Below, one piece after another: positions 1 to 64,000 of a stretch of 64,000 nt of DNA. The stretch is from an uncultured Candidatus Bathyarchaeia archaeon (GTDB lineage: Archaea > Thermoproteota > Bathyarchaeia > 40CM-2-53-6 > DTGE01), in the NCBI GenBank assembly GCA_964489085.1, contig CAZAXO010000001.1, positions 1,483 through 65,482 of the forward strand, given 5' to 3'. Numbering within the stretch: the first letter of the stretch is position 1; every line of letters begins with the position of its first letter. A model generated the notes under the pieces. The model made no database searches, was not told the origin of the DNA, and saw only the letters and a program-made list of their open reading frames with translations. Both the position numbers and the translations under genes were made by a program.

Positions 1-196
1 ATTCTTTCTAGAAGTTAAACCATTCATTTATTTTCACCTTTCTTATAAAAAAATTATGTTATATTATAATTATCTAAAAAATTTAAAACTTTAAATTTTT
101 TTATCTAACATCGTAATTATACTATACCTAATATAATATAATTTAGGTTTTAATATATAAACAATAATAAAAAAAGAAAAAGAAGAAATTCTAAAA

Positions 197-838
197 CTAC
201 GCAATACTTTCTATACTCAAATATACGGAATAATCTTTAGTTGTCTTAACGGTTTCGAAAACAATAGAGTCAATAGAACCCAAATCCATATCGTAAAATA
301 ATTCGTTTTCAACCTCAGTTTCTCCATCTACATTCAAATTATATCTATTATTTCTTGCATCAAATGTTATTTGTATCTCATACCAATTCTCCTTATTATA
401 TCTTTCTAACGTTCTCCAAATATCGTCATTACTATCTTCATCTAAATACTGAATTTTATTCCAGTTATAAACCCTTATTTTAGTCATATATTTAGATAAA
501 GACTTTATACCAACATTAAAACATCTCTTATTATTATCAGACATATAAATGGAAAATTTAATAGTACCAGTAATTAAATCATCCACAGGATAAACTATCT
601 TTGCAGTTCCTTTAGTAGATTCATCCGTAAACTTTATAACATTAGATTTCCCTTCAAACGAAACAATCTCAGAAACATTACAGTTGTCATCGATATAACT
701 ACTATATGTAACATCATCTGTAACACTAAATAAATTAGAAAAATCGAATATGTTACCCATTTGAACAATTAGAGTAAAACCAGATATCAGAACAAGAATA
801 ATTAACAAAAAAATAACGTAAAAATTATTCTTCTTCAT
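197..838 (-). CDS. secreted or membrane-anchored protein of unknown function
   Basis: 213-aa ORF with hydrophobic N-terminus (FYVIFLLIILVLISGFTLIV). It is the first of four consecutive surface-protein-like genes. Confidence 0.45.
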   Translation of the reverse strand: MKKNNFYVIFLLIILVLISGFTLIVQMGNIFDFSNLFSVTDDVTYSSYIDDNCNVSEIVSFEGKSNVIKFTDESTKGTAKIVYPVDDLITGTIKFSIYMSDNNKRCFNVGIKSLSKYMTKIRVYNWNKIQYLDEDSNDDIWRTLERYNKENWYEIQITFDARNNRYNLNVDGETEVENELFYDMDLGSIDSIVFETVKTTKDYSVYLSIESIA

Positions 839-840
839 TT

Positions 841-1965
841 TTACTTCTTTCTCCTAACTACAATATATACAACAACAACTACACCTATACCTATAGATAT
901 AATGGAAATACCAATCGTTATAGTTGTCGAATATGATTCATCCGTTTGACTGGCATCTTCCTCCTGTACACCAGTCGGCGGAGCGTATATAACGTTATCA
1001 TCGGATATTTCTGGTGGTTCCTCGTAGTCGTCATACCAGTCAGGATCTTGGTAATTTGGTACACCATCGTTATCACTATCTGCAAATGGATCGTTTTCAT
1101 ATGTACCAACAGGAGGTGGAGGTATATCACCCCATGCTTCATCTGGCTCAGAAGAAACAATATCTTCTGTAACATCTTGTTTAGCTTTAATTTCAAATGT
1201 AACAGTCTGGTATGGACTCCAATCACCACGATTATCTCTAACCCTAAACTTCGATATGTGAGTACCAATAGCAAATTCATCTAGACTAATAGATACTTTT
1301 GCCTCATTAATCACATTGTCATTTATAACCCATTGATATTTAGAAATAGTACCATCAGAATCACTACCCGTACCAACAAATTGTGCATCAGAAGATACTC
1401 CCTGATAATATATACTATTCGATTTAGGTGTAACAATAGAAGCAACCGGTTTTACATTTGGTGCTAAAACAATTACATTTACTTTATGTACCGCACTCCA
1501 TGCGCCATCATCGTCTTTTACTTTAAATACAATATTATGAGTCCCTTCCACTAAATCAGATTTGGAAAACTGTTTAAGATTTCCAATAATACCCTGAATA
1601 CTACTTGTCCATCTGTATTCTTTAATGTATCCATCAGAATCTCCACCTCTACCTATAAACGTAACACTCGATCCAACCGTGATTGTTGTTGGTGTAACAG
1701 ATAATATAACACATGTCGGTGCTTGATTAGGTGGCGGGGTAGGAGGAGGAGGGGGGATATAAATCGGCGATGGCGATGGAGTTACAACTACAGGTTCTTC
1801 CACTGGTTCTGGTTCTGGAGTATAAGATATACCACCTCCTTCACTGTCTGGAGTGAACATCCATAATCCAGAATATCTACCTACCGAGAATATTGTAACT
1901 CCAGCAATAGCAATTACTACTATTATAATTACTCCATATATTATTTGTTTTTTATTTATATTCAT
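841..1965 (-). CDS. surface protein with two PKD-like domains, Pro-rich linker and C-terminal TM anchor
   Basis: N-terminal TM segment and a PSPSPIYIPPPPPTPPP linker. Two internal repeats carry DSDGxIxxYxW (PKD-domain-like) motifs. C-terminal hydrophobic stretch plus RRKK tail. Confidence 0.55.
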   Translation of the reverse strand: MNINKKQIIYGVIIIVVIAIAGVTIFSVGRYSGLWMFTPDSEGGGISYTPEPEPVEEPVVVTPSPSPIYIPPPPPTPPPNQAPTCVILSVTPTTITVGSSVTFIGRGGDSDGYIKEYRWTSSIQGIIGNLKQFSKSDLVEGTHNIVFKVKDDDGAWSAVHKVNVIVLAPNVKPVASIVTPKSNSIYYQGVSSDAQFVGTGSDSDGTISKYQWVINDNVINEAKVSISLDEFAIGTHISKFRVRDNRGDWSPYQTVTFEIKAKQDVTEDIVSSEPDEAWGDIPPPPVGTYENDPFADSDNDGVPNYQDPDWYDDYEEPPEISDDNVIYAPPTGVQEEDASQTDESYSTTITIGISIISIGIGVVVVVYIVVRRKK

Positions 1966-2038
1966 TTTCTTTTATCAGATTTATTTTTTATTAGATAACA
2001 TAAATATATGCTATGTTATCTAATAAAAAATAAAAAAA

Positions 2039-3424
2039 TTAACCTCGTTTTGTAATTTTTCTTATACTCATTAGTGGTATTGCAACTTTAATTACTACTA
2101 TTATCACGGCAACTATTATAACTATTGTTATTATAATTCCAAAAGCGTCTATAAATCCTGTTGCTATATCATCGAGTAAATCTGACCATATTCTTTCAAA
2201 TAATACATCTACATCAGTCTCTCCACCGACATTTGCATCCCAAATCCAATCCCCGTTTTCGACGTATGGATCATCTAAATCACTTCCACCCTGTTGATTA
2301 GTAATAGTAGCCGAACAAATAAAATTGACGTAAACCTTAAATTTCTGGTGTACAAAATAGTTATCGACGTGAACACTTGCTATTCTATTATCAATTTTAG
2401 TAATAGGACCTTCTTCCCATCCTATTCCAGCAGGTGAAATAAGTGGTACATCTTGGTAATCCCACCACAATCTACCATATCGTATATTTATTTCCTGTTT
2501 CGTTTCAGTGTATTCTGGTTTTAATCGTATTGGGACTGAGTACTTATTACTTCCTATAGACGCTAAATACGTACCAACTGGTTCAGCATTTATAGTATAT
2601 TGTTGTAACGTACTAGTATGCATTTGACCGAGACTCCACCCTAGATTTGCATCATTTATAGTACCCAACATTTCCATATGTTTATCTCCAACTAGGGTAG
2701 GATCTTGCTTTCCAATTTTAGTTGCAGTCACTGTTCCCTCCGTCGTAGATTGTTGAACGTATTTATCCTCGTAAGAACCAACCTGACCATGTCTAGTCTC
2801 TACTACTTCGATCCCCTTTATTTCTACATAAATCTTAGGTTCTTGTATTTGATACCCATTAAGAAGTATGTCTTGTCCACTCCAGTCTGGGACAATACTA
2901 ACTGAGACTGGTAAATATCCATCGTAATCGTGTTTTATAATACCACTATAATATACCGTATCATATGTAACCGAGTAAGATTTTAACTCTTCATCTAATC
3001 TGGCAGGGGGTGGAAAAATATTTTCGGCAGTAAATCTCCTAATTTCTAAGTACTTAGAACTAGATTCTCCTATTCTAAACCCAGACAATCCAGTCTCAGG
3101 TGTAACAGTCGTATAGGCATTAATCTGAAAAGTAAATATACCATCGGCTTTGAAAGCAATACGACTACTACTTTGAGTCAATATACCTTCATTTCTAAAA
3201 CTCTCAAGACTATGACCACCTTCAGAGAATCTAATTTGACCAGAACCATCAGAGGTAGTGTAATCAATGAAATTAGACACATCCACTTTAAGCCATGTAT
3301 TATCTACGTTGGCAGAATCCCAAATAGCCGTGGAAGGAGAAGTAGTAGCAGTAACAGTAGAAATACAAATATTTATAATAAGTAAGTTAAAGAAAAAAAA
3401 AATAAAAATTTTAGATTTTTTCAT
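2039..3424 (-). CDS. secreted/C-terminally anchored surface protein
   Basis: 461 aa. Signal-peptide-like N-terminus (IFIFFFFNLLIINICISTVTA) and a C-terminal TM (IIITIVIIVAVIIVVIKVAIPL). Confidence 0.5.
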   Translation of the reverse strand: MKKSKIFIFFFFNLLIINICISTVTATTSPSTAIWDSANVDNTWLKVDVSNFIDYTTSDGSGQIRFSEGGHSLESFRNEGILTQSSSRIAFKADGIFTFQINAYTTVTPETGLSGFRIGESSSKYLEIRRFTAENIFPPPARLDEELKSYSVTYDTVYYSGIIKHDYDGYLPVSVSIVPDWSGQDILLNGYQIQEPKIYVEIKGIEVVETRHGQVGSYEDKYVQQSTTEGTVTATKIGKQDPTLVGDKHMEMLGTINDANLGWSLGQMHTSTLQQYTINAEPVGTYLASIGSNKYSVPIRLKPEYTETKQEINIRYGRLWWDYQDVPLISPAGIGWEEGPITKIDNRIASVHVDNYFVHQKFKVYVNFICSATITNQQGGSDLDDPYVENGDWIWDANVGGETDVDVLFERIWSDLLDDIATGFIDAFGIIITIVIIVAVIIVVIKVAIPLMSIRKITKRG

Positions 3425-3436
3425 AATACCACCAAA

Positions 3437-4465
3437 TTACGCAGCAATATCCGAGTATTTAGTAAAAAGTCCTAAGTTATCGTCGTCTTGTGGGACGACA
3501 ATTCTCCCACTGTCAACATCCGAAATTGATATATTAGTACCAAACTCCATTTCAAATGGAAGGGTGTAATCGTTATATTTGAACTGAATGACCTGAGTAA
3601 ATACAAAGTAGATCTTATCACCAGAAATAATTACTTCAACTGGATAATCTGTGTAGAAATCAGTAATACTACAGTTAACTTGGTTAACGTTACCGTCCGT
3701 AGTGCTTACGGTATCGTTAAAATCGATCATTAATGCAAAAGCATTAGTAATTCGTTCCAATGTGTCATCGTATTTCTTTTGAGTGTCTACTGCTGGATCG
3801 TATGTTGGCGCTTGACAACGCCAAAATCGTTCGTCGTATAATTCTCGTAACTCCGTAGCATCCATATCATTTACGTCAGATTGCTCAATGTCCCAACCAC
3901 CACTTCCGGCATGAGCATTAGTCGTAGTGCTTTGTGGAACACTCATAATAAACGTAAAATTACCATTAGTCTGATAACTACCCATAGTAACTTCGTCGTT
4001 TGTGCTGGTTAACATATTAAAATTTAGGTCAGACGATTGATGGTAAACGTAAATAGTGTATTGCCCGTTTCCACTAAACAAGTGAAAGTTATTGGCAAAT
4101 ACCGTATCTCCGTCTGGGTCAATTTCGACCCAGAAGTAGGAATGTGCCGAAAGATCCTCAGAAACATCCTCCGCGTCGTCGGACGCCACCTCTTCTTCGA
4201 AATTCGTAGACAAATATGTTACATCTTCGAATTCCTCAATAGAGTCAGACTCTTCTGGTACCCATATAGAAATGGGTACAAAATCCGATACGTCTTCTCC
4301 GTCAACATAGGAAATAACCGTAAACGTAGAAGTTGTCGGAGTAGTAGTCGTTGTAGGTGCAGCAGCCCATAAACCAGCCATATTACCAACAAGGAAAAAC
4401 ACCAACATCCCAGAAACAGCCACAATGATAACAAGGAGTATTGCTTGCGATTTTTTTAATCTCAT
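3437..4465 (-). CDS. secreted protein with Thr-rich linker
   Basis: 342 aa. N-terminal TM/signal, then a TTTTTPTTST tract and acidic segments. Confidence 0.5.
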   Translation of the reverse strand: MRLKKSQAILLVIIVAVSGMLVFFLVGNMAGLWAAAPTTTTTPTTSTFTVISYVDGEDVSDFVPISIWVPEESDSIEEFEDVTYLSTNFEEEVASDDAEDVSEDLSAHSYFWVEIDPDGDTVFANNFHLFSGNGQYTIYVYHQSSDLNFNMLTSTNDEVTMGSYQTNGNFTFIMSVPQSTTTNAHAGSGGWDIEQSDVNDMDATELRELYDERFWRCQAPTYDPAVDTQKKYDDTLERITNAFALMIDFNDTVSTTDGNVNQVNCSITDFYTDYPVEVIISGDKIYFVFTQVIQFKYNDYTLPFEMEFGTNISISDVDSGRIVVPQDDDNLGLFTKYSDIAA

Positions 4466-4768
4466 AATATTTTTTAATTCTCCATATTTTTTACGTTAGA
4501 TCTTTAATATAATTTAAACAGGTATAATATATAAATCTAATTAAAATCGCGATGTAAACACAGAATATAATATAGTAACATAAACTTATTATAAGTCAAA
4601 AATACAATATATGGAGTTTAGCATTTTTAGGAATAAATTATAATATGCTTTAAATCCGAAGAAAAAATCAAAAAATAAAGTACATTAAAATCATATAATT
4701 TGATTTGAAAAAATCAATATAAAAATATAAAATAGAATAAAGAAAAAGAAAAAAAAATAGTTTTTAAA

Positions 4769-5062
4769 TTATAGATTTTCCATTTTTTCAAATAGTTGTT
4801 GTTGTATCTTCCTAAAATGTCTTACTCTAAAATTGTTATTGAATAGTTTTGCATCATCTATTAAACTATCTAACATTTCAAGAGATTCGATAATTCCTTG
4901 TTCGGTAGTTTTAGGTAATAAAGTACTTTCTATCATCGCTTCTTCGGTTCCGCAGTTTGGACATATTTTGGATTTACCGTCCATTCTACTCAATGCTGAT
5001 CGCGCTACATAACTATTTTTACATCTTGGACATATTTTAGGTTGTTCTTTAATTTCCATCAT
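4769..5062 (-). CDS. zinc-ribbon protein (CxxC...CxxC)
   Basis: 97 aa with a CPRCKNSY...CPNCGTEE zinc ribbon. A TFS/RpoM-like ribbon is possible but not established. Confidence 0.4.
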   Translation of the reverse strand: MMEIKEQPKICPRCKNSYVARSALSRMDGKSKICPNCGTEEAMIESTLLPKTTEQGIIESLEMLDSLIDDAKLFNNNFRVRHFRKIQQQLFEKMENL

Positions 5063-5321
5063 TCTTTTTTACCTCAATATATTCTTTTGATATTAATATT
5101 ACTACTGATGTAAGTTTTCTCTTCAAAACGGAACTGAAATAGCCATCAACATTTTCATCAAATTCTGTAGGAACTGTAAAGAATACCTCAATTTTACACA
5201 AATTCTTTTTTACAAACTTCCCTTGTTCAAAATACTCCTTCTCACATTCTTCGAAAAAGATTCCATTACATCCTTCGAACAATCCACTATTCACTTTAAT
5301 TTTTTGACCGTACTGAAGCAT
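5049..5321 (-). CDS. hypothetical protein
   Basis: 90-aa ORF lying tail-to-head in the minus-strand array. Confidence 0.3.
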   Translation of the reverse strand: MLQYGQKIKVNSGLFEGCNGIFFEECEKEYFEQGKFVKKNLCKIEVFFTVPTEFDENVDGYFSSVLKRKLTSVVILISKEYIEVKKNDGN

Positions 5322-5335
5322 AGCTTTTTATCACC

Positions 5336-5590
5336 TCAAAACTTATAAGGCCTGTGATATTCTTCTTTATATTTTTCATCAGTAAATAGTTTCTTCGATG
5401 GTCTAATATCGCGTTTATGTATTCTTGCAACACTTCCAGGTATATATAGATTAAACTCCGTATCTTCTTCTAAAGTGTCTAAGAAATCTGTCAAAGAATT
5501 TAAACCCAGAAATTTAAGAATTTCTCCATTCTTCTGTTCTATAAAATATATCATCTGATTTTCCATGATAAATTCAGGATTTAATACCAT
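5336..5590 (-). CDS. hypothetical protein
   Basis: 84-aa ORF in the gene array. Confidence 0.3.
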   Translation of the reverse strand: MVLNPEFIMENQMIYFIEQKNGEILKFLGLNSLTDFLDTLEEDTEFNLYIPGSVARIHKRDIRPSKKLFTDEKYKEEYHRPYKF

Positions 5591-5592
5591 TT

Positions 5593-5883
5593 TTATTTAC
5601 ACCTACCTATATACCTATTTTTATTTACTATTTCTTTTCTACGACCCATAGGAGTACTAACTGATATGAGTTCTTCGAATTCTTGTTCATCCATATCAAA
5701 AATTATATGTTGTACAGGAAAACTGTCATCCCCTAGAGCTATTTGAATGGATCTTAGTTTTTCAGAGTTCATAAGTCTAGGCATTCTGTTCCTCATAACT
5801 CTGAATCTATCTTCGTCATCAAAACTGGGATCTCTTCTTGTGTAATAATTCCATATCTCAAGTAATCTAACTTTCGATACCAT
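5593..5883 (-). CDS. hypothetical protein
   Basis: 96-aa ORF, 3 nt from its neighbour. Confidence 0.3.
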   Translation of the reverse strand: MVSKVRLLEIWNYYTRRDPSFDDEDRFRVMRNRMPRLMNSEKLRSIQIALGDDSFPVQHIIFDMDEQEFEELISVSTPMGRRKEIVNKNRYIGRCK

Positions 5884-5887
5884 TTTC

Positions 5888-6394
5888 TCACCCGTTTATA
5901 TTTGAGTTATCTAACTCAGTGACTTCCTGCCAAGTGTCCATTATTTTCGGTTCGTCAGAACATTGATCTTCAAACTCAGAAAATAGTGCCCATGAGTATC
6001 GTACTATATACATCTCAAGTTTCTTGTGAACTAATCTATGAACTCTGTATCCACTGAAGTAATCTCCTCCGTTAAAATGCTTACCTGTTTCTTTAGGGAC
6101 TTCTGTTATTATAGACTCTAGTTCTTCGAAAAATGATTCCCTTAATTTGAGAGATTGAAATCGTCCAAACGGAAGGGCAAACATATATTTTCCTTTCTCA
6201 TCATATATCTTGTAATATGAATAGTAGTCTTGAGCATCGGAACATTGATTATATCGTACATTCTGAATAATAATACATTTTCTTAAATCCCAGTTAAGTA
6301 CCAAACTAAGTCGTTTTAATTCATCTATTGCCTTATCGGAATCAAAAGACTCTGTACTCAGTTCCCAAATTCTGTCCAGTATATTTTTATCCAT
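5888..6394 (-). CDS. hypothetical protein
   Basis: 168-aa ORF. Confidence 0.35.
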   Translation of the reverse strand: MDKNILDRIWELSTESFDSDKAIDELKRLSLVLNWDLRKCIIIQNVRYNQCSDAQDYYSYYKIYDEKGKYMFALPFGRFQSLKLRESFFEELESIITEVPKETGKHFNGGDYFSGYRVHRLVHKKLEMYIVRYSWALFSEFEDQCSDEPKIMDTWQEVTELDNSNING

Positions 6395-6395
6395 T

Positions 6396-6677
6396 TTAAT
6401 TTCTCACCTCCTTATTTTTTTCTTTTATTATAATAGAAATTAAATAGCTATTCTTATCTAAAGTATCAAAGATTTTTGATACATATTCTCTGTAGAATAG
6501 TTCATCTGAATTTGAAGTCTGGACTGCAACATCTTTGATTTTATTTTTTAGTTCCTTTAGTGCCTCTATTTTATCCAGTATATCAATATCATTATTAGAC
6601 GAATTTACGTAATCTACAGAGAGTCGTTTAATACATCCATTGATCTTATTTAATAACTCATTAATTCTTTTTGACAT
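6396..6677 (-). CDS. hypothetical coiled-coil protein
   Basis: 93-aa ORF with Lys/Glu-rich composition. Confidence 0.3.
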   Translation of the reverse strand: MSKRINELLNKINGCIKRLSVDYVNSSNNDIDILDKIEALKELKNKIKDVAVQTSNSDELFYREYVSKIFDTLDKNSYLISIIIKEKNKEVRN

Positions 6678-6697
6678 TATATATCACTTAAAAAAAA

Positions 6698-8248
6698 TTA
6701 TTTTTTAATGAAGTTACTAGCTTCTTTTTGAACTTTACTATATCTGTTATCTGACAACCATTCTCCAAATCTACCAATGGTACTTTCCATTATTTTATGG
6801 AATCTCTCATAAAATTCAAACTCGTGTTCATTAGAATTTTTGGATTCATCCGTGTGTGCATATTCGTGACACAAAAATCTATATATTTGAGCCATTGTAC
6901 TCTCGTAAATTTTGGCGTCCATAAAAAATTTCATGTTTATAGTAATATATGTACTACCGTCAGTCCATCCATTCAACTCTTTAGATGCTTTCATGAGTTT
7001 TAACTCTCTAACCGGTTGACCCTCAAAAACGTAATCATTCAAAAATTTTGCAGCATAAAACAATGTTCGCTTAACCTGAGATTTCAAATGTTTAAAAAGT
7101 TCATTTATATCAACCATTTTCTCACCCTTATCAGTCAAAACCTCAGCAGGCAACTCTTCCCGCATTGAGATTCTAAAAACTTCGTAACCTTCAGTACCAG
7201 CGATACGATTGATTGCTCGCTCAAACCTCTTATCTACGACTAAATATCCACGTCGTAAAGCCCTATCAGCGAGTTTAGAACCACCTTTAGCAAAATATAT
7301 ATCATCATAGGATTTAAGCACATTTATGCTAACCCTTTTTCCATTTGCCAAAAGAATAAGTTCTTTATCCTTTATAGTATCAAGCGAAATATCACCAGCC
7401 ATAAATTTGTCAACTATAATTTTAGCCAAATCTGGTCCGAACTTATTTCGTTTTTTGATATGACGTTCTTCTATTTCTTGAATAAATCTAATAAATCTCT
7501 TTTTTCTGTTCGATTCAACAAAATCGTTCCTAGCAAAATTGGTCTCTATCTTTTTCTTTACATTATAACTGACATTAAAAATACTATGAGAATCTTTAAC
7601 GTAAATTCCCATAGCATATAAACTACCACCGTAGGTACCACCGTAGGACGAATCCTTTAACTTAAATGCTTCAAAAATTTCATTTTGTTCAATTATTTTA
7701 TAATCGGGTTCAATCAACTTTTTATTTATAAACACTTTAGATTTTACCATATAAAAAGTCCTTTCCAATTGTCTACATATACCAGAGACCCTATACGACT
7801 CCATCCCGTCGTATAATTCGACATAGGAATTAGTTCCATCCACCTTCTTATCTAACTTATCTAAGGTATACGATAGACCGTTCTTTCTCACATCAATCTC
7901 TATCTTGTTAAAAAGAGATTCTATTGTAATCCTACCATACTGCATCATCTGAAGAATCCCAATGCCAAAGAAACCTATTTTGGTTTCATCGTCCCTTTTA
8001 GTAGAATCACCAATAGTTTCGAATTCGTTACGTATAATCTCTTCGGTCATACCAGAGCCATCATCTATTACCGATATGTAATCTTTGGTAATAGTGATAT
8101 TAATATTAGCTGAATCGGCATCAATCGAATTTTGAACAACCTCAGAAATAGCCTTTCTAAGGTCTGTACCCTGATACTTCATCATCAGGGAAATTAATTC
8201 CTTTCCAGCCTTAAAGTCCCTTCTTTCCATTTTCTTGACAACCTCCAA
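6698..8248 (-). CDS. GHKL (Bergerat-fold) ATPase with C-terminal HExxH motif
   Basis: N-box EVVQNSIDA, G1 box IDDGSGM and G2 box GFFGIGIL near the N-terminus. C-terminal LCHEYAHTDE is a zincin-like HExxH. Confidence 0.5.
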   Translation of the reverse strand: MEVVKKMERRDFKAGKELISLMMKYQGTDLRKAISEVVQNSIDADSANINITITKDYISVIDDGSGMTEEIIRNEFETIGDSTKRDDETKIGFFGIGILQMMQYGRITIESLFNKIEIDVRKNGLSYTLDKLDKKVDGTNSYVELYDGMESYRVSGICRQLERTFYMVKSKVFINKKLIEPDYKIIEQNEIFEAFKLKDSSYGGTYGGSLYAMGIYVKDSHSIFNVSYNVKKKIETNFARNDFVESNRKKRFIRFIQEIEERHIKKRNKFGPDLAKIIVDKFMAGDISLDTIKDKELILLANGKRVSINVLKSYDDIYFAKGGSKLADRALRRGYLVVDKRFERAINRIAGTEGYEVFRISMREELPAEVLTDKGEKMVDINELFKHLKSQVKRTLFYAAKFLNDYVFEGQPVRELKLMKASKELNGWTDGSTYITINMKFFMDAKIYESTMAQIYRFLCHEYAHTDESKNSNEHEFEFYERFHKIMESTIGRFGEWLSDNRYSKVQKEASNFIKK

Positions 8249-8345
8249 AATGATTATTTATAATTATAATAATCATTTGGTATATTTAAATATTTGTATG
8301 ATAAATGGCTTGTTATAATATTAAAAATAGATTTTAAAAAAAAGT

Positions 8346-8825
8346 TTATATAGACGGACGGAAACATAGTACTTCAAAATCGTTCTGTAACATACCGAGT
8401 TTCTTTTCTAATGAGTCGTGAAACCCAAGTACAAAATGTTTTAACCTAATTGGATTAGTCTTTAAAAACCCAAGAGCACCGTAAATGAAATCCTGTAAAG
8501 ATATATTATATCCATATCCGTAATACAGTTCATATCCATTCGTAAGTTTTATCTTTACAGATGGTATAGTAAACGACGTCCTTTCCTCACCGTAATCTAC
8601 CTTTATCGATGATATAATCTCCTGAGTTTCCAAACAGTCATCTTTATCATTAAGAATAAGTACATCGTACCATTTATCTATCGTAGACTCTATTATTTCG
8701 ATAAAATACCCTTCATTTAATACTACATATAATCCATCGTCAGAAAGCATAACACAATTATATGTACTATTCAATTTAATAATTTCATCCTTCTTATCTT
8801 CAGAAGCCATGTTCAATATATACAC
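8346..8825 (-). CDS. hypothetical protein
   Basis: 159-aa ORF. Confidence 0.35.
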   Translation of the reverse strand: MYILNMASEDKKDEIIKLNSTYNCVMLSDDGLYVVLNEGYFIEIIESTIDKWYDVLILNDKDDCLETQEIISSIKVDYGEERTSFTIPSVKIKLTNGYELYYGYGYNISLQDFIYGALGFLKTNPIRLKHFVLGFHDSLEKKLGMLQNDFEVLCFRPSI

Positions 8826-9271
8826 CCAATTCTACCTGTAGTTATAGTTCTATGTTTGTAATAACACTCCTCCGATATTTCTGAGAAAAATAATATATCA
8901 ACCACCGATGAATAATCAGGATCAGTACACACTTCAGTCCACCAATCAATAGGATGAACCCCAACATAAGCAACACTACGAACCATATTATCTTCCATAA
9001 AAGAAATAAACCAATACCTATTCTCTTCCTGAGGTCTCTCATCGCCAATCCTCCTAAGATTATAAATAAATTTAGATATGGATTGTTCTACCTTTATCAT
9101 TTTTTTAGTATCAAGACAATATTCCTTAATATTTGTATATTTATTTATAATCTTTCGTAAATCTATTTTTAGGTTCTTTATGTCTTTGTTTTCAATTTTT
9201 ATTTTTATTACCTCCTTTATTTTTAGATTTATGGAAATTACAGGTATCGGCAAATGTGTGTGTTTGCTCAC
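8813..9271 (-). CDS. hypothetical protein
   Basis: 152-aa ORF overlapping its neighbour by 13 nt. Confidence 0.35.
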   Translation of the reverse strand: MSKHTHLPIPVISINLKIKEVIKIKIENKDIKNLKIDLRKIINKYTNIKEYCLDTKKMIKVEQSISKFIYNLRRIGDERPQEENRYWFISFMEDNMVRSVAYVGVHPIDWWTEVCTDPDYSSVVDILFFSEISEECYYKHRTITTGRIGCIY

Positions 9272-9425
9272 CTATAATTTTTATAAGTTCTGGTTCTGTA
9301 CAGTTACCAAACATACCGTCAAAAAATGCGGTTATTTGTTTCCAGAACTTACAATTAAAACATAGTTTTCTTCCTTTGGTATACTCCTTCATAAAATCTA
9401 GCATACCTTTAGACATTTTACCCAT
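9192..9425 (-). CDS. small Cys-rich protein
   Basis: 77 aa with CFNC...C...C cysteines. It overlaps the end of 8813..9271, so one of the two may be mis-called. Confidence 0.25.
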   Translation of the reverse strand: MGKMSKGMLDFMKEYTKGRKLCFNCKFWKQITAFFDGMFGNCTEPELIKIIGEQTHTFADTCNFHKSKNKGGNKNKN

Positions 9426-9464
9426 ATTTTTAAACCTCTATTTCAAAAAATTTTTATAAGTTTT

Positions 9465-9662
9465 TTATTTTTCTAACCATCCATTATATTCTTCTAACAT
9501 ATCTTCAATAATTCTTTTATAATGAGTACAAATTTCATTTAAGAAATCTTCCTTATTTTTTTCATCGATTATTATGTAATGTCTATAGAAACCCTCGTCA
9601 TATTTAGAGGAAGGGCTTTCACATTCAGCTAAATCATCTAAGTGAAGTATTAATTTACCCAT
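9465..9662 (-). CDS. hypothetical small protein
   Basis: 65-aa ORF. Confidence 0.3.
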   Translation of the reverse strand: MGKLILHLDDLAECESPSSKYDEGFYRHYIIIDEKNKEDFLNEICTHYKRIIEDMLEEYNGWLEK

Positions 9663-9665
9663 TTT

Positions 9666-10043
9666 TTAAACCTCTTTTAATATTTGTCTTAAATTCATAA
9701 TAACATATTTACATGCGTAAAGACATCCGTAATAATATATATCTTTCCACTTGTTCTTACTCTTTCTTACTTTTTTTGTATAACTTTTAAATCTATTAAA
9801 TAGATCATCGATAAAAATATCGAGTGGTTTTTTATCGGTCTCATTGGTAAATCTGCGTAATGTATATATTATACCATCCTTCATTTCTTTTGGTACTTCT
9901 ACAAACTTATCGAAAATGAGTTGATATTTGCTACTATCGTAAAACATAATTTCGTTAGTTATCTTGGTATTAATAGTTTCTTTTAGTTTCTTTTTTATTT
10001 CTTTTAAGGCTTCTATGAGTTTCATGTTGTCACCTTTGTACAT
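9666..10043 (-). CDS. hypothetical protein
   Basis: 125-aa ORF. Confidence 0.35.
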   Translation of the reverse strand: MYKGDNMKLIEALKEIKKKLKETINTKITNEIMFYDSSKYQLIFDKFVEVPKEMKDGIIYTLRRFTNETDKKPLDIFIDDLFNRFKSYTKKVRKSKNKWKDIYYYGCLYACKYVIMNLRQILKEV

Positions 10044-10942
10044 TCTCCTATAGCATATGATGTATATTGACTTAATTCCTGTCGTTGTTCTCGAGTTAAC
10101 ATACTCATATATCCTTCATCCCATAAAAATATTTGTACGTTTCTATACCTAGACTTATATCTTAGAATAATTTCTTCTCTGAGTCTTGTCTCAGCGAATT
10201 CATCACCGTTTCTAGCCAGTTCTTTTAACAAAGGAAAGCTTAATTTTGAATCCAAGACTCTTGTGTCGTAACCGTTTTCTACCCATGCTTGTACGTTGGA
10301 ACAGTGTCCCATAAATTCTTCGTCTGGAGTCAACATGGTTGTGTCGGACTCATTCCTGTTCGAGTATAAATCTACGATTTCATCGATGCTTTCGAAGTCG
10401 TCGTTCGAATGGTTGCAGGGGATGCTAATCAATAGATATGAACATTGCATAAATTGATTATTATTTATATAAATTCGTGTACGATTATCATGTTTGACTA
10501 ATTTTAAAAGGGAAGAACGAGGATTTGGATAAAATACTTTGTGAACTAGCCCTTTAGCTCCTATAAGACTAGCTCCAAATAGATCAGTCTTGTCGAAATG
10601 TGTATTATTTAGATTAGACCCTTCAAGATTAGCATCTCTTAGGTTGGTTCTGGTGAGATTAGCCCATTCAAGATTAGCTCCTTGTAAGTTGGCTCCCTCA
10701 AGATTAGCTTCTTGTAAGTTGGACCTCCCTAGGTCTGCTCCTTCAAGACAAGCCCCTCTGAGATCAGATATATTTAAACTAGCCCACCTCAAATTGGCAT
10801 TTTTAAAGTTAATATCCTTTAGATCAGCATTTGTAAGGATAATTTTCGAATAATCTACTCCCTCAAAGTTTGCCCCTCGTAGGTTAGCACCTTTAGTTGG
10901 TATTTTAGTAATACTACCAGTATCAGTATCATAAAACTCCAT
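10022..10942 (-). CDS. pentapeptide-repeat protein
   Basis: About 25 consecutive A(D/N)LxG pentapeptide repeats (ANLRGANFEGVDYS...ANLEGANLQGANLEWANLTRTNLRDANLEGSNL), followed by a unique C-terminal domain of about 150 aa. Confidence 0.7.
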   Translation of the reverse strand: MEFYDTDTGSITKIPTKGANLRGANFEGVDYSKIILTNADLKDINFKNANLRWASLNISDLRGACLEGADLGRSNLQEANLEGANLQGANLEWANLTRTNLRDANLEGSNLNNTHFDKTDLFGASLIGAKGLVHKVFYPNPRSSLLKLVKHDNRTRIYINNNQFMQCSYLLISIPCNHSNDDFESIDEIVDLYSNRNESDTTMLTPDEEFMGHCSNVQAWVENGYDTRVLDSKLSFPLLKELARNGDEFAETRLREEIILRYKSRYRNVQIFLWDEGYMSMLTREQRQELSQYTSYAIGECTKVTT

Positions 10943-10969
10943 TTCTATCTTATAACCTCCAGTTCTATT

Positions 10970-11980
10970 CTATAATAAAGCACTTATTGGTACCCAAGAA
11001 TTAAAAGTTTTACCATCAACTTCGATAAAAGCCTTAATAGCTTTTGGTGTCCTAGTCTCAACATCTTTGATAACACCGTTTTTACTAATAGAAAAATTCT
11101 TTTCCATTAGCCATTTTTTTACTGATCTTCCAATAAATTCATCATAATTAGTAGTTACAATACTTCTAAGTACTTCAATTTGTTTATCCGTCAAACTTCC
11201 ACGCTCAAAAAATAATTGTTGAAACGAAAACAAATACTGTCTCTCATCCTCATTGAGTTTATCAACAATATTAGTAGCTTTATTCAAAATTCTAGTTATT
11301 TCCTGAAATCTATCTTCGTTTTTAGATTTTAATATTTTATTTGCCACATCTAATTGCTTGTCCGAAAAAACTCTCATATTATTATGTTGTGTAACGACTG
11401 ATATTATAAAACTCTTCTCCCAGTTAGTTAGTATTTTAGTTTGTTTATTTTTCTTAAAGCAAGTAACAAGTTTCTTTACAATTTCATGCTGTTCACTATT
11501 ATCAGTTAAAAACTTAGCCACCTTCTTTTTGTGACCTTCTACCTTCATTAGTTCCTTCAAATGAACCGACTTTTTCTTTCTAGCACCCTTAACAATTTCC
11601 CTGAGAATACCAGCTAACTTCTTAAAATCGTAATTTACATCTTTCGGATGTGGAATATCCTTAGTAAAATCTCCTAACTCATCTCTAGCAATAATCCATA
11701 GATATTTACCAGCCCTAAGAACATCTTCATCGTTAAGTTGATCTTCACTTAAGTTCCAATATTTTAATATGAAAGGTTTGGCAATGCATACATTGCCGTA
11801 AACATAGACGTTACCATCTGAATCTTTGACTTCAACACCATACCTGATCGGATGGCCTTCCACACAGGTACCTGCGCCAAATTTTCCGTAGTCAATCATA
11901 CCAACTATCTCAAACTCCTTATTAGATAAGTATAAGGAGTTTTCAATGTTAATCCTACTCACGATTTTGATAACCTCCAA
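10970..11980 (-). CDS. hypothetical protein
   Basis: 336-aa ORF. Confidence 0.4.
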   Translation of the reverse strand: MEVIKIVSRINIENSLYLSNKEFEIVGMIDYGKFGAGTCVEGHPIRYGVEVKDSDGNVYVYGNVCIAKPFILKYWNLSEDQLNDEDVLRAGKYLWIIARDELGDFTKDIPHPKDVNYDFKKLAGILREIVKGARKKKSVHLKELMKVEGHKKKVAKFLTDNSEQHEIVKKLVTCFKKNKQTKILTNWEKSFIISVVTQHNNMRVFSDKQLDVANKILKSKNEDRFQEITRILNKATNIVDKLNEDERQYLFSFQQLFFERGSLTDKQIEVLRSIVTTNYDEFIGRSVKKWLMEKNFSISKNGVIKDVETRTPKAIKAFIEVDGKTFNSWVPISALL

Positions 11981-12031
11981 TTTTTTTTTAATTTTTTGAT
12001 TTAATTCTCAATTTAAAATAAAAAAAAGAAT

Positions 12032-12331
12032 TTAAATTAATTTATCCATATGTTCTAGAATATAATAAAAAACCGAATGATTTAGATGTTTGTTCCATTC
12101 TTCAGCAGTATGAAGGTTATTTATTTTACACATTTTTATAACATTAATTTTCATACCAAGAGCTTCAGAAGGTTCTCGAAAACCTCCTATTCTGGTATCT
12201 CTACCACAAATAGGACAATTCATAGATAAAGAAAAATGCGTACCTCGATTTATACAATAAAATTTATCCAAAACTTCTTGTGTTATTTCAAGATCTTCTA
12301 AGTTTTCCATTTTTTTTACTAAGCTTTCCAT
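12032..12331 (-). CDS. zinc-ribbon small protein
   Basis: 99 aa with a CPICGRD zinc ribbon. Confidence 0.35.
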   Translation of the reverse strand: MESLVKKMENLEDLEITQEVLDKFYCINRGTHFSLSMNCPICGRDTRIGGFREPSEALGMKINVIKMCKINNLHTAEEWNKHLNHSVFYYILEHMDKLI

Positions 12332-12334
12332 TTT

Positions 12335-12616
12335 TTAAACCACCCTTTTCCTTTTATTTGTTCTCATTGTTTTATGTCCTTCTTGGAGAACATAAAAATA
12401 GGTTCCATCCTCCACGAGATATTCGTTAATATCTCGATGGATTTTAAGGGGCAAAACTCTTTTCATTCCATGAGGCTTTTCCTTTGAACCCCCGCAAAAT
12501 GAACATATTTTCACGGGGCGGGCACTATTCAAGAATAACGACCCACACGAGACACATTCGTCAATAAAAGGTTTTTCTATTGTTTGTAAAAAATGCTTAT
12601 TTTTATTCATTTTCAT
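12335..12616 (-). CDS. zinc-ribbon small protein
   Basis: 93 aa with CVSCGS...CSFCGGS. Preceded by the conserved promoter-like element. Confidence 0.35.
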   Translation of the reverse strand: MKMNKNKHFLQTIEKPFIDECVSCGSLFLNSARPVKICSFCGGSKEKPHGMKRVLPLKIHRDINEYLVEDGTYFYVLQEGHKTMRTNKRKRVV

Positions 12617-12643
12617 ACTTTTCTAATCACTTTTTTTATTTTA

Positions 12644-12682
12644 TTTATATAAATATAAACAATTATCATATTTAAATATATA
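12644..12682 (-). promoter_or_regulatory. conserved TATA-rich promoter-like element (copy 1)
   Basis: TTTATATAAATATA(A)ACAATTATCATATTTAAATATAT lies 28 bp upstream of the 12616 start. A second copy at 18887..18925 matches in all but 2 positions. Confidence 0.45.
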
Positions 12683-12685
12683 GGT

Positions 12686-13078
12686 TTATGTATCATCATC
12701 TAAAATAGTCCATCTCCCTGATTTATATATTACAATATAATCACCGATATTCAATTGATAATATACTTTAGCATAATTCTGATAAATTCTAGTTTCATCT
12801 ATTTTAAAATCATTTAAGGCATACTCCTTTCCATCTATTGTAATAATATATAATTTGTGCAAACCATCCTCTATTCTCATATCTTCAATCGCTCCTTCGA
12901 GAACAACGGTTTGATCGTCTATTTTCTTCTGTTCTTCCATATATGAATAGGCACAACAAAATATAATCAAAAAAGTCGTTAAAAGAGAAATTATTACAAT
13001 AATTACCTCCTGTGTATCGTCCATTATTTTATCCACCTCCTTAATATCTATAAGACACTTTATTTGATTTATAACCAA
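12686..13078 (-). CDS. small membrane protein
   Basis: 130 aa with one TM helix (IIVIISLLTTFLIIFCCAY). Confidence 0.35.
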   Translation of the reverse strand: MVINQIKCLIDIKEVDKIMDDTQEVIIVIISLLTTFLIIFCCAYSYMEEQKKIDDQTVVLEGAIEDMRIEDGLHKLYIITIDGKEYALNDFKIDETRIYQNYAKVYYQLNIGDYIVIYKSGRWTILDDDT

Positions 13079-13388
13079 GTAGATTTTCTTTTAATTTCAT
13101 AGGTGGATATTTACCAGACACAAAAACCTTTTGAGTTGTCATAAAAAAATAGGAACCATCGTGTTTCCTACAATATCTACCATTATAATAATACCATTTG
13201 AACATACCATCAGTGGTAAGAAACATCCTACCTTCAGGAGGTTTGAACTTATTAAGATCAGAATCTACAACTACCAATACTTCCATACTATAAGGGTCAA
13301 CTATTGCTACTCTACCCTTATTCTTAGTCAATTGTTCTCTGATATCCTTCGTTAACTTTATTAATTCAATCTTAGGTATTAAAATCAC
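13041..13388 (-). CDS. hypothetical protein
   Basis: 115-aa ORF. Confidence 0.3.
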   Translation of the reverse strand: MILIPKIELIKLTKDIREQLTKNKGRVAIVDPYSMEVLVVVDSDLNKFKPPEGRMFLTTDGMFKWYYYNGRYCRKHDGSYFFMTTQKVFVSGKYPPMKLKENLLGYKSNKVSYRY

Positions 13389-13423
13389 CTTACTATTCCT
13401 TCATAATCAGAAACCCTATAGAA

Positions 13424-14314
13424 TTACAACAAATTCAATAAATTATCTCTGGCTGTTCTAAGAGAGACAGTAGTAACCTCTAAAATCTCTGATATATCAT
13501 CCTGTCTAAGACCCCAGTCGTACTTATCAGATAATACGTAAATTATACCAGCAGTAGAACACAACTTATTCCTACCACTATAAATACTATCATACATGTT
13601 AGAGAAATTATAACCATCGGATAATATATCATTCACACTACCATTCAACCCACCAAATTTATTATTTAGGCGGTATATATAATGTCTGACGTATCCATGC
13701 AGAGGCACAGCCTTAACCGGTTTCAAATTGTATTCCTTAATCATTCCATAATGTAATTTCATAACAGTTTTCATATTTAGCTTACCACTATCGTTATTCT
13801 CATCCTTCACATAACCATCATCACCAAAAAAACTCAACATATTTCTTACGTTGAAAGGTGTTTCATGTAATCTAAAACAATAAATTAGAATAGCCATAGC
13901 AAACGCCGCATTACTATAACCAGATAATTTTTTATCTATTGTTTTAAGAATAAGATATTCTACATCCTTTTTAATATCACTATTATCCATTTCAATATGT
14001 TTAAAGTATTTCTCACTCAAAATTTTAATAGTAATACCCTTACGCTTATAACCAGGATCCCAATTTGATACCCTTTTAATTCTACTAAATGTACTTTTAT
14101 CCTTTACGTTATTCCTAATTTCAAAAGTAGTCCTTCGAGTGTTAAAAATACCAGATACAACCTCAGTATGCACCTTATTTCTCACATCTTCACTATCATA
14201 TACTCGACTACGCATAGAGACATATCTATCAGTTCTAACAACTAGACCACAGTCAATACAAGTCACATAAATTGAGTTTTTAACTATATTAATATGCCTA
14301 CATTTATCCACCAT
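13424..14314 (-). CDS. tfb: TFIIB-like transcription factor
   Basis: N-terminal Zn ribbon CRHINIV...CIDCGLVV (the CxxCGLV signature). Two cyclin-fold-like segments (SNAAFAMAILIYCFRLHETPF, and GRNKLCSTAGIIYVLS...VSLRTARDNL). Length 296 aa. Confidence 0.65.
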   Translation of the reverse strand: MVDKCRHINIVKNSIYVTCIDCGLVVRTDRYVSMRSRVYDSEDVRNKVHTEVVSGIFNTRRTTFEIRNNVKDKSTFSRIKRVSNWDPGYKRKGITIKILSEKYFKHIEMDNSDIKKDVEYLILKTIDKKLSGYSNAAFAMAILIYCFRLHETPFNVRNMLSFFGDDGYVKDENNDSGKLNMKTVMKLHYGMIKEYNLKPVKAVPLHGYVRHYIYRLNNKFGGLNGSVNDILSDGYNFSNMYDSIYSGRNKLCSTAGIIYVLSDKYDWGLRQDDISEILEVTTVSLRTARDNLLNLL

Positions 14315-14454
14315 ATTATATACCTCCTAATTTCTAAATTTACACTCTGCTTCCTTATAATCATCACATTTGTAATTTTTACCATCGCACTCTATTGATA
14401 GATGTTTTTTATTAAAGCAATATCCTAATTCGTAATACTCACACAATGACATAT

Positions 14455-15054
14455 TTATCCCTCTAAACCATTTAATATTACATTTAATCTATCTCTTTTT
14501 TTACTTAATAATTTAATAACTATACTTTTTAATTTCATAAATAAATTAATATATTCTTTATTATCGAGTCCACCCCTTAAAATATAGGACGGATGGTAAA
14601 CCGGATACACATAATACTCTATCATGTCTTTCCTTTTTACAAATAACTTACCTATACTACTTTTCATACCTCGGTTTTTAATAAAATACGACGTTGCGGT
14701 AGAGCCTAATGTTACTATAATCAAAGGTTTCATTTGACTCATCTCATATAATAAGTGTTTTCTACAACTATTAATTTCGTCCCACGATGGTGTCCTATTA
14801 TTTGGTGGCCTACATTTTACTATATTAGTAACATAGAAATACTCTCTATTTATACCAGCTTTTTTCATAGATTCAGTTAAAAGCATTCCACTTCTACCTA
14901 CAAATGGTTTACCAAGTTTTACTTCAGTACCACCAGGTGCTTCTCCTATAATCATCAAATTATAGTTTACATTTCCAGAACCAGATATAACTTTGTTATC
15001 TCCAGTATATAGACCACATTCCTTATCTACGCAATCTATTAATATTCTATCCAT
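14455..15054 (-). CDS. udg: uracil-DNA glycosylase, family 4 (Fe-S type)
   Basis: Motifs GEAPGGTEVKLGKPFVGRSG, NIVKCRPPNNRTP and HPSYILRGG, plus Cys residues that fit a 4Fe-4S cluster. Confidence 0.8.
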   Translation of the reverse strand: MDRILIDCVDKECGLYTGDNKVISGSGNVNYNLMIIGEAPGGTEVKLGKPFVGRSGMLLTESMKKAGINREYFYVTNIVKCRPPNNRTPSWDEINSCRKHLLYEMSQMKPLIIVTLGSTATSYFIKNRGMKSSIGKLFVKRKDMIEYYVYPVYHPSYILRGGLDNKEYINLFMKLKSIVIKLLSKKRDRLNVILNGLEG

Positions 15055-15055
15055 C

Positions 15056-15370
15056 TTAACTAATCTCTACCATCTCTAGCTCAGTACTATCTATTTCAAC
15101 TACATTTAATTTCTCTATCTCTTTATCATATGAAAACTCTGATACTTTCCTACCCGAATTCATTATAAATTCTTTTAGCTTATCCTTAAGCCAATAAGTT
15201 CTATTATATTTGGTAACTGATATTCTATATTTACTAAATTCTTTAAATCCTATTTTTTCACTAGTTAAATAAGTTTTTATATCACTCTTAAGAGTATCTT
15301 TGATATTATTCAAAATAGAAATTTGTTTACTTATCTCGTGGTATTTCCTTACTTGATCCTCTATTGACAT
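15056..15370 (-). CDS. hypothetical protein
   Basis: 104-aa ORF. Confidence 0.3.
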   Translation of the reverse strand: MSIEDQVRKYHEISKQISILNNIKDTLKSDIKTYLTSEKIGFKEFSKYRISVTKYNRTYWLKDKLKEFIMNSGRKVSEFSYDKEIEKLNVVEIDSTELEMVEIS

Positions 15371-15579
15371 AAAATAATTCCAATTTTTTTATTTACGTTT
15401 TTTATCTCTGTATAAATTAGATTATATAATTTATTTATTTTTTCATTTAACTTATATTTATCGAAGTTTTTCAATAATAAAATTAATTCATCTTTAAAAT
15501 ATTCTTTAGTTATACTTTTTTTATTATTTTCGTGTACTACAGCTTCAGTATATAATTTTTCAAAGTCTATATTCTCCAT
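15361..15579 (-). CDS. hypothetical small protein
   Basis: 72-aa ORF. Confidence 0.3.
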   Translation of the reverse strand: MENIDFEKLYTEAVVHENNKKSITKEYFKDELILLLKNFDKYKLNEKINKLYNLIYTEIKNVNKKIGIILCQ

Positions 15580-15970
15580 CAGTTTTTATCTTACTAAACC
15601 TCCTACTTATAAAAGATATCTCTTCTTTAGAAAATTTGATTTTAGTATCGAAACTAACATTATTAGATCTCATTATTTTTTGATAAATTACCATTAATAC
15701 CAATACTTTGTCTAATACTGATGACTCAATTTGCTTGACAGTACCATTTTTTAAGTCGTATACTCCATAACTAACCCTTTTAAATTTATCTTTATGATTA
15801 TACAACGTTGTATTAATGGTATTCCTTGTAACCTTACCATAGGATGGATCTTTATTTAACTCGTTAACTATCTCTATAAGTTGCATAGATCCTTCTTTTT
15901 TTAATAATTTTTCTATCCTATCAACTAAATACATGTTATTAATAACGTTAAACGATATAATTGACATCAT
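15560..15970 (-). CDS. hypothetical protein
   Basis: 136-aa ORF with a 4-nt overlap with the upstream gene. Confidence 0.35.
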   Translation of the reverse strand: MMSIISFNVINNMYLVDRIEKLLKKEGSMQLIEIVNELNKDPSYGKVTRNTINTTLYNHKDKFKRVSYGVYDLKNGTVKQIESSVLDKVLVLMVIYQKIMRSNNVSFDTKIKFSKEEISFISRRFSKIKTDGEYRL

Positions 15971-16776
15971 AAAACACGTTTCATCCTGTTAAACTCTTTT
16001 AACATTCCCTCCAACTCTTTTTTATATAAACTCTTTCCTGTTTTGACGTATTTATACATTTTACTTAAATACCATTTAAAATTTAACATATCAATCTCAC
16101 TAATTCTATTCACATTACCTCCAGTAAACAATTTAACTAATGATTCACTCTTTGTAGGCCCTACACCACTAATTCTATTTGAAACTATGGTTGGATCCCG
16201 TATATTCGATATATCTCTTATTGTATAATATTTCCTAGCTTTTTTCGATAAATTATATCCCCAACCTTCGGCACAAGATATAGCACCTATCTCTCTATCA
16301 TCGGTAGATGCTATTGGTTTATATAATTTAGTAAAATCTATGGTACCAGTAGAATGTTTAAGTATAGATACAATCATATAGGCAGATTCCTCCTTATTGG
16401 CAGAATGGTAAATACTGACACCATACTTAGTCATTAGTGAACCAAGGGCTCCAAGTTTACTCTCGGTACTCATTTGGGAAAAGACGTTATTTATATCCCC
16501 TTCTATTAAGATGATAACACGACTAAACCCATTTTCATACATCTCTATGACCTGTCTAAATAATCTACCATCGGCAATAGAAGAAACATAATCATCTTTG
16601 CTTTTTCTTTCTATTCCAACATTTCCAACTTTAGAGTCCTCACCCCTAATAATATAATCGCATACAGGGAAATGAGAAGAAAATACTCTACATTTAATAT
16701 TATATTGAGAAATATTGATTCTTAAATACCTAATCATAATAGATGGTTCTCTATTATCCACACCAAGTTCCATCAT
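15967..16776 (-). CDS. ERCC4-type (XPF/Hef/Mus81-like) structure-specific nuclease
   Basis: ERCC4 signature GIERKSKDDYVSSIADGRLFRQ. The start overlaps the helicase stop by 4 nt. Confidence 0.6.
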   Translation of the reverse strand: MMELGVDNREPSIMIRYLRINISQYNIKCRVFSSHFPVCDYIIRGEDSKVGNVGIERKSKDDYVSSIADGRLFRQVIEMYENGFSRVIILIEGDINNVFSQMSTESKLGALGSLMTKYGVSIYHSANKEESAYMIVSILKHSTGTIDFTKLYKPIASTDDREIGAISCAEGWGYNLSKKARKYYTIRDISNIRDPTIVSNRISGVGPTKSESLVKLFTGGNVNRISEIDMLNFKWYLSKMYKYVKTGKSLYKKELEGMLKEFNRMKRVL

Positions 16777-18884
16777 AAAAATACTGCAGCTCCCTTTTTA
16801 ATTTCCATTATACTATCAGTCTTTAAACCTATAATTTCAGATAATTTAGAAACTGATGTAGAAATGAATTTTTCAACCGAGTCAATATTTCTACTTAATA
16901 GTGAACTTAATCGTTTCTCACCAATACCTTTCAATTTAGCTAACTCTATGATACCACCCGTTATGATACCATGTTTAGCCCCTATTAGTAAGTCAGTTAA
17001 TTCCTGCTTGTAATCTCTAAATAGAATCGAAGAAATAGATAAGAAACGTTCAGAAGCACCAAGTACAGTATACTTATCACCCGAACTGAAGGTGAAATTC
17101 TTTTTAACTTTATTTATTTCTTTGTTAAGTTTGCCTATTTCGTTAGCTATTGTATATTGATCATATTTTTCTACATATTCTACTTTCCGTTCTAACTCAT
17201 CTATCCTATCTTGATATTCCGTCGTTTCTTTCATTATTAATTCTTTATGATAAGTAAGAGCAAAAATTTTCATTATATTACCAGAAAAATCTATATACTT
17301 ATCCATTATTTTATACCCAAAATGTCTGGTTATTTCCTGTCTTGGTTTAATAAAATCTATGGCATAATCTATCTTAGTTTGATCGTTATCATAAGCTACC
17401 ACTATGGATGCATATTCTGGAGCACTGGCTATTAAACAGAATAATTCTCCATTGGTCAAATCTTCCTTTTTATACAACACTCTCTCCCAGTGAACAACCG
17501 TTTCCGGTTGTATTGAATACTTTGAAGTCATTCTGCCCTTAAAGGTAGGTACCAATCTATCACCATTAGTATGAACAAATCTGTGTTTCGTTAACCAATT
17601 CAACTCACTTACTAATAAATCTCTAGTTATAGTATTATCCATAAGGAAATTTTCTATTAAAGAAAACTTATCAACATCGGTCACTATCTCAGAAACCACC
17701 CATCCAAGTTCGTATTTCTTAAGGTAGTTCCTCAACTTTGACTCAACCAAAAGTGGTCTTTTCATATGCTCAAGTACTTCCTCCTTTTCAGACTCAGCAC
17801 AAAAAACGAAAGCATATCCCATTTTGGAAAAACCAGGTCGTCCAGCCCGACCCATACTTTGTTCTAAACGGTCTTTTTCAATTAGTTGTCTACCAAGTAA
17901 ATATGAATACTGATACATATCGAACATTACGACTATATCAGCAGGTAAATTTACTCCCATTGCTAATGTGGGAGTAGCAGCAACTATGTTAATTCTACCA
18001 CTTCTGAACATATCTTCAACTTTGTCTTTTTCCTCAACCGACATACCAGCATTATGCCAACCCATTTTATAAGTGTATAATGCTTCATTTAATTTAATAT
18101 TATTATTATGAGTAAGTTCGGATATTACACCCCTAGTTCTGGATCTTGAAGTCGTAAATATGAGAATTTTCTTATCTGGAAATTTAACAATAATTTTACG
18201 GATAATATCGACTCTCGCCTTTATATCCAACCAATAATTATAGTTTTTGCGATATGTCATAACGTATTTTTTCAATGGTACAGGTCGTTCGTCTTTACCA
18301 GCACTTATTAACGACATTTTTAAATCATCGGAAAATTTTACCGGATTATCAATAGTAGCAGATAAACCAACGATTTGACAATCAGGAAATAAAACTCTAG
18401 TCATTATCACATCACATTCCACTATACCACCTCGTGACTCATCACCGTAGTTATGAACCTCATCTATAACTACTAGTCCGAGATTAGAAAAGATTGTACG
18501 TTTATTCACATCATTAAGAATAACATAAAACCTCTCATATGTAAGTATAGCAATATTCCAATCACCGTACTCATCTATTTCCTTCCTGTTATCACCATCA
18601 TCTAAGATAATTCTACTTTTTGGAAAATATTTCTTCAACTCAGCGGTTTGCTCCTTAGTTAAAACTTTCAATGGTGACAATAAAACTGCTCGTTTTCCAA
18701 CACTTAAAGTCTTAGCTATTGCCATAATAGCAATAGGTGTCTTACCATAACCCGTAGGTAAGACAGTAATGAAATTTTTCCGCTCATTAATTAAAGGTAT
18801 AGCCTCCTCTTGACGAGGTCTAAGCATAAACGGAAATGATAACCCATAAACCTTAGCGACACTCATATTTCTTTTGACCTCCAA
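16773..18884 (-). CDS. SF2 DEVH-box helicase (Hef/Hel308-like) with C-terminal HhH
   Basis: Walker A LPTGYGKT, VIDEVHNYGD, motif VI SMGRAGRPG and a C-terminal LAKLKGIGEKR helix-hairpin-helix. Confidence 0.75.
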   Translation of the reverse strand: MEVKRNMSVAKVYGLSFPFMLRPRQEEAIPLINERKNFITVLPTGYGKTPIAIMAIAKTLSVGKRAVLLSPLKVLTKEQTAELKKYFPKSRIILDDGDNRKEIDEYGDWNIAILTYERFYVILNDVNKRTIFSNLGLVVIDEVHNYGDESRGGIVECDVIMTRVLFPDCQIVGLSATIDNPVKFSDDLKMSLISAGKDERPVPLKKYVMTYRKNYNYWLDIKARVDIIRKIIVKFPDKKILIFTTSRSRTRGVISELTHNNNIKLNEALYTYKMGWHNAGMSVEEKDKVEDMFRSGRINIVAATPTLAMGVNLPADIVVMFDMYQYSYLLGRQLIEKDRLEQSMGRAGRPGFSKMGYAFVFCAESEKEEVLEHMKRPLLVESKLRNYLKKYELGWVVSEIVTDVDKFSLIENFLMDNTITRDLLVSELNWLTKHRFVHTNGDRLVPTFKGRMTSKYSIQPETVVHWERVLYKKEDLTNGELFCLIASAPEYASIVVAYDNDQTKIDYAIDFIKPRQEITRHFGYKIMDKYIDFSGNIMKIFALTYHKELIMKETTEYQDRIDELERKVEYVEKYDQYTIANEIGKLNKEINKVKKNFTFSSGDKYTVLGASERFLSISSILFRDYKQELTDLLIGAKHGIITGGIIELAKLKGIGEKRLSSLLSRNIDSVEKFISTSVSKLSEIIGLKTDSIMEIKKGAAVFL

Positions 18885-18886
18885 AA

Positions 18887-18925
18887 CTTTTTTATTTTTA
18901 TATAAATATAGACAATTATCATATT
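18887..18925 (-). promoter_or_regulatory. conserved TATA-rich promoter-like element (copy 2)
   Basis: Matches 12644..12682 in all but 2 of 39 positions. It sits directly upstream of the helicase gene and contains the palindromic ATATTTAAATAT. Confidence 0.45.
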
Positions 18926-18958
18926 TAAATATATGTTATGATTATACATATATTGAAC

Positions 18959-19843
18959 CTATACCAGCGACATTACCTTTCGGTTAGACTCCAATATTTC
19001 CATAATCTTCCCTATTTCATCTATATATTTCAAAATACATCTCTGTTTAGCCTCAGTCATAGTTAAACCAGACTCTCGTATCCAAATACTATCCAAATTA
19101 TCGTCAAATGTACGACCCTTCTTCATTGGTATTCCCCATGACCAAGTATCAACAGAAGTAAATTCAAATCCGTATTTGAGTAAACTCTTCATAAAAGTTA
19201 AATTTCCACCAAATATATGTATCTTTGGATTATTAAACCTCCTGTTTAAATAATTACAAACCTGACGCCGTATTTCTATAAAAAAATCGTACATATCACC
19301 ATCCATGTTGGTAATACCACCACCTCCGATACCCCAATACTCCACCTGTTTTAAATCGAAGTTCTCACCTAACATATCTACAAATAGTAATTTTTCATCG
19401 ACACTATTCCCTTGTATGGGAATAATTAACTCGTAATTCCTATCCATATCGAATTGTTCTATGTAGTTATCTATAGTCTTTCTCATATATGGTAATCTAT
19501 CTTCGTACCTATCCCCTATTTTTTCAATTAAAGATGCTGTATTGTAATCCAAACAAACACCTGAATCTGGATTAATAAAGTTTAAACAATCATTATATTC
19601 AGAAACAGTAAACGGATAATCTGGATAATTCTTTAAAATATTATAACCACCTGAATCAATCATAAGTTTTTTAACGTTCCTAAAAACGTCGGGAAATGTA
19701 TTTACAAAACAACGATTTTTGTTATCATAGGATTTCAAAACACTCTGTAACACACAAAGTTTAGTATAATCAACCCATATATTCCCAGTTCTACGAGTAA
19801 AAAGAAAAGAATTTTCAACTACAAAATAAAAATCTTCAAACAT
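18959..19843 (-). CDS. dpdA: DpdA-like tRNA-guanine-transglycosylase-family protein (7-deazaguanine DNA transglycosylase candidate)
   Basis: MIDSGGY matches the TGT catalytic DSGG(F/Y) motif. At 294 aa it is too short for ArcTGT with PUA domains. It neighbours the preQ0 biosynthesis genes. Confidence 0.5.
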   Translation of the reverse strand: MFEDFYFVVENSFLFTRRTGNIWVDYTKLCVLQSVLKSYDNKNRCFVNTFPDVFRNVKKLMIDSGGYNILKNYPDYPFTVSEYNDCLNFINPDSGVCLDYNTASLIEKIGDRYEDRLPYMRKTIDNYIEQFDMDRNYELIIPIQGNSVDEKLLFVDMLGENFDLKQVEYWGIGGGGITNMDGDMYDFFIEIRRQVCNYLNRRFNNPKIHIFGGNLTFMKSLLKYGFEFTSVDTWSWGIPMKKGRTFDDNLDSIWIRESGLTMTEAKQRCILKYIDEIGKIMEILESNRKVMSLV

Positions 19844-20168
19844 TTATTTCTATTCCTCCTCAAAATCGTGGCAAACCCTAAATAACCACATATCCATTTT
19901 ACACTCGTCGCAATAACCCATATTATTTGGGTTTAATGGATAATTTGTCCAATGAGCGCATCTTCCACATATCTTCCTTGAGTTAATCATTTTCTTCCCT
20001 CAAATCATTTACCATTTCCTTCAATTCTTTAGGATGAAACTTATAGTAAAAATCAGCCCAGTCTCTCACCATACAAGAAGTATGATCCATCATACAACCA
20101 GAAACCACATTAGTAATAGCTTCTCGTTCTTCTTCGGTAAATTCTTGTTTTGACATCTTTACCTCTTC

Positions 20169-21002
20169 TTATACATTTTCCTTTAATTTATGCTTATGTA
20201 GTCTAACAAATACCCTTATATCTGGATTAACCTTTCTCAAATATACTCTTCTGGCTTTCAATAATTCAAGATTAGATATTAAATTAACCCAAAATCTTTT
20301 AGTAAAAATAATAAATATCTTTCTCCATATCCCCTTATATTGTTTCATCAATTCATAATAATACCAATACGGATTTTTATCCCATTTAGGCTCCCAATAC
20401 CACTTAACCCATAAACCATTGTTTATCTCAGCTACCCACCGCCTTAAACAACTTATACACCATCCACACGATCTATGCTTATTATCGTAGCAAGACACCG
20501 TAAAATTTTCTAAATCCTCTACATCTCCACCTTTCTTAATATACTTTTTCAATAATTTAGTCTTTGTATACCTTCTAACTGGAAATTCAATTTTTACCTT
20601 CCTTTTAGTTTGTAATCCAAGAACATCGTCCCAACAATAAGAAATTATATTCTGAGCCATTTTCCTAAATTTATTAGTCTTATCCTTACTAGTTTCACCC
20701 CTGAGAGCACACAAATAAACTATATCCCCGTAAAAACTAGCTATTTCAATAAAGAATAAATTTCGTAAAGGTATATGAGCATTATCCAACTCAAATCCAA
20801 GTATACTACTTGCATCTACAATGATGAGCCTACCTCCGAATCCCCCAAGTTCATCAAACGCATTAATAATTTTTAACTCTTTTTCTTCGTATCTGGAACC
20901 TGTCTTAATGTATAGTAATATATCTGGTTCAAATAGGAAATTACATATAAAACTATCCATTCCACCTGAATACAGTAAGACGGTCTTTTTCTCACTTGAC
21001 AT
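20169..21002 (-). CDS. queC: 7-cyano-7-deazaguanine synthase QueC
   Basis: PP-loop VLLYSGGMDS, YIKTGSRYEEKE, and a C-terminal CGWCISC zinc site. Confidence 0.7.
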   Translation of the reverse strand: MSSEKKTVLLYSGGMDSFICNFLFEPDILLYIKTGSRYEEKELKIINAFDELGGFGGRLIIVDASSILGFELDNAHIPLRNLFFIEIASFYGDIVYLCALRGETSKDKTNKFRKMAQNIISYCWDDVLGLQTKRKVKIEFPVRRYTKTKLLKKYIKKGGDVEDLENFTVSCYDNKHRSCGWCISCLRRWVAEINNGLWVKWYWEPKWDKNPYWYYYELMKQYKGIWRKIFIIFTKRFWVNLISNLELLKARRVYLRKVNPDIRVFVRLHKHKLKENV

Positions 21003-21312
21003 TAATCATTTCCTCCCTAAAATGTATAATTAATTCACTAATGGCATGTTTATAAATCATACTACAATCCGTCGAAGTTTCTATTACGTATAAGTCATCA
21101 TCTAACCAATACATTTTTTTTATGTTATGAAAAAACTTAGGTTTAGGATATATACAATAATGTAACTCAACAAAATCTATTTTTTCTACATCTTCATCAG
21201 AGGTAAAAACAAAGAAACTAGATATATGATCACTCTCTTCTGCTTTCTTAAATAATCCCATTTTACATATATCCTTCAAAAAATCTATTATATTTTTTAC
21301 TGTGAGTCGCAT
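20992..21312 (-). CDS. hypothetical protein
   Basis: 106-aa ORF between queC and the membrane-protein gene. Confidence 0.3.
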   Translation of the reverse strand: MRLTVKNIIDFLKDICKMGLFKKAEESDHISSFFVFTSDEDVEKIDFVELHYCIYPKPKFFHNIKKMYWLDDDLYVIETSTDCSMIYKHAISELIIHFREEMINVK

Positions 21313-21649
21313 GGTCTAAAAATATATGTACATATATTATAAGTAGTATTCTAAGGATAATATCTACAATAATTAATTCATTTATAAAAACAATTACAAA
21401 TAGTAAAATAATAAAGGTAATAGTTGCTAAGAATCTATAACTATGTAAATATAAATGTAACTTACCTTTAAAGCCTAATAATTTATCTTGCGTATTTTTT
21501 TGCCATAAATCACTAACTATATATATGAGCATAATATCAGGCAAAAATGATATAATAACACCAATAAACCCAAAAATAATAAAAGATATAACTACAGTCA
21601 ATATAGTATTAATTATATCTAGCATTATTTTTATTCTTCTATTATTCAC
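21263..21649 (-). CDS. small polytopic membrane protein
   Basis: 128 aa with 3-4 predicted TM helices. Overlaps the GT gene start by 4 nt. Confidence 0.4.
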   Translation of the reverse strand: MNNRRIKIMLDIINTILTVVISFIIFGFIGVIISFLPDIMLIYIVSDLWQKNTQDKLLGFKGKLHLYLHSYRFLATITFIILLFVIVFINELIIVDIILRILLIIYVHIFLDHATHSKKYNRFFEGYM

Positions 21650-22620
21650 AGGACAACCCTATATTTAGATAATTTTTGAATATATTTAAATTCATTTATA
21701 TCTATTATCTTACCATCAAACAATCCAAACAATTTTATTAATCCTAACTTTATCCCGTACATAAATGCCCGAATCTTTAATTTAAAAGGCTGTCCCTTCA
21801 ACTTTATATTATTTATTATAGATAGTAACATACCAATAGGATCTAATCTTCTAAATAAATATATTATTATCTCATTTCTAAACATTAAATAATGTCTGAA
21901 CTTATCAAATTTAGTAATGAGCAACTCTACATTATGTTCAGCAATAGTACTAGGTTGAAATATACAATAAACATCCTTTCTAAATGCTGTATTACTAATA
22001 TCTTCATGGTAAACAAAAAACTCAGTATCAAACCAAAGTTCCTTCTCCTTAAACATCCAAACATCCAATAATACACAAGTAGTTATCATATGACCAATAC
22101 TTATTGATTCTGAAGGTATATCATCAATTTCACCTTTACGTATCGTATTATTAAAATGTTTATTATATTTACCGTAAAACCAAATTCTATTAGTACCACC
22201 GTACAACATTTTTGGACATACAGCATATGTTCTATATTTCTTAATAATATTAAGTAACATTGATATAGTATCTTTCCTAATATAGGAATCAGAATCACAT
22301 ATTAGCAAATACCTAGACACACATTCCCTTATTATTCTATTCTTACCGTAGGAAGCACCAAGATTGGAACCCGAATAAATAATATGAAAGTTTAGTTTTA
22401 TGTATTCAAATAATAGATTATATAACCTATTAATATCAATAGAACTATAACTATCATTAACTAACAGAATTACCTCCCCTATATAATTCCTTTCATATCT
22501 TAACGAATTAAGTAATAAACGTAAACCATTAAATTCATTATTAAACACAATACCTACAGTTATCCTATTCTCATTATACCAATATAAATCGAGGCCGGAT
22601 TTAGTAATGTTTATTTTCAT
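21646..22620 (-). CDS. family-2-like (GT-A fold) glycosyltransferase
   Basis: N-terminal VGIVFNNEF...LLLNSL, LLVNDSYSS, and a DxD-like CDSDS. Length 324 aa. Confidence 0.5.
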   Translation of the reverse strand: MKINITKSGLDLYWYNENRITVGIVFNNEFNGLRLLLNSLRYERNYIGEVILLVNDSYSSIDINRLYNLLFEYIKLNFHIIYSGSNLGASYGKNRIIRECVSRYLLICDSDSYIRKDTISMLLNIIKKYRTYAVCPKMLYGGTNRIWFYGKYNKHFNNTIRKGEIDDIPSESISIGHMITTCVLLDVWMFKEKELWFDTEFFVYHEDISNTAFRKDVYCIFQPSTIAEHNVELLITKFDKFRHYLMFRNEIIIYLFRRLDPIGMLLSIINNIKLKGQPFKLKIRAFMYGIKLGLIKLFGLFDGKIIDINEFKYIQKLSKYRVVL

Positions 22621-22635
22621 TTTAATCCCCTTTTT

Positions 22636-23952
22636 CTAAATGATATTTCTAAAATAGTCGGAACATCTCTGTATACAACGTATAGCATTTCTAATTATGA
22701 CTCCATTAACATTAAATTCACGAGATGAGAGTTCAAACTCAATTTTATTAAAATTCTTCAACTTTTCTTCATTACAACAATATTTCTCATTAATCCATAA
22801 TAAGTATTTTTTTTCATTTTCAGTGGCATCACAAAAACACAATCCACAGGTAGTACATTTCATAAGACCACATTTTTTACAGAAAGTTTTAATAGAAGAT
22901 GCTATAGTTATTGGGCTTCCACAGAACCAACAAATATGATCTTCAGATTCTTTTATTTCTCTGTTTCTTGCCCTAACACACTGTTTTAATCCAGTATCAT
23001 AAAAATTGACGTTTTTACCTCCCTTATGCATAACTTCTAACCTCGTTAATTTTTCTAAATCGTAATAGCAAGAAAGGTAACATCCATTACATTCCTCAAT
23101 TCTTTCTTTAAAAATCTTAACGTACCATTCAAATCCATACTTCTCTATACTACGGTTTAAATCGAATATATTAAAATCAAATGGCACCATATCCTCACAG
23201 GGCATAATCATGAGGTCGTTATTTACTACTAATCTATAAGGATAACTACAATGCCAACTCATATCCATAAATTTTGGTATATTTCTAATATATTCTTTTG
23301 TATTATGAATCAGAAGTTTATCATAATTATATAAAACATTCTTAACATCATCTATTATTCTATATTTCAGACGCGAATCGTTAATAGAAATAGTAGAATC
23401 GTAGTTTCCCATCAGACAATGTTTTCTATCGTCTGTACTATAATTATATACAGCAACTATAGTCCACACTTTTAGGCTGGTAAAATATCTGATAGTATCA
23501 AATAATTTTCCAATAGTCTTTTCTTCGTATAATAGATTTATGGAAACATCATCAAAATATTTTCTATATATATCAAACTTATCCTTAAAACCTTTGTAGG
23601 AATCTACACTTATAGTTATATTCTTAAGACCAGATTCACTCAACCTCATAGCAATAGATTCACTTAACTTACTACCATTAGTAACTATAGTGAAATCCAT
23701 TCCCAATGTATCACTGAGATATCCTATGACATCGTATATATGTTCATATTCCAATGGTTCACCCCCCATGATAACAATAAATTCAGACAAATTACTCATT
23801 ATTTCCAACGCATTTATAATATCTATAAAATTAGCATCCTTAGTCTTAAGAGATTTGGAAGAACAAAAAGGACAGTCATAACTACAATTTCTATTTGATA
23901 TAAACAAACAAGATTTAAACATCTTCTCTTTCATTCTAATTTTTTCTACCAT
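22636..23952 (-). CDS. radical SAM enzyme with C-terminal Cys-rich SPASM/twitch-like domain
   Basis: CSYDCPFC (Cx3Cx2C) at residues 23-30, a VIMGGEPLEY glycine-rich motif, and C-terminal CNGCYLSC...CWFCGSP...CKKCGLMKCTTCGLCFC. Confidence 0.6.
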   Translation of the reverse strand: MVEKIRMKEKMFKSCLFISNRNCSYDCPFCSSKSLKTKDANFIDIINALEIMSNLSEFIVIMGGEPLEYEHIYDVIGYLSDTLGMDFTIVTNGSKLSESIAMRLSESGLKNITISVDSYKGFKDKFDIYRKYFDDVSINLLYEEKTIGKLFDTIRYFTSLKVWTIVAVYNYSTDDRKHCLMGNYDSTISINDSRLKYRIIDDVKNVLYNYDKLLIHNTKEYIRNIPKFMDMSWHCSYPYRLVVNNDLMIMPCEDMVPFDFNIFDLNRSIEKYGFEWYVKIFKERIEECNGCYLSCYYDLEKLTRLEVMHKGGKNVNFYDTGLKQCVRARNREIKESEDHICWFCGSPITIASSIKTFCKKCGLMKCTTCGLCFCDATENEKKYLLWINEKYCCNEEKLKNFNKIEFELSSREFNVNGVIIRNAIRCIQRCSDYFRNII

Positions 23953-24066
23953 TTAAATCAACTCTGGTCCTTCGATATATGTTTTCATTTTACCATTAGG
24001 TACAAAAATACGACACGAATCACCGTGACTGTGAAATTCAATAGTATCCCATTCAATCTCATCCAT
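23953..24066 (-). CDS. 37-aa ORF translationally coupled to the radical SAM gene (candidate precursor peptide or small protein)
   Basis: MDEIEWDTIEFHSHGDSCRIFVPNGKMKTYIEGPELI. Its TAA stop directly abuts the ATG of the radical SAM gene. It is below the ORF-track size cutoff. Confidence 0.2.
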   Translation of the reverse strand: MDEIEWDTIEFHSHGDSCRIFVPNGKMKTYIEGPELI

Positions 24067-24226
24067 TTTTTAACGATCTACCAACTTAGGTTTCTTAATT
24101 TTATCCATTAGTTCATCGACTTCATCTGGAGATAATATAACCTGACTACCTTCTATTATTATCCTATAAAAATCTTTAAACGAACCACTCGTTAGCTTCT
24201 CAACATCAATCGGTATTTTTACCATA

Positions 24227-24535
24227 TTATCTCCTCGTTAATTCTTTATATTTCTCCATTGCTGTGTTAAAATCCAATCGATATAAGATTTTAAGCGTTC
24301 TAAGAAAGAAATAATTCAAACGACTGCTAGCTAATTCAAAATTCGTCTTTTCGGTAAACGACATTTTCAGTTCCAAAAACATTCTAGTCATTTCATCGAA
24401 AAATTGTTCGATTACGGCATCTCGTTCCTTTGGTGTTCTTTCGTTAAAATCCTCCATTAATTTTGAATCGTTAATGTAAATCGTTTTAACAGGAGTTTGA
24501 AACTTTTCAAACATTTTATCTAATTCTTCACCCAC
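24227..24535 (-). CDS. hypothetical protein
   Basis: 102-aa ORF. Confidence 0.3.
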   Translation of the reverse strand: MGEELDKMFEKFQTPVKTIYINDSKLMEDFNERTPKERDAVIEQFFDEMTRMFLELKMSFTEKTNFELASSRLNYFFLRTLKILYRLDFNTAMEKYKELTRR

Positions 24536-24660
24536 GATTTTTTATCCCTCTGACTTCTCAATAAATATTAACCAACGTGAATTTTTCCAATTCTTCATTT
24601 ATTCGCATTTTCTTTTTTACAATATAATAATACTCTAAAGAAATTTATATAATCAGACAA

Positions 24661-25230
24661 TCACCTATCGATTAAACTCAATATTTCACTCCTTAATTTG
24701 AGGTTATTAAGAGCATCTCCTTTAACGGAGGATGTAACCATTTTAACGTTTTCCTTCTTAACACCACGCATAACTTCACACAAATGAAGTGCTTCAATTA
24801 CAACCATAACCGACGCCGGTTTCAAATCTGACTCATAAATAAATTTACATATATCATTGGTCATTTTTTCTTGTATATTTAATCTATGAGCAAATTTGTC
24901 TACGATTCTAGATAGTTTCGATATACCAATTATATTACCTTCATTTGACAAATATGCTACATCGACCCTACCATAAAAAGGTAACATATGGTGTTCACAT
25001 ATGGAATAAAATTTTATATTTTTTGATATTACTAACTCAGAAGCTATATCTTCGTGTTTAAATACTTTTATTAGAGAATTATCGTCGTTATTATTATATC
25101 CATTGAAAATCTCTTCATACATTCTTGCTACTCTATTTGGAGTTTCCTTTATTCCCTCTCGTAACTCATCTGTACCTTCTATCTCTAAAAGTAAAGTTTT
25201 AATACATCTTCTAATTTTATCCAGATTCAT
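24661..25230 (-). CDS. folE: GTP cyclohydrolase I
   Basis: SICEHHMLPF, GISKLSRIVD, QEKMT and ALHLCEVMRGV motifs. Confidence 0.85.
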   Translation of the reverse strand: MNLDKIRRCIKTLLLEIEGTDELREGIKETPNRVARMYEEIFNGYNNNDDNSLIKVFKHEDIASELVISKNIKFYSICEHHMLPFYGRVDVAYLSNEGNIIGISKLSRIVDKFAHRLNIQEKMTNDICKFIYESDLKPASVMVVIEALHLCEVMRGVKKENVKMVTSSVKGDALNNLKLRSEILSLIDR

Positions 25231-26054
25231 TCCATACCAATAAATTTGTGTAGTTGAGGTGTAATACCCATAAAATTAAACTCTTTACTATATAAATCCT
25301 TATTTACGTCACTTGCGATTTTTGCTATAGTTTTTAAATACGTTCTCATATACCGTTTAGATTTTCCATCATACATCTTTACATACTTATCATTCGTTTT
25401 TTCGGTATTAATAGGTGATAAATAAAATGGAAATTCATATAAATAATTTTTTCTGATAAAGCTAAGTATTAGTTCAATATCTCTACTTACATGTTCGGGA
25501 TCAATCATGTATTTAAAGTTGACTTCTATATTTTCGTAACCATGGTGTAATAGTTCTTCCAATAAATGTATTGGTATCCTATAATTTGATTTCTGAGTTA
25601 TTGTATATATTAAATATCTACCGGATATAGTTTGTTTATACGGACTACCAATTTCGGTAAGTAAGGATAACGTACCGTTGGTTTCTATCTTGATATTAAA
25701 ATGCTTATTATTTTTTACGTGAGTATATACATATTGAGTTAATCTGACTATTTCATCCTTAAATAAAAGTGGTTCACCACCAGTAAATACTAAATGTCTA
25801 AAATGATACTTATTACACATATCATATAAATATTTTTGAAACGTTATACCTATTTTATCTAGTAAAAGACTATCTCTAGTAAAATCGGTGTCACAGTACG
25901 AACATTTCAAATTACATTTATTAAACCTTATAAATAAGCTTGGCATCCCAATATATTTCCCCTCTCCCTGTATGGAGAAGAATATGTCACTTACCTTATC
26001 TCTAATATCCTCTACATTAATCCAAGACATGTAATCACCCAAACACATTCCCAA
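25227..26054 (-). CDS. queE: 7-carboxy-7-deazaguanine synthase QueE (radical SAM)
   Basis: FSIQGEGKYIGMPSLFIRFNKCNLKCSYCDT and FTGGEPLL. 4-nt overlap with folE. Confidence 0.8.
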   Translation of the reverse strand: MGMCLGDYMSWINVEDIRDKVSDIFFSIQGEGKYIGMPSLFIRFNKCNLKCSYCDTDFTRDSLLLDKIGITFQKYLYDMCNKYHFRHLVFTGGEPLLFKDEIVRLTQYVYTHVKNNKHFNIKIETNGTLSLLTEIGSPYKQTISGRYLIYTITQKSNYRIPIHLLEELLHHGYENIEVNFKYMIDPEHVSRDIELILSFIRKNYLYEFPFYLSPINTEKTNDKYVKMYDGKSKRYMRTYLKTIAKIASDVNKDLYSKEFNFMGITPQLHKFIGME

Positions 26055-26493
26055 ATATTTTTTCTAATATACCATCCCTACGTAATTCAAAATTGAACCA
26101 ATCATAAGCCTCCTTTATTTCAACCTCCACACTAGACGTATCAGATTCGTATAATTTAACTGAAGTAAAAACCTGTAGATCTACAGGTCCGTTATATATC
26201 AAATCAAACATCATTTTATCAACAAGGATACATATAGCTGATGCGATATTTTCAGCAGTCGGATTAAACTTTATTACATTATTAAGGAATTTGTGATCAA
26301 ATCGATTTTCTATTTCTTTCTTAATTAAATTAAAATCTATAGCCATACCATTTTGCCAATAACAATTAATACCACCCTTAAGTTCAATAGTCACATGTCC
26401 ATACCAGGTGTGACCATGTAAATTTTTACATTTGCCTTTGTAATCTACTAATTTGTGCGCCGCACTAAATTTAAAATGTTTACATATTATCAT
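26035..26493 (-). CDS. queD: 6-carboxy-5,6,7,8-tetrahydropterin synthase QueD
   Basis: FKFSAAHKL...CKNLHGHTWYGHV (Cx5HGH) signature. Confidence 0.8.
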   Translation of the reverse strand: MIICKHFKFSAAHKLVDYKGKCKNLHGHTWYGHVTIELKGGINCYWQNGMAIDFNLIKKEIENRFDHKFLNNVIKFNPTAENIASAICILVDKMMFDLIYNGPVDLQVFTSVKLYESDTSSVEVEIKEAYDWFNFELRRDGILEKIFGNVFG

Positions 26494-26592
26494 GTTATAT
26501 CGAATTTTGGATATTTTAATAAATTTATAAAATTTTTTATAAATTTAAATATTTTTAAAATACAGGTCGAAACACATAAAAAAGAAAAAATT

Positions 26593-26799
26593 TTATAGTT
26601 TAACTATCTTTATTTTAGATATTTTAGTATCAGAAGATGGACTACCATATCCCCTGTCGACTGAACTTATAGCCATAGTATACCTTAACTCTCGTCTTAT
26701 ATTTTCTTTAGTCAAACTTGTATCGTCTGTTATATATGTACCTTCTATCTCAAAAGAAACTTTATATTTTCGTTTTGATACTTCTATATAACCACCCAT
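26593..26799 (-). CDS. hypothetical small protein
   Basis: 68-aa ORF. Confidence 0.25.
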   Translation of the reverse strand: MGGYIEVSKRKYKVSFEIEGTYITDDTSLTKENIRRELRYTMAISSVDRGYGSPSSDTKISKIKIVKL

Positions 26800-26856
26800 C
26801 CTACCATAACCACCCTACATTTTTATAGTTTTAAAATATAAAAAGAAAAAAAAAAT

Positions 26857-27225
26857 TTATGAATAAGATTCAGCAAACGCTTTAAATTTCTTGGTATCAG
26901 TATTTACCCTTTTAACCCCATATTTATGTTTATACGCAGCAATTATGGACTCCATACTAGTACTTTTACTTCGTCTATAAGGTGCATGTCCTTTTTGGAA
27001 GCCACGAGGTTTCTTAATCGATTCGTGGTATTCTTTCCAGTATTTCCAATATTCGAAGGTTCCGGTAATTTCTCCACGCCATACTGCCTTTTGTCCGGTT
27101 TCTTTCTCCATTCGTTTCATTTCTTCGGTTAAGGGTTTATCCCATTTCATACCCTTCCAGTATGCGACTTCTTGGGTCTTACCTTTCCAAGTGTGTTTCC
27201 TAGTTTCTCTTTTCTTTCTTGGCAT
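26857..27225 (-). CDS. basic protein of the WRGxxTGTF paralog family
   Basis: Contains VWRGEITGTFEYWKYW. Paralogous to 27425..27910 and 50371..50859. Confidence 0.4.
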   Translation of the reverse strand: MPRKKRETRKHTWKGKTQEVAYWKGMKWDKPLTEEMKRMEKETGQKAVWRGEITGTFEYWKYWKEYHESIKKPRGFQKGHAPYRRSKSTSMESIIAAYKHKYGVKRVNTDTKKFKAFAESYS

Positions 27226-27424
27226 AATTTATTTTTTCAACTCATTAATATTAAATCTCTATAATATAAAAAATAAGTATTATTTAAATAATTAATTAAA
27301 ATCGCGATTAATTAGAAATATATTTATTTATAAAACTCATATTATATGTATCATAACCATTTATATGTTACATAGTCAAACTTAATCAATAAAATAATAA
27401 AAAAAAAGATAAACAAAAAAAAAA

Positions 27425-27910
27425 TTATTTCGCTTCCTTAGAAGCTTTTTCCTTCTCCATTTGATACAGGATAAAAGTTCCGGTAATCACTCCACGCCAA
27501 ACCGGAAACTTTCCGGGTTTAGCTTCCATAAATTCGTTGAATTCAGCTAACAGAGCTTTGGTGATTTTGTGTTCCTTACCATTTTTATCCATAACCTTGC
27601 TCCCCAATGCAGGAAGCTTTTTTGGATCAGTTTTTAATTTGGGAGCACCTCGTTTCTTAGGTGCCTTTTTGGTTGTTGCCTTTTTCTTTTTAGAGGTTTT
27701 AGGAGTAGGTTCTTCCTCATCTTCGTCCTCTTCCTCATCTTCGTCCTCAAATTCTTCTTCCATTTCGGCTGCTTCCTCTAATGCTTCTTCTAATTCGTCC
27801 TCTTCGTCCTCATCAAGTTCAATATCTTCAAGATCGTCAACAACCTCAATTTCCTCTTCTACTTCTTGTTTCTTTTTTTGGGTCTTTTTTGGCATATTCA
27901 TTACTTCCAT
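27425..27910 (-). CDS. acidic/basic chromatin-like protein of the WRGxxTGTF paralog family
   Basis: Long poly-Glu/Asp tract followed by a Lys-rich tract (KKKKATTKKAPKKRGAPK) and C-terminal PVWRGVITGTF. Confidence 0.4.
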   Translation of the reverse strand: MEVMNMPKKTQKKKQEVEEEIEVVDDLEDIELDEDEEDELEEALEEAAEMEEEFEDEDEEEDEDEEEPTPKTSKKKKATTKKAPKKRGAPKLKTDPKKLPALGSKVMDKNGKEHKITKALLAEFNEFMEAKPGKFPVWRGVITGTFILYQMEKEKASKEAK

Positions 27911-28072
27911 ATAACATTTTTTTTGATATATAAATAATAATTTTTTTATTTATAAATCTATGTTTTTGGATATGTTACATAGTGTATTTAAGTTTCAATA
28001 TTAAAATCATACAAAATAAACATAAAAAATAAATAAAAATTATCTTAGATATGTTTAAATAGTAGAAGTGGT

Positions 28073-29131
28073 TCAATCAAAAATAGGATGCCACCTTCCA
28101 CATTTTTCTGGACACAAATTGAAGTCTCTTAATTGGTAGCAACTATACATTTTATATTTCAAATTTGAATATGCTTTTTTCACTGGTCTTAATCCTTCTC
28201 CTTCGTGGTGATTAGATAACCTCAAATTAGTAGAAGTATGTAACCACATATCATTACTCAATATAATTTTTAAAATGGATACTATTACCTTAAATGGTAT
28301 TGGAACTTTAGTTACAGTTTGATCTCTCAAATATATAACTAAACAAAATCTCCCTTTATATCCAAGTTCAGGATTATTTAACCAAGATTTCACACATGGT
28401 GGAAACTTATCAAACGGAATATTTAACTTATCCAGCTCATCCTTAGTATAGAGATCCCCGTTCATAGGTGTAGACAATTTACTATCTATAGAATACATAA
28501 AATCCTCTACATCAAATTTAGATAAGTTAAGGAGTTTCTCACCGTAAAAATATCGCTTTGGTTTTCTGATTGGATATTTACTGGCAATTTCGTATATCTC
28601 CTTCTCAGTTTTATTAAATAGTAAATCTTTATCTAAATATATTGAATACCTACCACGTTTGAAGTTAAATGTTTCCGGGATTCTAAACGTCTGAGATAAA
28701 TCACCCTTTACCTGAGGATCCATCCTTATTTTTATCTTATTTTCCAAATAGGATTGAAAGTTATGTATACACGATCTCTTATTTTTTATGGTCTCTTTAC
28801 AATAAATAAAGTCGTGAGAACCACCACCAGACATTATAAATGTGCTTAGTAAGTTATAATTATAACACCACTTAAATAACTTTCTGGTAGGTTCAAGCCA
28901 ATCAGGAGGGTCTATATCGAAGAATATTTTATCTATAATTGCCGATTCATAATCTACCTTCCCCTGATCAATAGTAGAATACGGATAAACCGATATATGT
29001 ATACCGTGGGAACTACCATACTTTTTTATATATGAATTTATTTCATCTAAGTTCCACACAATGCCTTCTTTAAAAGGTCTACCTATTTCTCTGGGAAACC
29101 TCTCAAGAAGAGATACAACAGATATTGACAT
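28073..29131 (-). CDS. archaeo-eukaryotic primase (PriS-like) catalytic subunit
   Basis: AEP motif I IFFDIDPPD, motif II SGGGSHDF and motif III-like D..QTFRIPETFNFKRG, plus a C-terminal Cys/His cluster. Confidence 0.5.
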   Translation of the reverse strand: MSISVVSLLERFPREIGRPFKEGIVWNLDEINSYIKKYGSSHGIHISVYPYSTIDQGKVDYESAIIDKIFFDIDPPDWLEPTRKLFKWCYNYNLLSTFIMSGGGSHDFIYCKETIKNKRSCIHNFQSYLENKIKIRMDPQVKGDLSQTFRIPETFNFKRGRYSIYLDKDLLFNKTEKEIYEIASKYPIRKPKRYFYGEKLLNLSKFDVEDFMYSIDSKLSTPMNGDLYTKDELDKLNIPFDKFPPCVKSWLNNPELGYKGRFCLVIYLRDQTVTKVPIPFKVIVSILKIILSNDMWLHTSTNLRLSNHHEGEGLRPVKKAYSNLKYKMYSCYQLRDFNLCPEKCGRWHPIFD

Positions 29132-29168
29132 TCACCATAAATTTTAACATATAAACATAATAATATCA

Positions 29169-29621
29169 CTAAACTTCATAGTTCTCATAAAACATTATAC
29201 TATCATCCATATCCTCGTTTATATACTCACAATGGATAATACTCTCAGAAATTTTAAGTAAAACCATACTAATAAATGAATTTATTTCATTATCATAATT
29301 TTTTATTTCAGATATAAATTTCCAATGATTACCTTTCACTCCAACCCAATCCCACACCGGTAATAGCTCGCTCTCATTCTCAAACAATCCAATCTTATAT
29401 GAATGTATTTTTCCTACAAACCATTTTTTTATAAATTCGAGATCGTATTTTTCTGCTAACGTTCTCCACGGATTATATTTCTCATATAGAAATCGCACAC
29501 CACAGGCACCCTTCGGTCTAGCTTCGTAATTTTCTTCTATAATTTCACAAAAATTTTCCATTATCTTCACATATTTATCCTTTAAAATACAGTGAACCTT
29601 CAAGCAACTATAAAAACCCAT
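29169..29621 (-). CDS. hypothetical protein
   Basis: 150-aa ORF. Confidence 0.3.
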   Translation of the reverse strand: MGFYSCLKVHCILKDKYVKIMENFCEIIEENYEARPKGACGVRFLYEKYNPWRTLAEKYDLEFIKKWFVGKIHSYKIGLFENESELLPVWDWVGVKGNHWKFISEIKNYDNEINSFISMVLLKISESIIHCEYINEDMDDSIMFYENYEV

Positions 29622-29904
29622 TTTTATCTCCTTCCTCTATTTTTTTCCTTATCTCTAGCTTCTTTAGCCTTTTCCAAATCCAATGGGGCAGGTATTAAAA
29701 ATTCCATCGTCCTATGTATCATTCCATCGTCGTCCATATATGAAGTAAACGTTCTGATAGTACCCCCGGATACTCTTCAATTTCGTGTCCTCTTTCTTCA
29801 GCTATCTTCAAAAACATACTTCTAAGCTTATCTGCTTTTTCTTTTACTAATAAATCCAATTCTTCTTCTGACATATTTTCCATATTTTTACCACCTTAAA
29901 TTAA

Positions 29905-30108
29905 TCAACTTCCACTTGGATCGTCAAAGTACTTATGGTCGAAGTCTTTGCACTTTTTCTTTTTGTAATACCACTCGGAGTTAACCTCGATACCACACTT
30001 ATTACACCCACCAACGAACTCGGTTTCATGTCCTTTCCTGCACCCACCTAACATATGTCGATTCTCACAAGCACTACAAGGATATATGTCTATGTACCAT
30101 CTAACCAT
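29905..30108 (-). CDS. small Cys-rich zinc-binding protein
   Basis: 67 aa with CSACENRH...GGCRKGH...GGCNKCG. Confidence 0.3.
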   Translation of the reverse strand: MVRWYIDIYPCSACENRHMLGGCRKGHETEFVGGCNKCGIEVNSEWYYKKKKCKDFDHKYFDDPSGS

Positions 30109-30580
30109 TTTTTAAATACTCCAATCCGAAAGTGAACCCTGAATTATTTCACTTAATTTGTTAATACCAACACTACCTTCCAATTTTAAGAAAGTAAACG
30201 TCAAAACCTCCCAAATAAGTTTGTTATCACCAGCCCTCTGTAACAACTCAGAAGCTAACTTACCACATTCACTATTTTGAATACCGGATAATTGTTCATC
30301 CCCTATAATTTCCTATCTCCTTTTATCTACATAACTAATATACGACCCATAATCTACTCCTATAGATAAAAACATAGTAATCCAACTAATAATGGCAACA
30401 ACAAAGACAGTAATTTAAACCGTAGAGTCATAGAAAACACTAACTGGAATAAGTACAAAAGTAAATGTAATAGTAATTATAAAAAACAATCCTCCAATAA
30501 GATCTAACCTATTTTCTAATTTTTTGTACTTATCTAATTCAATATTATCACTCATGTTCTATTCCCTCCCACTTCTTTTA

Positions 30581-30964
30581 TTACCAATTATCTTTAATTA
30601 ATTCTTCTACTTTATCTTTAACTTCTATAATTCTATGTAATATCTTTTTGCAGTATTTTATTTTCTGTTTATATATCTCTATCCCCTTTTTTCGTTGTTC
30701 GATCTCTTCTTCAATATATTTTCTACCACAAGATAAACAATAAATATATGTTTCCGTTGAATAACGCTTAATAGGATCACCCAAATGTTCCTCTACCAAT
30801 ATTACAATGACACCCAATTTTTCATGACATCCCCAGCATGTACTCATTAACATAACATCACTGAAACTAAATGGGTCTAGTCGATATTTCAAGTTTTTAC
30901 CTCTTGCTTTATTAACAATCCTGCAGGTACAATCTCCCTTGTTATAATCTATTTCTACACTCAT
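30581..30964 (-). CDS. Cys/His-rich zinc-binding protein
   Basis: 127 aa with CTC...CWGCHEK...CLSCG. Confidence 0.3.
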   Translation of the reverse strand: MSVEIDYNKGDCTCRIVNKARGKNLKYRLDPFSFSDVMLMSTCWGCHEKLGVIVILVEEHLGDPIKRYSTETYIYCLSCGRKYIEEEIEQRKKGIEIYKQKIKYCKKILHRIIEVKDKVEELIKDNW

Positions 30965-31103
30965 TTAAAAAAATTCACATCCTCAGTATCATTATACTTA
31001 TCAATATCAGGATAATCCTCAAATTTAATTTCTTCATAGATATCCTCAGCTAATCCTTCAATTGATTTCAAAACACCAACAACTTTTTTTAAATATTCCA
31101 TAC

Positions 31104-31403
31104 TCATTCCTTCCCACCTCCTCTCAAAATAGCTTTTTTCAACTCTATCTTATTTTTTATTAAATTTTGTTTGTTAATATTACTTTCTCTAATAGCACCC
31201 AGAGTATCCAGCTTCTCTTTCAACATAAAGTATTGTCGCTTTCTATCAAAATTCAAACTCTTATTCAGAAAGTTTATCAAAGCAGTTTCAAATCGTTCCA
31301 TCTCCATCATTTGCTCTGCTGTAACTTCTAACACCTTTTTCCCTAAGTAGTATTTTATGAAAGCACCAATTCCAGTAAAGATTTTATTAGACTCCATTTC
31401 CAT
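31104..31403 (-). CDS. hypothetical protein
   Basis: 99-aa ORF. Confidence 0.3.
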   Translation of the reverse strand: MEMESNKIFTGIGAFIKYYLGKKVLEVTAEQMMEMERFETALINFLNKSLNFDRKRQYFMLKEKLDTLGAIRESNINKQNLIKNKIELKKAILRGGGKE

Positions 31404-31420
31404 CCACCAAATCCAGTTAA

Positions 31421-31624
31421 TTAACCACCATTCAACCTACTACTCAAAGTTTTAAGGGTACAAATAAAATTATCTAAATACTTCAACATAGTAACTTGAT
31501 TCTCATCAACAGTATTGACAGGCAATATTCCTATTAACTCCCAAATTGACGTCAAGTTAGGAATAATTTCATCCAATTTCTCTTTAATGTTCTTCTTTAT
31601 TACTTCTTCAAAACTATTACCCAA
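31421..31624 (-). CDS. hypothetical small protein
   Basis: 67-aa ORF. Confidence 0.25.
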   Translation of the reverse strand: MGNSFEEVIKKNIKEKLDEIIPNLTSIWELIGILPVNTVDENQVTMLKYLDNFICTLKTLSSRLNGG

Positions 31625-31648
31625 AATTCACCTACCTCCTAATATTTT

Positions 31649-32599
31649 TTAAAATTCAAATAGTGTCGTCTGTTTTTCGTTAACAGATAATTTCCTAAGT
31701 TTACCGATTCCATTCTCCACCCTAACCCTAGAAAATCCATTTTTCTCATATAAAAACTCAAATAATTTTTCAAAGTCTGGTTTCTTCCTTGTTAGTTTAT
31801 AATTAGTATTTACATTAGGATTTAAATACATTCCCATAAGCCTATGATATAAATCGAAAAATTCTCCGTTTTTAAGCATCTTACCAGTTTTACATTCTAT
31901 CATAGCCTTATCAATAAAAGGAGCCTTAAATATATCATCATACTCCGTCACTGCCTTTACCGCCGTGTTAACACCAACCCCCTTTATACCAGAAAAATAA
32001 TCATTACCAGATAATATGGCAATAGATATAAGATCTTCACGTTTCAATCTTTTGTCATTCAAAACCTTAGCCAAAGAAATGAATTCTATTTTGTCTGCTT
32101 TCATAGCCAAATTTCTAACCAAACGTTTACCACCAAATAAGAGTATATCGAAGTCCTGACTACAAGCACAAAAGGCTTGATCTTTCATTGTTAGATAAGC
32201 ACATTGGGCATCACCTTCACTCGGAGATTGAATAGATTGTATACCCATTAAATCTAACAACTCTTTACCAGATTCTATTACCTTATCGGTAATATGTATC
32301 AAATCCTTATTTTTCTGTCTATACCACCTAAGTTTAGTTATCTTTTCATTACCGTCAAAACAGTAAATAGGTCTAATATCGTGTTCCAATAATTTTAAAT
32401 TTCTATAAAACAACCCAGATAAATGTGACGTAATATCACCACCGTAATTCATAAGGGGTTTTCCGTCAGAACCCCTTATGGCATGTAGGAATTGATAAAT
32501 AACGTTAAAAGCATCTACACTAACAGTCCTATTTATCAAACTACCCATTGTCAAGTCTCGTTTAGTAGACTCAGTCAAAACACCTATACCACTACCCAT
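31649..32599 (-). CDS. fen: flap endonuclease FEN-1 (XPG family)
   Basis: XPG-N GDITSHLSGLFYRNLKLLEHDIRPIYCFDG and XPG-I SPSEGDAQCAYL...SQDFDILLFGG, with an HhH-like region. Confidence 0.8.
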   Translation of the reverse strand: MGSGIGVLTESTKRDLTMGSLINRTVSVDAFNVIYQFLHAIRGSDGKPLMNYGGDITSHLSGLFYRNLKLLEHDIRPIYCFDGNEKITKLRWYRQKNKDLIHITDKVIESGKELLDLMGIQSIQSPSEGDAQCAYLTMKDQAFCACSQDFDILLFGGKRLVRNLAMKADKIEFISLAKVLNDKRLKREDLISIAILSGNDYFSGIKGVGVNTAVKAVTEYDDIFKAPFIDKAMIECKTGKMLKNGEFFDLYHRLMGMYLNPNVNTNYKLTRKKPDFEKLFEFLYEKNGFSRVRVENGIGKLRKLSVNEKQTTLFEF

Positions 32600-32620
32600 T
32601 CGTCATTCCCTTCCCAATTA

Positions 32621-33043
32621 TCATTCTCCATTATCATAAAGATCCGATAAGATCCTTTTTTTATCATCCTCAGTTATCGGTCTAGGTTGAGTCAGTTCCT
32701 TCAGTTTAACTACCTCCTCTCTCAACAAATTAATATCCTCTGGTGTTGCCTCCTCTACTACCATATCGTTAATCTGATACTTCAGATCCAATAACCCAAC
32801 CAATAGTTCCACCATATGCTCCTGATGATGCAAAATATCTAACGCAATCTTATTTTCATATTTACTAGCGAAATAAACAGCCAAAGAATCCAAAAATCTA
32901 TAATTCTCTCTAAGAACCAACTCTAATTTTTCCACTCTACTCAATCTATCCCACTGCTCCGTAACAACATTATCTATTAGAGTATCAAACTTTATTTGAC
33001 TAATAATTTTCCTCGTATTTTCAACTTCGTTTTTATCTTCCAC
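32621..33043 (-). CDS. hypothetical acidic protein
   Basis: 140-aa ORF. Confidence 0.3.
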   Translation of the reverse strand: MEDKNEVENTRKIISQIKFDTLIDNVVTEQWDRLSRVEKLELVLRENYRFLDSLAVYFASKYENKIALDILHHQEHMVELLVGLLDLKYQINDMVVEEATPEDINLLREEVVKLKELTQPRPITEDDKKRILSDLYDNGE

Positions 33044-33459
33044 TAATAATCATCCCCTATATTTTCTACCCTATAAAACTCAGAGTTCTTATGTTTATAC
33101 AAAATTATTTTATCGTTAACTTTGATATCATTCTTTATTACCACACTCCTTTCCAAATAAATATTAATATTTTTTAACGTAACTTCGTCAAATATTGTTA
33201 TATTGTAATAGAAATGAGTAATGTTTTTAATGTTAAAAAACAAGGGATTCGAATCTACATCTTGGGTTGTAAAGTTAAATTCTTTCATCTCTATTACAAC
33301 ACCTGAACTAACGATGTAATAATCGTCTTTGAATGGTTCCGATGTCTGTTGATTATTGATTCCAATTTGATATAATATAGTAATACCTATAAGACCAGTC
33401 ACTACAAACATCAATATAATAATATAGAGTTTCCGTTGATCATTCATTTTAACACTCAT
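33043..33459 (-). CDS. membrane-anchored protein
   Basis: 138 aa with an N-terminal TM (LYIIILMFVVTGLIGITILY). Confidence 0.35.
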   Translation of the reverse strand: MSVKMNDQRKLYIIILMFVVTGLIGITILYQIGINNQQTSEPFKDDYYIVSSGVVIEMKEFNFTTQDVDSNPLFFNIKNITHFYYNITIFDEVTLKNINIYLERSVVIKNDIKVNDKIILYKHKNSEFYRVENIGDDY

Positions 33460-33574
33460 AAGTAGTTAAATTATCATGTTAAAGTATTATTTATTAATTA
33501 TAATAAAATTTGGATAATTTATAAATTTTTAAAACAAACAAAAAAAAATAATTTTTTATAATAAGAAAAAAAAA

Positions 33575-33796
33575 TTAGGGTTTCCACCCTTCTTTTAAAT
33601 TATTAGGATTTTTAGCTCTATCCATCAAATGATATAAATACTTTTCTGCAGCTTCGACCTTTTCCCTAGCAGTATATACGAGGTTTTTATCCTTCTTATA
33701 TTTAAATATATCCGCCAAATCTTCAATAGACATCAAAATACTTTGAAATTTACTATTAATATATGAAGAAATTCTCCACTCTGCCGATTTAGTCAT
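33575..33796 (-). CDS. small protein, paralog of 58047..58271
   Basis: Shares FKYK(K/R)DKN(L/I)V and a C-terminal (D/E)GxW(K/E)P with 58047..58271. Confidence 0.35.
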   Translation of the reverse strand: MTKSAEWRISSYINSKFQSILMSIEDLADIFKYKKDKNLVYTAREKVEAAEKYLYHLMDRAKNPNNLKEGWKP

Positions 33797-33829
33797 ACTT
33801 CACTTTACATCCTTTATTATTTTATTGTG

Positions 33830-34141
33830 TTAAAACATCCAATCCCCAGTAAATTCGTATTCATCTAAATCATTTAAGAAATTCTTCTCAGGTATTTTAT
33901 CGATGTTTTTAGCAAATGTTTCACCAGAAAAAACTAATTTCCACTTTGGATATTTCCTAGGGTTTTTCCTAAGTGAACTTAACAACTTCTCTTTATTCCT
34001 AATCGTATTAATATATCCTTTAGAAAAAGGAATATTATCTTCGTCACCGTAGCGCTTTACCAATTCATCCCATATCTCCTGTTCAATCTTAGTTAACTTT
34101 TCATCATACCAACCAAATGTTCCCCTTCCCATATTTACCAC
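33830..34141 (-). CDS. small protein of the C-terminal (F/Y)TGDW family
   Basis: Ends in YEFTGDWMF. Paralogs at 58817..59122 and 59859..60140. Confidence 0.35.
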   Translation of the reverse strand: MVNMGRGTFGWYDEKLTKIEQEIWDELVKRYGDEDNIPFSKGYINTIRNKEKLLSSLRKNPRKYPKWKLVFSGETFAKNIDKIPEKNFLNDLDEYEFTGDWMF

Positions 34142-34459
34142 CTACCAGAATCCACTAAGGGATAGTTCCTTCAAACAGTTTTTGATTGTTCTACCAGTTA
34201 TTTTTTCTTTTTCATTAGTTGATCGAACCCAAACACTTCCATTGAAATAAAATCTAAGTTCTGGCTGTTCATTAGGATGCTCATCAATCCATTTAATTAT
34301 ACGATCTATATCGGCGTTATACAAATCACTCTCAGTAAACGGTGGCTTCCCCTTATATCTTTTTTTAAGTAAACCAAAAGCATAACTTATTTTTGCCGTG
34401 TATTTCATATTTTCAGAAATTTTTCTTGCTGCCATAATCATCAACCGTTTTATATCCAA
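34142..34459 (-). CDS. hypothetical protein
   Basis: 105-aa ORF. Confidence 0.3.
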   Translation of the reverse strand: MDIKRLMIMAARKISENMKYTAKISYAFGLLKKRYKGKPPFTESDLYNADIDRIIKWIDEHPNEQPELRFYFNGSVWVRSTNEKEKITGRTIKNCLKELSLSGFW

Positions 34460-34490
34460 TTAAATAAAAACATTGTTAATATATAAATTT

Positions 34491-35834
34491 TTACTTTAAA
34501 TCCCAGAAAGCTATAAAATTACAAAACATATAATAAGAAATTAAAGAATAAGCCTCGTATCCATACTGGGTAATATAAATACTATTTTCATTCGATAAAT
34601 AATCATATAACATATTCAACTCATCTGGTGTATAATTTAACACAAAACCATCGTAATCATAAATAAAAATTTTATCCTTCCTAAGACTTCTACAAATATC
34701 TATATCCTTCAAATATAATTTTTCATTTACATATTTAGTATTAACAAACTCACTACCAAAAACTCCAATAAAGACACAGTCTGAAGCTTTGACTCTAGAA
34801 TAGAACCAATAATCTGAATAAGTAACCCTGTCAATACCATTTCTTTCACATCCAAATAAATCATTCATAAATTTTTCGGTTTCTATCTCGTAAGCGGTAC
34901 GATAAGTCATAGTTATAGTTCTATCCCGTTCGAACTTCAAAGAATATATATTACGAGTATACAACATAATATCATCGTTAGTACATTCGTGCATCCTAAC
35001 CATATATAAATCCAAATTATCCTCGTGGATCATATCAGAAAATTCGATCAGACACCGCTCAGCAATAGATATTTCATCAACAGTAGGATAATTAACAACT
35101 AAATAATTAACGTAATTTGGGTTACTGTGTAACTCATTTATATATCTAACGGGAGTTTCAGCATCGACTACAATACCCATCATATTTTTATGAAATAATT
35201 TAGTACCAAGCCACTGCCTTAAATCCTCGTATACATCAGGCGCAGAATAAGCGTTATCAATTGTAAGATAAAAGTGATCACTAAATCCAATAGCCAAATA
35301 AACCTTTTGTTTACCAAGAGCTTCAGAAATTTTATCCTCTATACTATTACTAAAAAAACTACTATAAGAAACAGCAATACATACCGAAAATCTTCCATCT
35401 ATATCATCTACGTCATTAGGATTACACCAAAACACAATTTCAGGGTCGGTCCTAGGGTGAATATTAACATATCTACTAGATGACACTACTGGAACCATCA
35501 AAAAAATCAGCACAACAAACATACATAATCCAACAACAAAAGACCTGATACTATAAGATAAAAAGCAATACGATACAATCAAATAAAAAATAAATAAAAA
35601 TATACCAACGTATATAGCTTCAATTAATTGAGTTACAACATATATATATATGGAAGATATAAATAATTGTATAAAAAACACAGAATATACTACAAAAACC
35701 AAAAATATTAGTATTTGTTTCAGTCTACTTTTTTTCTTCCTTTTAGGTTTAATTGTTGGTTGTTGTGTAAATCTTAATTCCCTAGGATGAGTTATCATCT
35801 TATTAAAATCTATGGGATATTTGTCAGGTCTCAC
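34491..35834 (-). CDS. polytopic membrane protein with large C-terminal domain
   Basis: 447 aa with 3-4 N-terminal TM helices. Confidence 0.4.
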   Translation of the reverse strand: MRPDKYPIDFNKMITHPRELRFTQQPTIKPKRKKKSRLKQILIFLVFVVYSVFFIQLFISSIYIYVVTQLIEAIYVGIFLFIFYLIVSYCFLSYSIRSFVVGLCMFVVLIFLMVPVVSSSRYVNIHPRTDPEIVFWCNPNDVDDIDGRFSVCIAVSYSSFFSNSIEDKISEALGKQKVYLAIGFSDHFYLTIDNAYSAPDVYEDLRQWLGTKLFHKNMMGIVVDAETPVRYINELHSNPNYVNYLVVNYPTVDEISIAERCLIEFSDMIHEDNLDLYMVRMHECTNDDIMLYTRNIYSLKFERDRTITMTYRTAYEIETEKFMNDLFGCERNGIDRVTYSDYWFYSRVKASDCVFIGVFGSEFVNTKYVNEKLYLKDIDICRSLRKDKIFIYDYDGFVLNYTPDELNMLYDYLSNENSIYITQYGYEAYSLISYYMFCNFIAFWDLK

Positions 35835-36436
35835 AGACTGTCAACCTTCCATTTTTTTCTCAGTTTTTTAAATTGTTTTTTCCTCATAGCTATAAATTTA
35901 GTATTAGTTTCCTGTTGTTCTTCCACTTCTACACCAAATTTCTTAACTATTTTTCCAACCAACTTTCTAACTCTCTTATATCTAGGTCTAACAAGAATTG
36001 TTATAACTACGAATACCATAAATGATAACATAAAAACCAATAATAAAATAGACGAAAAAACACTACTATTTTGACCAATAGTATTATTATAATCCACATC
36101 TTCTATGTTTATACCAAATATCGGACTGAAACCGTAAACCGTATCGTCAATACTACTAATAACTCTTATTCTAAAAGTATTACTCCTAAAATTACCATTT
36201 CCTACGTTCCACCTGTACCTACCATCGTTAGATGTCTCGGTTATATGTTGAACGTAAATATTGTTATCCCATAACTCTAACCTAACACGATCCACATCTG
36301 GTATCTCTACCCATTCGATAGTTACAAATTCGTTATCGGTAAAAGTAGAACCCTCTTTAGGAGAAGTAACTACGACTTGCTGTGTCTGTATACCAGCCGT
36401 TAGTAAGATACTTATTAAAATTAATACCCTTATCAT
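35831..36436 (-). CDS. type-I membrane (envelope/virion-like) protein
   Basis: Signal peptide, ectodomain, a C-terminal TM and a basic tail (KKQFKKLRKKWK). Confidence 0.4.
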   Translation of the reverse strand: MIRVLILISILLTAGIQTQQVVVTSPKEGSTFTDNEFVTIEWVEIPDVDRVRLELWDNNIYVQHITETSNDGRYRWNVGNGNFRSNTFRIRVISSIDDTVYGFSPIFGINIEDVDYNNTIGQNSSVFSSILLLVFMLSFMVFVVITILVRPRYKRVRKLVGKIVKKFGVEVEEQQETNTKFIAMRKKQFKKLRKKWKVDSL

Positions 36437-36446
36437 TATTATAATA

Positions 36447-37181
36447 TTATTTTTTCGAATTTAAAAAACTAATTAAATTCGAGTCGTAATTACCATTTTT
36501 GTGTTCTTCAATTATTATATTAACGATATATTTGTATTCCTCAACGATTTCTTCAGAAAATCCATATCCCTTAAGATCTTCCATATATTCTTCCATTTTA
36601 AATATCATCCTATTAATACAATGTCCTCTATTATATTCGTATTCTTTATAATCACCGTTACAATCACAACAAAACCATTGAACCACACCAGATACCCATT
36701 GATTAATCACATCCTCAGCATATCCCTTCAAAACCTTCTCATCGTTAGTCCATGGATGAGAACCAATACAGTGTCTATAAACAGACGTAATATAAAGCTC
36801 CTTACCACATTCAGGATTTTGACAATAATGTTTTATATCCCTTATAATTGTATTTACACCAATGACTTCTTCCAATATGGTAGCAGATCTATTACTAGAT
36901 TCCATCCTTTCAGAAGCTACACGATTACGATCTTCCTCAGCCTGTCTTTTATAATTTTTAATACGAAAATACCTATATAAACCATACCCAATTGCAACCA
37001 TTATAATCAAAGCACACCATATTTGAAAAACAAAGATTATCACGTCTACATAAACAACTCCGGCAACTCCAAATATAAATGGATATTGAAGGAATAACAA
37101 CAACATAAAAAAAACTGCTATCATAAAAACAAAATTTGCATAAAACAAATTATCCAATCCTTTTATTTTACTTTCTCTCAT
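36447..37181 (-). CDS. membrane protein with Cys-rich cytoplasmic domain
   Basis: Two or three N-terminal TM helices, then CQNPECGK...CCDCNG...RGHC. Confidence 0.4.
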   Translation of the reverse strand: MRESKIKGLDNLFYANFVFMIAVFFMLLLFLQYPFIFGVAGVVYVDVIIFVFQIWCALIIMVAIGYGLYRYFRIKNYKRQAEEDRNRVASERMESSNRSATILEEVIGVNTIIRDIKHYCQNPECGKELYITSVYRHCIGSHPWTNDEKVLKGYAEDVINQWVSGVVQWFCCDCNGDYKEYEYNRGHCINRMIFKMEEYMEDLKGYGFSEEIVEEYKYIVNIIIEEHKNGNYDSNLISFLNSKK

Positions 37182-37805
37182 TTTTATCCAAAACCTTCAT
37201 GTAAATATAATTTTATTATATTATAATATAATTTTCAAAATTTATAAATCTTTTTTGATGTAGTAAAAAAAGATTTTTTTTAAATGTTTAAAAACAACCG
37301 ATTTTCAAGTTATGTTTATCTTTATAATTAACTAATATCTGACTCTTTTATTCATTATATTTCATATAAAATTCTAAATAAATATATTGATATTCCTTTT
37401 TAATGATTATATTAATTTATTTCAAATAGTATTGTACCTAAGAAAATATGTTTAAGTTTTTTTATTTTAATATTGGTATTGTTTTTTGATTACATTTTTA
37501 TCATAATATATAGTCTGTTAATGTGTATATATAAAAAACTTTTGGAGATATAAAAACATTTATAAACAATTGATATCTTAGCGTTTTTCGAATTTTGGAA
37601 ATAAATCTATTATATTACTATATTTAATATTTATATTTCTAAAATTAATTAATTAAATATAAGGGGTTTTTTTCTTTGAGTAAGTATTTATGATAAGTAT
37701 TTAATATATACACATATTTGATGTTGTATATTTTGGAGAATCTACTTGGAAATAGACATATAAAATCATTTGAATTAAAATTAAAAATTATTATGTATTT
37801 TTAAG

Positions 37806-38912
37806 TTAGAATAAGTAGTCGAATTTTTTAAGTATGTTTAGTTTTCTTGGGTCTATTTGTTTATAGTAATTTTTAAAATCATCACTTTGTAAACATAATA
37901 GTATATAAGGGCAAAAATCAAAACATTTGTTTGACGGTTTTCTTTTGAATTTACATAGATTAATGTCGTTGATGAGTTCTTTTTTTAGATTATCATACTC
38001 TCTTAACATATCGATATTAAATGGTATATATTTAAATGTATTTTTCCAGTCTTGTATGTATAAAACGAAACCAGATGTTGGAGTTAGTCCTTTTAGATCT
38101 TCCAATATGTTTATACCATCTTTAGTTACAACCTTATATATATTCTTATTTGAGGATAGTAATCTGAAATAAGAGCCAAGTTCGAAGTTTATTGTTTTTT
38201 TATCGTAGTTGGTATAGATTTTAGGTAAGCTTTTTATATATTCGTCAGTTACTTTTGGATTGTCTCTTAAATTATAATATTTTGGTTTTCCGGTTTTGTA
38301 ATCTCCTATTGCTATAGTGTCGGTTGTTTTTCTATGTATCACATCTATAACTCCGACATCACAATTATTGTGATTTTCTATTCTTAGCTCTCTATATATT
38401 GGTTTTATGTATTTCCAAGAACGATTATTTCCAATATCTTCTCGGATTTTAAAGATTCTATACGTTTCGTAGTTAGCATATTTTAGAAACAGATACTTAT
38501 ATGTTAATATTTTTTTTTCGTTCTCAGGTACAAAGCTTCTACATTTTAGATATATATAGTTTCTAACTTTTAACTTATTTGTGTATGTTGTTAATAATTT
38601 TCTACTTAACTTATTCCATACTTTATTAAATACGAAATGAGCGTTCGAACCGAAGATACCGGAGTTCGAGTTTCTACCATCGTTAATAAAGACATTTTTT
38701 ACTCTAGCGTAATCGAATTGTTTTGGACAAATTGGATATTTACCTACCCAAGACTTACTTAAATATTTTAGTTTATTAATCATATAATCTATTGTATTTA
38801 GATTAAACGGTATATAAACTAATTTGTCTCTTAGTAAATTATTATATAATTGTAGGTATTCATCTCTGGTTAGATTATATTGTTTTTGTATTAAATTATA
38901 ATTAGAGGTCAT
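37806..38912 (-). CDS. Cas4/RecB-family PD-(D/E)xK nuclease-like protein
   Basis: VIDVIHRK...IAIGDYKTGK (the D...DYK motif), a QxxxY-like segment, and a C-terminal Cys cluster CKFKRKPSNKCFDFCPYILLC typical of Fe-S Cas4-type nucleases. Confidence 0.4.
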   Translation of the reverse strand: MTSNYNLIQKQYNLTRDEYLQLYNNLLRDKLVYIPFNLNTIDYMINKLKYLSKSWVGKYPICPKQFDYARVKNVFINDGRNSNSGIFGSNAHFVFNKVWNKLSRKLLTTYTNKLKVRNYIYLKCRSFVPENEKKILTYKYLFLKYANYETYRIFKIREDIGNNRSWKYIKPIYRELRIENHNNCDVGVIDVIHRKTTDTIAIGDYKTGKPKYYNLRDNPKVTDEYIKSLPKIYTNYDKKTINFELGSYFRLLSSNKNIYKVVTKDGINILEDLKGLTPTSGFVLYIQDWKNTFKYIPFNIDMLREYDNLKKELINDINLCKFKRKPSNKCFDFCPYILLCLQSDDFKNYYKQIDPRKLNILKKFDYLF

Positions 38913-38914
38913 TA

Positions 38915-41617
38915 CTATACTAATGCTTGTAACTCTGTATCTTGAAATATATCTAAATATTGTATACCTAATTCTTTTAACGATGTTTCTAATGGAGATA
39001 AAGTCTTTTTTATTAATCTGTCGTAATCTATGGCTTCTATTACATCATCCGGTAGGTAATCTTCGTCATCTAAGGCTACTTTATCTGTTTTGGCATATTT
39101 AGGTGGTATTTTATTTTCGTCTGTATAAATAAAATGTATAATTGAGTTCTTTCCAAGATTACTTAGACCATCCCATAAATAAGCCCACTGATTTGTCCAT
39201 CTTGCTGCGTCAATATGTTCTACTTTTGATAAGACTTTTCTACCTGTTTTTTTATCTATTCTAAAATACTCGTCAAATCTTTTTGTTGCGGTAACTCTAA
39301 TACAGAGATCCTTTATTGGATATTTACCGGATATTATTTTATTAATTTCCTTTCTTATATATGATTTTATTAGTTTTATTATTTCTCTGTCAGATTTATC
39401 TTCATGTATTATAGATTGTACTTTCTTTATTATTTTATTTCCGACTATAGGTATATTACTCTTTATGTGACCGGTAATTTCTATTTCTGGTTCTTTTAAT
39501 ATAATAGATTTATTTAATATAAACTTTACTATAACTCCTTCACTATATTTCTTTTTTGCTCCAGTGTCATCACTACCTTTTATTCTAACCATAAAATAGG
39601 TCGAAGATATGGTTTCTGGTCTAATAAACAACCTATTTATTTTTAGGTTGAATTTATTCGTTACATATGTTTTATAGAAATGGTTTAGTCTCTTTTCTAT
39701 TTTTCTGCTTTCTTTTATCATATCTTCTGCTGACTTACTTTTTAATTGTATTTTTAATGAATCGGTATCTCCATATATTACTTTTATACCCATATGTATT
39801 AGTAATTTCTTTCCATTTATCATCATAAATCTTGCTGTTACTGTGATAGTCTCAGCTATTACTTCGTTAAATAATCTCCAGTTTTCATTTCCGAATATGC
39901 CGTATATAGTATTTGTTAAATATTTTATTACTGTTTGAGTATCATTAGTTAATTGAATTTCAAACTCCAGTTCTATTATTATTGTTTTGTTACCTTTTTC
40001 TTTTTCTTTTTTCACTTTTTCTTCTAGTTTAAATAACTCTTCTTTTATATTATCTCTATATTCTATTAGCTCTAGTAAACAGCTTGCTATTAGTGATGTT
40101 TTGTCCCGTCTGAAGTATGTATTATTTGGTGTGCTTATATAATCATACGGTAAATTTTTTAATTCTTTTTCGGTCAAATCTTTTCCTATGTATGTATCAA
40201 ATCCTATATTGAATGAAATCATTATCATCGGATATAGTGATTTGAAATCAAATGAACATACTTTTCTTGAACGACCGAAAACTGCTGTGTCTACATATCC
40301 TCCTATATATCCTATTTTCTCTCGTTCTCTTGCTGATGGTAATACTATATTTCTATTCTTAGCCTTAACCAATAGTAATTGATCTATTACTTGCAAATTA
40401 GATAATATATTTTCATAGTTGACACCAGTCATACCTCGTATTCCACTAAAGTATTGTTCTTGTCTCAATTTCTCGTAAATTTCATAATCTATAAGGGTAT
40501 CTATAGCATTATAATAAACTAATAATTTTAATTTATTCTTATATGCTGTATTGAATGAACATCCTAATTTTATTTTTCCATATTTTATTACTGCTAGTCC
40601 GGCATTACCTAGACTTCCACTGACTGTTTTTGTTTGTCTACTCAGATATGCATCTCTTGTATCAAATAGTATTTGACCTTTTATTACATATTCGTTAGTA
40701 TAGTTGTTCAAATATACTGCGTTTAGAGGTGAAAGAGAGAAGTAATCTAGTCTTTTAGTTCTTGTTTTTTCATTGGTTATTTGTCTATTTAATACTTTCA
40801 TTCTGTTTATCATGTATGGAATATCGAATTTTTTTATGTTCCATCCCCATATTCCATCTCCGTTCGTATATTTATGGTATTTCAGGAACCCTCTGAACAT
40901 ATCTACTTCTTTATTATATATATGTATTATCCACTTGTATTTTTTACCGTGTGGATTTACTAATGATACGTGTTTTGTTATTTCATCGTTTTTGGATTTT
41001 ACTAATCCTTTTTTAAATACGAAGGTATTTGATGTTTTTGTAAACGAATCTATTACATTTATTACCGTTACTGGTTTTAGTGCTTTATCAACATCTGGTA
41101 TTTTATTTCCTTCTTCTGTTAGGGTTTCAATATCTAAATGTAGTCGTCTTTTATTGATGAAGAAGTTACATGGTTTTATTAACGAGTAATGTATCTTTCT
41201 TTTTCCAATTGGTACAGATATTCCATTTAGTACGTTAGCATCTATTTGAACTCGTATTTTATATGGTATATCATCTTCGTAACATTCTTCTGTTGGAAAG
41301 TAATCTCTTATACCGTGTGTCTTATTTGCTATACCGCTTACATCTGTTGAATTCCGTACGTATATTTTTTTTAATGGTAAACCATCATAGGATCTATATT
41401 TTCGTTTTGTCTTCTTGTTTTGTTTTTCTATTTTTACTATTCTATCATCTGTAGGTGGTGTACCTTCGTTACTAGTATAAAAATATGGTATGTGACCATG
41501 TGTAGTTATCATATGTTTCTTTTTATTTTTGTCTCTACCAAACCAGAATACTAACTCCCCTTTACCTTTTATTGATTTCTTTTCTACTAAATGAATAGAC
41601 AAATCCATACGTTCCAT
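38915..41617 (-). CDS. polB: family-B DNA polymerase
   Basis: Exo I LHLDIET, motif A DFKSLYPMIM, motif B KYLTNTIYGIFG and motif C YGDTDS. Length 900 aa. Confidence 0.9.
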   Translation of the reverse strand: MERMDLSIHLVEKKSIKGKGELVFWFGRDKNKKKHMITTHGHIPYFYTSNEGTPPTDDRIVKIEKQNKKTKRKYRSYDGLPLKKIYVRNSTDVSGIANKTHGIRDYFPTEECYEDDIPYKIRVQIDANVLNGISVPIGKRKIHYSLIKPCNFFINKRRLHLDIETLTEEGNKIPDVDKALKPVTVINVIDSFTKTSNTFVFKKGLVKSKNDEITKHVSLVNPHGKKYKWIIHIYNKEVDMFRGFLKYHKYTNGDGIWGWNIKKFDIPYMINRMKVLNRQITNEKTRTKRLDYFSLSPLNAVYLNNYTNEYVIKGQILFDTRDAYLSRQTKTVSGSLGNAGLAVIKYGKIKLGCSFNTAYKNKLKLLVYYNAIDTLIDYEIYEKLRQEQYFSGIRGMTGVNYENILSNLQVIDQLLLVKAKNRNIVLPSAREREKIGYIGGYVDTAVFGRSRKVCSFDFKSLYPMIMISFNIGFDTYIGKDLTEKELKNLPYDYISTPNNTYFRRDKTSLIASCLLELIEYRDNIKEELFKLEEKVKKEKEKGNKTIIIELEFEIQLTNDTQTVIKYLTNTIYGIFGNENWRLFNEVIAETITVTARFMMINGKKLLIHMGIKVIYGDTDSLKIQLKSKSAEDMIKESRKIEKRLNHFYKTYVTNKFNLKINRLFIRPETISSTYFMVRIKGSDDTGAKKKYSEGVIVKFILNKSIILKEPEIEITGHIKSNIPIVGNKIIKKVQSIIHEDKSDREIIKLIKSYIRKEINKIISGKYPIKDLCIRVTATKRFDEYFRIDKKTGRKVLSKVEHIDAARWTNQWAYLWDGLSNLGKNSIIHFIYTDENKIPPKYAKTDKVALDDEDYLPDDVIEAIDYDRLIKKTLSPLETSLKELGIQYLDIFQDTELQALV

Positions 41618-41665
41618 ATGGGTGGTAAGGGATTCGAACCCTTATACATGCCTGTACATTCTACC
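41618..41665 (-). ncRNA. tRNA-like 3-prime minihelix (T-arm plus acceptor, no D/anticodon arms)
   Basis: The minus-strand sequence reads GGGTAGA-ATGTACAGGCATGTAT-AAGGGTTCGAATCCCTT-ACCACCC-A. It has a canonical GGTTCGAATCC T-loop/stem and a 7-nt acceptor strand, and it ends 1 nt before the polB ATG. Confidence 0.35.
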
Positions 41666-41697
41666 CTTAATATAAAAAAAATAAAAATATTATTAGA

Positions 41698-42744
41698 TTA
41701 ACTATGTAGTTGAGGTCCGACTATATAGTTTAATTCTAAACCATAATCTAAATCACTTGTTTTCGATAATAGTAATGGTGTCTTATCTCCAAAGTATATT
41801 GTAACGTGACCTTTGGTAGAACTTACTGCTGCGTTAAACTGACCAGCGTATGTTACTTCGAAATTTTTATTCAGGTTTCCTTGTTTTATATACATATCTC
41901 TCGATACTTTTCCTCTATCCTCAGTTTTAGTGCTTTTTGATGTTATATTAAGTCTATTATTTTCTACTTTGAATGGATACATTCTGTTTGCGTGTAATTC
42001 TCCATCTCTTACTACTTCCTTCAGTTGGTTACAGCTTAATTCGACGTATGTAGTTAATTTTATTCCATTATATAATTGTACTATTGTTTTGTCTTTGTTG
42101 AATCTTCCAATAATTTTGTATTTCTTAAAGTAGTCTAGGTTATCCTTATCTGTTTGTTGTTTTCCTATATCGTAGTCTTTTCTTAATTTGGTTATTATAT
42201 CGTTCCTTATGTTTTTTATTTTTGTAGTTTCTACGAAGGCTTCGACGGTTATTGGAAAATTTAGATCTGTCCTAGATTTTCGTATTACTATTAATCCATT
42301 CTCATATATTACGTCAATTAAATCAGTGGAATTAAATCTATTTAGGTAAGATAATAGTTTCTCTATTGAAATTGGCATTTCTCCGGTATTAATTATTGAT
42401 AATTTGTGATCGTATTTATTGTTAATCTTTAATCTCATACTTGCTATTAGACCTTTGTTTAAGTCCATAGAGATAGACCATATCATATTTGTTTCTACTC
42501 GTATTATACAATCATCAATAAAGTTACTTTTTTCTCCAGATAACGTCGTACCATTTGCTTTTAAATGATTTAATATATCAACTAGTTTATTACAAATTAT
42601 TTTAAATCCTACTAATTTAGTTATTTTCTCAGTACTGTCGTCTTCACCTATATCCTCTATTTCCTCTTCTTCAGACTCTACTATATCCTCATATTCATCC
42701 ATAGTAACTTCTATTTCGTCATCATCATCAAAATCTTCACTCAT
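41698..42744 (-). CDS. candidate sliding-clamp (PCNA-like) protein with acidic N-terminal extension
   Basis: It sits between polB and the ATPase gene. The ~300-aa core has a PCNA-like N-terminal pattern (LVDILNHLKAN...FIDDCIIRVETNMIWSISMD). The call is tentative. Confidence 0.3.
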   Translation of the reverse strand: MSEDFDDDDEIEVTMDEYEDIVESEEEEIEDIGEDDSTEKITKLVGFKIICNKLVDILNHLKANGTTLSGEKSNFIDDCIIRVETNMIWSISMDLNKGLIASMRLKINNKYDHKLSIINTGEMPISIEKLLSYLNRFNSTDLIDVIYENGLIVIRKSRTDLNFPITVEAFVETTKIKNIRNDIITKLRKDYDIGKQQTDKDNLDYFKKYKIIGRFNKDKTIVQLYNGIKLTTYVELSCNQLKEVVRDGELHANRMYPFKVENNRLNITSKSTKTEDRGKVSRDMYIKQGNLNKNFEVTYAGQFNAAVSSTKGHVTIYFGDKTPLLLSKTSDLDYGLELNYIVGPQLHS

Positions 42745-44123
42745 TTTGGATACACCTCCATTAAATGATTTATTACATCGGCAAACTTCGGTGCTTCGAA
42801 TTTGTATTTCTCCTGTATTATTTCTTTTTCTTCGAATCTACAATCGGTAACAGCTAATATTCTTTTCGTCACTGCCTTTTTTACAATATCTCCCTTTTTT
42901 GTTTTCATATCCTTTTTTACATCGGTTTTATATAACCTTCCAATAATATCTACCCAGTACTCAGTGCCTTTTTGTACATCGTCTTCATATTTGTCAGTTG
43001 GTTTTCTATCATATAAAGTTTTACCGTCTGTATAAATGGGTTTTACGTTTCCAATCAATATAATATTTATTTGGTACATTCTTAGTTTTCTTAATATTTC
43101 ATAAACTAGTTTCTTTTTATATTGATGTTCTACGATTAATATTTCTCTACTTGGTTTTAGGAACTCATCAAATGTTATATCTGGCATACCATTTTTATCT
43201 TTATGTTTTATCATATATACGAAAAGCATCAAGTCTGTCATTAATGTAAATGGGTCTACAATTAATGTGCCATGTGTTCGATTCTCTAGTGAAAATATAC
43301 CCGCATACATATTTTCCAATGTTGCTTCTGGATCTATTAGTTTGGTATTTTCATCTTTCACAAAACATTGTTTTATATGTATTAATCCTTTCGGATATTT
43401 ATCACTTGGCAAATATTTATACCATTTAGTTTCTGCTTCATCTCTCGTTGCTGCATCTGCTTCTACTATATATACTGGTCTTCCTTTTGGTACATCTCGA
43501 TATTTCGAAGTATAACCATTAAATTCAACAGATGACATCGCCAAATGAGTTTTTCCTACTTTCCCTTTTCCAGTCAGTAGGAAAATAAAACCTTTCATCC
43601 TTTTGTGTCCCTCTTTATACATCTTTATTTCGTCGTTTATAATTGGTACCCATATTTCATCGTATGTAGCTCTGAATACTGCTGGTACTTTTATTCTGTT
43701 TCCTATGTCTTCTTCTTCGTATACTCCTTCTATTTGTATCTCCGAATCAGTTTTTTGTGTTTTACTGTTTTTTGTTTTACCTTTATTTTTTTTACTACAG
43801 CTTTGACATAGCTCAGTTTCCTCAGATATGTATTTAATGAACTTACAGCTTCTACAGGTGTCTAATATATAGAAGTCTTCATTCTTTTTTCCGAAGTTTA
43901 TTTTGAGTAAATCTGAGGTATCTATACCTTTTTTTTCCAGAAATTTTAAAGCTATTTTATGTATGTAGTTACAGAATTCTATTGTTGGTTTTCCATGAAT
44001 CAATGATGATTTGTTTTTATATTTTTCTTCAAATACATCTTGATATTTCTCAGTATTTATTAATTTGTTTACTATTAGGTTGTATGATTTAATTGGTGAT
44101 TTTGTTTCTGTTATTCTATTCAC
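42741..44123 (-). CDS. P-loop NTPase with N-terminal zinc ribbon
   Basis: CRSCKF...CQSC ribbon, then Walker A LLTGKGKVGKTHLA (RecA/KaiC-like). 4-nt overlap with the upstream gene. Confidence 0.4.
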   Translation of the reverse strand: MNRITETKSPIKSYNLIVNKLINTEKYQDVFEEKYKNKSSLIHGKPTIEFCNYIHKIALKFLEKKGIDTSDLLKINFGKKNEDFYILDTCRSCKFIKYISEETELCQSCSKKNKGKTKNSKTQKTDSEIQIEGVYEEEDIGNRIKVPAVFRATYDEIWVPIINDEIKMYKEGHKRMKGFIFLLTGKGKVGKTHLAMSSVEFNGYTSKYRDVPKGRPVYIVEADAATRDEAETKWYKYLPSDKYPKGLIHIKQCFVKDENTKLIDPEATLENMYAGIFSLENRTHGTLIVDPFTLMTDLMLFVYMIKHKDKNGMPDITFDEFLKPSREILIVEHQYKKKLVYEILRKLRMYQINIILIGNVKPIYTDGKTLYDRKPTDKYEDDVQKGTEYWVDIIGRLYKTDVKKDMKTKKGDIVKKAVTKRILAVTDCRFEEKEIIQEKYKFEAPKFADVINHLMEVYPK

Positions 44124-44126
44124 CCT

Positions 44127-45353
44127 TTAATCTTCCATTGTTTGTTCGAATATATCGTCTAGGTCATCTAGGTCTGTTAGTTCTTCTATTTCTTCTTCGT
44201 CTAATTCATCCTCGTTATCTTCGTCCTCTTCTTCGTCTTCTATTATTTCTTCTATTTCTTCGTCTAAATCGTTTGATATAGTTACTTCTGCTTTAGCTTT
44301 GGGTTTAGGTTTAGGTTTTTGTTCTGGTACTTCTCTCTTTTGTTTTGTAATCATCATAAACCCTACTCCCTGAAAGACAATGTCACCCCAATCTCCTGTC
44401 CACTTATCTCCTACTTTGGTTTCTACTTGTTGCATTTTGAAAAATAGATACATATTTGTACCTTCTCCAAAATCTAATGGTAGGTTTCTATTCCACCATA
44501 CTTTATACGGTTTAGTTTCGTTTCCATCTGCATCCATGTAACCCATGTTTGGATGTGATACTGCTATACTTGGAGATATTTCGTCTGTTCCAGGATCTAC
44601 AGCCGTGACAAACACTTCAGCCATAAATTCCTCGTCTGTCCCTTTTTTGTGTTCTTGTGTCCAGCTCACTTTTTTATTGAAAATCTTTTTTATATCCTTA
44701 AGTAGTACAGTCTGTTTTGAAAATAGTCTCGATGCTGACTTATTGGATATTCTGTTTAGTAAACTCATATGTTTCTTATTTTCTATGTTTATATTTGTTA
44801 GATTAGTTGCCTCTCTTGCTTCTAGGTATAGGGTTTTATTCTTTTTATCTTCTGCTATTGTCTTAAATTCTGTTTTAACCCATTCACTGTGTATAACTTC
44901 TTTAAATTTATCAGAGTTTGGATTTGCGAACTCGTTTCCTACTGATATACTTACTATCCTTACTGACTTACCGAGTTTTTCTTTAGTTACATTTTTTTCG
45001 AATACACCGATACCACCTAAATTCCATAGATATGAATATTCAGGTAAATCCTCACCTAATTTTTTATTTGGATTTCCTTCCCTGTTTTTAGCCCAGAAGT
45101 ACAGTGGTATCTTATCTACTACTTCACCAATTTCATTTATAACTTCTCTTACGTATCCCTTTTTTACTGCATTCTCTGGATCTTTTTCGTATTCTGAAAG
45201 TGCTTCAGCCCGTTTCGATGCTACCCAGTTGAAGTGACCGGTGTCTTTAAATATTTTCACGTATACGGCCTCTGTACCTATATCTGATAAATGTCTTTTC
45301 TTTTCGGCAAACAACCTTCCGGTTACCGTATCTTCTATTTCTTCGTCACTCAT
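44127..45353 (-). CDS. protein with long acidic C-terminal tail (possible DNA-binding/SSB-like or structural protein)
   Basis: 408 aa ending in EEIIEDEEEDEDNEDELDEEEIEEL. It is the last gene of the polB operon. Confidence 0.35.
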   Translation of the reverse strand: MSDEEIEDTVTGRLFAEKKRHLSDIGTEAVYVKIFKDTGHFNWVASKRAEALSEYEKDPENAVKKGYVREVINEIGEVVDKIPLYFWAKNREGNPNKKLGEDLPEYSYLWNLGGIGVFEKNVTKEKLGKSVRIVSISVGNEFANPNSDKFKEVIHSEWVKTEFKTIAEDKKNKTLYLEAREATNLTNINIENKKHMSLLNRISNKSASRLFSKQTVLLKDIKKIFNKKVSWTQEHKKGTDEEFMAEVFVTAVDPGTDEISPSIAVSHPNMGYMDADGNETKPYKVWWNRNLPLDFGEGTNMYLFFKMQQVETKVGDKWTGDWGDIVFQGVGFMMITKQKREVPEQKPKPKPKAKAEVTISNDLDEEIEEIIEDEEEDEDNEDELDEEEIEELTDLDDLDDIFEQTMED

Positions 45354-45571
45354 ATTTGGATATTCTTTCCTAACTTCTTCCTCAAGCTCTTCTGCTCGTT
45401 CGAATAGGTCTTTTTCGTTTACTGTTTTTTTTTTAGCCCAAACTTTTATTATCTCATATTTTTCGGTTTTTTCTTTTACTATGTTTAACCACCTTTTGTA
45501 TTTTCTTATTATCGGTTTTTAATTAAATTTTTTTATAAATTTTAAAAATTTTTTTTATATTTAAATTTTGA

Positions 45572-45608
45572 ATTATAACTTAATAATCAACTATTATTAA
45601 GTTATAAT
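45572..45608. promoter_or_regulatory. 37-bp palindrome in divergent intergenic region
   Basis: ATTATAACTTAATAAT-caact-ATTATTAAGTTATAAT. The 16-bp arms are perfect inverted repeats, and the palindrome lies at the minus/plus strand-switch point. Confidence 0.5.
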
Positions 45609-45686
45609 AAAAGTTTTAAATTTTATAATTTTTTTATATAATTTATTATTAAATTAACTTTCCAAATTGACATAGGTGGGATACAT

Positions 45687-46499
45687 TTGATTTATGTAGT
45701 TAATTACGACATGGATGAAGAAGATATAAGCAAAATCTCGGATTTTAAGTATAATAATATATTTATAAACTGTCTAGACCATAGTACAAAGGGTATAGAA
45801 AATGTACTCATTAATACATTTGCTGAGCCAAACAGAAATTTCTTTTCAGGTAAAATATGTAGGTATATAATTAGAAACGTATATTTTGCTAATAATAAGT
45901 CTATAGATATAGTTTTCCGAAATGTTGGTAGGATTATATATCTTATTAATATTAGTTATGAACAGGAGAAGTACATATATTCTAAACACAAAAATAAATA
46001 TAGGTATTATAAGTGTTCATTTAAAAGGAGGGATGATTCGTTTACACTTATGGTTAAACGGGTTATGTTTTGGAATGATATGAACAAATTGAGTTTATTG
46101 GAAGGACAAAGTTATGATATAGGTTATTTATTGAAATTAATTAGTTATAACCTACCGGAGTCTGTGTTATCTGAAACGGACTTTCTTAATAATCTTGAGC
46201 TTATAATGGATTTAGGTAAGTATGTTAATATGATAAATAAAGAGAATATATTTGTATCTTTACTATTGAATTTTGTTACACCTTCTTATATAACTAAATT
46301 TAGATATCCTCCTAAACATAGAAAAGGAAAAAAGAAGAAGGAGGAATCTGAGTTAAAAACTAAATATGGTGGCAATATAGAGGATATGGCTCGTGATAAA
46401 ATGATTGAATATTTTAAATATAGAGACTCTGATTTTGGAAATATTAATACATCGAAAAAAGCCAAAAAAAATAACGATAATACAATGAGTTTGATATAA
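45687..46499 (+). CDS. hypothetical protein
   Basis: 270-aa ORF, the first gene of the plus-strand block. Confidence 0.4.
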   Translation: MIYVVNYDMDEEDISKISDFKYNNIFINCLDHSTKGIENVLINTFAEPNRNFFSGKICRYIIRNVYFANNKSIDIVFRNVGRIIYLINISYEQEKYIYSKHKNKYRYYKCSFKRRDDSFTLMVKRVMFWNDMNKLSLLEGQSYDIGYLLKLISYNLPESVLSETDFLNNLELIMDLGKYVNMINKENIFVSLLLNFVTPSYITKFRYPPKHRKGKKKKEESELKTKYGGNIEDMARDKMIEYFKYRDSDFGNINTSKKAKKNNDNTMSLI

Positions 46500-47099
46500 A
46501 TGAATTTTGAGGATATAACTGATATTAAATTTAAGAAGATAGATAAGGATACTATAGAGTTTACTAAAAAGACCTCATTATGGTGTACCTTACCATATGA
46601 TAACCATAGTAAAGGGTGTCCTAACTACGGTAAAAAAAATACATGTCCACCAGATGCTCCGTATTTGGAACATGAAGTAAAGTCATACGAACATATATAT
46701 TTACTTTATTTACGCTTTGATTTTGAGATGTATAGAGTAATAAGGGGCAATGAATGGATTAATAAGGGATTTCCTTATACAGAAAAGCAATTGCGTTGTC
46801 TTTTATATTATCAACCCTCAATAAAGAGGATAATTAAAAATCATATAATTAATAAATTATTTACTCTGGGAAGTATTTATGTTCTTGGATGTGGTTCTGG
46901 GTTGAGGCTTCCTTTTCAAAAGATTGTGTATTCTATGGAAGCTGTTGGTATAAATGTATTTAAAACGTTAAAAAATAATAATATTTATCATGAAATCAAA
47001 CCTGTTAATACTACATTGTTTGTTAATTTAATATGTTCGAGTGATATTGTATTTGAGAGGAAAGAGAAGAAAGAGATAAAAATAATGGAGTTGATATGA
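46500..47099 (+). CDS. hypothetical protein (CPNYGKKNTCPP motif)
   Basis: 199-aa ORF immediately adjacent to its neighbours. Confidence 0.35.
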   Translation: MNFEDITDIKFKKIDKDTIEFTKKTSLWCTLPYDNHSKGCPNYGKKNTCPPDAPYLEHEVKSYEHIYLLYLRFDFEMYRVIRGNEWINKGFPYTEKQLRCLLYYQPSIKRIIKNHIINKLFTLGSIYVLGCGSGLRLPFQKIVYSMEAVGINVFKTLKNNNIYHEIKPVNTTLFVNLICSSDIVFERKEKKEIKIMELI

Positions 47100-48059
47100 T
47101 TGGATGAAGTTAACGTTTTGTTAATGGAAAAATATAGGAGTAGTGATTTTTCTGATGGTGCGTTATTGGGTCAAGATAGGATATTGAGGTCGTGTAGAAA
47201 TTTTGTTAAGAAGGGTGAAATACCACATCTTATATTATCTGGACCTGCCGGTACCGGAAAAACAACTACTGCTTTGGCTTTGGCTTTACGTATTAGTGGA
47301 CCTGCTAATACTAAAATACTTAATGCGAGTGATGAAAATAGTATTAAGGTTATACGAGGACCAGTTAAAGAATTTATTATGGCTGATTCTGATTTGTCGG
47401 ATATATTAAAGACTCTGATATTGGATGAAAGTGATAATATGTCATCTAAGGCTCAACAGGGACTTCGTAGAATGATAGAAGAACATAGTGATTCTTTTAG
47501 GCTTATTATGACGTGTAATTATATAAACCAGATTATAGATCCCATTGTATCTAGGTGTGTAAATTTGGTATATAGACCTATTCCTAAGATTTTAGTTGTT
47601 AACAGATTAAAAAAGGTTGCTAAAGCTGAATCTATTAAAATTACTAAGAAACAACTTAATATAGTTGCTACTGTGTTTAGGGGTGATATGCGTAAGTGTT
47701 ATAATATTTTAGATTCTATTCGTCTTGGTGCTGATTTTGGTGCATTAATAAATGAAATAAGTCCCGTTACTTATTTTAAGTTAATATTATCTAACAATAT
47801 AGTCGGTATTAAGGATTATATTGATAAAAATATATTTAGTAAGTATGATATGAAATATTTGATTGATTTGTGTATAGATTTGATTGTTAGATTAATTAAA
47901 TCTGATAAAGTTAACGATAAAAGTAAATTTAGTTTGTCTAATGCTAAACATTTGGTTGGTCTTTTGACCGAGGCAGATTATAGGTTGTCTATTGGTTCTG
48001 AATATTCTGCTGTAGCCTTCTGGATAGCTGTAAAGTATAATAATTTGGTGTTATTATAA
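47100..48059 (+). CDS. rfc: replication factor C small-subunit-like clamp loader (AAA+)
   Basis: Walker A LSGPAGTGKTTTALALA, Walker B ILDESDNM, and the RFC-specific SRC motif (IDPIVSRC). Confidence 0.75.
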   Translation: MDEVNVLLMEKYRSSDFSDGALLGQDRILRSCRNFVKKGEIPHLILSGPAGTGKTTTALALALRISGPANTKILNASDENSIKVIRGPVKEFIMADSDLSDILKTLILDESDNMSSKAQQGLRRMIEEHSDSFRLIMTCNYINQIIDPIVSRCVNLVYRPIPKILVVNRLKKVAKAESIKITKKQLNIVATVFRGDMRKCYNILDSIRLGADFGALINEISPVTYFKLILSNNIVGIKDYIDKNIFSKYDMKYLIDLCIDLIVRLIKSDKVNDKSKFSLSNAKHLVGLLTEADYRLSIGSEYSAVAFWIAVKYNNLVLL

Positions 48060-48341
48060 GTGATTACATTTCTAGTTAAGGAAGCTCGTAGTCATTTGGA
48101 GGAATACGGTATTGTATACACTTTACGAGAGTTTTCAAATCGTCGTGTTGGTAAATGTAAATATAATTATTTTCCAAATGATAGGAGTAGAGGGTCTGTA
48201 TTTATTGTTTTTATTGGGAATTTTTTTGATAAGGAATGTGAATTAGTACCATACGTTAAAGATTCCGGTTTTAATTCTTTGAATGAGTGGTTAGAGAAGG
48301 CAGGTAAAGCCAGAATGTTATACTCGGTAAGTTTATTATAG
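48060..48341 (+). CDS. hypothetical protein
   Basis: 93-aa ORF. Confidence 0.3.
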   Translation: MITFLVKEARSHLEEYGIVYTLREFSNRRVGKCKYNYFPNDRSRGSVFIVFIGNFFDKECELVPYVKDSGFNSLNEWLEKAGKARMLYSVSLL

Positions 48342-50216
48342 GTGATCGTTATAGATCTTTGGCAGAAGTTATTACCCATTAGAGAGAAAGCCTACAGTTC
48401 AGATAAAAAAATCATATTGGATAATTACATACAGGGATCTGGTAAATCTCTATCTCAAACCGGTATAATGATAAAGAACAATAAAAATAACTTAGCCTTT
48501 TTTAATGACCACGAACTAATTCACGAAATGTGGAGTTCAATTTACAGTACCAGAGGTATTGGAGGTTGGATTAAGAACTACCCTTTTATCAACCTTATGT
48601 TTGGTAAGACTTACGTACTTAAGGAATACGAACGTAAAACCTACGGCAAGAAATTTAGTTGTTTCTGCAATCAGTACGGTAACGATTTAATCTTTAATTT
48701 GATAAGGATGGGATTTATACCTAGTAATTATTGTAATGATATATGTGTGTATGGTAACGAGTGTTCACATAAAGCTCAGATACGAGAGAACTTCAACATG
48801 GCTAAACTGGATTTTGATAGTCTATGGTTGTTGGTTAAATCCTATATATTTACAGATATAATGGATGGTATATTTGATAAGTTTAAAGATTTGAATATAT
48901 TGATGGATGAAAACTTCTTTAACGTTTTGTTTGACCAGATAGATTTGAGGGCATTTACTATATCATTTTATAAGAAGGCTATTTCAGATGTGTTAAATAT
49001 AAATTCTGAACTTGAGGAAATATGGGTAGATTTTGTACCACTACTTGATAGGATGATAAATAGTTTGGTTGGTGCTAAAAGCATAAAGACAGAAAAGAAG
49101 ATCAAGTTAATAATTAGAGATATATACGAATTTTTAGGTTCTTATTCTGTTTCAGATTTATCGGGTTGGAACGAAATTATGAAGCACACCTTTCTCCAAA
49201 ACAATGGTACTATAACTCCTAAGATAGGAAATATTATGAATAGTTTTATAGATATACTAAATGATATTTCATTATGTGAAACACCTGAGTCTGTCAATAA
49301 TAGAATTTTAGTCGATGACGAAGAACATATATTTACATACATAATAAATAAAAAAAAATTAACTGAAGATCTAATTGAAAAATCCTCCAAATTTATAATT
49401 GCATCATCTATAATGGATGGTAAAATATTCGAAGCATTATTTCCAAATTATTCTGACGATTATACCATACTGCATGGTGGAATACAACCTAAATTTAAAA
49501 AAGTGTATAGATATACGAAGGGTGTGTATCCAAAATATGTATTATATAATTATAAAACGAATCAATATACTAAATCGTTCTGCAATCTACTTAAAATTAC
49601 TGGTGAAATATTACAGAGACATAAAAATGATAAATTGATGTTAGTGAGCTTTAAGGAGTTTATAAGAGTTATCCATAAAGGGTTAAAATCCGTTATACGT
49701 AAATATGGTATAGATTTAGTATATGCATATTGGTACAATATAGAAGGTAAAAACATTTATAAAGATAGAACGGTACAAATACAATTTGGATGTCCAGGAA
49801 GACCAAGTAGATATTCTACTGCGATTTCTACTATTTTAGATTTAGATAAAGACCTGATCGATTATATATCGGTACAAGGTGCACAATTTCAAACATCCGA
49901 GAGACTTAGAAGTATCTTATATCCAAATGTTAAAACAGTTTACCAATTATCGAAGATAATAAATGACAAATATCCTGAATATATAGATTTTAATAATATT
50001 GCTGAGATAAAGCATAAGGGTCTTATTTCCTTTATGAGGAAATACGGGGTTTGTAGTGCTGATGAAATAAGGGTAAAATATTATGAAAGTAGGATTTCTA
50101 AAAAGCAGGTTACCAATGTACTCGATAACTTATTTAGAGAAGAGTTATTAGGTAAGGTTAAGATTAAAAGGGAAGTAGGACCAGGAAGACCAACTTGGTA
50201 TTGGAAGGCTAATTAA
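48342..50216 (+). CDS. large P-loop NTPase (Walker A QGSGKS) of unknown role; packaging ATPase or replication ATPase are candidates
   Basis: 624 aa with YIQGSGKSLSQTG near the N-terminus and Cys clusters (FSCFCNQYG, CNDICVYGNEC). Confidence 0.35.
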   Translation: MIVIDLWQKLLPIREKAYSSDKKIILDNYIQGSGKSLSQTGIMIKNNKNNLAFFNDHELIHEMWSSIYSTRGIGGWIKNYPFINLMFGKTYVLKEYERKTYGKKFSCFCNQYGNDLIFNLIRMGFIPSNYCNDICVYGNECSHKAQIRENFNMAKLDFDSLWLLVKSYIFTDIMDGIFDKFKDLNILMDENFFNVLFDQIDLRAFTISFYKKAISDVLNINSELEEIWVDFVPLLDRMINSLVGAKSIKTEKKIKLIIRDIYEFLGSYSVSDLSGWNEIMKHTFLQNNGTITPKIGNIMNSFIDILNDISLCETPESVNNRILVDDEEHIFTYIINKKKLTEDLIEKSSKFIIASSIMDGKIFEALFPNYSDDYTILHGGIQPKFKKVYRYTKGVYPKYVLYNYKTNQYTKSFCNLLKITGEILQRHKNDKLMLVSFKEFIRVIHKGLKSVIRKYGIDLVYAYWYNIEGKNIYKDRTVQIQFGCPGRPSRYSTAISTILDLDKDLIDYISVQGAQFQTSERLRSILYPNVKTVYQLSKIINDKYPEYIDFNNIAEIKHKGLISFMRKYGVCSADEIRVKYYESRISKKQVTNVLDNLFREELLGKVKIKREVGPGRPTWYWKAN

Positions 50217-50370
50217 ATCCGTTTATTAACTACCATTATATTTATTTATTAGTATTTCTATTATTACATCCATCCTACAAAATTTTTCTCTTTTGTTTTT
50301 TATTGCTTGTTGTATCTTATCTAGTTTCTTTTTGTTATTTATGCTAACCGAGATAGATGTGTATTTTTTT

Positions 50371-50859
50371 TTAGACATATGTAATTTGTTCTATTTTCTT
50401 TATTTTCTTTTTATTATATGGAACGTTGTTATCATCGAAGATTTTTATTATTTCGTGTTTATATATTTGTTCCCAGTTACTGTTTACTCCCTTATAATTT
50501 ATTTTTCTTACATATGTGAGTATTTGTTTTAATGCTGGTGTCCTAGGTATTTGGTTTCTATATTTTTTTGTTATATTTAGTAGTTCTTCGATAGTATATT
50601 CTACGTATATTCTCTTTATTACTTTTCGTTCCTTTACTTTCGATAATTCTACCTTTGTTCTTCTTGTCCTTTTTTTCTCTCCAGCCCAGTATAACCAGTA
50701 ACAAAACGTTCCGGTGACTCTTCCTCGTATTACCGCGTCTTTTCCAGTTTCCTCTTTATATCTTATCATATCCGGTGCTAAGATATCAGTCCACGGTTGA
50801 TCTTTCCAAAATTTTACTTCTTTAGTTACTCCTTTATAAGTTATAGTTCTAGTTTCCAT
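50371..50859 (-). CDS. protein of the WRGxxTGTF paralog family
   Basis: Contains VIRGRVTGTFCYWLYW. Third paralog. Confidence 0.4.
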   Translation of the reverse strand: METRTITYKGVTKEVKFWKDQPWTDILAPDMIRYKEETGKDAVIRGRVTGTFCYWLYWAGEKKRTRRTKVELSKVKERKVIKRIYVEYTIEELLNITKKYRNQIPRTPALKQILTYVRKINYKGVNSNWEQIYKHEIIKIFDDNNVPYNKKKIKKIEQITYV

Positions 50860-50928
50860 AATTTATGATAATATATTTATAATTTATAAATAGAGGTAAA
50901 ATATTTAAATTTTTATATAATCTTAAAT

Positions 50929-51387
50929 TTAAAATTTATGGTATTGTATTTTATCTAAGCCAGTTTGTTCTAGGAAGTTTTCATAACTGTGAAATATCAT
51001 ACCAGCCTTTTCTCCTATGTCCTTTGAATAATCCATACATCTACGGAGTACGAGTTTTTTAAATATATCTCTGGCTGGTTTGTTCTTTTGTTTTACCTCC
51101 TCTGGTACGTCCATCCTTAATACCATCATTAATTGTGTTATGAACGGGAATTCCAATGTACATCTTCCTGAAAACTCTATTTTTCCTACATCTGGTAGTA
51201 TCTCTAGTTTGAAGTCGAAGAAGCCGAACGCTTCCTTTGAGTTTAGATATACTAAATTTTTTGTTTGTAGTGTGTAATTATACTCTACATTGGGTTTTGG
51301 ATTATCCATCCAAACATTCACTTTTGGATTGATAAAAACGAAGTTTTTTAATCTAATGAAACTATCTATTTTTTTAAATGTTGGCAT
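50929..51387 (-). CDS. hypothetical protein
   Basis: 152-aa ORF. Confidence 0.35.
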   Translation of the reverse strand: MPTFKKIDSFIRLKNFVFINPKVNVWMDNPKPNVEYNYTLQTKNLVYLNSKEAFGFFDFKLEILPDVGKIEFSGRCTLEFPFITQLMMVLRMDVPEEVKQKNKPARDIFKKLVLRRCMDYSKDIGEKAGMIFHSYENFLEQTGLDKIQYHKF

Positions 51388-51435
51388 AATTCTATGGGTG
51401 GCGAGTTTGTACCTCAGTGTCGTGTGCTCTTTGAT

Positions 51436-52161
51436 CTACCCACTGGAAAAAGTAGAACCACTTTCCATATATGCGATTATATCTCCGTAAAGTAGTTTAT
51501 CTTTGTGATTCTTTATCATGGATAATATTTTTTCTTTATTACTTAGTTGTAAACTACCGTATAATACCATATGAGTTTCATAAAACATTACGATATAACT
51601 AGCTCTCCCTAAATTTTCTATTAGTTCAAAACATCTTTCTATATCTCCCATAAACCTTTTATGAAACTCAAAACTTATTAATTCTATTGGTTGTGATAAC
51701 CCCTCTAAAATATCAGGTTCTGAACCTTCGGCATCAATTTTACAGAATTTAGGTTTACCATATTTATTTATTAGCCAGTCTAGTGTCACTGTTTTTATTC
51801 CTTCTCTATACCAAGTGAAATCTTCTAGTGATTCATCTGGTTTTTTCTTGTATTTGTCTTTTAGTGTGGATAGTTCCGGCTTTTCTTTGCAAGTGTTTAT
51901 CGTCATAATATCGATCTCAGAGTATGCACCCATATCTAAAAGATGTATGTTGTTATTATTTTTGAATCTATGACTTAAATGAATAAAGAGATTGTACAGT
52001 GGTTCCAACGCTATTACAGTTGCACCTAGTTGGAGGAATATGTCTGATTTATCTCCTACGTTAGCACCTATATCGAATACCAAATCTCCCTTTTTTATGT
52101 ATGTAGAGTAAAACTTAGTTTCTATTTTTTTATCTGTTTCATTTTCGGTTTGGTAATCCAT
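51436..52161 (-). CDS. FkbM-family SAM-dependent methyltransferase
   Basis: VFDIGANVGDKSDIFLQLGATVIALEP matches the FkbM signature. Confidence 0.55.
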   Translation of the reverse strand: MDYQTENETDKKIETKFYSTYIKKGDLVFDIGANVGDKSDIFLQLGATVIALEPLYNLFIHLSHRFKNNNNIHLLDMGAYSEIDIMTINTCKEKPELSTLKDKYKKKPDESLEDFTWYREGIKTVTLDWLINKYGKPKFCKIDAEGSEPDILEGLSQPIELISFEFHKRFMGDIERCFELIENLGRASYIVMFYETHMVLYGSLQLSNKEKILSMIKNHKDKLLYGDIIAYMESGSTFSSG

Positions 52162-52207
52162 TTTTTTGACCTCCGTTTATGATAAACAAAAAAAAAATAG
52201 GGTATTA

Positions 52208-52408
52208 TTATAAGTCTCGTGGAAAGATCGTCTTTCTTTTATTACCTTCTGCTCTGTCACAGGCTTTTAATACCAGTTCTTCTATATACTCATCAATTTT
52301 ACCAAATAATTCCTTTGATAACTTGAGATTCTTTCCACTTCCTTTTACTATTTCGTACACTCTACTTTTTACAACAGTGTGTTTTTCTTTTTTGGTTTTT
52401 TCAGACAT
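52208..52408 (-). CDS. histone-fold protein (archaeal-histone-like singlet)
   Basis: 66 aa. RVYEIVKGSGKNLKLSKELFGKIDEYIEELVLKACDRAEGNKRKTIFPRDL aligns with HMf-type histones (IIKDAG...ARHAGRKTIKAEDI). Confidence 0.5.
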   Translation of the reverse strand: MSEKTKKEKHTVVKSRVYEIVKGSGKNLKLSKELFGKIDEYIEELVLKACDRAEGNKRKTIFPRDL

Positions 52409-52527
52409 AATTTTAATCCTCCAACTATAATATTTATATTATTAATATAATAATTTGGATAATTTATAAAATTTTTTGTAAAACATCTTGTCAAAATAGT
52501 AAAAGAAAGAGAAAAAAAAATTAGATA

Positions 52528-52902
52528 TTAACCAGTCCATAGATTTTTGTCTACCAACTTTCTTATTTGTGTTAACTTATTTTCTATGTTTCGAGGTAAT
52601 TTCATTTCTTTCCAGTCTTTTAATTCTGAGCTTCCTATTGTATCCCAAAAGTCCTTTCTTAGTGTATTTGCTGGTATTTTATACATACCCCATATTGTGT
52701 ATCTTCTAAAAGGTGGCATCCAAGCTCTAAGCCATTGTTCTATTGCTTCGTCTGTAGGCACCATTGCTTGTTTTAACGTCTTATATGCTTTTTCTATCGA
52801 CTGTTTTAGAATATTTTCAAGTTGCTTATATTCCTTCGGATTTTTTTTTTCATCTAAATCCTCAAGTAGATTATTCATTATATCTCTAAATACTTCTTTC
52901 AT
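52528..52902 (-). CDS. hypothetical protein
   Basis: 124-aa ORF. Confidence 0.35.
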   Translation of the reverse strand: MKEVFRDIMNNLLEDLDEKKNPKEYKQLENILKQSIEKAYKTLKQAMVPTDEAIEQWLRAWMPPFRRYTIWGMYKIPANTLRKDFWDTIGSSELKDWKEMKLPRNIENKLTQIRKLVDKNLWTG

Positions 52903-52948
52903 TTTTATTTTTCACCTCCGTTTTAGTAGTTTTTTATAAGTTTAATTA

Positions 52949-53206
52949 TTAAAACATATAACGATTTTGTTGTGATTTTCTCTCCCCCCATTTCTCCATT
53001 AGTTCGTTCGATATTTTGATCGCCTTGTTTATGTAATTGCGTATTTGTTCTATTTTTCCTTTTTCGTACTCGGAATCATAAGATGACGATTTCGGGAGTT
53101 GTTCTTTAGAATCTTTAAGTTTCCTTCTAACATCAAATAAACCTTTTCTTTTTAGCTTGTTATCACCATAACTCTTTATGGGTATTCCTCTTGGTATTAT
53201 TCTCAC
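52949..53206 (-). CDS. hypothetical basic protein
   Basis: 85-aa ORF. Confidence 0.3.
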   Translation of the reverse strand: MRIIPRGIPIKSYGDNKLKRKGLFDVRRKLKDSKEQLPKSSSYDSEYEKGKIEQIRNYINKAIKISNELMEKWGERKSQQNRYMF

Positions 53207-53362
53207 CTCCGTCCTAGTAATTTTTCCAAATTTTTGAGGTATTTTACGTCAATTTTATTTATTTCGATGTTGTTTCTAATCTTAAGTATAGTAATAAGAG
53301 CGTTGTTACAAATAGCTCCAATTTCGTTTATTACCGGTAGTAACTCATTTAGAATTGTCATA

Positions 53363-53650
53363 TTAGTAATGATCTATCATGCAGTTAAATGCTTTTTCTA
53401 CTTCATTCCAAAAAATTTTTCTAATATTGTCTGCTTTTGAGTGTTTGAAGTAAGTTAATCCAGTTTCCGGACATGAAGGTCCTTTATTCATATGTACACT
53501 GTCTAAGAATATCTCTATTATATTGCTTGGTATTGGTAAAGACCGCCTAAGAGCATTGTAAGACTTTACGATTATCTTTTTAACGGTTGGTTCTAAATCT
53601 TGTTCAATTTCGAAATCTTTTATTATTGTATTAGCCATCCTTTCAGCCAT
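53363..53650 (-). CDS. small protein, LPIPxNIIE paralog family (member 1)
   Basis: RRSLPIPSNIIEIF...IRKIFWNEV. Confidence 0.4.
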   Translation of the reverse strand: MAERMANTIIKDFEIEQDLEPTVKKIIVKSYNALRRSLPIPSNIIEIFLDSVHMNKGPSCPETGLTYFKHSKADNIRKIFWNEVEKAFNCMIDHY

Positions 53651-53665
53651 TTTCTCACCTCCTAT

Positions 53666-54010
53666 TTATAATAATCTGAGTATATGTTCCCAAAATTTTC
53701 TTATTATTACATCAGCAGTTTGAAAATCAGTTGTTTTTGCTATAATCCCATCTATTTTACCACATTTTTTATGATACGTCTTATAATCTCTGTCGTCTGG
53801 AATACCGACTTTATTTAATGAGTTAGACATGTTACTCATTTGTTTTATTATGTATTTTTCAATTACATTTGTTGGTATTGGTAATGGTTTTCTAAGGTAC
53901 TTATAGGTTCTATGTACGAAGCTTTTTATCCTATTTGTTCCTATCGACCGCATAAAATCCTTACTAAATAAATTTATAGATTTCTCTCTTATTTGTTTTT
54001 CAGTTACCAT
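53666..54010 (-). CDS. small protein, LPIPxNIIE paralog family (member 2)
   Basis: RKPLPIPTNVIEKY...IRKFWEHI. Confidence 0.4.
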   Translation of the reverse strand: MVTEKQIREKSINLFSKDFMRSIGTNRIKSFVHRTYKYLRKPLPIPTNVIEKYIIKQMSNMSNSLNKVGIPDDRDYKTYHKKCGKIDGIIAKTTDFQTADVIIRKFWEHILRLL

Positions 54011-54031
54011 TTTCTTACCTCCTATTCATCG

Positions 54032-54538
54032 TTAGACCTTATATTTTGGATTATCTCTACCTCCACTATAAGGCATAAATAGGTATTTTCTTTTTATTTC
54101 CATCTCTTCAGGATTGCATTTGTAATTAACTTTATATCCTTGTTTTATAAACTTCACAGGGGAACCAAATAATAATCCACCAGATTCAAACTGATAATGG
54201 GTAGGATCAATCCAATACAACCTATTATTTATTACAACTTCTACCCAGTAATGGTCATCTAACCACCCAAATTCACCGTGGATCACCTTGGTTTTTATTT
54301 TCATACCCTTAAAATACAATGATAGATTATACGACGCAACAGGACAATAACCTAAATCTGACTTCCACCAGTTTTTCTCAAACGTCTTAGTTTTTTCAGA
54401 ATACGTTAAAGATATTTTCTTAATAGTCAGTAATAATCCTTTGTAATCTCTAGTGTGGTACGATTTTTTGTGAGATGGAACGATTATTTTCTTTCCATCT
54501 TTAGTGTAAGAAAAAGATTTTAATTCTTTAGTTTTCAT
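54032..54538 (-). CDS. hypothetical protein
   Basis: 168-aa ORF. Confidence 0.35.
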   Translation of the reverse strand: MKTKELKSFSYTKDGKKIIVPSHKKSYHTRDYKGLLLTIKKISLTYSEKTKTFEKNWWKSDLGYCPVASYNLSLYFKGMKIKTKVIHGEFGWLDDHYWVEVVINNRLYWIDPTHYQFESGGLLFGSPVKFIKQGYKVNYKCNPEEMEIKRKYLFMPYSGGRDNPKYKV

Positions 54539-54729
54539 TTTGTTATATCATCTATGATATCTTGAATAAAGTCTATTCGTTTATTTATTTTTTTGCTGAT
54601 TTCTTCCATATGTCCTTCGAAATCTATCTCATCTAGGGTTTTATCTAACTGACTTTCGAAGTCGTCTAGTTTTCGTTTTACCGTTTTGTGTCTAATTACG
54701 TTTTGTTCTTCGGTTCTCTTTTTTGTCAT
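54535..54729 (-). CDS. hypothetical small protein
   Basis: 64-aa ORF with a 4-nt overlap. Confidence 0.3.
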   Translation of the reverse strand: MTKKRTEEQNVIRHKTVKRKLDDFESQLDKTLDEIDFEGHMEEISKKINKRIDFIQDIIDDITK

Positions 54730-54730
54730 T

Positions 54731-55033
54731 TTATCCTATCCTTTCTCCGTTTAACGCATCCTTTATATAACCCCAGAAGGTTTTACGTATCTGATCTGCC
54801 GAATTTTTGTATTCTTCAGACAAATAATATTCCCCGTTGGGTTCTTCACGGCTGATCCATGTTTCAATGTAGGTTTCTATTATTTTTGGTGGTATAGGCA
54901 TTATTCTCGAAAGTGATTTACCTATTTTGTTAATCGAAGCTATAAAATGAGGTTTTGAATCCGGAAACTCATCTATGTACTCAGAAATAGAATATTTATC
55001 CAATATTTTCTCTATATACTTTTTACTTACCAT
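54731..55033 (-). CDS. small protein, LPIPxNIIE paralog family (member 3)
   Basis: SRIMPIPPKIIETY...IRKTFWGYI. Confidence 0.4.
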   Translation of the reverse strand: MVSKKYIEKILDKYSISEYIDEFPDSKPHFIASINKIGKSLSRIMPIPPKIIETYIETWISREEPNGEYYLSEEYKNSADQIRKTFWGYIKDALNGERIG

Positions 55034-55055
55034 TTTTTTACCTCTTATTATGTTT

Positions 55056-55259
55056 TTATAGGAAAGTTTCCAAAAATTTTGATATTAAGTCTCGTTTATT
55101 CTGAGCATGTGATGAGTTGGTTGTTAATCTTCTTCCATTAGCGTATATAGTATATTCGTATAAATATGTATCTTTTCCATACTGTTGCGATTTCTCTTTT
55201 GTAATATTCCTGAGTTCATATTTTACAGGGATTACAATATCATTTATTTTCGTTGTCAC
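55056..55259 (-). CDS. small protein, LKNI/DLYIN paralog family
   Basis: VIPVKYELRNITKE...YEYTIYANG. Confidence 0.35.
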   Translation of the reverse strand: MTTKINDIVIPVKYELRNITKEKSQQYGKDTYLYEYTIYANGRRLTTNSSHAQNKRDLISKFLETFL

Positions 55260-55272
55260 CTTATTACCTCTG

Positions 55273-55680
55273 TCATTTTCTTAAATAAATTGAATAGCGG
55301 GCTATACCTCCGGTTGATTTTAGTTGTCTTACCGTTACGTTGTTGTATCTTATATATATTAAGTCTTTTAGGGTTTCTCTGAAATTTTTGTATTGTCCAG
55401 TTTTAACTTTTAGTTGTGTTTTTGTTTTTGTTCTATTTGTGAAGTTTTTTTCTTCCAATTTTGCTGGTTGTATTGAGACTAAAAATAGTATTACTTCTTT
55501 TATTGTTTTCGCTTTCCTTTTCTTTGTGTCGATACCTATTACGTCGGATGTACTTGGATCTTTGAACCAAGATGCTGGTATATTGTCTGAATAGTGTTTT
55601 ATTTTGGATGTATGACTTTCGTCGGCTATTCTAGATTTTTTGGATCTTTTTAGATGAAACTTTTGTGCTTTTTTAAACAT
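55273..55680 (-). CDS. hypothetical basic protein
   Basis: 135-aa ORF. Confidence 0.3.
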   Translation of the reverse strand: MFKKAQKFHLKRSKKSRIADESHTSKIKHYSDNIPASWFKDPSTSDVIGIDTKKRKAKTIKEVILFLVSIQPAKLEEKNFTNRTKTKTQLKVKTGQYKNFRETLKDLIYIRYNNVTVRQLKSTGGIARYSIYLRK

Positions 55681-55683
55681 TTT

Positions 55684-55944
55684 TTATAACAACTTATTTT
55701 TTATTGATTCTTTTAATTCTTTTAAATTATTTGCTTGGTAACCAGTAGACCCTCTATAAGAGTAGTTTTCTATCCTTTGTTCTCTGTTGGAGGGTAGGTA
55801 ATATATATCTATTTTGTAATAGAATCCTTCTAAATTTTTTAGTTTATATCTGGTAACGTAAATAAGATCTTCTTTTCTATCTCCGAGGTATATTTCTTTA
55901 AGATCTTGTTTACTTACTACCAAATCTTCAAAATCTTCTGGCAT
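55684..55944 (-). CDS. hypothetical protein
   Basis: 86-aa ORF. Confidence 0.3.
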   Translation of the reverse strand: MPEDFEDLVVSKQDLKEIYLGDRKEDLIYVTRYKLKNLEGFYYKIDIYYLPSNREQRIENYSYRGSTGYQANNLKELKESIKNKLL

Positions 55945-55951
55945 GATATTT

Positions 55952-56188
55952 TTAATATCCCATTGAGTTTTCTAATAGTTCTACCGCGTGATTTATCACG
56001 TCTGTTTTTGTATTTCCAGTATACATAACTATATCTTTTCTGGCAGAATTCACTTTTCCATTTATATATAAATCGTAAGCATAAGCAGATGAACCATCTT
56101 CATATATCGCTTTTCTTATGTTTTTTAGCTCTATACTTACTGTAAATTTTATATCCTTAAGCATTAATCGTTTTTCTTCTTTCGACAT
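55952..56188 (-). CDS. small protein, LKNI/DLYIN paralog family
   Basis: FTVSIELKNIRK...YAYDLYINGK. Confidence 0.4.
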   Translation of the reverse strand: MSKEEKRLMLKDIKFTVSIELKNIRKAIYEDGSSAYAYDLYINGKVNSARKDIVMYTGNTKTDVINHAVELLENSMGY

Positions 56189-56599
56189 TTAAAAATCATC
56201 TAATCTTATATTTTGTACTATTTTTTCGAATAATTGACTTAAACTTTCGACCGGTAATGAACGACAGTCTTTTTGTCTCAACTCATCATTTATATAAAGG
56301 TCGAACTTGTAGTAAAATACGTGGAGGTTTATATCTTTGATTCTCATATTTGTAACTTTTTTGATATTCTTCAGTTGGATTTTTATCGTAAATTGCTTGG
56401 GTTTTATGTCTATTGTTCTTAAGTCGTCTCTATATTTCGTTTCTTTATATTTTGATTCTATAGATGTATTGGCTTCACTTTTTATTTCATTACGAGTGTA
56501 TCCACCTCTGTAGGTTCCTCCTCTCGATCTAACAGATGCTCCTTTTTTTTGTGCAGCAGTCCTATATGGTTGATCTCTTCTTACCATTTTTTTTTTCAC
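56189..56599 (-). CDS. protein with basic N-terminus, LKNI/DLYIN paralog family
   Basis: FTIKIQLKNIKK...YKFDLYINDEL. Confidence 0.4.
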   Translation of the reverse strand: MKKKMVRRDQPYRTAAQKKGASVRSRGGTYRGGYTRNEIKSEANTSIESKYKETKYRDDLRTIDIKPKQFTIKIQLKNIKKVTNMRIKDINLHVFYYKFDLYINDELRQKDCRSLPVESLSQLFEKIVQNIRLDDF

Positions 56600-56600
56600 T

Positions 56601-56846
56601 TTACATTCTTAATTCTTTTACTACCTTGATAAACAATTCATTTATATCTTTCACATTATATACGTATCTATCTTCTGATGCAAGAACATCGTTGATGTAT
56701 AAATCGAACGAATAGGTTGGTTTTTCTTTTCTATCTTTATCTATACGTTTTATAATGTTTTTTAATTGAACTTTTACTGTGAATTGTTTAGGTTTTAACT
56801 TTATTCTTTTAATGTTGGTTCTATATTTCATTTCTTTTTTTGACAT
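56601..56846 (-). CDS. small protein, LKNI/DLYIN paralog family
   Basis: FTVKVQLKNIIK...YSFDLYINDVL. Confidence 0.4.
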   Translation of the reverse strand: MSKKEMKYRTNIKRIKLKPKQFTVKVQLKNIIKRIDKDRKEKPTYSFDLYINDVLASEDRYVYNVKDINELFIKVVKELRM

Positions 56847-57181
56847 TATTTAACAACTTTTATTATTTTTTGTTTGATAACATTATTTATTCCTGAACTG
56901 AATTTTAATTTTACGTTTTTATATGGATATCTTGATTTTTTGAATTTTATGGGTGTTATTTCTATTTTGTATTGAGTTCTTTTGAAATTCCATTTGTTGC
57001 ATATCCAATCGAAGCCGTATTTGTATCCGTATTGGTCATTTATATTTCCAAATCCTTTATATATGGTAAGTCTATTGTCGTTATCGTCGACTTTGGGTTT
57101 AATAATGGTTTTACTTATTTTTACGTCGTCTTCCTTAACTATATCCCATTTGGTAAGGGTGTGTACTTTATTTTTATACAT
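56846..57181 (-). CDS. small protein, paralog of 57438..57710
   Basis: Shares KWNFKRTQYKIEI with RWNYSNPQYGIKI in 57438..57710. Confidence 0.35.
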   Translation of the reverse strand: MYKNKVHTLTKWDIVKEDDVKISKTIIKPKVDDNDNRLTIYKGFGNINDQYGYKYGFDWICNKWNFKRTQYKIEITPIKFKKSRYPYKNVKLKFSSGINNVIKQKIIKVVK

Positions 57182-57183
57182 AT

Positions 57184-57435
57184 TTAATACCTTATAATAC
57201 GTTGTATATATTTTAATACGTTTTTGTAGAGTTCATCTATGGAGTTTGCATTTATCTCTCGTATGTTACTGTTGGTTCTGATATTATTTATGTATATATT
57301 GTGTATGTATGTTGTCTTTCCTCTATTTGTAATTACGTTTTCTTTATTATATTCACACTTAGTAATTTCTTTTATTCCTACTTTTACGGTAAACGATTTA
57401 TCCTTTATTTTTGTAGTTTTGATTAGTTCCGTCAT
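57184..57435 (-). CDS. small protein, LKNI/DLYIN paralog family
   Basis: FTVKVGIKEITK...YIHNIYINNI. Confidence 0.35.
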   Translation of the reverse strand: MTELIKTTKIKDKSFTVKVGIKEITKCEYNKENVITNRGKTTYIHNIYINNIRTNSNIREINANSIDELYKNVLKYIQRIIRY

Positions 57436-57437
57436 TT

Positions 57438-57710
57438 CTATCCGATTTTTTCTATTAGTTTCTTCCTTACGATCTTTAAGATACCACTACTGACTTTTAT
57501 TCCTTTTATTTTTATACCGTATTGTGGGTTACTATAGTTCCATCTAGTACAAGTTATATTTCCTATATGACTATGTCCAAGTCTGTCTGTTATTTTCAGT
57601 TTGGCAGTATAGTCAGTTGTATTTGCACCAATAAAGAGTTGGTATTCTTTAACATCTGTTACTTGAATTTGATCTTCGGATACTATATCTTCCTTTGCTA
57701 TATAAATCAT
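57438..57710 (-). CDS. small protein, paralog of 56846..57181
   Basis: 90-aa ORF. Confidence 0.35.
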   Translation of the reverse strand: MIYIAKEDIVSEDQIQVTDVKEYQLFIGANTTDYTAKLKITDRLGHSHIGNITCTRWNYSNPQYGIKIKGIKVSSGILKIVRKKLIEKIG

Positions 57711-57732
57711 AATTTTTTATTTAGTCTATAAT

Positions 57733-58059
57733 TTAGTTTATAAATAAATGATATATATTCTTATTTCCTTTCTTAGATTTTAAAACTTTTTCTCTTCCTA
57801 CTTTGGAGCCGGTTCTACATGAATATACTTTTATTACATTGTTTAAATGTTTTTTATTATAGAGAGATCCACAATAAATTCCATATTTAGAATATTTTTT
57901 TTTTGTTCCAACGCCATATATGAAATATTCGTTATCATACTCGTCTGCTTGTAAGATGATTTCTTTTTTGAGTTCCTTTAACGATATTTTTTTTTGTCGT
58001 TTGAGTATCTTTTGTCTATCTTCTTCTTTATTTTTTATTACCTCTTTTATGGTTCCCAA
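57733..58059 (-). CDS. hypothetical basic protein
   Basis: 108-aa Lys-rich ORF. Confidence 0.3.
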   Translation of the reverse strand: MGTIKEVIKNKEEDRQKILKRQKKISLKELKKEIILQADEYDNEYFIYGVGTKKKYSKYGIYCGSLYNKKHLNNVIKVYSCRTGSKVGREKVLKSKKGNKNIYHLFIN

Positions 58060-58271
58060 GTTCCATCATCGGATAGGTTACTTATATTGTCAGCTCTATT
58101 GCAGAGATGCTCTAATAGATTGTTAATTCTTTTATTTAGTTTAATTATTTGTTCAACGATATTTTTATCTCGTTTATATTTAAATACTTTCTTAAGTATT
58201 CTAAATGAACTATTTAAATCCACGCTTTGTGTTGTTGCTCTTATTATAAACTTCTGAGCACTTCTTACCAT
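58047..58271 (-). CDS. small protein, paralog of 33575..33796
   Basis: FKYKRDKNIV...DDGTWEP. Confidence 0.35.
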   Translation of the reverse strand: MVRSAQKFIIRATTQSVDLNSSFRILKKVFKYKRDKNIVEQIIKLNKRINNLLEHLCNRADNISNLSDDGTWEP

Positions 58272-58370
58272 AGTGAAATATTCTCCATTGGTTAATTACT
58301 TTTTTGTAGGAATTCTATTATATTAATAATACTGGGGATTATATATAAAACTTTTTGATTTCCTGTTCTG

Positions 58371-58494
58371 AGAATTCCAATGTACTCCCCCTACCTTCCC
58401 TTTTTTTAGGGTAGTATTACTCCGGTTGTATACGTAAATGTAGAGTGTCAGCGACCAGAGTCAGTACCCGTCAGTAAATGTACATTGGAATTCT
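58371..58494. repeat. 15-bp perfect inverted repeat (AGAATTCCAATGTAC / GTACATTGGAATTCT) flanking a 94-bp GC-richer core
   Basis: Arms at 58371..58385 and 58480..58494. The core contains the CCCTA..TAGGG hairpin and three GTCAG repeats. It lies in a 545-bp ORF-free region. Confidence 0.5.
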
Positions 58495-58816
58495 TGAGAT
58501 TATCTATTTTTTTATAAATATGAACACACATTAATCTTATAGCGTGATTGTCATATCGATCGTGAAACTACTTCTCAAATTATTACTATATAATTTTGCG
58601 GGAAAAAATTATAATGTTATAATTTTCTGTATGTATATATATTATAGTAATATATTACATTATTGATATTATTATGATAGAAATAGTTGGGGTATGTACT
58701 GTCATCTATATAACGGTGGTATATAGACTATAATCCTATAATTATAAGGTTATAATTTATGGTTACAATAAAAAAAATATAATTGAGAATAAATAAGTTA
58801 TATCTTTAGTAGAAAA

Positions 58817-59122
58817 TTATTCTAATCTCCAATCTCCGGTAAACTCTACGTTATCTTCGATAAAATCAGGACATTCAAAATAATATTTATGTTCTTCGTT
58901 GGTTAATATCCATATTTTTTCTTCTACTTTAAATAGAAATTTTGGAAATCTTGTTACTCTTGGATTTTTTAGTGTTGATATGAGTTTTCTTTTATTTTTT
59001 ATACGTTTTATGTTATAATTTTCTAATACTAGTTTTCCACCGTATCCATACTCTTTTGCTTTTAGAATTAATAATTCCTTTAACTCTTCCTCTAATTTTG
59101 TTAATTGAGACATTTTATTCAC
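58817..59122 (-). CDS. small protein of the C-terminal (F/Y)TGDW family
   Basis: Ends in VEFTGDWRLE. Confidence 0.35.
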   Translation of the reverse strand: MNKMSQLTKLEEELKELLILKAKEYGYGGKLVLENYNIKRIKNKRKLISTLKNPRVTRFPKFLFKVEEKIWILTNEEHKYYFECPDFIEDNVEFTGDWRLE

Positions 59123-59571
59123 CTAATATCTATCCATCCACTTCCCAAACAATTTGGACATAATCTTTTTCCTTCTCCATTTGAATCTATAAAACCCTTT
59201 TCGGGGATTAGTCCCTTACCATCACATACAGGACAAGAAGGATCGAATTTTACAATTATACCTCCTTTATTTAATAATTTATAAATCTCATTTTGTATTC
59301 TATTGTAACTTATTTCAAACATATGATAACTAGCAAGAATACCATCGAAGTGGAAATGATAATCTAGATGTATGTCTCTTCCGGTGATATATTTACTACA
59401 ATCTTGTACCATCACTTTATCTTTACATGAAAATTTTCTTATTTCTTTTGCTACCATTTCTATTGGTTCCAATAGATCCCCTAATTTCTCTATTGCAGAG
59501 ACCAATAATTTTTTGTTTAACTTATTTTCTTTCGAAAGTTTACTCTTTAGTTTCGTTATCACAAGATTCAT
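59119..59571 (-). CDS. protein with C-terminal CxxCxGxG zinc-finger repeats
   Basis: CPVCDGKG...CPNCLGSG, a DnaJ-type zinc-finger pattern. Confidence 0.35.
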   Translation of the reverse strand: MNLVITKLKSKLSKENKLNKKLLVSAIEKLGDLLEPIEMVAKEIRKFSCKDKVMVQDCSKYITGRDIHLDYHFHFDGILASYHMFEISYNRIQNEIYKLLNKGGIIVKFDPSCPVCDGKGLIPEKGFIDSNGEGKRLCPNCLGSGWIDIR

Positions 59572-59858
59572 CTGACTCTAGTATTATAACATAAATAAGA
59601 AGTGATGCCATTAGGATCGACATTAATATATGTTGTATATTGGACATTATTGTATGCCATTCTATTGATTTGTCATATCCAAAAAATATAGTAACCGATC
59701 CTACAATAAAAAGACATACGAGTATTGCCAATGTAAACGAAAGATGTATTATAGGTGTTATCTCAATTTTCTCCGTTATTCATCAAATCCGTATTGTTTT
59801 GGATTTTTTATTTTTCTTATTGTGTTTTTCGCCTTTTCTTTATCCAATTTCATAATTT

Positions 59859-60140
59859 TTACCTTTTATAGATTCTCCATTTACCTGTGAAATATAGGTG
59901 ATCTTCTATTTTTTCTTCTTGTACTATCGATGTCAGTCCGACCGGAGATAATATTTGAAATGTAGAAGGATATAACGCGTATATAAAGACAACTCGTTTA
60001 CTTTTTCTCCATTTATCTTCTAGAAATTCAAGTAACTTCTTTTTATCCTTTAGTTTCTTGAAATCTTCGTTAGATAATGGACAACCGTGTCTATCTTCCA
60101 ATAATCCCTTTATTCTTTCATCTAAACTAGATAAACTCAT
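59859..60140 (-). CDS. small protein of the C-terminal (F/Y)TGDW family
   Basis: Ends in LYFTGKWRIYKR. Confidence 0.3.
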   Translation of the reverse strand: MSLSSLDERIKGLLEDRHGCPLSNEDFKKLKDKKKLLEFLEDKWRKSKRVVFIYALYPSTFQILSPVGLTSIVQEEKIEDHLYFTGKWRIYKR

Positions 60141-61129
60141 ATTAACACCGATTGTATTTTATATTTTTTCTTTTTGAAATATTTATGATCAAAATATTCA
60201 ACACCGTTAATTATTTTTATTCCGATTTTACATAAATACATTATTTTCTTTAATAATTTTCCATTTATAAACTCTATTTTTTCAAATATACCACTTTCTA
60301 TAAAGAAATCTATTTCTCCTTTTGTAAACTTACCATTTGTAACAATATATCCTTTGTTAATTTTGAGTTCATTCATCAATATTTTAAATCCAAATTCGTT
60401 TATATTCCCATTTGGTACTGTATTTTCTGGGTTACCTTTGTGTTTTGCTTCTACCAAGAATGTCAAAGTTTCACTAACACCTTTTATTTTGAATATTCCA
60501 TCTGCGTTTAGTCCTGTACCTGCTGGTTTTATATAAACTATATCACAGTTTTTTAAGATAGTCCAAGATCCACGTAATGCAGTAAGAGATAGATGTTCAA
60601 ACTCTGTTGAACTCATATTTAATATATATGGATCTACAAATATAGAATAATCTTGTTCAGATTTCAATTTACTATTACCCTTCTGTATTCTGTAACTCTT
60701 AGTCAGGTCTATTATTGTAGTATTAAGAATAATATCTCCATATTTTTGTCTGTATGGATCATCCTTAGGGTATTTATGTAAGTTAAATCGTCTATATTTT
60801 TCAAATTCCCTTTTTAATGTATTATTATATAACATACGTCCTTTATTAAATACCATAAAATCTCTTAAAAGTGGAGTTATTTTATATGTCGACTCAGCTA
60901 TCCTTATGGCAAACCCAAAAGGTATAAGATAGTCTTCGAATGATTTCCTTGTTCTATATTCATACCTTGGTTTTATATCTCCACCATTTAATATCTTTTG
61001 CTCTTCTTTTGTTATATCAAATCTCTTTATAATTGCCTTTAATAATTTATCTTTATGAAAACTTTTATTTTCATATTTATATAATGATTTACAAAAAAAT
61101 AAGGTTATATCTAATATTCTTGGTATCAT
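60137..61129 (-). CDS. putative PD-(D/E)xK nuclease-fold protein
   Basis: NADGIF...LTFLVEAKHKG resembles the D...(E/D)xK restriction-endonuclease-like core. Length 330 aa. Confidence 0.3.
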   Translation of the reverse strand: MIPRILDITLFFCKSLYKYENKSFHKDKLLKAIIKRFDITKEEQKILNGGDIKPRYEYRTRKSFEDYLIPFGFAIRIAESTYKITPLLRDFMVFNKGRMLYNNTLKREFEKYRRFNLHKYPKDDPYRQKYGDIILNTTIIDLTKSYRIQKGNSKLKSEQDYSIFVDPYILNMSSTEFEHLSLTALRGSWTILKNCDIVYIKPAGTGLNADGIFKIKGVSETLTFLVEAKHKGNPENTVPNGNINEFGFKILMNELKINKGYIVTNGKFTKGEIDFFIESGIFEKIEFINGKLLKKIMYLCKIGIKIINGVEYFDHKYFKKKKYKIQSVLI

Positions 61130-61130
61130 T

Positions 61131-61703
61131 TTAATTTATTCCTAACTTTTTCATATTTGTTTGTACTGTGGAGTCAGAACTACCTGATAAACAACTTTTA
61201 CATATTATATACATAGTATTTTCTACTACGTTATATGCTCCACTTATTTCTCCTACCGACTCAAATTCTATTATTTCACCACATCTACAACAGCTTGTAA
61301 CTACGCGTATATTTTTATGTCTTTTTGCTTCTATTATTTCTGATGGACATATTGCTTCGTCAGCACCAGTTATTACGTGTTTATAATACGGTTTGTTGCA
61401 TTTTGGACATATATCATTTAATTTGTATTTACCCACTGTATCAGAGATAGGATTATAGATGTAGAGTTCAAGTGCATCTAATAACTCTTTATTATATTTG
61501 TCTTCTAGTTCTTTTATGGTAGATTCCATAAATGATTTACTAAAGAAATCATACCCATCTAGAGCTCTATTTAAAAGTTTTGACATTGTATCCTTTAGAG
61601 CATCCAATTTACCATATATGGTAGTAAAATTTACTCTTATTGTATTATTTACCAGATTTAATATTTTTGTTTCGAATTCTTCTAAGTTATTCATATTTCT
61701 CAC
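61131..61703 (-). CDS. Cys-rich zinc-binding protein
   Basis: CPKCNKPYY...CPSE...CCRCGE...CKSC. Confidence 0.35.
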   Translation of the reverse strand: MRNMNNLEEFETKILNLVNNTIRVNFTTIYGKLDALKDTMSKLLNRALDGYDFFSKSFMESTIKELEDKYNKELLDALELYIYNPISDTVGKYKLNDICPKCNKPYYKHVITGADEAICPSEIIEAKRHKNIRVVTSCCRCGEIIEFESVGEISGAYNVVENTMYIICKSCLSGSSDSTVQTNMKKLGIN

Positions 61704-61884
61704 TTAATTTTTTGGTTATATATCTACAATGTATGTTTACGTTATTTATAACATTATTACGTTTCATCTACTTTCATAATTGTAAACTTTAACATTGTAA
61801 AATTTTTTATAATTTTTAAATAAATTTCCAAAAATATAAATTTTGATTTTTTCATCTAATTCCTGTAGAACTACTTTTTATGGT

Positions 61885-62035
61885 ATTATGAAAAAACATA
61901 ATATATTATGGAATTTCATAATATTTATAAGGTAAAATTATGTTTTTTCATAATATATTTAAATCAGTATTATGTAAACTCATAATATTTATAAATTGAT
62001 ATTATGTAAGAACATAATATTTAAATATGTTAATT
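61885..62035. promoter_or_regulatory. array of about five palindromic CATAATAT / ATATTATG iterons in a divergent intergenic region
   Basis: Elements seen: cataatatattatg (a perfect 14-bp palindrome), attatg-N6-cataatat, tattatg-N6-cataatat and atattatg-N6-cataatat. The region lies between minus-strand and plus-strand gene blocks. Confidence 0.5.
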
Positions 62036-62075
62036 GTTTATATTTATATAAAAATAAAAAAATTTGGAGGTCAAA

Positions 62076-62336
62076 ATGTTAACCATTAATGATGAGTTGA
62101 TAACTCAAGAAGAATTATCTAAATTATATGAAACATCTATATCTTATTTTAAGGAATTATATCCAGATTCCTTTAAACCATGTTTAATGGTTTGTACATG
62201 GCTTAGTGGAAATTTTCCGGTTTTTTGTGTTGAAAAAAGTAAATTGGAGGAATCTGTTGAGTTTAATTCGTTGTGTAGTATGTGTTGTGAAAGAGAATGG
62301 TGCTTTAGAAATGATCACTCTGAGGAGGACACATAA
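62076..62336 (+). CDS. small Cys-rich protein (C..WCF..H..EE family)
   Basis: A GGAGGT Shine-Dalgarno site lies 5 nt upstream of the ATG at 62076. The tracked ORF starting at 62064 begins with TTG. The protein ends in CCEREWCFRNDHSEEDT. Confidence 0.45.
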   Translation: MLTINDELITQEELSKLYETSISYFKELYPDSFKPCLMVCTWLSGNFPVFCVEKSKLEESVEFNSLCSMCCEREWCFRNDHSEEDT

Positions 62337-62339
62337 CTT

Positions 62340-62474
62340 ATGAGACAAGTATACAACTGTGGAAATTGTAATTATCGTCCTACTTGTGAAAAGGAAGGTG
62401 TGAATAAAGATGCCGACTGTCGCAAAGAAAACTGGTGTTTCGAGCACAGTCATTTTGAGGAGGGAGATCCATGA
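62340..62474 (+). CDS. small Cys-rich protein, paralog of preceding gene C-terminus
   Basis: 44 aa, MRQVYNCGNCNYRPTCEKEGVNKDADCRKENWCFEHSHFEEGDP. It is below the ORF-track cutoff. Confidence 0.3.
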   Translation: MRQVYNCGNCNYRPTCEKEGVNKDADCRKENWCFEHSHFEEGDP

Positions 62475-62623
62475 ACCAAGCTACTTATGAAACGAAAAAG
62501 AAGGAAGCAACCGATTTCTTTCAAAGAATATATAAAAACTTAGATCCAGCGGATATAGAAGTTTATTGGTTAGGTGGAGGTATACCTATTTTTTATATAG
62601 ATACTAATAAATACAAGTTCTAG
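62471..62623 (+). CDS. hypothetical small protein
   Basis: 50-aa ORF whose start overlaps the stop of the previous gene (ATGA). Confidence 0.25.
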   Translation: MNQATYETKKKEATDFFQRIYKNLDPADIEVYWLGGGIPIFYIDTNKYKF

Positions 62624-62627
62624 AGAA

Positions 62628-62804
62628 ATGAATCATAAAGAAATAATGGATAGGATGTTAGAAATTCAAAACAAATATAATAACAATTCTGATTTATTTC
62701 AACAAGATAAGGAGTTTATAGAACTGGCTGGTAAATTGAAATATACCAAAAGAAAACGAGTTTCTATAAATAAAATAATAATAGAGGAAAATAAAAATGA
62801 GTGA
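62628..62804 (+). CDS. hypothetical small protein
   Basis: 58-aa ORF overlapping the next start. Confidence 0.25.
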   Translation: MNHKEIMDRMLEIQNKYNNNSDLFQQDKEFIELAGKLKYTKRKRVSINKIIIEENKNE

Positions 62805-62991
62805 AGAAGATTCAGCATATGAAATTGTTGAAATAATAGAATATGGAAATGGTGTTTGTTCACACTGTGAATTATGGTCTAGAGGTAGTATATATGAGGT
62901 TACGGTTAAAAACAAATATAATTGTGATATACATCGTATCTGTTACGGTTGTTTTGAATGGTTATACAAGCATTATAAATTAAAATATTAA
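62797..62991 (+). CDS. small Cys-rich zinc-binding protein
   Basis: CSHCELW...CDIHRICYGCFEW. Confidence 0.4.
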   Translation: MSEEDSAYEIVEIIEYGNGVCSHCELWSRGSIYEVTVKNKYNCDIHRICYGCFEWLYKHYKLKY

Positions 62992-63003
62992 GGAGGTGAT
63001 AAG

Positions 63004-63198
63004 ATGACTTACTTTGGAGATTGTCGTGACCTACACTATGCTGAATCTGATTTCAGTGGAGGTAAATGTACACACCTGGTTCATGATACGGGTAAATGTG
63101 TATTTGGTCACGTCAAATGCTCAGGAAAAAGAGCTTGTATAGACAGGGTACATAAAATGTATCCTGATGTCTATGGTGAAAAATGTCCATATTATTAA
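63004..63198 (+). CDS. small Cys-rich zinc-binding protein
   Basis: A strong AAGGAGGTGAT Shine-Dalgarno site precedes the ATG. The protein has eight Cys. Confidence 0.45.
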   Translation: MTYFGDCRDLHYAESDFSGGKCTHLVHDTGKCVFGHVKCSGKRACIDRVHKMYPDVYGEKCPYY

Positions 63199-63281
63199 TC
63201 TTTTTGTTTTTATTGTAAGTGTGTTCTAACTTATAGAACACCAATAAAAAACATAAAAAATAAAAAAAAGTTGACGATAAG

Positions 63282-63491
63282 ATGTTGTGTGCAGTCTATA
63301 TAAAGATAGGAGATTCGGATTATAATAGGCTTAATATAAAAAGTGAACTCATAAAAAAGACTCAGCATATACTAACTGATACTATAGGAAAGGCTGTGTT
63401 TATAGAAAATCCAATAATTTACAAAGACGAAGATAGTACCGAAGAAATAATTTACAATAGTGATAATAATATGTTTATAACTTCAAGTTAA
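63282..63491 (+). CDS. hypothetical small protein
   Basis: 69-aa ORF. Confidence 0.3.
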   Translation: MLCAVYIKIGDSDYNRLNIKSELIKKTQHILTDTIGKAVFIENPIIYKDEDSTEEIIYNSDNNMFITSS

Positions 63492-63528
63492 TATTATTTA
63501 TTTCGAATATGGAGATGGTGTAGAAATT

Positions 63529-63813
63529 ATGGGTGAATTAGATATTGTTGATGATACAATAGCCAGACTTGAGAATGAGCTTCATGTGGAATCAAATAGG
63601 AGGATGAATATCTTCGTAGATGATACTGTAAAGGGCAATACTGGTACTTATAGGTTTAGACAATGCTGTGATTGTTGTGAGTGGTTGGAAAAGGAGCTTG
63701 AGTATATGCATATTTTCAAAAATTTGGTGGATCCCAATGGTGATAAAAGAATAAAGAAGGTATATAATAGGTATATTAAGAAGCAGAGGAAGATATTAAA
63801 TGATACTAGATGA
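63529..63813 (+). CDS. hypothetical protein (CCDCCEW motif)
   Basis: A GGAGATGGTG Shine-Dalgarno-like site lies upstream. Length 94 aa. Confidence 0.35.
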   Translation: MGELDIVDDTIARLENELHVESNRRMNIFVDDTVKGNTGTYRFRQCCDCCEWLEKELEYMHIFKNLVDPNGDKRIKKVYNRYIKKQRKILNDTR

Positions 63814-64000
63814 TATAATTGACTTGTTGAGTAAAGAAGATTTAACTGCTATTGAGGTAGCAGAGAAATTAGGTATTGATTATAACAGGGCTTCTTCCTA
63901 TATAAATACTTTATATAAACGTGGGAAAGTTACTAAAATAGATAAGGATATGCCGTGTGTCTATAGGGCTATAACACCATTATTTTTGCTTGGTAAACTT
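63800..64000 (+). CDS. winged-helix (HTH) DNA-binding protein, partial at window edge
   Basis: LTAIEVAEKLGIDYNRASSYINTLYKRGKV is HTH-like. The ORF is open to the end of the window. Confidence 0.35.
   Translation, partial: MILDDIIDLLSKEDLTAIEVAEKLGIDYNRASSYINTLYKRGKVTKIDKDMPCVYRAITPLFLLGKL

Follow-up and report, generated by a model that had tools for sequence, protein, structure and literature searches.

A 66-residue histone of probable face-to-face type encoded on an archaeal virus-like mobile element

A 66-aa open reading frame (ORF) in a 64,000-nucleotide stretch of AT-rich DNA, called the window throughout, had been read in a preliminary description as a singlet gene for an archaeal histone of the HMfB type. 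This raises the questions of whether such a short ORF is a gene at all, to which class of histones its product belongs, and what a protein of that class could do on the element that carries it. The reading that we consider likely, on the analysis as a whole, is that the ORF encodes a face-to-face (FtF) histone on an archaeal virus-like element, and that homodimers of this protein would associate into a toroidal tetramer wrapping approximately 60 bp of DNA.

The gene and the element that carries it

The ORF was found where the preliminary description had placed it, at positions 52208-52408 (stop codon included), and the ORF list gives it on the minus strand, from ATG to TAA, with the translation MSEKTKKEKHTVVKSRVYEIVKGSGKNLKLSKELFGKIDEYIEELVLKACDRAEGNKRKTIFPRDL. 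Its product was assigned to the alpha3-truncated FtF histones from its homologues, an AlphaFold2 (AF2) model and Foldseek searches, as described below. A Shine-Dalgarno-like GGAGG was read from the sequence at 52418..52422 on the minus strand, 9 nt 5' of the ATG, and in GC content the ORF (31%) matches the window (30%). Together with the homologues found on related elements, these features show that the histone ORF is a real, resident gene. The CCTCC/GGAGG context was seen again before neighbouring genes (repeat family D10). When the window was searched with the family HMM, no second histone-fold gene was found.

The gene is preceded by an intergenic gap of 119 nt, which ranks third in size among the 28 gaps between listed genes of the same strand. 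Within this gap, about 60 nt before the ATG, lies a candidate archaeal promoter (52463..52477, minus strand) made up of an A6 tract (52472-52477) followed by TTTATAAA (52463-52470). Two T runs on the same strand are candidate oligo-T terminators: a T9 run located right after the stop codon of the upstream gene (52512..52520) and a T10 run located 10 nt past the histone stop (52188..52197), which precedes the GGAGG of an FkbM-type methyltransferase gene. The two T runs are alike (repeat D6). These promoter and terminator assignments are tentative, since such boxes arise easily in DNA of 30% GC and a scan for sigma-70 promoter-like sites revealed no enrichment; a scan for hairpin-type terminators found none.

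The window as a whole is a dense array of mostly co-directional ORFans. It contains no tRNA and no Rfam match, and for these reasons, as well as for the predominance of ORFans, it is attributed to a mobile, virus-like element and not to a cellular chromosome, which bears out the earlier claim that the histone is encoded by a mobile element. 'Virus-like mobile element' would be the honest label, since no capsid, portal, terminase or integrase gene was recognised in about 50 ORFs searched against PHROGs, Pfam and NCBIfam (not every ORF against each library). A tblastn search with one ORF as the query recognised no virion gene, 20 kb of the window compared with phages by megablast gave no match, and IMG/VR scans with the family-B DNA polymerase (PolB) and a conserved 352-aa ORF yielded no close relative of the element.

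The recognisable genes include those for a family-B DNA polymerase (38915-41617), a Hel308-like helicase (16773-18884), a clamp loader resembling the RFC small subunit (47100-48059), FEN-1 (31649-32599), an ERCC4 nuclease (15967-16776), UDG (14455-15054) and a PD-(D/E)XK nuclease (37806-38912). The closest relatives of the polymerase in the phage database were those of haloarchaeal tailed viruses, at 23-25% identity. With FEN-1 and RFC, archaeal PDB entries scored far better than those from eukaryotes, T4 or bacteria, and Hel308 also scored best against archaeal entries; the archaeal enzymes concerned were 1b43, 1mc8, 1rxv and 1a76 for FEN-1 and 2chq and 1iqp for RFC. The element also appears to encode a complete 7-deazaguanine pathway, comprising FolE (24661-25230), QueE (25227-26054), QueD (26035-26493), QueC (20169-21002) and a TGT/DpdA-like gene (18959-19843), the last of these being a weak match.

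Homologues, fold and class of the protein

When the protein was used by itself in a word-indexed homology search, only the ORF was returned, and its relatives surfaced only in an exhaustive HMMER search of 1.84 billion representative proteins, which gave 27 of them at E<1e-3. They comprise singlets of 56-78 aa, longer proteins with N-terminal extensions and tandem doublets of 119-130 aa, and nearly all of them finish in RA..N.RKT....D[LVIF], either at the C-terminus or no more than three residues from it. Their N-terminal tails are variable and often lysine-rich. A profile search added 35 database proteins of the same architecture, a few of which were annotated as 'DUF1931' or 'histone H3/H4'. 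Some of the relatives carry the names of bacterial metagenome-assembled genomes (MAGs).

An ORF that had arisen by chance in AT-rich DNA and happened to contain a histone-like motif might be as short as this one, stay like it below the thresholds of curated families, and overlap an ORF on the other strand, as is the case here with one of 83 aa. However, finding 27 relatives in a database of this size, the conservation over the full length with five invariant residues, the confident fold, the ribosome-binding site and the conservation on related elements leave this explanation with next to no probability, and we regard it as refuted by the homologue set.

When the single sequence was compared with the PDB by phmmer, the first match was the histone HTkC (9f2c_A, E=2e-5), in an ungapped alignment in which residues 12-64 of the query correspond to residues 5-57 of HTkC, and the next matches were to Bd0055 (8fvx and 8cmp, E=9e-4). 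The family profile matched HLp (9qt0) at E=8.1e-19, HTkC (9f2c) at 2.5e-16, Bd0055 at 1.3e-12, HmvA at 1.5e-6 and NF-YB at about 7e-4; values for HMfA and HMfB were 0.035 and 0.13, with coverage of the C-terminal half only. In Pfam, where the preliminary description had proposed to look for CBFD_NFYB_HMF, this family (PF00808) remained below its gathering score (16.0 bits, with a threshold of 21.4), as did Histone (19.3 and 26.4 bits) and DUF1931 (PF09123; 14.7 and 21.8 bits), all of these matches spanning only residues 36-66, and it was the phmmer search of the PDB that supplied the histone match. Even at E<0.01, only 7/34 of the relatives matched DUF1931 and 8/34 matched CBFD_NFYB_HMF. Searches of PHROGs and NCBIfam with the ORF gave no match. 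Curated libraries (Pfam, NCBIfam) miss this histone family, and as a consequence such genes are routinely annotated as hypothetical.

The AF2 model, obtained with a 34-sequence alignment, has a pLDDT of 84 and contains helices (DSSP) at residues 14-23, 32-55 and 63-65, which is the helix-loop-long helix-loop-helix architecture of the histone fold. Residues 1-5 have a pLDDT <50, and no secondary structure precedes residue 14. Foldseek ranked HTkC first among PDB structures (TM 0.80/0.91, rmsd 1.1 A), followed by HBb (TM 0.72-0.75) and then HLp, with nucleosomal histones reaching TM values of only 0.5-0.6; all the significant or near-significant matches were histone-fold chains. The ORF is a histone-fold gene, and the AlphaFold check suggested in the preliminary description returned the expected histone-fold monomer.

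Projected onto the minus strand, helix alpha1 (codons 14-23, 52340..52369), which starts with K14-S15-R16, is followed by loop L1 (codons 24-31, 52316..52339), which holds K29 and the conserved S31, and by helix alpha2 of 24 residues (codons 32-55, 52244..52315); alpha1 was delimited by DSSP on the model, and L1 and alpha2 by the model and the alignment. Near the end of alpha2 lies the codon of R52 (52253-52255), and codons 56-66 (52211..52243) specify N56, loop L2 with R58-K59-T60, an alpha3 stub of a single turn that includes D65, and L66 as the last residue.

Alpha3-truncated histones have been described as having an alpha3 of 3-4 residues, compared with about 10, and an alpha2 shortened by 4-5 residues relative to nucleosomal histones (Schwab et al. 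2024, PMC11390915). In the ORF, alpha3 is a helix of three residues (63-65) in a chain that ends at residue 66, 9 residues shorter than HMfB, and a gap of four columns relative to HMfB falls inside alpha2. The FtF category, which is the second largest group of prokaryotic histones and occurs also on plasmids in Halobacteria, is most strongly conserved at HMM positions 48/52/54/56/61, occupied by R/N/R/T/D (Schwab et al. 2024, PMC11390915). R52, N56, R58, T60 and D65 of the ORF have exactly this spacing and are invariant in both family alignments, and the R-x3-N-x-R-x-T-x4-D motif is carried by 53 of the 54 relatives collected. The chain ends in D65-L66; the C-terminus likewise lies exactly one residue past the Asp in 50 of these 54; among the metagenome loci, 75 of 80 have an ORF ending at this point. 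A five-way alignment shows R/N in the columns of R52 and N56 in HLp, R/E in HTkC, S/D in Bd0055 and L/A in HMfB. Altogether, the ORF is very likely to be an alpha3 histone of the FtF type.

The preliminary description had instead aligned the protein along its length with HMfB-type histones, that is, with nucleosomal histones that polymerise into hypernucleosomes. The motif correspondences on which this was based hold: in a MAFFT alignment, AEGNKRKTIFPRDL matches ARHAGRKTIKAEDI column for column, IVKGSGKN aligns with IIKDAGAE with one gap, and R58, T60 and D65 of the RxTxxxxD motif align with R52, T54 and D59 of HMfB. The ORF shares with HMfB and HMfA (1A7W, 1B67) the histone fold, the L2 RKTxxxxD motif with its Asp clamp and the basic L1 residue at the position of R19, and the weak Pfam matches to Histone and CBFD_NFYB_HMF also speak for this type. 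However, the similarity does not extend along the whole length, as HMfB has 9 further residues in alpha3, a full helix of 10 residues where the ORF has a single turn, and 4 extra residues in the longer alpha2. HMfA and HMfB were not significant in the profile search, nucleosomal histones gave low TM values, and FtF tetramers have both of their dimer-dimer faces occupied, which prevents extension (PMC11390915; bioRxiv 10.64898/2025.12.06.692711), whereas the hypernucleosomes of HMfB are open-ended. A hypernucleosome-forming histone of the HMfB type is therefore very improbable. What stands of the archaeal-type histone originally proposed is a histone-fold singlet with an L2/alpha3 RxTxxxxD motif. 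Of the HMfB DNA-binding residues named there for inspection, R19 and K53 find basic counterparts in K29 and K59, whereas R10 falls opposite E19.

A second alternative is that the protein resembles Bd0055/HBb (8FVX, 8CMP, 9EZZ), a dimeric histone that bends or coats DNA instead of wrapping it around a tetramer. HBb is a close second in rank in the phmmer, family-profile and structural comparisons, and it is likewise an alpha3-truncated singlet of the same length that carries the RKTxxxxD motif and closely resembles the ORF product in its monomer fold. Nevertheless, Bd0055 has S and D where the ORF has R52 and N56 and thus is devoid of the arginine and asparagine of the face-to-face interface, and FtF structures outscore it with the family profile. 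The bacterial dimer histones have been described as lacking the conserved R48 and N52 and as exclusive to bacteria (Schwab et al. 2024, PMC11390915), whereas both the element and the nearest cellular relatives of the ORF are archaeal. We consider the dimer histone an unlikely reading.

More than 1,500 viral histones have been reported from the mining of IMG/VR, among them viral face-to-face histones (VFFH) with lysine-rich N-terminal tails of 5-40 aa as well as Bd0055-like and other alpha3-type viral histones (Liu et al., preprint, bioRxiv 10.1101/2024.12.06.627149). The earlier statement that histones encoded by viruses or other mobile elements are rare is dated in view of this 2024 preprint and of the FtF genes on haloarchaeal plasmids. 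The N-terminal tail of the ORF, MSEKTKKEKHT (codons 1-11, 52376..52408, minus strand), is predicted to be disordered from its pLDDT. A charge count gave four K and two E in residues 1-11 and a net charge of +2, so that the basic extension noted previously exists as a short lysine-containing tail but is only mildly basic. Judged by the criterion used for viral histones, the tail, disordered in the model, is 11-13 residues long and contains 4 lysines. Of the published categories, VFFH fits the ORF best, through its FtF-type fold and its lysine-containing tail, the comparison being with the description of VFFH only. The VFFH come from Caudoviricetes in IMG/VR, whereas the element studied here looks archaeal, and no genes of tailed viruses were recognised in it.

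The phage histones of Schwab et al., which are the VTTH of Liu et al., also represent alpha3-type folds from prokaryotic viruses, but they have a C-terminal tetramerisation helix and are devoid of the RxTxxxD motif. Membership of the ORF in this group was rejected, as nothing follows residue 66 and the RxTxxxxD motif is present. The best fold matches in BFVD were longer viral proteins with an alpha3-type fold, which may be of the phage-histone/VTTH kind.

A possible tetramer and its contacts with DNA

The loss of a full alpha3 together with the FtF signature makes a closed toroidal tetramer the expected architecture, as opposed to an extendable superhelix. HTkC of Thermococcus kodakarensis (9F2C), the histone closest to the ORF in fold and in the single-sequence search, belongs to the same length class and has the same short alpha2 and stub alpha3, with about 33% identity. 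It differs in being chromosomal, in having no tail and in having His for the clamp Asp and Glu for N56, whereas the ORF has the canonical N and D, a tail of 11 residues and a location on a mobile element. HTkC forms a toroidal tetramer in which a salt bridge links R45 to the carboxylate at the C-terminus of the opposing dimer; the R45A substitution converts the tetramer into a dimer (PMC11390915; bioRxiv 10.64898/2025.12.06.692711). In the ungapped phmmer alignment this tetramerisation arginine corresponds to R52 of the ORF, and the strict ending of the family, Asp plus one residue, fits a carboxylate interface of the HTkC type.

The second point of comparison is HLp of Leptospira perolatii (PDB 9QT0-2), which was demonstrated experimentally to be a stable tetramer with an R49/N53/R55 interface and to wrap about 60 bp (PMC12701072). 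These three residues correspond to R52/N56/R58 of the ORF, and the R-D clamp and an N-terminal tail are also shared, at 28-30% identity; HLp is bacterial and chromosomal. Two other interface positions of HLp are altered in the ORF (S52 to G55 and T61 to R64), which counts against a tetramer. HTkC has E at the position of N56, and this asparagine is consequently not strictly required. The tandem doublets among the relatives are consistent with dimerisation.

Homology to HTkC and HLp suggests that two chains of the ORF product would pair in a handshake homodimer and that two such dimers would then join by their faces to make a flat toroidal tetramer. R52 would make a salt bridge to the carboxylate of L66 in the opposite dimer and N56 would form a hydrogen bond with R58. 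About 60 bp of DNA would run around the ring without sequence specificity, held by backbone and minor-groove contacts from K14-S15-R16 and K22 in alpha1, K29/L30 in L1 and R58-K59-T60/F62 in L2, with K29 as the counterpart of the minor-groove arginine (R22 in HTkC, R19 in HMfB) and the lysine-containing tail adding charge. We infer the tetramer from the conservation of the interface residues alone, and the mechanism of tetramer formation and wrapping seems fairly likely to be correct.

The DNA contacts of HTkC can be followed through the alignment residue by residue. K7, S8, K9, K11 and R22 correspond to K14, S15, R16, Y18 and K29 of the ORF, and V23, R51, K52, T53 and Y55 to L30, R58, K59, T60 and F62, so that eight of the ten are identical or conservatively replaced. 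The basic residues of alpha1 are present as K14, R16 and K22, with one position lost, where Y18 stands for the DNA contact K11 of HTkC.

The role of the protein is the least certain step. It would be a small, probably independently transcribed chromatin protein that may compact or coat the probably 7-deazaguanine-modified DNA of the element during replication or packaging, or may remodel host chromatin. A protein of the same fold could also act as a takeover factor, entering mixed dimers or tetramers with FtF or other histones of the host, or coating host DNA, and in this way disturbing host chromatin and transcription instead of organising the genome of the element. The gene sits in a block of small ORFans, of a kind that often acts early in infection, archaea including Asgard lineages are rich in FtF histones that could serve as partners, and the highly variable tails of the relatives might be expected of an interface of conflict between host and virus. 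On the other hand, the residues for DNA contact and for the tetramer show the conservation seen in cellular FtF histones, in keeping with ordinary DNA binding, and we judge the takeover of host chromatin to be quite unlikely.

Related elements, cellular relatives and host

The closest relatives of the histone, P0002 (55% identity) and P0004 (49%), are encoded on short AT-rich contigs of small co-directional ORFans. In two metagenomic loci, L003 and L004, the histone gene is flanked by homologues of the window ORFs at 55273-55680 and 50371-50859, their order matching that of the window, and a third locus, L005, shares weaker homologues of window ORFs. The histone gene is thus conserved, with gene order partly kept, on at least two related metagenomic elements. 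A further locus, L086, found via FEN-1, has at least eight collinear genes in common with the window, and no histone was found in the 18.6 kb of it that were fetched.

Among deposited viruses, tblastn with the histone as the query gave no match at E<=1 in 50,697 genomes of phages and archaeal viruses, and scanning IMG/VR with the histone alignment brought up no confirmed relative; a first, broader alignment was too diverse for the IMG/VR search patterns. Plasmids gave weak matches in 59 haloarchaeal records annotated DUF1931, with 38-45% identity over approximately 70% of the query and E values from 3e-3 to 0.4. These genes, located on plasmids and megaplasmids, resemble the ORF in being of the FtF type and in residing on archaeal extrachromosomal replicons, but their products are acidic, the replicons are large and of high GC content, and the similarity is marginal.

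FtF genes have been reported before from haloarchaeal plasmids, and FtF histones with lysine-rich tails from viruses. Histone diversity as currently understood covers FtF members from plasmids and viral metagenomes alike, and this gene leaves that picture unchanged. Three features are particular to the gene: the archaeal, possibly Asgard-associated element, the co-occurring pathway of DNA hypermodification, and the fact that neither IMG/VR nor the deposited virus genomes searched yielded a close relative. The gene represents a well-supported additional example of an FtF histone on a mobile element, in an archaeal setting and conserved across at least three related elements, and the genome in which it lies also encodes a replisome of archaeal type and an apparently complete pathway for modifying DNA with 7-deazaguanine.

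The best named relatives of FEN-1 were proteins of Promethearchaeota/Lokiarchaeota MAGs, with 222-240 bits compared with about 195 for Thermococcus. These scores and the low GC content are the grounds on which the host may be an Asgard archaeon, a lead and not a conclusion, and FtF histones are abundant in Asgard archaea. An uncultivated lineage of archaeal viruses, possibly of Asgard hosts (Promethearchaeota/Loki), that keeps its own FtF histone and chromatinises a genome modified with 7-deazaguanine is a doubtful proposition at present. If true, this would be a case of an archaeal virus encoding its own chromatin, a parallel to the histones known from giant eukaryotic viruses. Should the element be an Asgard virus, the 66-residue protein would be a tractable one for asking whether archaeal viruses use histones of their own to package or organise their DNA, and would also allow the tolerance of FtF histones to hypermodified DNA to be tested.

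Finally, the more distant relatives of the histone are cellular and archaeal. One of them is found in a Bathyarchaeota MAG, where its neighbours, as read from their translations, are presumably TBP, ribosomal protein S3Ae and acetyl-CoA synthetase, and another archaeal relative adjoins rpS2, RpoN, aIF5B, TiaS and CDC48.

Replication, repair and DNA modification genes

The element of about 70 kb carries a large set of replication and repair genes of archaeal type, which includes those for PolB and a PD-(D/E)XK nuclease (both within 37806-41617), FEN-1 (31649-32599) and an RFC small-subunit-like protein (47100-48059, plus strand), as well as a Hel308-like helicase with an HhH domain, an ERCC4/XPF-like nuclease and a UDG-family protein (all within 14455-19000). 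The closest named relatives of the FEN-1 protein were proteins from Promethearchaeota/Lokiarchaeota MAGs. In L086, a related element, the family-B polymerase was found as two neighbouring ORFs of 617 and 316 aa (2018-5132). Each of them matched the polymerase of the window, which is one protein of 900 aa; the arrangement in L086 could reflect splitting of the gene, the remnant of an intein or a frameshift introduced by assembly.

The 7-deazaguanine (preQ0) pathway was present in full on the minus strand at 18959-26493, with genes for GTP cyclohydrolase I (24661-25230) and for QueE-like (25227-26054), QueD-like (26035-26493) and QueC-like (20169-21002) proteins. A TGT/DpdA-like gene was recognised by a weak match at 18959-19843, and genes for a GT2 glycosyltransferase (21646-22620) and another radical SAM protein (22636-23952) were located among the preQ0 genes, all of them on the minus strand. 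This gene set suggests that the DNA of the element is hypermodified by the element itself.

Further genes of the window (6698-8248, 10022-10942, 60137-61129 and 197-1965) encoded an ATPase of the GHKL type (HATPase_c_3), a protein with pentapeptide repeats and one with a restriction nuclease domain resembling Mrr. Also encoded there were PKD-domain and sialidase-like CBM proteins, which might be components of the surface or serve in adhesion.

Gene layout and neighbours of the histone gene

A plus-strand block at 45687-50216, containing an ORF of 270 aa, DUF2284, the gene for the RFC-like protein and an ORFan of 624 aa, was the sole break in the minus-strand gene array. The GC skew of the window tracked the strand switch at this block, and the divergent gap at 45354-45686 could be the site of an origin or of divergent promoters.

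An FkbM-type methyltransferase gene (Methyltransf_21; 51436-52161, minus strand), preceded by a GGAGG of its own, is the downstream neighbour of the histone gene, at a distance of 46 nt. This adjacency was not kept in the related metagenomic contig L003. Upstream of the histone gene, the minus strand at 53363-59122 held several families of small paralogous ORFs with no recognisable function, for example 53363-53650, 53666-54010 and 54731-55033, or 55955-56188, 56189-56599, 56604-56849 and 57187-57486. The window ORFs 26857-27225 and 50371-50859 had an N-terminal domain of about 60 residues in common (53% identity), which was also found in L003 at 1939-2433, adjoining the histone homologue.

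Histone relatives with extensions or doublets

Some of the close relatives of the window histone (P0004, P0009 and P0011; contig L005, 2193-2516) had long N-terminal extensions, in which an acidic stretch was combined with lysine/proline repeats, such as KPKPKPKAKPKAKPKPKPKPKAKK, resembling linker-histone or HU-tail repeats. Eight others (P0003, P0005, P0012, P0014, P0019, P0022, P0023 and P0026) presented the FtF-like fold as tandem doublets of 119-130 aa. Both halves of the doublets were closed by the R..N.RKT....D motif, and these proteins are natural pseudodimers inside the histone family.

Follow-up and report, generated by a model that had tools for sequence, protein, structure and literature searches.

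An inverted-repeat unit in a probable boundary between two transcription units of a putative orphan virus with archaeal-type replication genes

The question raised by this locus is what purpose, if any, is served by a 545-bp gap without open reading frames (58272-58816) that sits within a long series of small genes on the minus strand (50.4-61.7 kb). By the ORF listing it is the second-largest gap of its kind in the window, by which we mean the whole 64,000-nucleotide stretch of DNA that was analysed. A preliminary description of the sequence had pointed to an inverted repeat around a GC-richer core in this gap and had offered a structured non-coding RNA gene, a miniature inverted-repeat element (MITE) or an origin-like element as its possible identity. 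Most likely the gap marks the boundary of two leftward (minus-strand) transcription units in an orphan virus and serves as a control region between them, and we tentatively read the inverted-repeat unit, with a probability of roughly 0.4, as a cis-acting leader hairpin or a paired binding site. The gap does prove to be free of ORFs, as had been proposed: all frames are closed, even under any single stop-codon reassignment, and a tblastx comparison with the rest of the genome found no decayed gene or paralogue in it.

The genome that carries the gap is most likely a previously unseen orphan virus with archaeal-type replication genes, and we infer an archaeal host from its gene content. It encodes a FEN-1 protein (280 bits against TIGR03674) whose best PDB matches are all archaeal FEN-1s and which has no homologue among the phages of the INPHARED collection, together with an RFC small subunit (199 bits), a Hel308-like helicase, an ERCC4 nuclease (XPF) and an HVO_2753-type zinc finger. 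The best matches of its family-B polymerase (PolB) are in haloarchaeal tailed viruses, at 23-25% identity, and IMG/VR supplied one PolB match, at 25% identity. At the DNA level the genome had no match in 50,697 phage records (megablast and blastn) or in 72,556 plasmids (blastn); the window is identical to a Logan contig of run SRR14802572, and the two available assemblies are identical to each other. A Pfam scan of 92 ORFs detected no Orc1/Cdc6, no integrase or recombinase, no transposase and no reverse transcriptase. The virus also carries a 7-deazaguanine pathway, and upstream of PolB lies a tRNA-like fragment with a 22-mer that matches only tRNA-Val genes, in two bacterial MAGs, and so gives no useful pointer to the host. 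Because the replication genes are of the archaeal type, we read the regulatory signals of the gap as BRE/TATA promoters and oligo-T terminators. The features discussed below are collected in Table 1.

Table 1. Positions of the genes and sequence features in and around the ORF-free gap
Feature	Position	Strand	Remarks
Downstream gene, 74 aa	58047..58271	-	Predicted two-helix hairpin, pLDDT 73
Shine-Dalgarno (SD) sequence GGAG	58283..58286	-	11 nt ahead of the ATG that starts the 74-aa gene
Third copy of the arm octamer, GGAATTCT	58309..58316		
TTTATATA, probable promoter of the 74-aa gene	58342..58356 (TATA 58349 to 58342)	-	AAAAAG upstream
Inverted-repeat unit	58367..58499		19 pairs with one bulge; arm-to-arm unit 124 bp
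GC-richer core	58386..58479		C/T-rich tract and T7 run (58386-58407), hairpins, three GTCAG
Long imperfect hairpin in the core	58414-58467		Four G-U pairs on the plus strand
T7 run (58507-58513, plus strand) overlapping palindromic TATA-like TTTATAAA (58511-58518)	58507..58520		
Most AT-rich stretch of the gap, 14-19% GC	58575..58699		GC skew locally positive
Box O1, AATTATTACTATATAATT, degenerate, 2 mismatches	58578..58595		
Box O2, AATTATAATGTTATAATT, exact	58607..58624		Overlaps promoter-like TATACA-18-TATAAT on the minus strand
Box O3, AATTATAAGGTTATAATT, exact	58740..58757		Overlaps promoter-like TTGTAA-16-TATAAT on the minus strand
T8 run, probable oligo-T terminator of the upstream unit	58770..58777	-	39 nt past the stop codon of the 101-aa gene
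Upstream gene, 101 aa	58817..59122	-	Four-member paralogue family ending ...F/L-T/S-G-x-W

The flanking genes provide the first point of reference. They had been described as the two halves of a module duplicated at 33.6-34.1 kb, and the paralogy of both genes bears this out: the 74-aa protein shares 35% identity (E = 2e-9) with a 73-aa protein of that locus and the 101-aa protein shares 34% identity (E = 5e-8) with a 103-aa protein. The genes of the paralogous pair are spaced by just 33 bp. The three nearest sizeable proteins (101, 74 and 330 aa) returned only self-matches among 5.8 billion proteins; a search of IMG/VR with the 330-aa protein was empty, and the IMG/VR matches of a 150-aa protein were confined to its zinc-finger motif. 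Structure prediction, at modest confidence, gave no evident DNA-binding fold for the 74-aa protein.

Signals of the kind expected at a boundary between transcription units recur in this genome. Runs of at least seven T residues on the sense strand directly follow the stop codons at many gene ends genome-wide, and a repeated intergenic motif aligns to AAAAATTTATAAAT, a BRE plus TATA box that represents a promoter family of the genome. At the paralogous locus a stop codon, a T9 run, a second T9 run and AAAAATTTATAAAT follow one another in that order within 115 bp, and this arrangement appears to be the minimal form of the boundary seen in the gap. In the gap itself, TTTATATA is the sole perfect match to the archaeal TATA consensus TTTAWATA and its upstream element is purine-rich; its predicted start site lies at about 58320, with the SD sequence and ATG of the 74-aa gene some 50 nt downstream. 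Judged at the level of sequence, then, the gap holds a putative archaeal BRE/TATA promoter and a putative oligo-T terminator. A bacterial intrinsic terminator was considered too and rejected: there are no terminator-like sites in 57900-59300, and the T7 run to the right of the inverted repeat starts 13 nt past the stem. The TATA-like TTTATAAA that overlaps this run is the mirror partner of the TATA box to the left of the inverted repeat, both being 20-25 bp outside the arms, and so the inward start sites that are predicted from the two boxes, in both directions, land on the ends of the stem. T runs are unevenly spread over the two strands. Between about 58600 and the 74-aa gene, the minus strand lacks runs of five T or more; the plus strand has a T7 inside the core (58401-58407), a T7 after the unit (58507-58513) and a T5 and a T6 before it. 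Long transcripts are therefore to be expected on the minus strand.

Between the probable terminator and the inverted repeat the gap contains TATAAT-like heptamers, which the preliminary description had placed at 58727-58775 as five tandem iterons. The cluster is indeed dense: with 4 copies, the one at 58729 is the densest 50-bp cluster of TATAAT in the window, and next in density comes one at 58589. The sequences are better represented as a palindromic box of 18 bp, AATTATAA-NN-TTATAATT, of which one exact copy (O3) falls inside the heptamer region. A tandem repeat search of the gap (TRF) gave 2.5 copies of a 13-nt unit. Exact copies of the box are confined to the gap, with one other match in the window (2 mismatches), which is also intergenic; O1 and O2 are 29 bp apart, and O2 and O3 133 bp.

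The inverted repeat is the most distinctive feature of the gap. As originally described, it is a perfect repeat of 15 bp, AGAATTCCAATGTAC at 58371-58385 with its exact reverse complement at 58480-58494, and the spacer between the arms is 94 nt. Sixty sequences simulated from the window with a Markov-1 model contained, per 64 kb, 0.07 perfect repeats of 15 bp or longer with a loop of at most 200, and none of the simulated repeats had five or more G/C in the arm; the inverted repeat is far beyond chance. The core between the arms is as GC-rich as had been claimed: its GC content is 44.7%, compared with an average of 29.6% for the window and 14-27% elsewhere in the gap. It ranks among the highest 1.4% of 94-nt windows and first among the non-coding ones; for the unit as a whole the values are 42-45% GC against 20-25% in the surrounding spacer. 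The three GTCAG repeats of the core (starts 58447, 58460 and 58470) fall within 28 nt (58447-58474, spacings 13 and 10 bp), compared with 25 copies in the whole window. The small hairpin CCCTACC...TAGGGTAG, likewise seen at the outset, is present with three pairing options: CCCU 58398-58401 with AGGG 58408-58411, CTACCT 58391-58396 with GGGTAG 58409-58414, and, by direct reading of the sequence, CCCTA 58389-58393 with TAGGG 58407-58411. The arm motif is not over-represented genome-wide. Three of the 15 EcoRI sites of the window lie within 184 bp in the neighbourhood of the third octamer copy.

We propose that these elements act in succession along the minus strand. The T8 run would terminate the unit that ends with the 101-aa gene; the AT-rich stretch of about 200 bp with its three boxes would probably provide distal promoters and/or operators for a dimeric DNA-binding protein; the inverted-repeat unit of 124-133 bp would follow, and after it the BRE/TATA promoter and ribosome-binding site that would drive the 74-aa gene. 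The unit could act in cis in either of two ways. In a minus-strand leader transcribed from the distal TATA-like boxes, it may form a highly stable stem-loop that lies at the 5' end or close to it and has a role in stability, processing or attenuation. Alternatively, the arms may be identical binding sites on the same face of the helix, about 109 bp or about 10.4 helical turns apart, which as a pair would flank and control the two mirror-image TATA boxes. A cis role is favoured because of the distribution of T runs, the position of the unit between a terminator and a consensus promoter, and the fact that no mobilising enzyme was detected. We infer the terminator, promoter and operator roles, the transcribed strand and the cis role itself from motifs alone. 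Several observations count against this proposal. The inner core looks structured on the plus strand only. The distal TATA-like boxes are weak, with 1-2 mismatches and a poor upstream element, and a leader hairpin could do with less than a perfect repeat of 15 bp, a GC-rich core and three copies of GTCAG. The proposal is also weakened by the 430 bp by which the gap exceeds the minimal boundary, an excess made up of the operator-like boxes and the inverted-repeat unit, and by the fact that no candidate binding protein was identified.

The alternative that survives best, unlikely as we consider it, is that the unit encodes a small structured RNA, about 130-140 nt long and transcribed independently, most likely from the plus strand and antisense to the neighbouring genes; its 5' and 3' ends would pair over 19 bp in a terminal stem closing a three-way junction. 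It could act in trans, for example through pairing of the C/U-rich UCCCCCUACCUUCCC with purine-rich ribosome-binding sites. The unit is a GC-rich island within an AT-rich genome, and its predicted fold is exceptional. The whole unit has a minimum free energy (MFE) of -45.2 kcal/mol on the plus strand and -40.1 on the minus strand, with z-scores of -5.4 to -6.0 and -3.3, respectively; among 119 windows covering all the large intergenic gaps it has the lowest energy (at z = -6.0) and the second-best z. The best z in that set belongs to a palindromic operator array at 61.9 kb. Folded as single-stranded DNA, the unit has z = -3.9. The inner 94 nt are significant on the plus strand only (z = -2.5, with 3 of 200 shuffles as good, against +0.4 on the minus strand), because the long hairpin contains four G-U pairs; these, and one more in the terminal stem, become C-A mismatches on the other strand. 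A core that is structured on the plus but not on the minus strand favours a plus-strand RNA. Furthermore, a plus-strand TATA-like box lies at 58338-58347, about 26 nt ahead of the stem; transcription from it is predicted to start at 58363-58369, where the stem has its outer end, and a T7 run begins 13 nt past the stem. A T7 run would be expected to terminate an archaeal RNA polymerase, however, and the internal one at 58401-58407, some 30 nt into the RNA, should stop it; in addition, the upstream element of the plus-strand TATA box is poor (GGGGA instead of an A-rich sequence) and a perfect 15-bp duplex is unusual in the stems of functional RNAs.

The suggestion of a structured RNA gene has a significant plus-strand fold in its favour but no match to an RNA family. 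Rfam gave no hits at gathering thresholds in the whole window, and with E relaxed up to 10 it gave only chance-level hits (E = 1.1-8) in 58000-59000; ARAGORN found no tRNA or tmRNA genes. One of the sub-threshold matches, to CRISPR-DR6 at 58762-58789 (16.7 bits against a gathering score of 39, E = 2.6), was considered as a solitary CRISPR repeat, or anti-CRISPR RNA, and rejected. Homologues of the flanking proteins were not found among the 5.8 billion proteins searched, so the fold has no support from covariation. We regard it as similarly unlikely that the unit represents a new, independently expressed structured RNA of an archaeal virus, either a three-way junction of about 140 nt with a long terminal stem or a C/U-rich RNA of about 35 nt that ends at the T7 run. 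The targets of such an RNA might be ribosome-binding sites, of the host or of the virus, or a host defence system.

Somewhat less likely still is a MITE-like or foreign non-autonomous insertion of about 124 bp into the AT-rich spacer, with or without a present function. The perfect terminal inverted repeats (15/15), the length of 124 bp without an ORF and a GC content of 42-45%, far above the 20-25% of the spacer, are what such an element would show, and at the corresponding place the paralogous gene pair has just 33 bp. A TG dinucleotide adjoins the unit on either side and is a possible 2-bp target duplication, although by our estimate this match would arise by chance about once in ten cases. 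The multiple copies that a MITE would be expected to have, and that were to be sought by BLAST, did not materialise: a single copy was found in about 68.5 kb of the genome of about 70 kb, both by sequence comparison and with a covariance model built from the unit, in a search that covered the 64-kb window and 4.5 kb beyond it (L003). Scans for the two arms of the unit, which took exact arms only and would miss diverged ones, found no match to a 14+14-nt pattern in 185,579 species genomes or in the JGI metagenomes and no match to an 11+11-nt pattern in IMG/VR; no homologous copy turned up in these collections. Four metagenome matches to the 11+11-nt pattern were rejected as unrelated clusters of an TTTCCAATGTA-like motif whose cores are not homologous. 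They lie on a Firmicutes-like contig, in a satellite-like repeat and on one short contig, the Firmicutes-like contig accounting for two of the four and carrying PcsB/CHAP and choline-binding genes. No transposase was detected in the virus. There is a 16-nt exact copy of the arm inside the ORF at 50929-51387 (chance about 1e-4 by base composition), without wider homology, and its presence in a gene of the virus points to an internal rather than a foreign origin of the unit. That the palindrome has no function at all seems improbable to us.

More improbable again is a replication origin, in which the arms and the three GTCAG repeats would be initiator sites and the tract of 14-19% GC an unwinding element that transcription might activate. 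With a replisome of its own, the virus needs an origin; the repeats adjoin the most AT-rich non-coding tract of the window, and the spacings of the GTCAG repeats (13 and 10 bp) are roughly one helical turn. The archaeal mini-ORB, of 13 bp, has a conserved TTCC...GAA core, as in TTCCAGTGGAACT (PMC1904270). The arm TTCCAATGTAC has the TTCC but shows TAC where GAA is expected, and the pattern TTCC-N4-GAA is absent from it. The 92 ORFs contain no Orc1/Cdc6 or other initiator detectable with Pfam, the DNA between the arms is 45% GC as against 20-25% in the flanks, and the skew regime is constant across 50-61 kb, the change in cumulative skew being at 37.2-37.8 kb. Two divergent gaps, at 45.4-45.7 kb and 61.7-62.1 kb, look no less like an origin. 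On these grounds the earlier suggestion of an origin-like element was not sustained.

We consider it very improbable that the 94-bp core is an invertible DNA switch flipped by a site-specific recombinase: the arms are perfectly identical, as expected of sites kept so by recombination, and mirror-image TATA-like boxes lie just outside both of them, but no recombinase gene turned up in the virus, the two available assemblies do not differ, and inversion of a core with no recognisable promoter or ORF would have no obvious effect. A retron was rejected, as no reverse-transcriptase family was found among the ORFs of the window.

The unit is real, statistically solid and so far unclassifiable; it stands outside the known RNA families and is not demonstrably a MITE or an origin. 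Archaeal tailed viruses are poorly known and their non-coding elements are almost wholly unexplored; should the unit turn out to be expressed as an RNA or to work as a regulated switch, it would join a very small number of such elements on record for these viruses. For now it is a single orphan feature, well defined, in an ordinary-looking terminator/promoter spacer, and its practical use lies mainly in transcript mapping, for which it would be a candidate in any renewed study of the virus or its sample. The surrounding genome, with its archaeal-type replisome and 7-deazaguanine pathway, is probably that of an orphan virus and may outrank the gap in interest.

Comparison with known systems places the unit and the gap near several of them. 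Like a retron msr-msd RNA, the unit has terminal inverted repeats, resembling a1/a2, that enclose a short and a long hairpin, but there is no reverse transcriptase next to it or elsewhere in the window. In common with archaeal ORB and mini-ORB origins, the gap has inverted repeats that contain TTCC and adjoin an AT-rich tract; it differs from them in having no GAA, no nearby orc1/cdc6 and no change of skew, and in being GC-richer between the repeats. MITEs share with the unit its perfect terminal inverted repeats, its length of 124 bp, its lack of an ORF and a composition unlike that of the flanks, whereas the unit is present in a single copy and has neither a convincing target duplication nor a related transposase. 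The structured-RNA islands of AT-rich archaeal genomes are GC-rich, a principle that Klein, Misulovin and Eddy reportedly put to use in 2002, and the unit resembles them in its GC peak, its significant fold, its TATA-like box and its T run; unlike them, it is merely 45% GC, has an internal T7 run and matches no family. The hairpins that stabilise or process the 5' leaders of phage and bacterial mRNAs, such as the ompA leader or the RNase III sites of phage T7, are comparable in that the unit is a long stable stem between probable viral transcription units, but those hairpins are simple and the unit closes a multi-branch core of 94 nt with repeats of its own. With archaeal operon boundaries the gap shares a T8 run past a stop codon, TTTATATA with its purine-rich upstream element, and an SD sequence. 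The apparent minimal form of such a boundary in this genome is about 115 bp, which the gap exceeds by about 430 bp, and while boundaries of this type need neither palindromic boxes nor an inverted-repeat unit, the gap carries both.

The genome, of ~70 kb and 29.6% GC, is that of an orphan virus. Comparison with known phages gave no nucleotide match, and homologues of its early proteins are absent among 5.8 billion proteins. Its replisome genes are of the archaeal type and encode FEN-1, the RFC small subunit, a Hel308-like helicase, an ERCC4 nuclease and PolB. The virus also carries a set of genes for 7-deazaguanine synthesis of the preQ0/archaeosine type (GTP cyclohydrolase I, PTPS/QueD, QueC and radical-SAM enzymes), and a uracil-DNA glycosylase is encoded in the window too; together, these gene assignments suggest that the virus modifies its own DNA. 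We found that a four-member family of proteins of ~100 amino acids each, ending in the C-terminal motif F/L-T/S-G-x-W, co-occurs with the paralogous pair of small proteins of 73 and 74 amino acids as a duplicated early-gene module. Homologues of the ~100-amino-acid family were not found elsewhere.

Coordinates of the listed features (window positions)
Feature	Positions	Strand or orientation	Remarks
Members of the ~100-aa protein family	58817-59122, 59859-60140, 33830-34141, 34142-34459		
Example loci of the orphan-virus genome	31649-32599, 47100-48059, 16773-18884, 38915-41617		
Gene counted with the 7-deazaguanine/uracil-DNA glycosylase observation	22636-23952		
tRNA-like fragment	41620-41672	minus	immediately before the start codon of the family-B DNA polymerase gene
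Copies of ATATTTAAATATGATAATTGTTTATATTTATATAAAAATAAAAA	12634-12679, 18884-18932; 62017-62065	direct; inverted	
Palindromic box TATTATG-N6-CATAATA	61876-62031		5 copies, 32-bp period, in a divergent gap

The stretch GTTACAATAAAAAAAATATAATTGAGAA at 58762-58789, with a TATAAT 5 nt upstream, resembles the CRISPR-DR6 repeat model weakly (16.7 bits, E = 2.6), and this resemblance is most likely due to chance. The stretch could instead be a putative solitary-repeat anti-CRISPR RNA, for which host repeats would be the comparison.

An exact 16-nt copy of the inverted-repeat arm, GAATTCCAATGTACAT, lies at 51148-51163, within the ORF at 50929-51387. Its occurrence by chance is unlikely (~1e-4 by composition), and homology around it extends no wider than the 16 nt. 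An unrelated Firmicutes-like metagenome contig, ODKX01000008.1 (L007, positions 1-1140, and L008), contains several repeats of a non-coding unit of ~1 kb. Every unit has at least 10 copies of CTTTCCAATGTA in both orientations; these may form an array of iterons or binding sites.

The largest ORF-free gap of the window (624 bp, 37182-37805) coincides with a shift in strand composition, gene orientation being unchanged. To its left the GC skew is about -0.3 and the AT skew about 0; to its right the values are about -0.1 and about -0.27, respectively. This gap could mark the border between two modules, or it could be a landmark of replication. The 306 bp at 30109-30414 lack an ORF of at least 45 amino acids and, in contrast to other spacers, are not AT-rich; they may represent a decayed or frameshifted gene.

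The tRNA-like fragment combines GGGTAGA, which resembles a D loop, with a T arm that pairs perfectly (AAGGG-TTCGAAT-CCCTT) and the 3' acceptor strand ACCACCCA. It scores only 14.5 bits as an Rfam tRNA and receives no call from ARAGORN; the 22-mer at its 3' end is shared with genes for tRNA-Val(TAC) of two bacterial MAGs.

Each copy of the 46-49-nt sequence ATATTTAAATATGATAATTGTTTATATTTATATAAAAATAAAAA lies directly upstream of a gene, and the copies are 91-94% identical. ATATTTAAATATGATAATTGTTTATATTTATATAAAAATAAAAA is probably a strong promoter class common to the three genes. A second class, AAAAATTTATAAAT...TTATAAT, is found at 33.5, 37.2, 45.6 and 52.4 kb. The palindromic boxes occupy a 360-bp gap between 61131-61703 on the minus strand and plus-strand genes that begin at 62076, and their region has the top fold z-score among all intergenic windows. 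A TrmB-family HTH gene is located just past the window end (positions 4407-4694 of L003, the sequence that includes the following 4.5 kb). The array resembles a genetic switch with multiple operators.

Follow-up and report, generated by a model that had tools for sequence, protein, structure and literature searches.

Palindrome array and neighbouring genes

The window (the whole 64-kb stretch of DNA analysed in this work) contains, at 61704-62075, a 372-bp intergenic gap of 15% G+C, whose right half carries five copies of a 20-bp palindrome, TATTATG-N6-CATAATA, starting at 61884, 61904, 61936, 61968 and 62000. The gap separates a minus-strand gene from a run of plus-strand genes that begins with the ATG at 62076, in agreement with the strand switch described in an earlier reading of these letters alone (the sequence-only reading in what follows). 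The genes and repeats around the gap were as follows:

61131-61693, minus strand: divergent gene for a 187-aa protein with CxxC pairs, not assigned to any family
61884-61903: palindromic site 1 (putative operator), TATTATG-AAAAAA-CATAATA, 0 mismatches, centre at 61893.5
61904-61923: palindromic site 2, TATTATG-GAATTT-CATAATA, adjoining site 1 (20-bp step) and followed by TTTATAAG
61936-61955: palindromic site 3, AATTATG-TTTTTT-CATAATA, 1 mismatch, 32-bp step, followed by TATTTAAAT
61968-61987: palindromic site 4, TATTATG-TAAACT-CATAATA, 32-bp step, followed by TTTATAAA
62000-62019: palindromic site 5, promoter-proximal, TATTATG-TAAGAA-CATAATA, adjoining TTTAAATA
62076-63198, plus strand: six small genes (62076-62336, 62340-62474, 62471-62623, 62628-62804, 62797-62991 and 63004-63198), several of them Cys-rich and none with a Pfam family
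63199-63260, plus strand: T-run CTTTTTGTTTTT directly after the stop codon, and a palindrome
63282-63491 and 63529-63813, plus strand: two more small genes

The palindrome of the 63199-63260 interval (GTGTTCTA-N5-TAGAACAC, at 63221-63241) and the T-run may act as a terminator of the archaeal type, or may split the gene run by providing a second point of control. The 187-aa protein matched only itself in a database search, and its structure model (pLDDT 43) was unusable.

Two other records contain the sequence: an NCBI contig of 69,955 bp and a 58-kb Logan contig from run SRR14802572. The Logan contig continues for 4.5 kb beyond the end of the window, and where 68.5 kb is given below, it refers to the 64-kb window plus this continuation. 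The element carries archaeal-type replication genes, including fen_arch (2e-83), the RFC small subunit (1e-58), a Hel308-like helicase and PolB, together with ERCC4, UDG and a preQ0/7-deazaguanine gene set. PolB was closest in tblastn to haloarchaeal tailed viruses, at best with 24.6% identity. Capsid, portal and terminase genes were not recognised by PHROGs or Pfam in the available sequence, and no integrase was found. The Asgard viruses Nidhogg and Fenrir likewise have a PolB near that of haloarchaeal myoviruses, RFC-like ATPases, ERCC4 and glycosyltransferases. Judging from its gene content and this resemblance to published Asgard-virus repertoires, the element would be a virus. A link to Asgard-associated elements is probable.

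The five palindromes span 136 bp, with centre-to-centre steps of 20, 32, 32 and 32 bp, and a repeat search picked up the array as a 32-bp periodic family. The half-sites are highly conserved (ATTATG in 10 of 10, the flanking T in 9 of 10 and the next A in 8 of 10), and the 6-bp spacers are constant in length but unalike in sequence, apart from being A/T-rich. Constant arms, a constant spacer length and a free spacer sequence are what is expected for a dyad-symmetric, dimeric DNA-binding protein. Assuming 10.5 bp per turn, the five sites share one face of the helix, with deviations of up to about ±35°. A TATA-like box comes after each of sites 2 to 4 (TTTATAAG, TATTTAAAT and TTTATAAA), and the array looks like a series of reiterated operator-plus-TATA modules. 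Dyad sites, constant arms, a fixed spacer length, a free spacer sequence and clustering at a promoter, the properties of an operator array, were all found here. A CRISPR array, with repeats of 24-48 nt and unique spacers of similar length, was considered and rejected, the units being of 20 bp and the gaps of 0 or 12 bp and TATA-like.

The inverted-repeat array reported by the sequence-only reading is real, and all the strings it listed are present. The unit was misjudged in one case, as cataatatattatg corresponds simply to the junction between the abutting sites 1 and 2. The objection that such repeats could reflect an AT-rich background, for which a shuffled-sequence test had been proposed, was not borne out: at least two sites appeared in none of 20,000 dinucleotide-preserving shuffles of the 372-bp gap, compared with the five observed, and no single 7-N6-7 palindrome of any sequence reached four perfect copies in 5,000 shuffles. 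The 8-mer CATAATAT has five plus-strand copies in the array (61897-62020), with its complement at 61903 and 61999; taken alone over the whole window it is not enriched (15 observed vs. 11.5 expected). The signal is the palindromic pairing and the clustering, not the bare 8-mer. No further copies of the palindrome with up to 1 mismatch were found elsewhere in the 68.5 kb.

Core promoter module next to the array

The end of the array is the start of a 43-nt core-promoter/leader module (pattern ATTTAAATATG-N-TAATTGT-N-TATATTTATATAAAAATAAAAAA), which has three copies in the window, compared with 0 expected from shuffles. Only the copy at 62 kb carries the array. The corresponding features were:

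62019-62061, plus strand: core-promoter/leader module ATTTAAATATGTTAATTGTTTATATTTATATAAAAATAAAAAA
62020-62027, plus strand: TATA-like box 1, TTTAAATA, at -56 from the ATG
62043-62050, plus strand: TATA-like box 2, TTTATATA, at -33 from the ATG
62066-62078, plus strand: Shine-Dalgarno sequence GGAGGT (62066-62071) and ATG of the first gene (62076-62078)
18888-18930, minus strand: module copy 2, upstream of the Hel308-like helicase gene
18936-18951, minus strand: degenerate single site TATATG-N6-CATAAC, just upstream of the helicase module copy
12635-12677, minus strand: module copy 3, with 3 mismatches and no palindrome upstream

The description of the plus-strand operon as GGAGGT-led was correct, and the mini-proteins encoded downstream are indeed Cys-rich. 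The leader TTTGGAGGTCAAAA is common to the first gene of this operon and to the Hel308 helicase gene. Given the archaeal-type replication genes of the element, the logic of archaeal TATA/BRE promoters was applied. A sigma-70 promoter scan (22 vs. a shuffled expectation of 22.7) was uninformative for an archaeal-type element, and intrinsic terminators were not found in the same scan.

Boxes of the TTTAWAWA type are about eightfold denser in the non-coding DNA of the element, and the TATA-like boxes before other first-in-operon genes are located 42-78 nt from the start codon. Box 1, at -56, -60 and -63 in the three module copies, lies within this range, and box 2, at -33 to -40, lies outside it and would leave no space for the conserved Shine-Dalgarno leader. 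From these distances, we infer that box 1 is the TATA box, in which case the right arm of site 5 would be placed on the predicted BRE position, flush with the TATA box. The module being downstream, the array lies upstream of the promoter rather than inside the transcript, and is probably untranscribed. As the same module is used twice elsewhere without operators, the core promoter is presumably competent alone.

The 95-aa winged-helix protein and its homologues

The same gene run encodes, 1.7 kb downstream of the array, a small TrmB-like protein and its neighbour:

63800-64087 (L002:10272-10559), plus strand: single-domain TrmB-like winged-helix gene, 95 aa, with its 5' two-thirds (63800-64000) in the window
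Directly after the winged-helix gene: partner gene for a 108-aa protein starting with MSIKLLDK

The 95-aa protein (P0001) matched Pfam PF01978 with 34.8 bits (cut-off 25.6, E 1.5e-8), and this was the only transcription-factor-type Pfam domain in the 68.5 kb (119 predicted proteins). The best PDB sequence match was Pyrococcus furiosus TrmB (3qph, 8e-5), covering residues 33-98 of the 342 residues of TrmB. A single-sequence AF2 model showed three helices, a wing region and a long helix (pLDDT 83-89 over residues 1-40), and the top Foldseek matches of this model were all wHTH regulators, every one of them with E > 0.2. The C-terminal sugar-binding effector domain of classical TrmB and TrmBL1 is absent, the protein having just 95 aa, and it groups with single-domain TrmB members such as OxsR. 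This protein is the leading candidate, and a plausible one, for binding the array; the binder could alternatively be a host factor or a Zn-ribbon mini-protein that escaped recognition.

A word-indexed protein search with the 95-aa protein returned only the element itself, but an exhaustive HMMER search revealed a family of full-length homologues of about 100 aa. A profile search gave 78 family members, several of them labelled as Promethearchaeota MAGs or marine sediment, and one homologous locus (L107) adjoins a gene for an Arf/Ras-type small GTPase. In every context that was read, the wHTH gene is followed by a gene for a Lys-rich protein of about 100 aa starting with MSLL(D/E)K, which corresponds to MSIKLLDK in the element of the window.

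Four homologues (loci L104-L107; 31-36% identity to the protein of the window) have three sites in their own promoter. Site 1, ACTTATG-N6-(C/A)ATAAGT, is located at about -100; site 2 is weaker, lies 33 bp downstream and runs with its right arm directly into the TATA box CATAAGTTTATAAA (TTTATAAA); and site 3 lies between the TATA box and the Shine-Dalgarno sequence, a repressor position. Across the four loci the arms are constant and the spacers differ, the promoters being about 85% identical to one another and counting as one independent lineage. Three properties are shared with the window (CATAATATTTAAATA): the core TTATG-N6-CATAA, a step of about 32-33 bp and the fusion of arm and TATA box. 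In shuffled 200-bp upstream regions this core, which was defined after both motifs had been seen, turned up at least once in about 2-3% of cases and three times in none of 5,000.

Other family lineages (L101, L103, L108 and L110) have either a half-site and a TATA box only, as in L101 and L103, or different palindromes, as in L108, with four TAACAA-N2-TTGTTA sites at steps of about 30 bp. A close relative of the element with the same array was not present in the collections searched. Megablast of the 58-64 kb region against GenBank phages gave no match, and scans of IMG/VR with the two-palindrome pattern, the promoter module, the 190-aa and Mrr-like neighbours and a profile of the TrmB-like subfamily gave nothing useful; with PolB, the best IMG/VR match had 25% identity. 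A relaxed two-palindrome pattern retrieved 65 + 32 loci from metagenome and genome collections, which were discarded as relatives, none of them sharing a protein with the element or encoding a member of the wHTH family. They were unrelated repeats: 35-bp tandem palindromes (Ga01573xx contigs), an Acidobacteriota site pair and a non-coding contig of 1.6 kb (L009).

Possible functions of the array

The reading that we favour, at slightly better than even odds (a probability of about 0.55), is that the palindromes constitute a cooperative operator array for the TrmB-like regulator, which would probably repress the small-gene operon by occluding the BRE and the TATA box. The promoter would be a host-type archaeal TATA/BRE promoter whose core is presumably competent unaided. 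As the 95-aa protein builds up, it would bind TATTATG-N6-CATAATA as dimers, and dimers on adjacent sites, separated by 20 or 32 bp (some 2 or 3 helical turns), would strengthen one another; cooperative occupation is suggested by the phasing of the sites on one face. The dimer at site 5, over the BRE position and against the TATA box, would then exclude TFB and TBP and turn the operon off, and an early gene set would in this way be controlled by negative feedback that works like a switch. Repression is favoured by the overlap of site 5 with the predicted BRE and its contact with the TATA box, by the existence of operator-less copies of the promoter, and by the third operator of the relatives, located over the TSS. 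Autoregulation is less certain, as the T-run may place the winged-helix gene in a separate transcription unit.

[quoted passage not shown] The same sites and the same kind of binder would then form an upstream activating sequence, at which dimers recruit TBP and TFB and boost this promoter copy above the two operator-less ones. The whole array does lie upstream of the conserved promoter module, and if box 2 (TTTATATA) were the TATA box, all five sites would be purely upstream, with the centre of site 5 about 37 bp away. However, the identical core promoter occurs twice without the array, so activation is not needed for the promoter to exist; with box 1, which fits the promoter-ATG distances better and leaves space for the Shine-Dalgarno leader, site 5 overlaps the BRE; and the L104-L107 promoters have one of their sites between the TATA box and the Shine-Dalgarno sequence. 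An activating role was considered unlikely, at roughly one chance in five.

Three further readings, as an origin, a centromere or RNA structures, were weakly supported. The sequence-only reading had proposed iterons or operators of an origin or of an early promoter, and its promoter-control part holds up, the array adjoining the promoter module, the sites being dyads and the promoters of the homologues sharing the core. The origin part, in which initiator sites (iterons or ORB-like boxes) would lie in an AT-rich unwinding region at the strand switch, seems improbable, well below activation. It agrees with the 15% G+C of the gap, the regular phasing of the sites, the divergence of the genes and a minimum of cumulative GC skew near 62 kb, but the AT-richness is unspecific, and the direct repeats and encoded initiator of an iteron or ORB-type origin were not found: the units are palindromic, and Pfam detected no Rep, Orc1/Cdc6, MCM-type initiator or primase in the 68.5 kb (119 predicted proteins). 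The skew analysis suggested as an origin test gives no independent information, since GC skew follows gene orientation everywhere, with an equal flip at 46-50 kb. In addition, the array is joined to a promoter module, and an origin could be placed no less well in the divergent gap at 45354-45686, which lies inside the replication gene cluster and contains AT-rich repeats and a large palindrome of its own.

In F sopC, pNOB8 AspA and lambda cosB, tandem palindromes are bound by a small wHTH adaptor, and a centromere-like partition site or a packaging-recognition site would be consistent with the tandem dyad-symmetric sites of fixed period and with the small wHTH protein and conserved partner of about 100 aa encoded nearby. 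We give this reading very little weight: neither a ParA/ParM/TubZ-type NTPase (by Pfam or PHROGs) nor a terminase was detected in the 68.5 kb, where divergent proteins could escape Pfam, and the sites of the homologous loci sit at the TATA box and TSS of the wHTH gene itself, which is an operator geometry. Equally improbable is that the units are RNA hairpins in a long 5' leader, or a plain tandem duplication of a promoter fragment without a dedicated binder. Each unit does fold into a hairpin of 6-10 bp (-3.2 to -6.8 kcal/mol; z = -5.6 for a 204-nt stretch), and the TATA-like box after each of sites 2 to 5 is consistent with a copied arm-plus-TATA module. This folding is, however, a trivial consequence of the palindromes; the loops are not conserved and both arms strictly are; the promoter module lies downstream, which makes transcription of the array improbable; and Rfam 15 gave no match, either at the gathering score over the window or at E <= 1 over 58200-62100. 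Duplication leaves unexplained why 10 of 10 inverted half-sites are kept at a fixed spacing of 6 bp.

A broader proposal, which we consider unlikely, is that the array, the TrmB-like protein and its MSLLDK partner form a master early/late (or lysogeny-type) switch of an undescribed Asgard (Promethearchaeota-like) virus or mobile element, in which five phased dimers would build a one-sided nucleoprotein filament over the tandem operator-TATA modules. No regulatory circuit is known to us from Asgard-linked viruses or mobile elements, and this proposal, if true, would describe a cis-regulatory circuit of an Asgard-associated virus for the first time.

The general layout has its counterpart in lambda OR and OL, where multiple dyad operators in a divergent control region are bound by cooperative dimers of a regulator encoded on the same element. 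Lambda differs in using bacterial sigma-70 and three sites at a spacing of about 23-24 bp, compared with the archaeal TATA/BRE and the five sites, mostly at 32-bp steps, found here, and in having the antagonist Cro, to which no identified antagonist corresponds in this element. Very few regulatory circuits are known in archaeal viruses: F55, SvtR, AvtR and SNJ2 Orf4 (PMC5569661, PMC10123103). SNJ2 Orf4 is a wHTH repressor whose palindrome, next to the TATA box, tolerates changes in spacer sequence but not in spacer length, and repression of the SNJ2 Orf4/phiH1 type is thought to block TFB/RNAP (PMC10123103). These systems resemble the window in having a virus-encoded small winged helix and an interrupted palindrome by a TATA box in a divergent intergenic region; they differ in having one or two palindromes instead of five in helical phase, and a regulator of the phiH1-repressor-like family instead of a TrmB-like PF01978 protein, no sequence similarity being claimed.

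SSV1 F55, SvtR and AvtR are also virus-encoded regulators with repeated sites over the BRE/TSS of early promoters, and the multi-site occupation of the F55 type is concentration-dependent, with a lambda-CI-like logic; they are, however, ribbon-helix-helix proteins from elements with Sulfolobales hosts, and the F55 sites are tandem direct repeats (ATAGATAG) (PMC5569661). TrmB, which represses by steric hindrance of TBP/TFB (PMC4706686), TrmBL1 and OxsR, a single-domain TrmB protein able to act alone (PMC9426492), share with the 95-aa protein the PF01978 domain, and their sites are palindromic, as in the TGM TATCAC-N5-GTGATA; in these proteins, position relative to the BRE/TATA decides between repression and activation (PMC4706686, PMC4158304, PMC9426492). 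The protein described here differs in lacking the sugar-sensing C-terminal domain (95 aa), in its putative motif (TATTATG-N6-CATAATA), in being virus- or MGE-borne, and in the five-site array, compared with one site per promoter in TrmB, TrmBL1 and OxsR.

As a type, the array would be a known one, the multi-operator control region of a putatively virus-borne winged-helix regulator, and its distinctive features are the five phased sites and the fusion of operator and TATA box. The resulting hypothesis is compact: a 95-aa protein, a 20-bp site, five phased copies and a defined promoter module. Should the locus be a routine autoregulated operator array, it would still annotate the control region of an otherwise orphan element of 70 kb, and the motif TTATG-N6-CATAA fused to a TATA box provides a handle for finding related control regions.

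Repeated 43-nt promoter/leader module

A promoter/leader module of 43 nt occurs three times in the window, against an expectation of 0:

12635-12677, minus strand, before a 93-aa gene
18888-18930, minus strand, before a Hel308-like helicase gene
62019-62061, plus strand, before the small-gene operon

The repetition of this module before different genes suggests that the three genes or operons behind it form a single co-timed promoter class.

Other intergenic palindromes and the preQ0 gene set

Further stretches of the window carried palindromes or inverted repeats:

45574-45604 (approximate), palindrome with 13-bp arms, ATAACTTAATAAT-caac-tATTATTAAGTTAT, in the divergent gap 45354-45686
58371-58494, perfect 15-bp inverted repeat, AGAATTCCAATGTAC...GTACATTGGAATTCT, in the non-coding gap 58272-58816
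58607-58625 and 58740-58758, palindromes AATTATAA-NN-TTATAATT, a family distinct from that of the five-site array, in the same gap
63199-63260, T-run directly 3' of a stop codon, followed by a perfect palindrome, GTGTTCTA-N5-TAGAACAC, and an A-rich stretch

The gap at 45354-45686, the first divergent one, separates the PolB-side from the RFC-side replication genes, and its palindrome is flanked by a pair of AT-rich direct repeats of ~43 nt with TATA-like boxes. This gap might serve as a bidirectional promoter region; alternatively, it might be the better candidate for an origin.

The 15-bp inverted repeat encloses 94 nt of unusually high G+C content; read as minus-strand RNA, the element was predicted to fold at -40.1 kcal/mol (z = -4.1), and it matched neither Rfam nor tRNA. 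This stretch may encode a structured non-coding RNA. The AATTATAA-NN-TTATAATT palindromes, which span 58577-58758 with a degenerate copy at 58577-58597, share the 545-bp gap with this inverted repeat and may be operators for a different factor. Either an internal terminator or a second operator might lie at 63199-63260 and divide the plus-strand gene run.

Several minus-strand genes at about 20-37 kb make up a preQ0/7-deazaguanine pathway set:

about 20-37 kb, minus strand, GTP cyclohydrolase I (7e-61)
about 20-37 kb, minus strand, PTPS/QueD (1e-25)
about 20-37 kb, minus strand, QueC (1e-13)
about 20-37 kb, minus strand, two radical-SAM proteins of the same set

This gene content points to modified DNA bases in the element.

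The wHTH gene pair and its related loci

A gene for a single-domain TrmB-like wHTH protein (~100 aa), directly followed by one for a Lys/Glu-rich protein (~100 aa) beginning MSLL(D/E)K, forms a two-gene module (L002:10272-10879, on the public contig with the same element) that was kept in all the contexts read (the homologue loci L101-L110), some of them in Promethearchaeota MAGs. L108, a related small-gene locus, carried about six direct repeats, TGCGAGCC...ATGTAA(A/T)CC, in ~50-bp steps (3680-3940), which look like iterons, and, about 450 bp downstream, four TAACAA-N2-TTGTTA palindromes in ~30-bp steps (4397-4592). These palindromes form a multi-site control region analogous to the window array, but with a different motif.

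Among the loci matched in the relaxed two-palindrome pattern scan were unrelated AT-rich repeat families with no protein in common with the element: one, on Ga01573xx metagenome contigs (L017, L021, L030, L053 and L062), had 35-bp tandem palindromes, GAATTATTATTATGTCGCGACATAATAATAATTC, and the other was L009, a contig of 1.6 kb without coding sequence, densely filled with copies of ATTATG-N6-CATAAT in steps of 20/31 bp.
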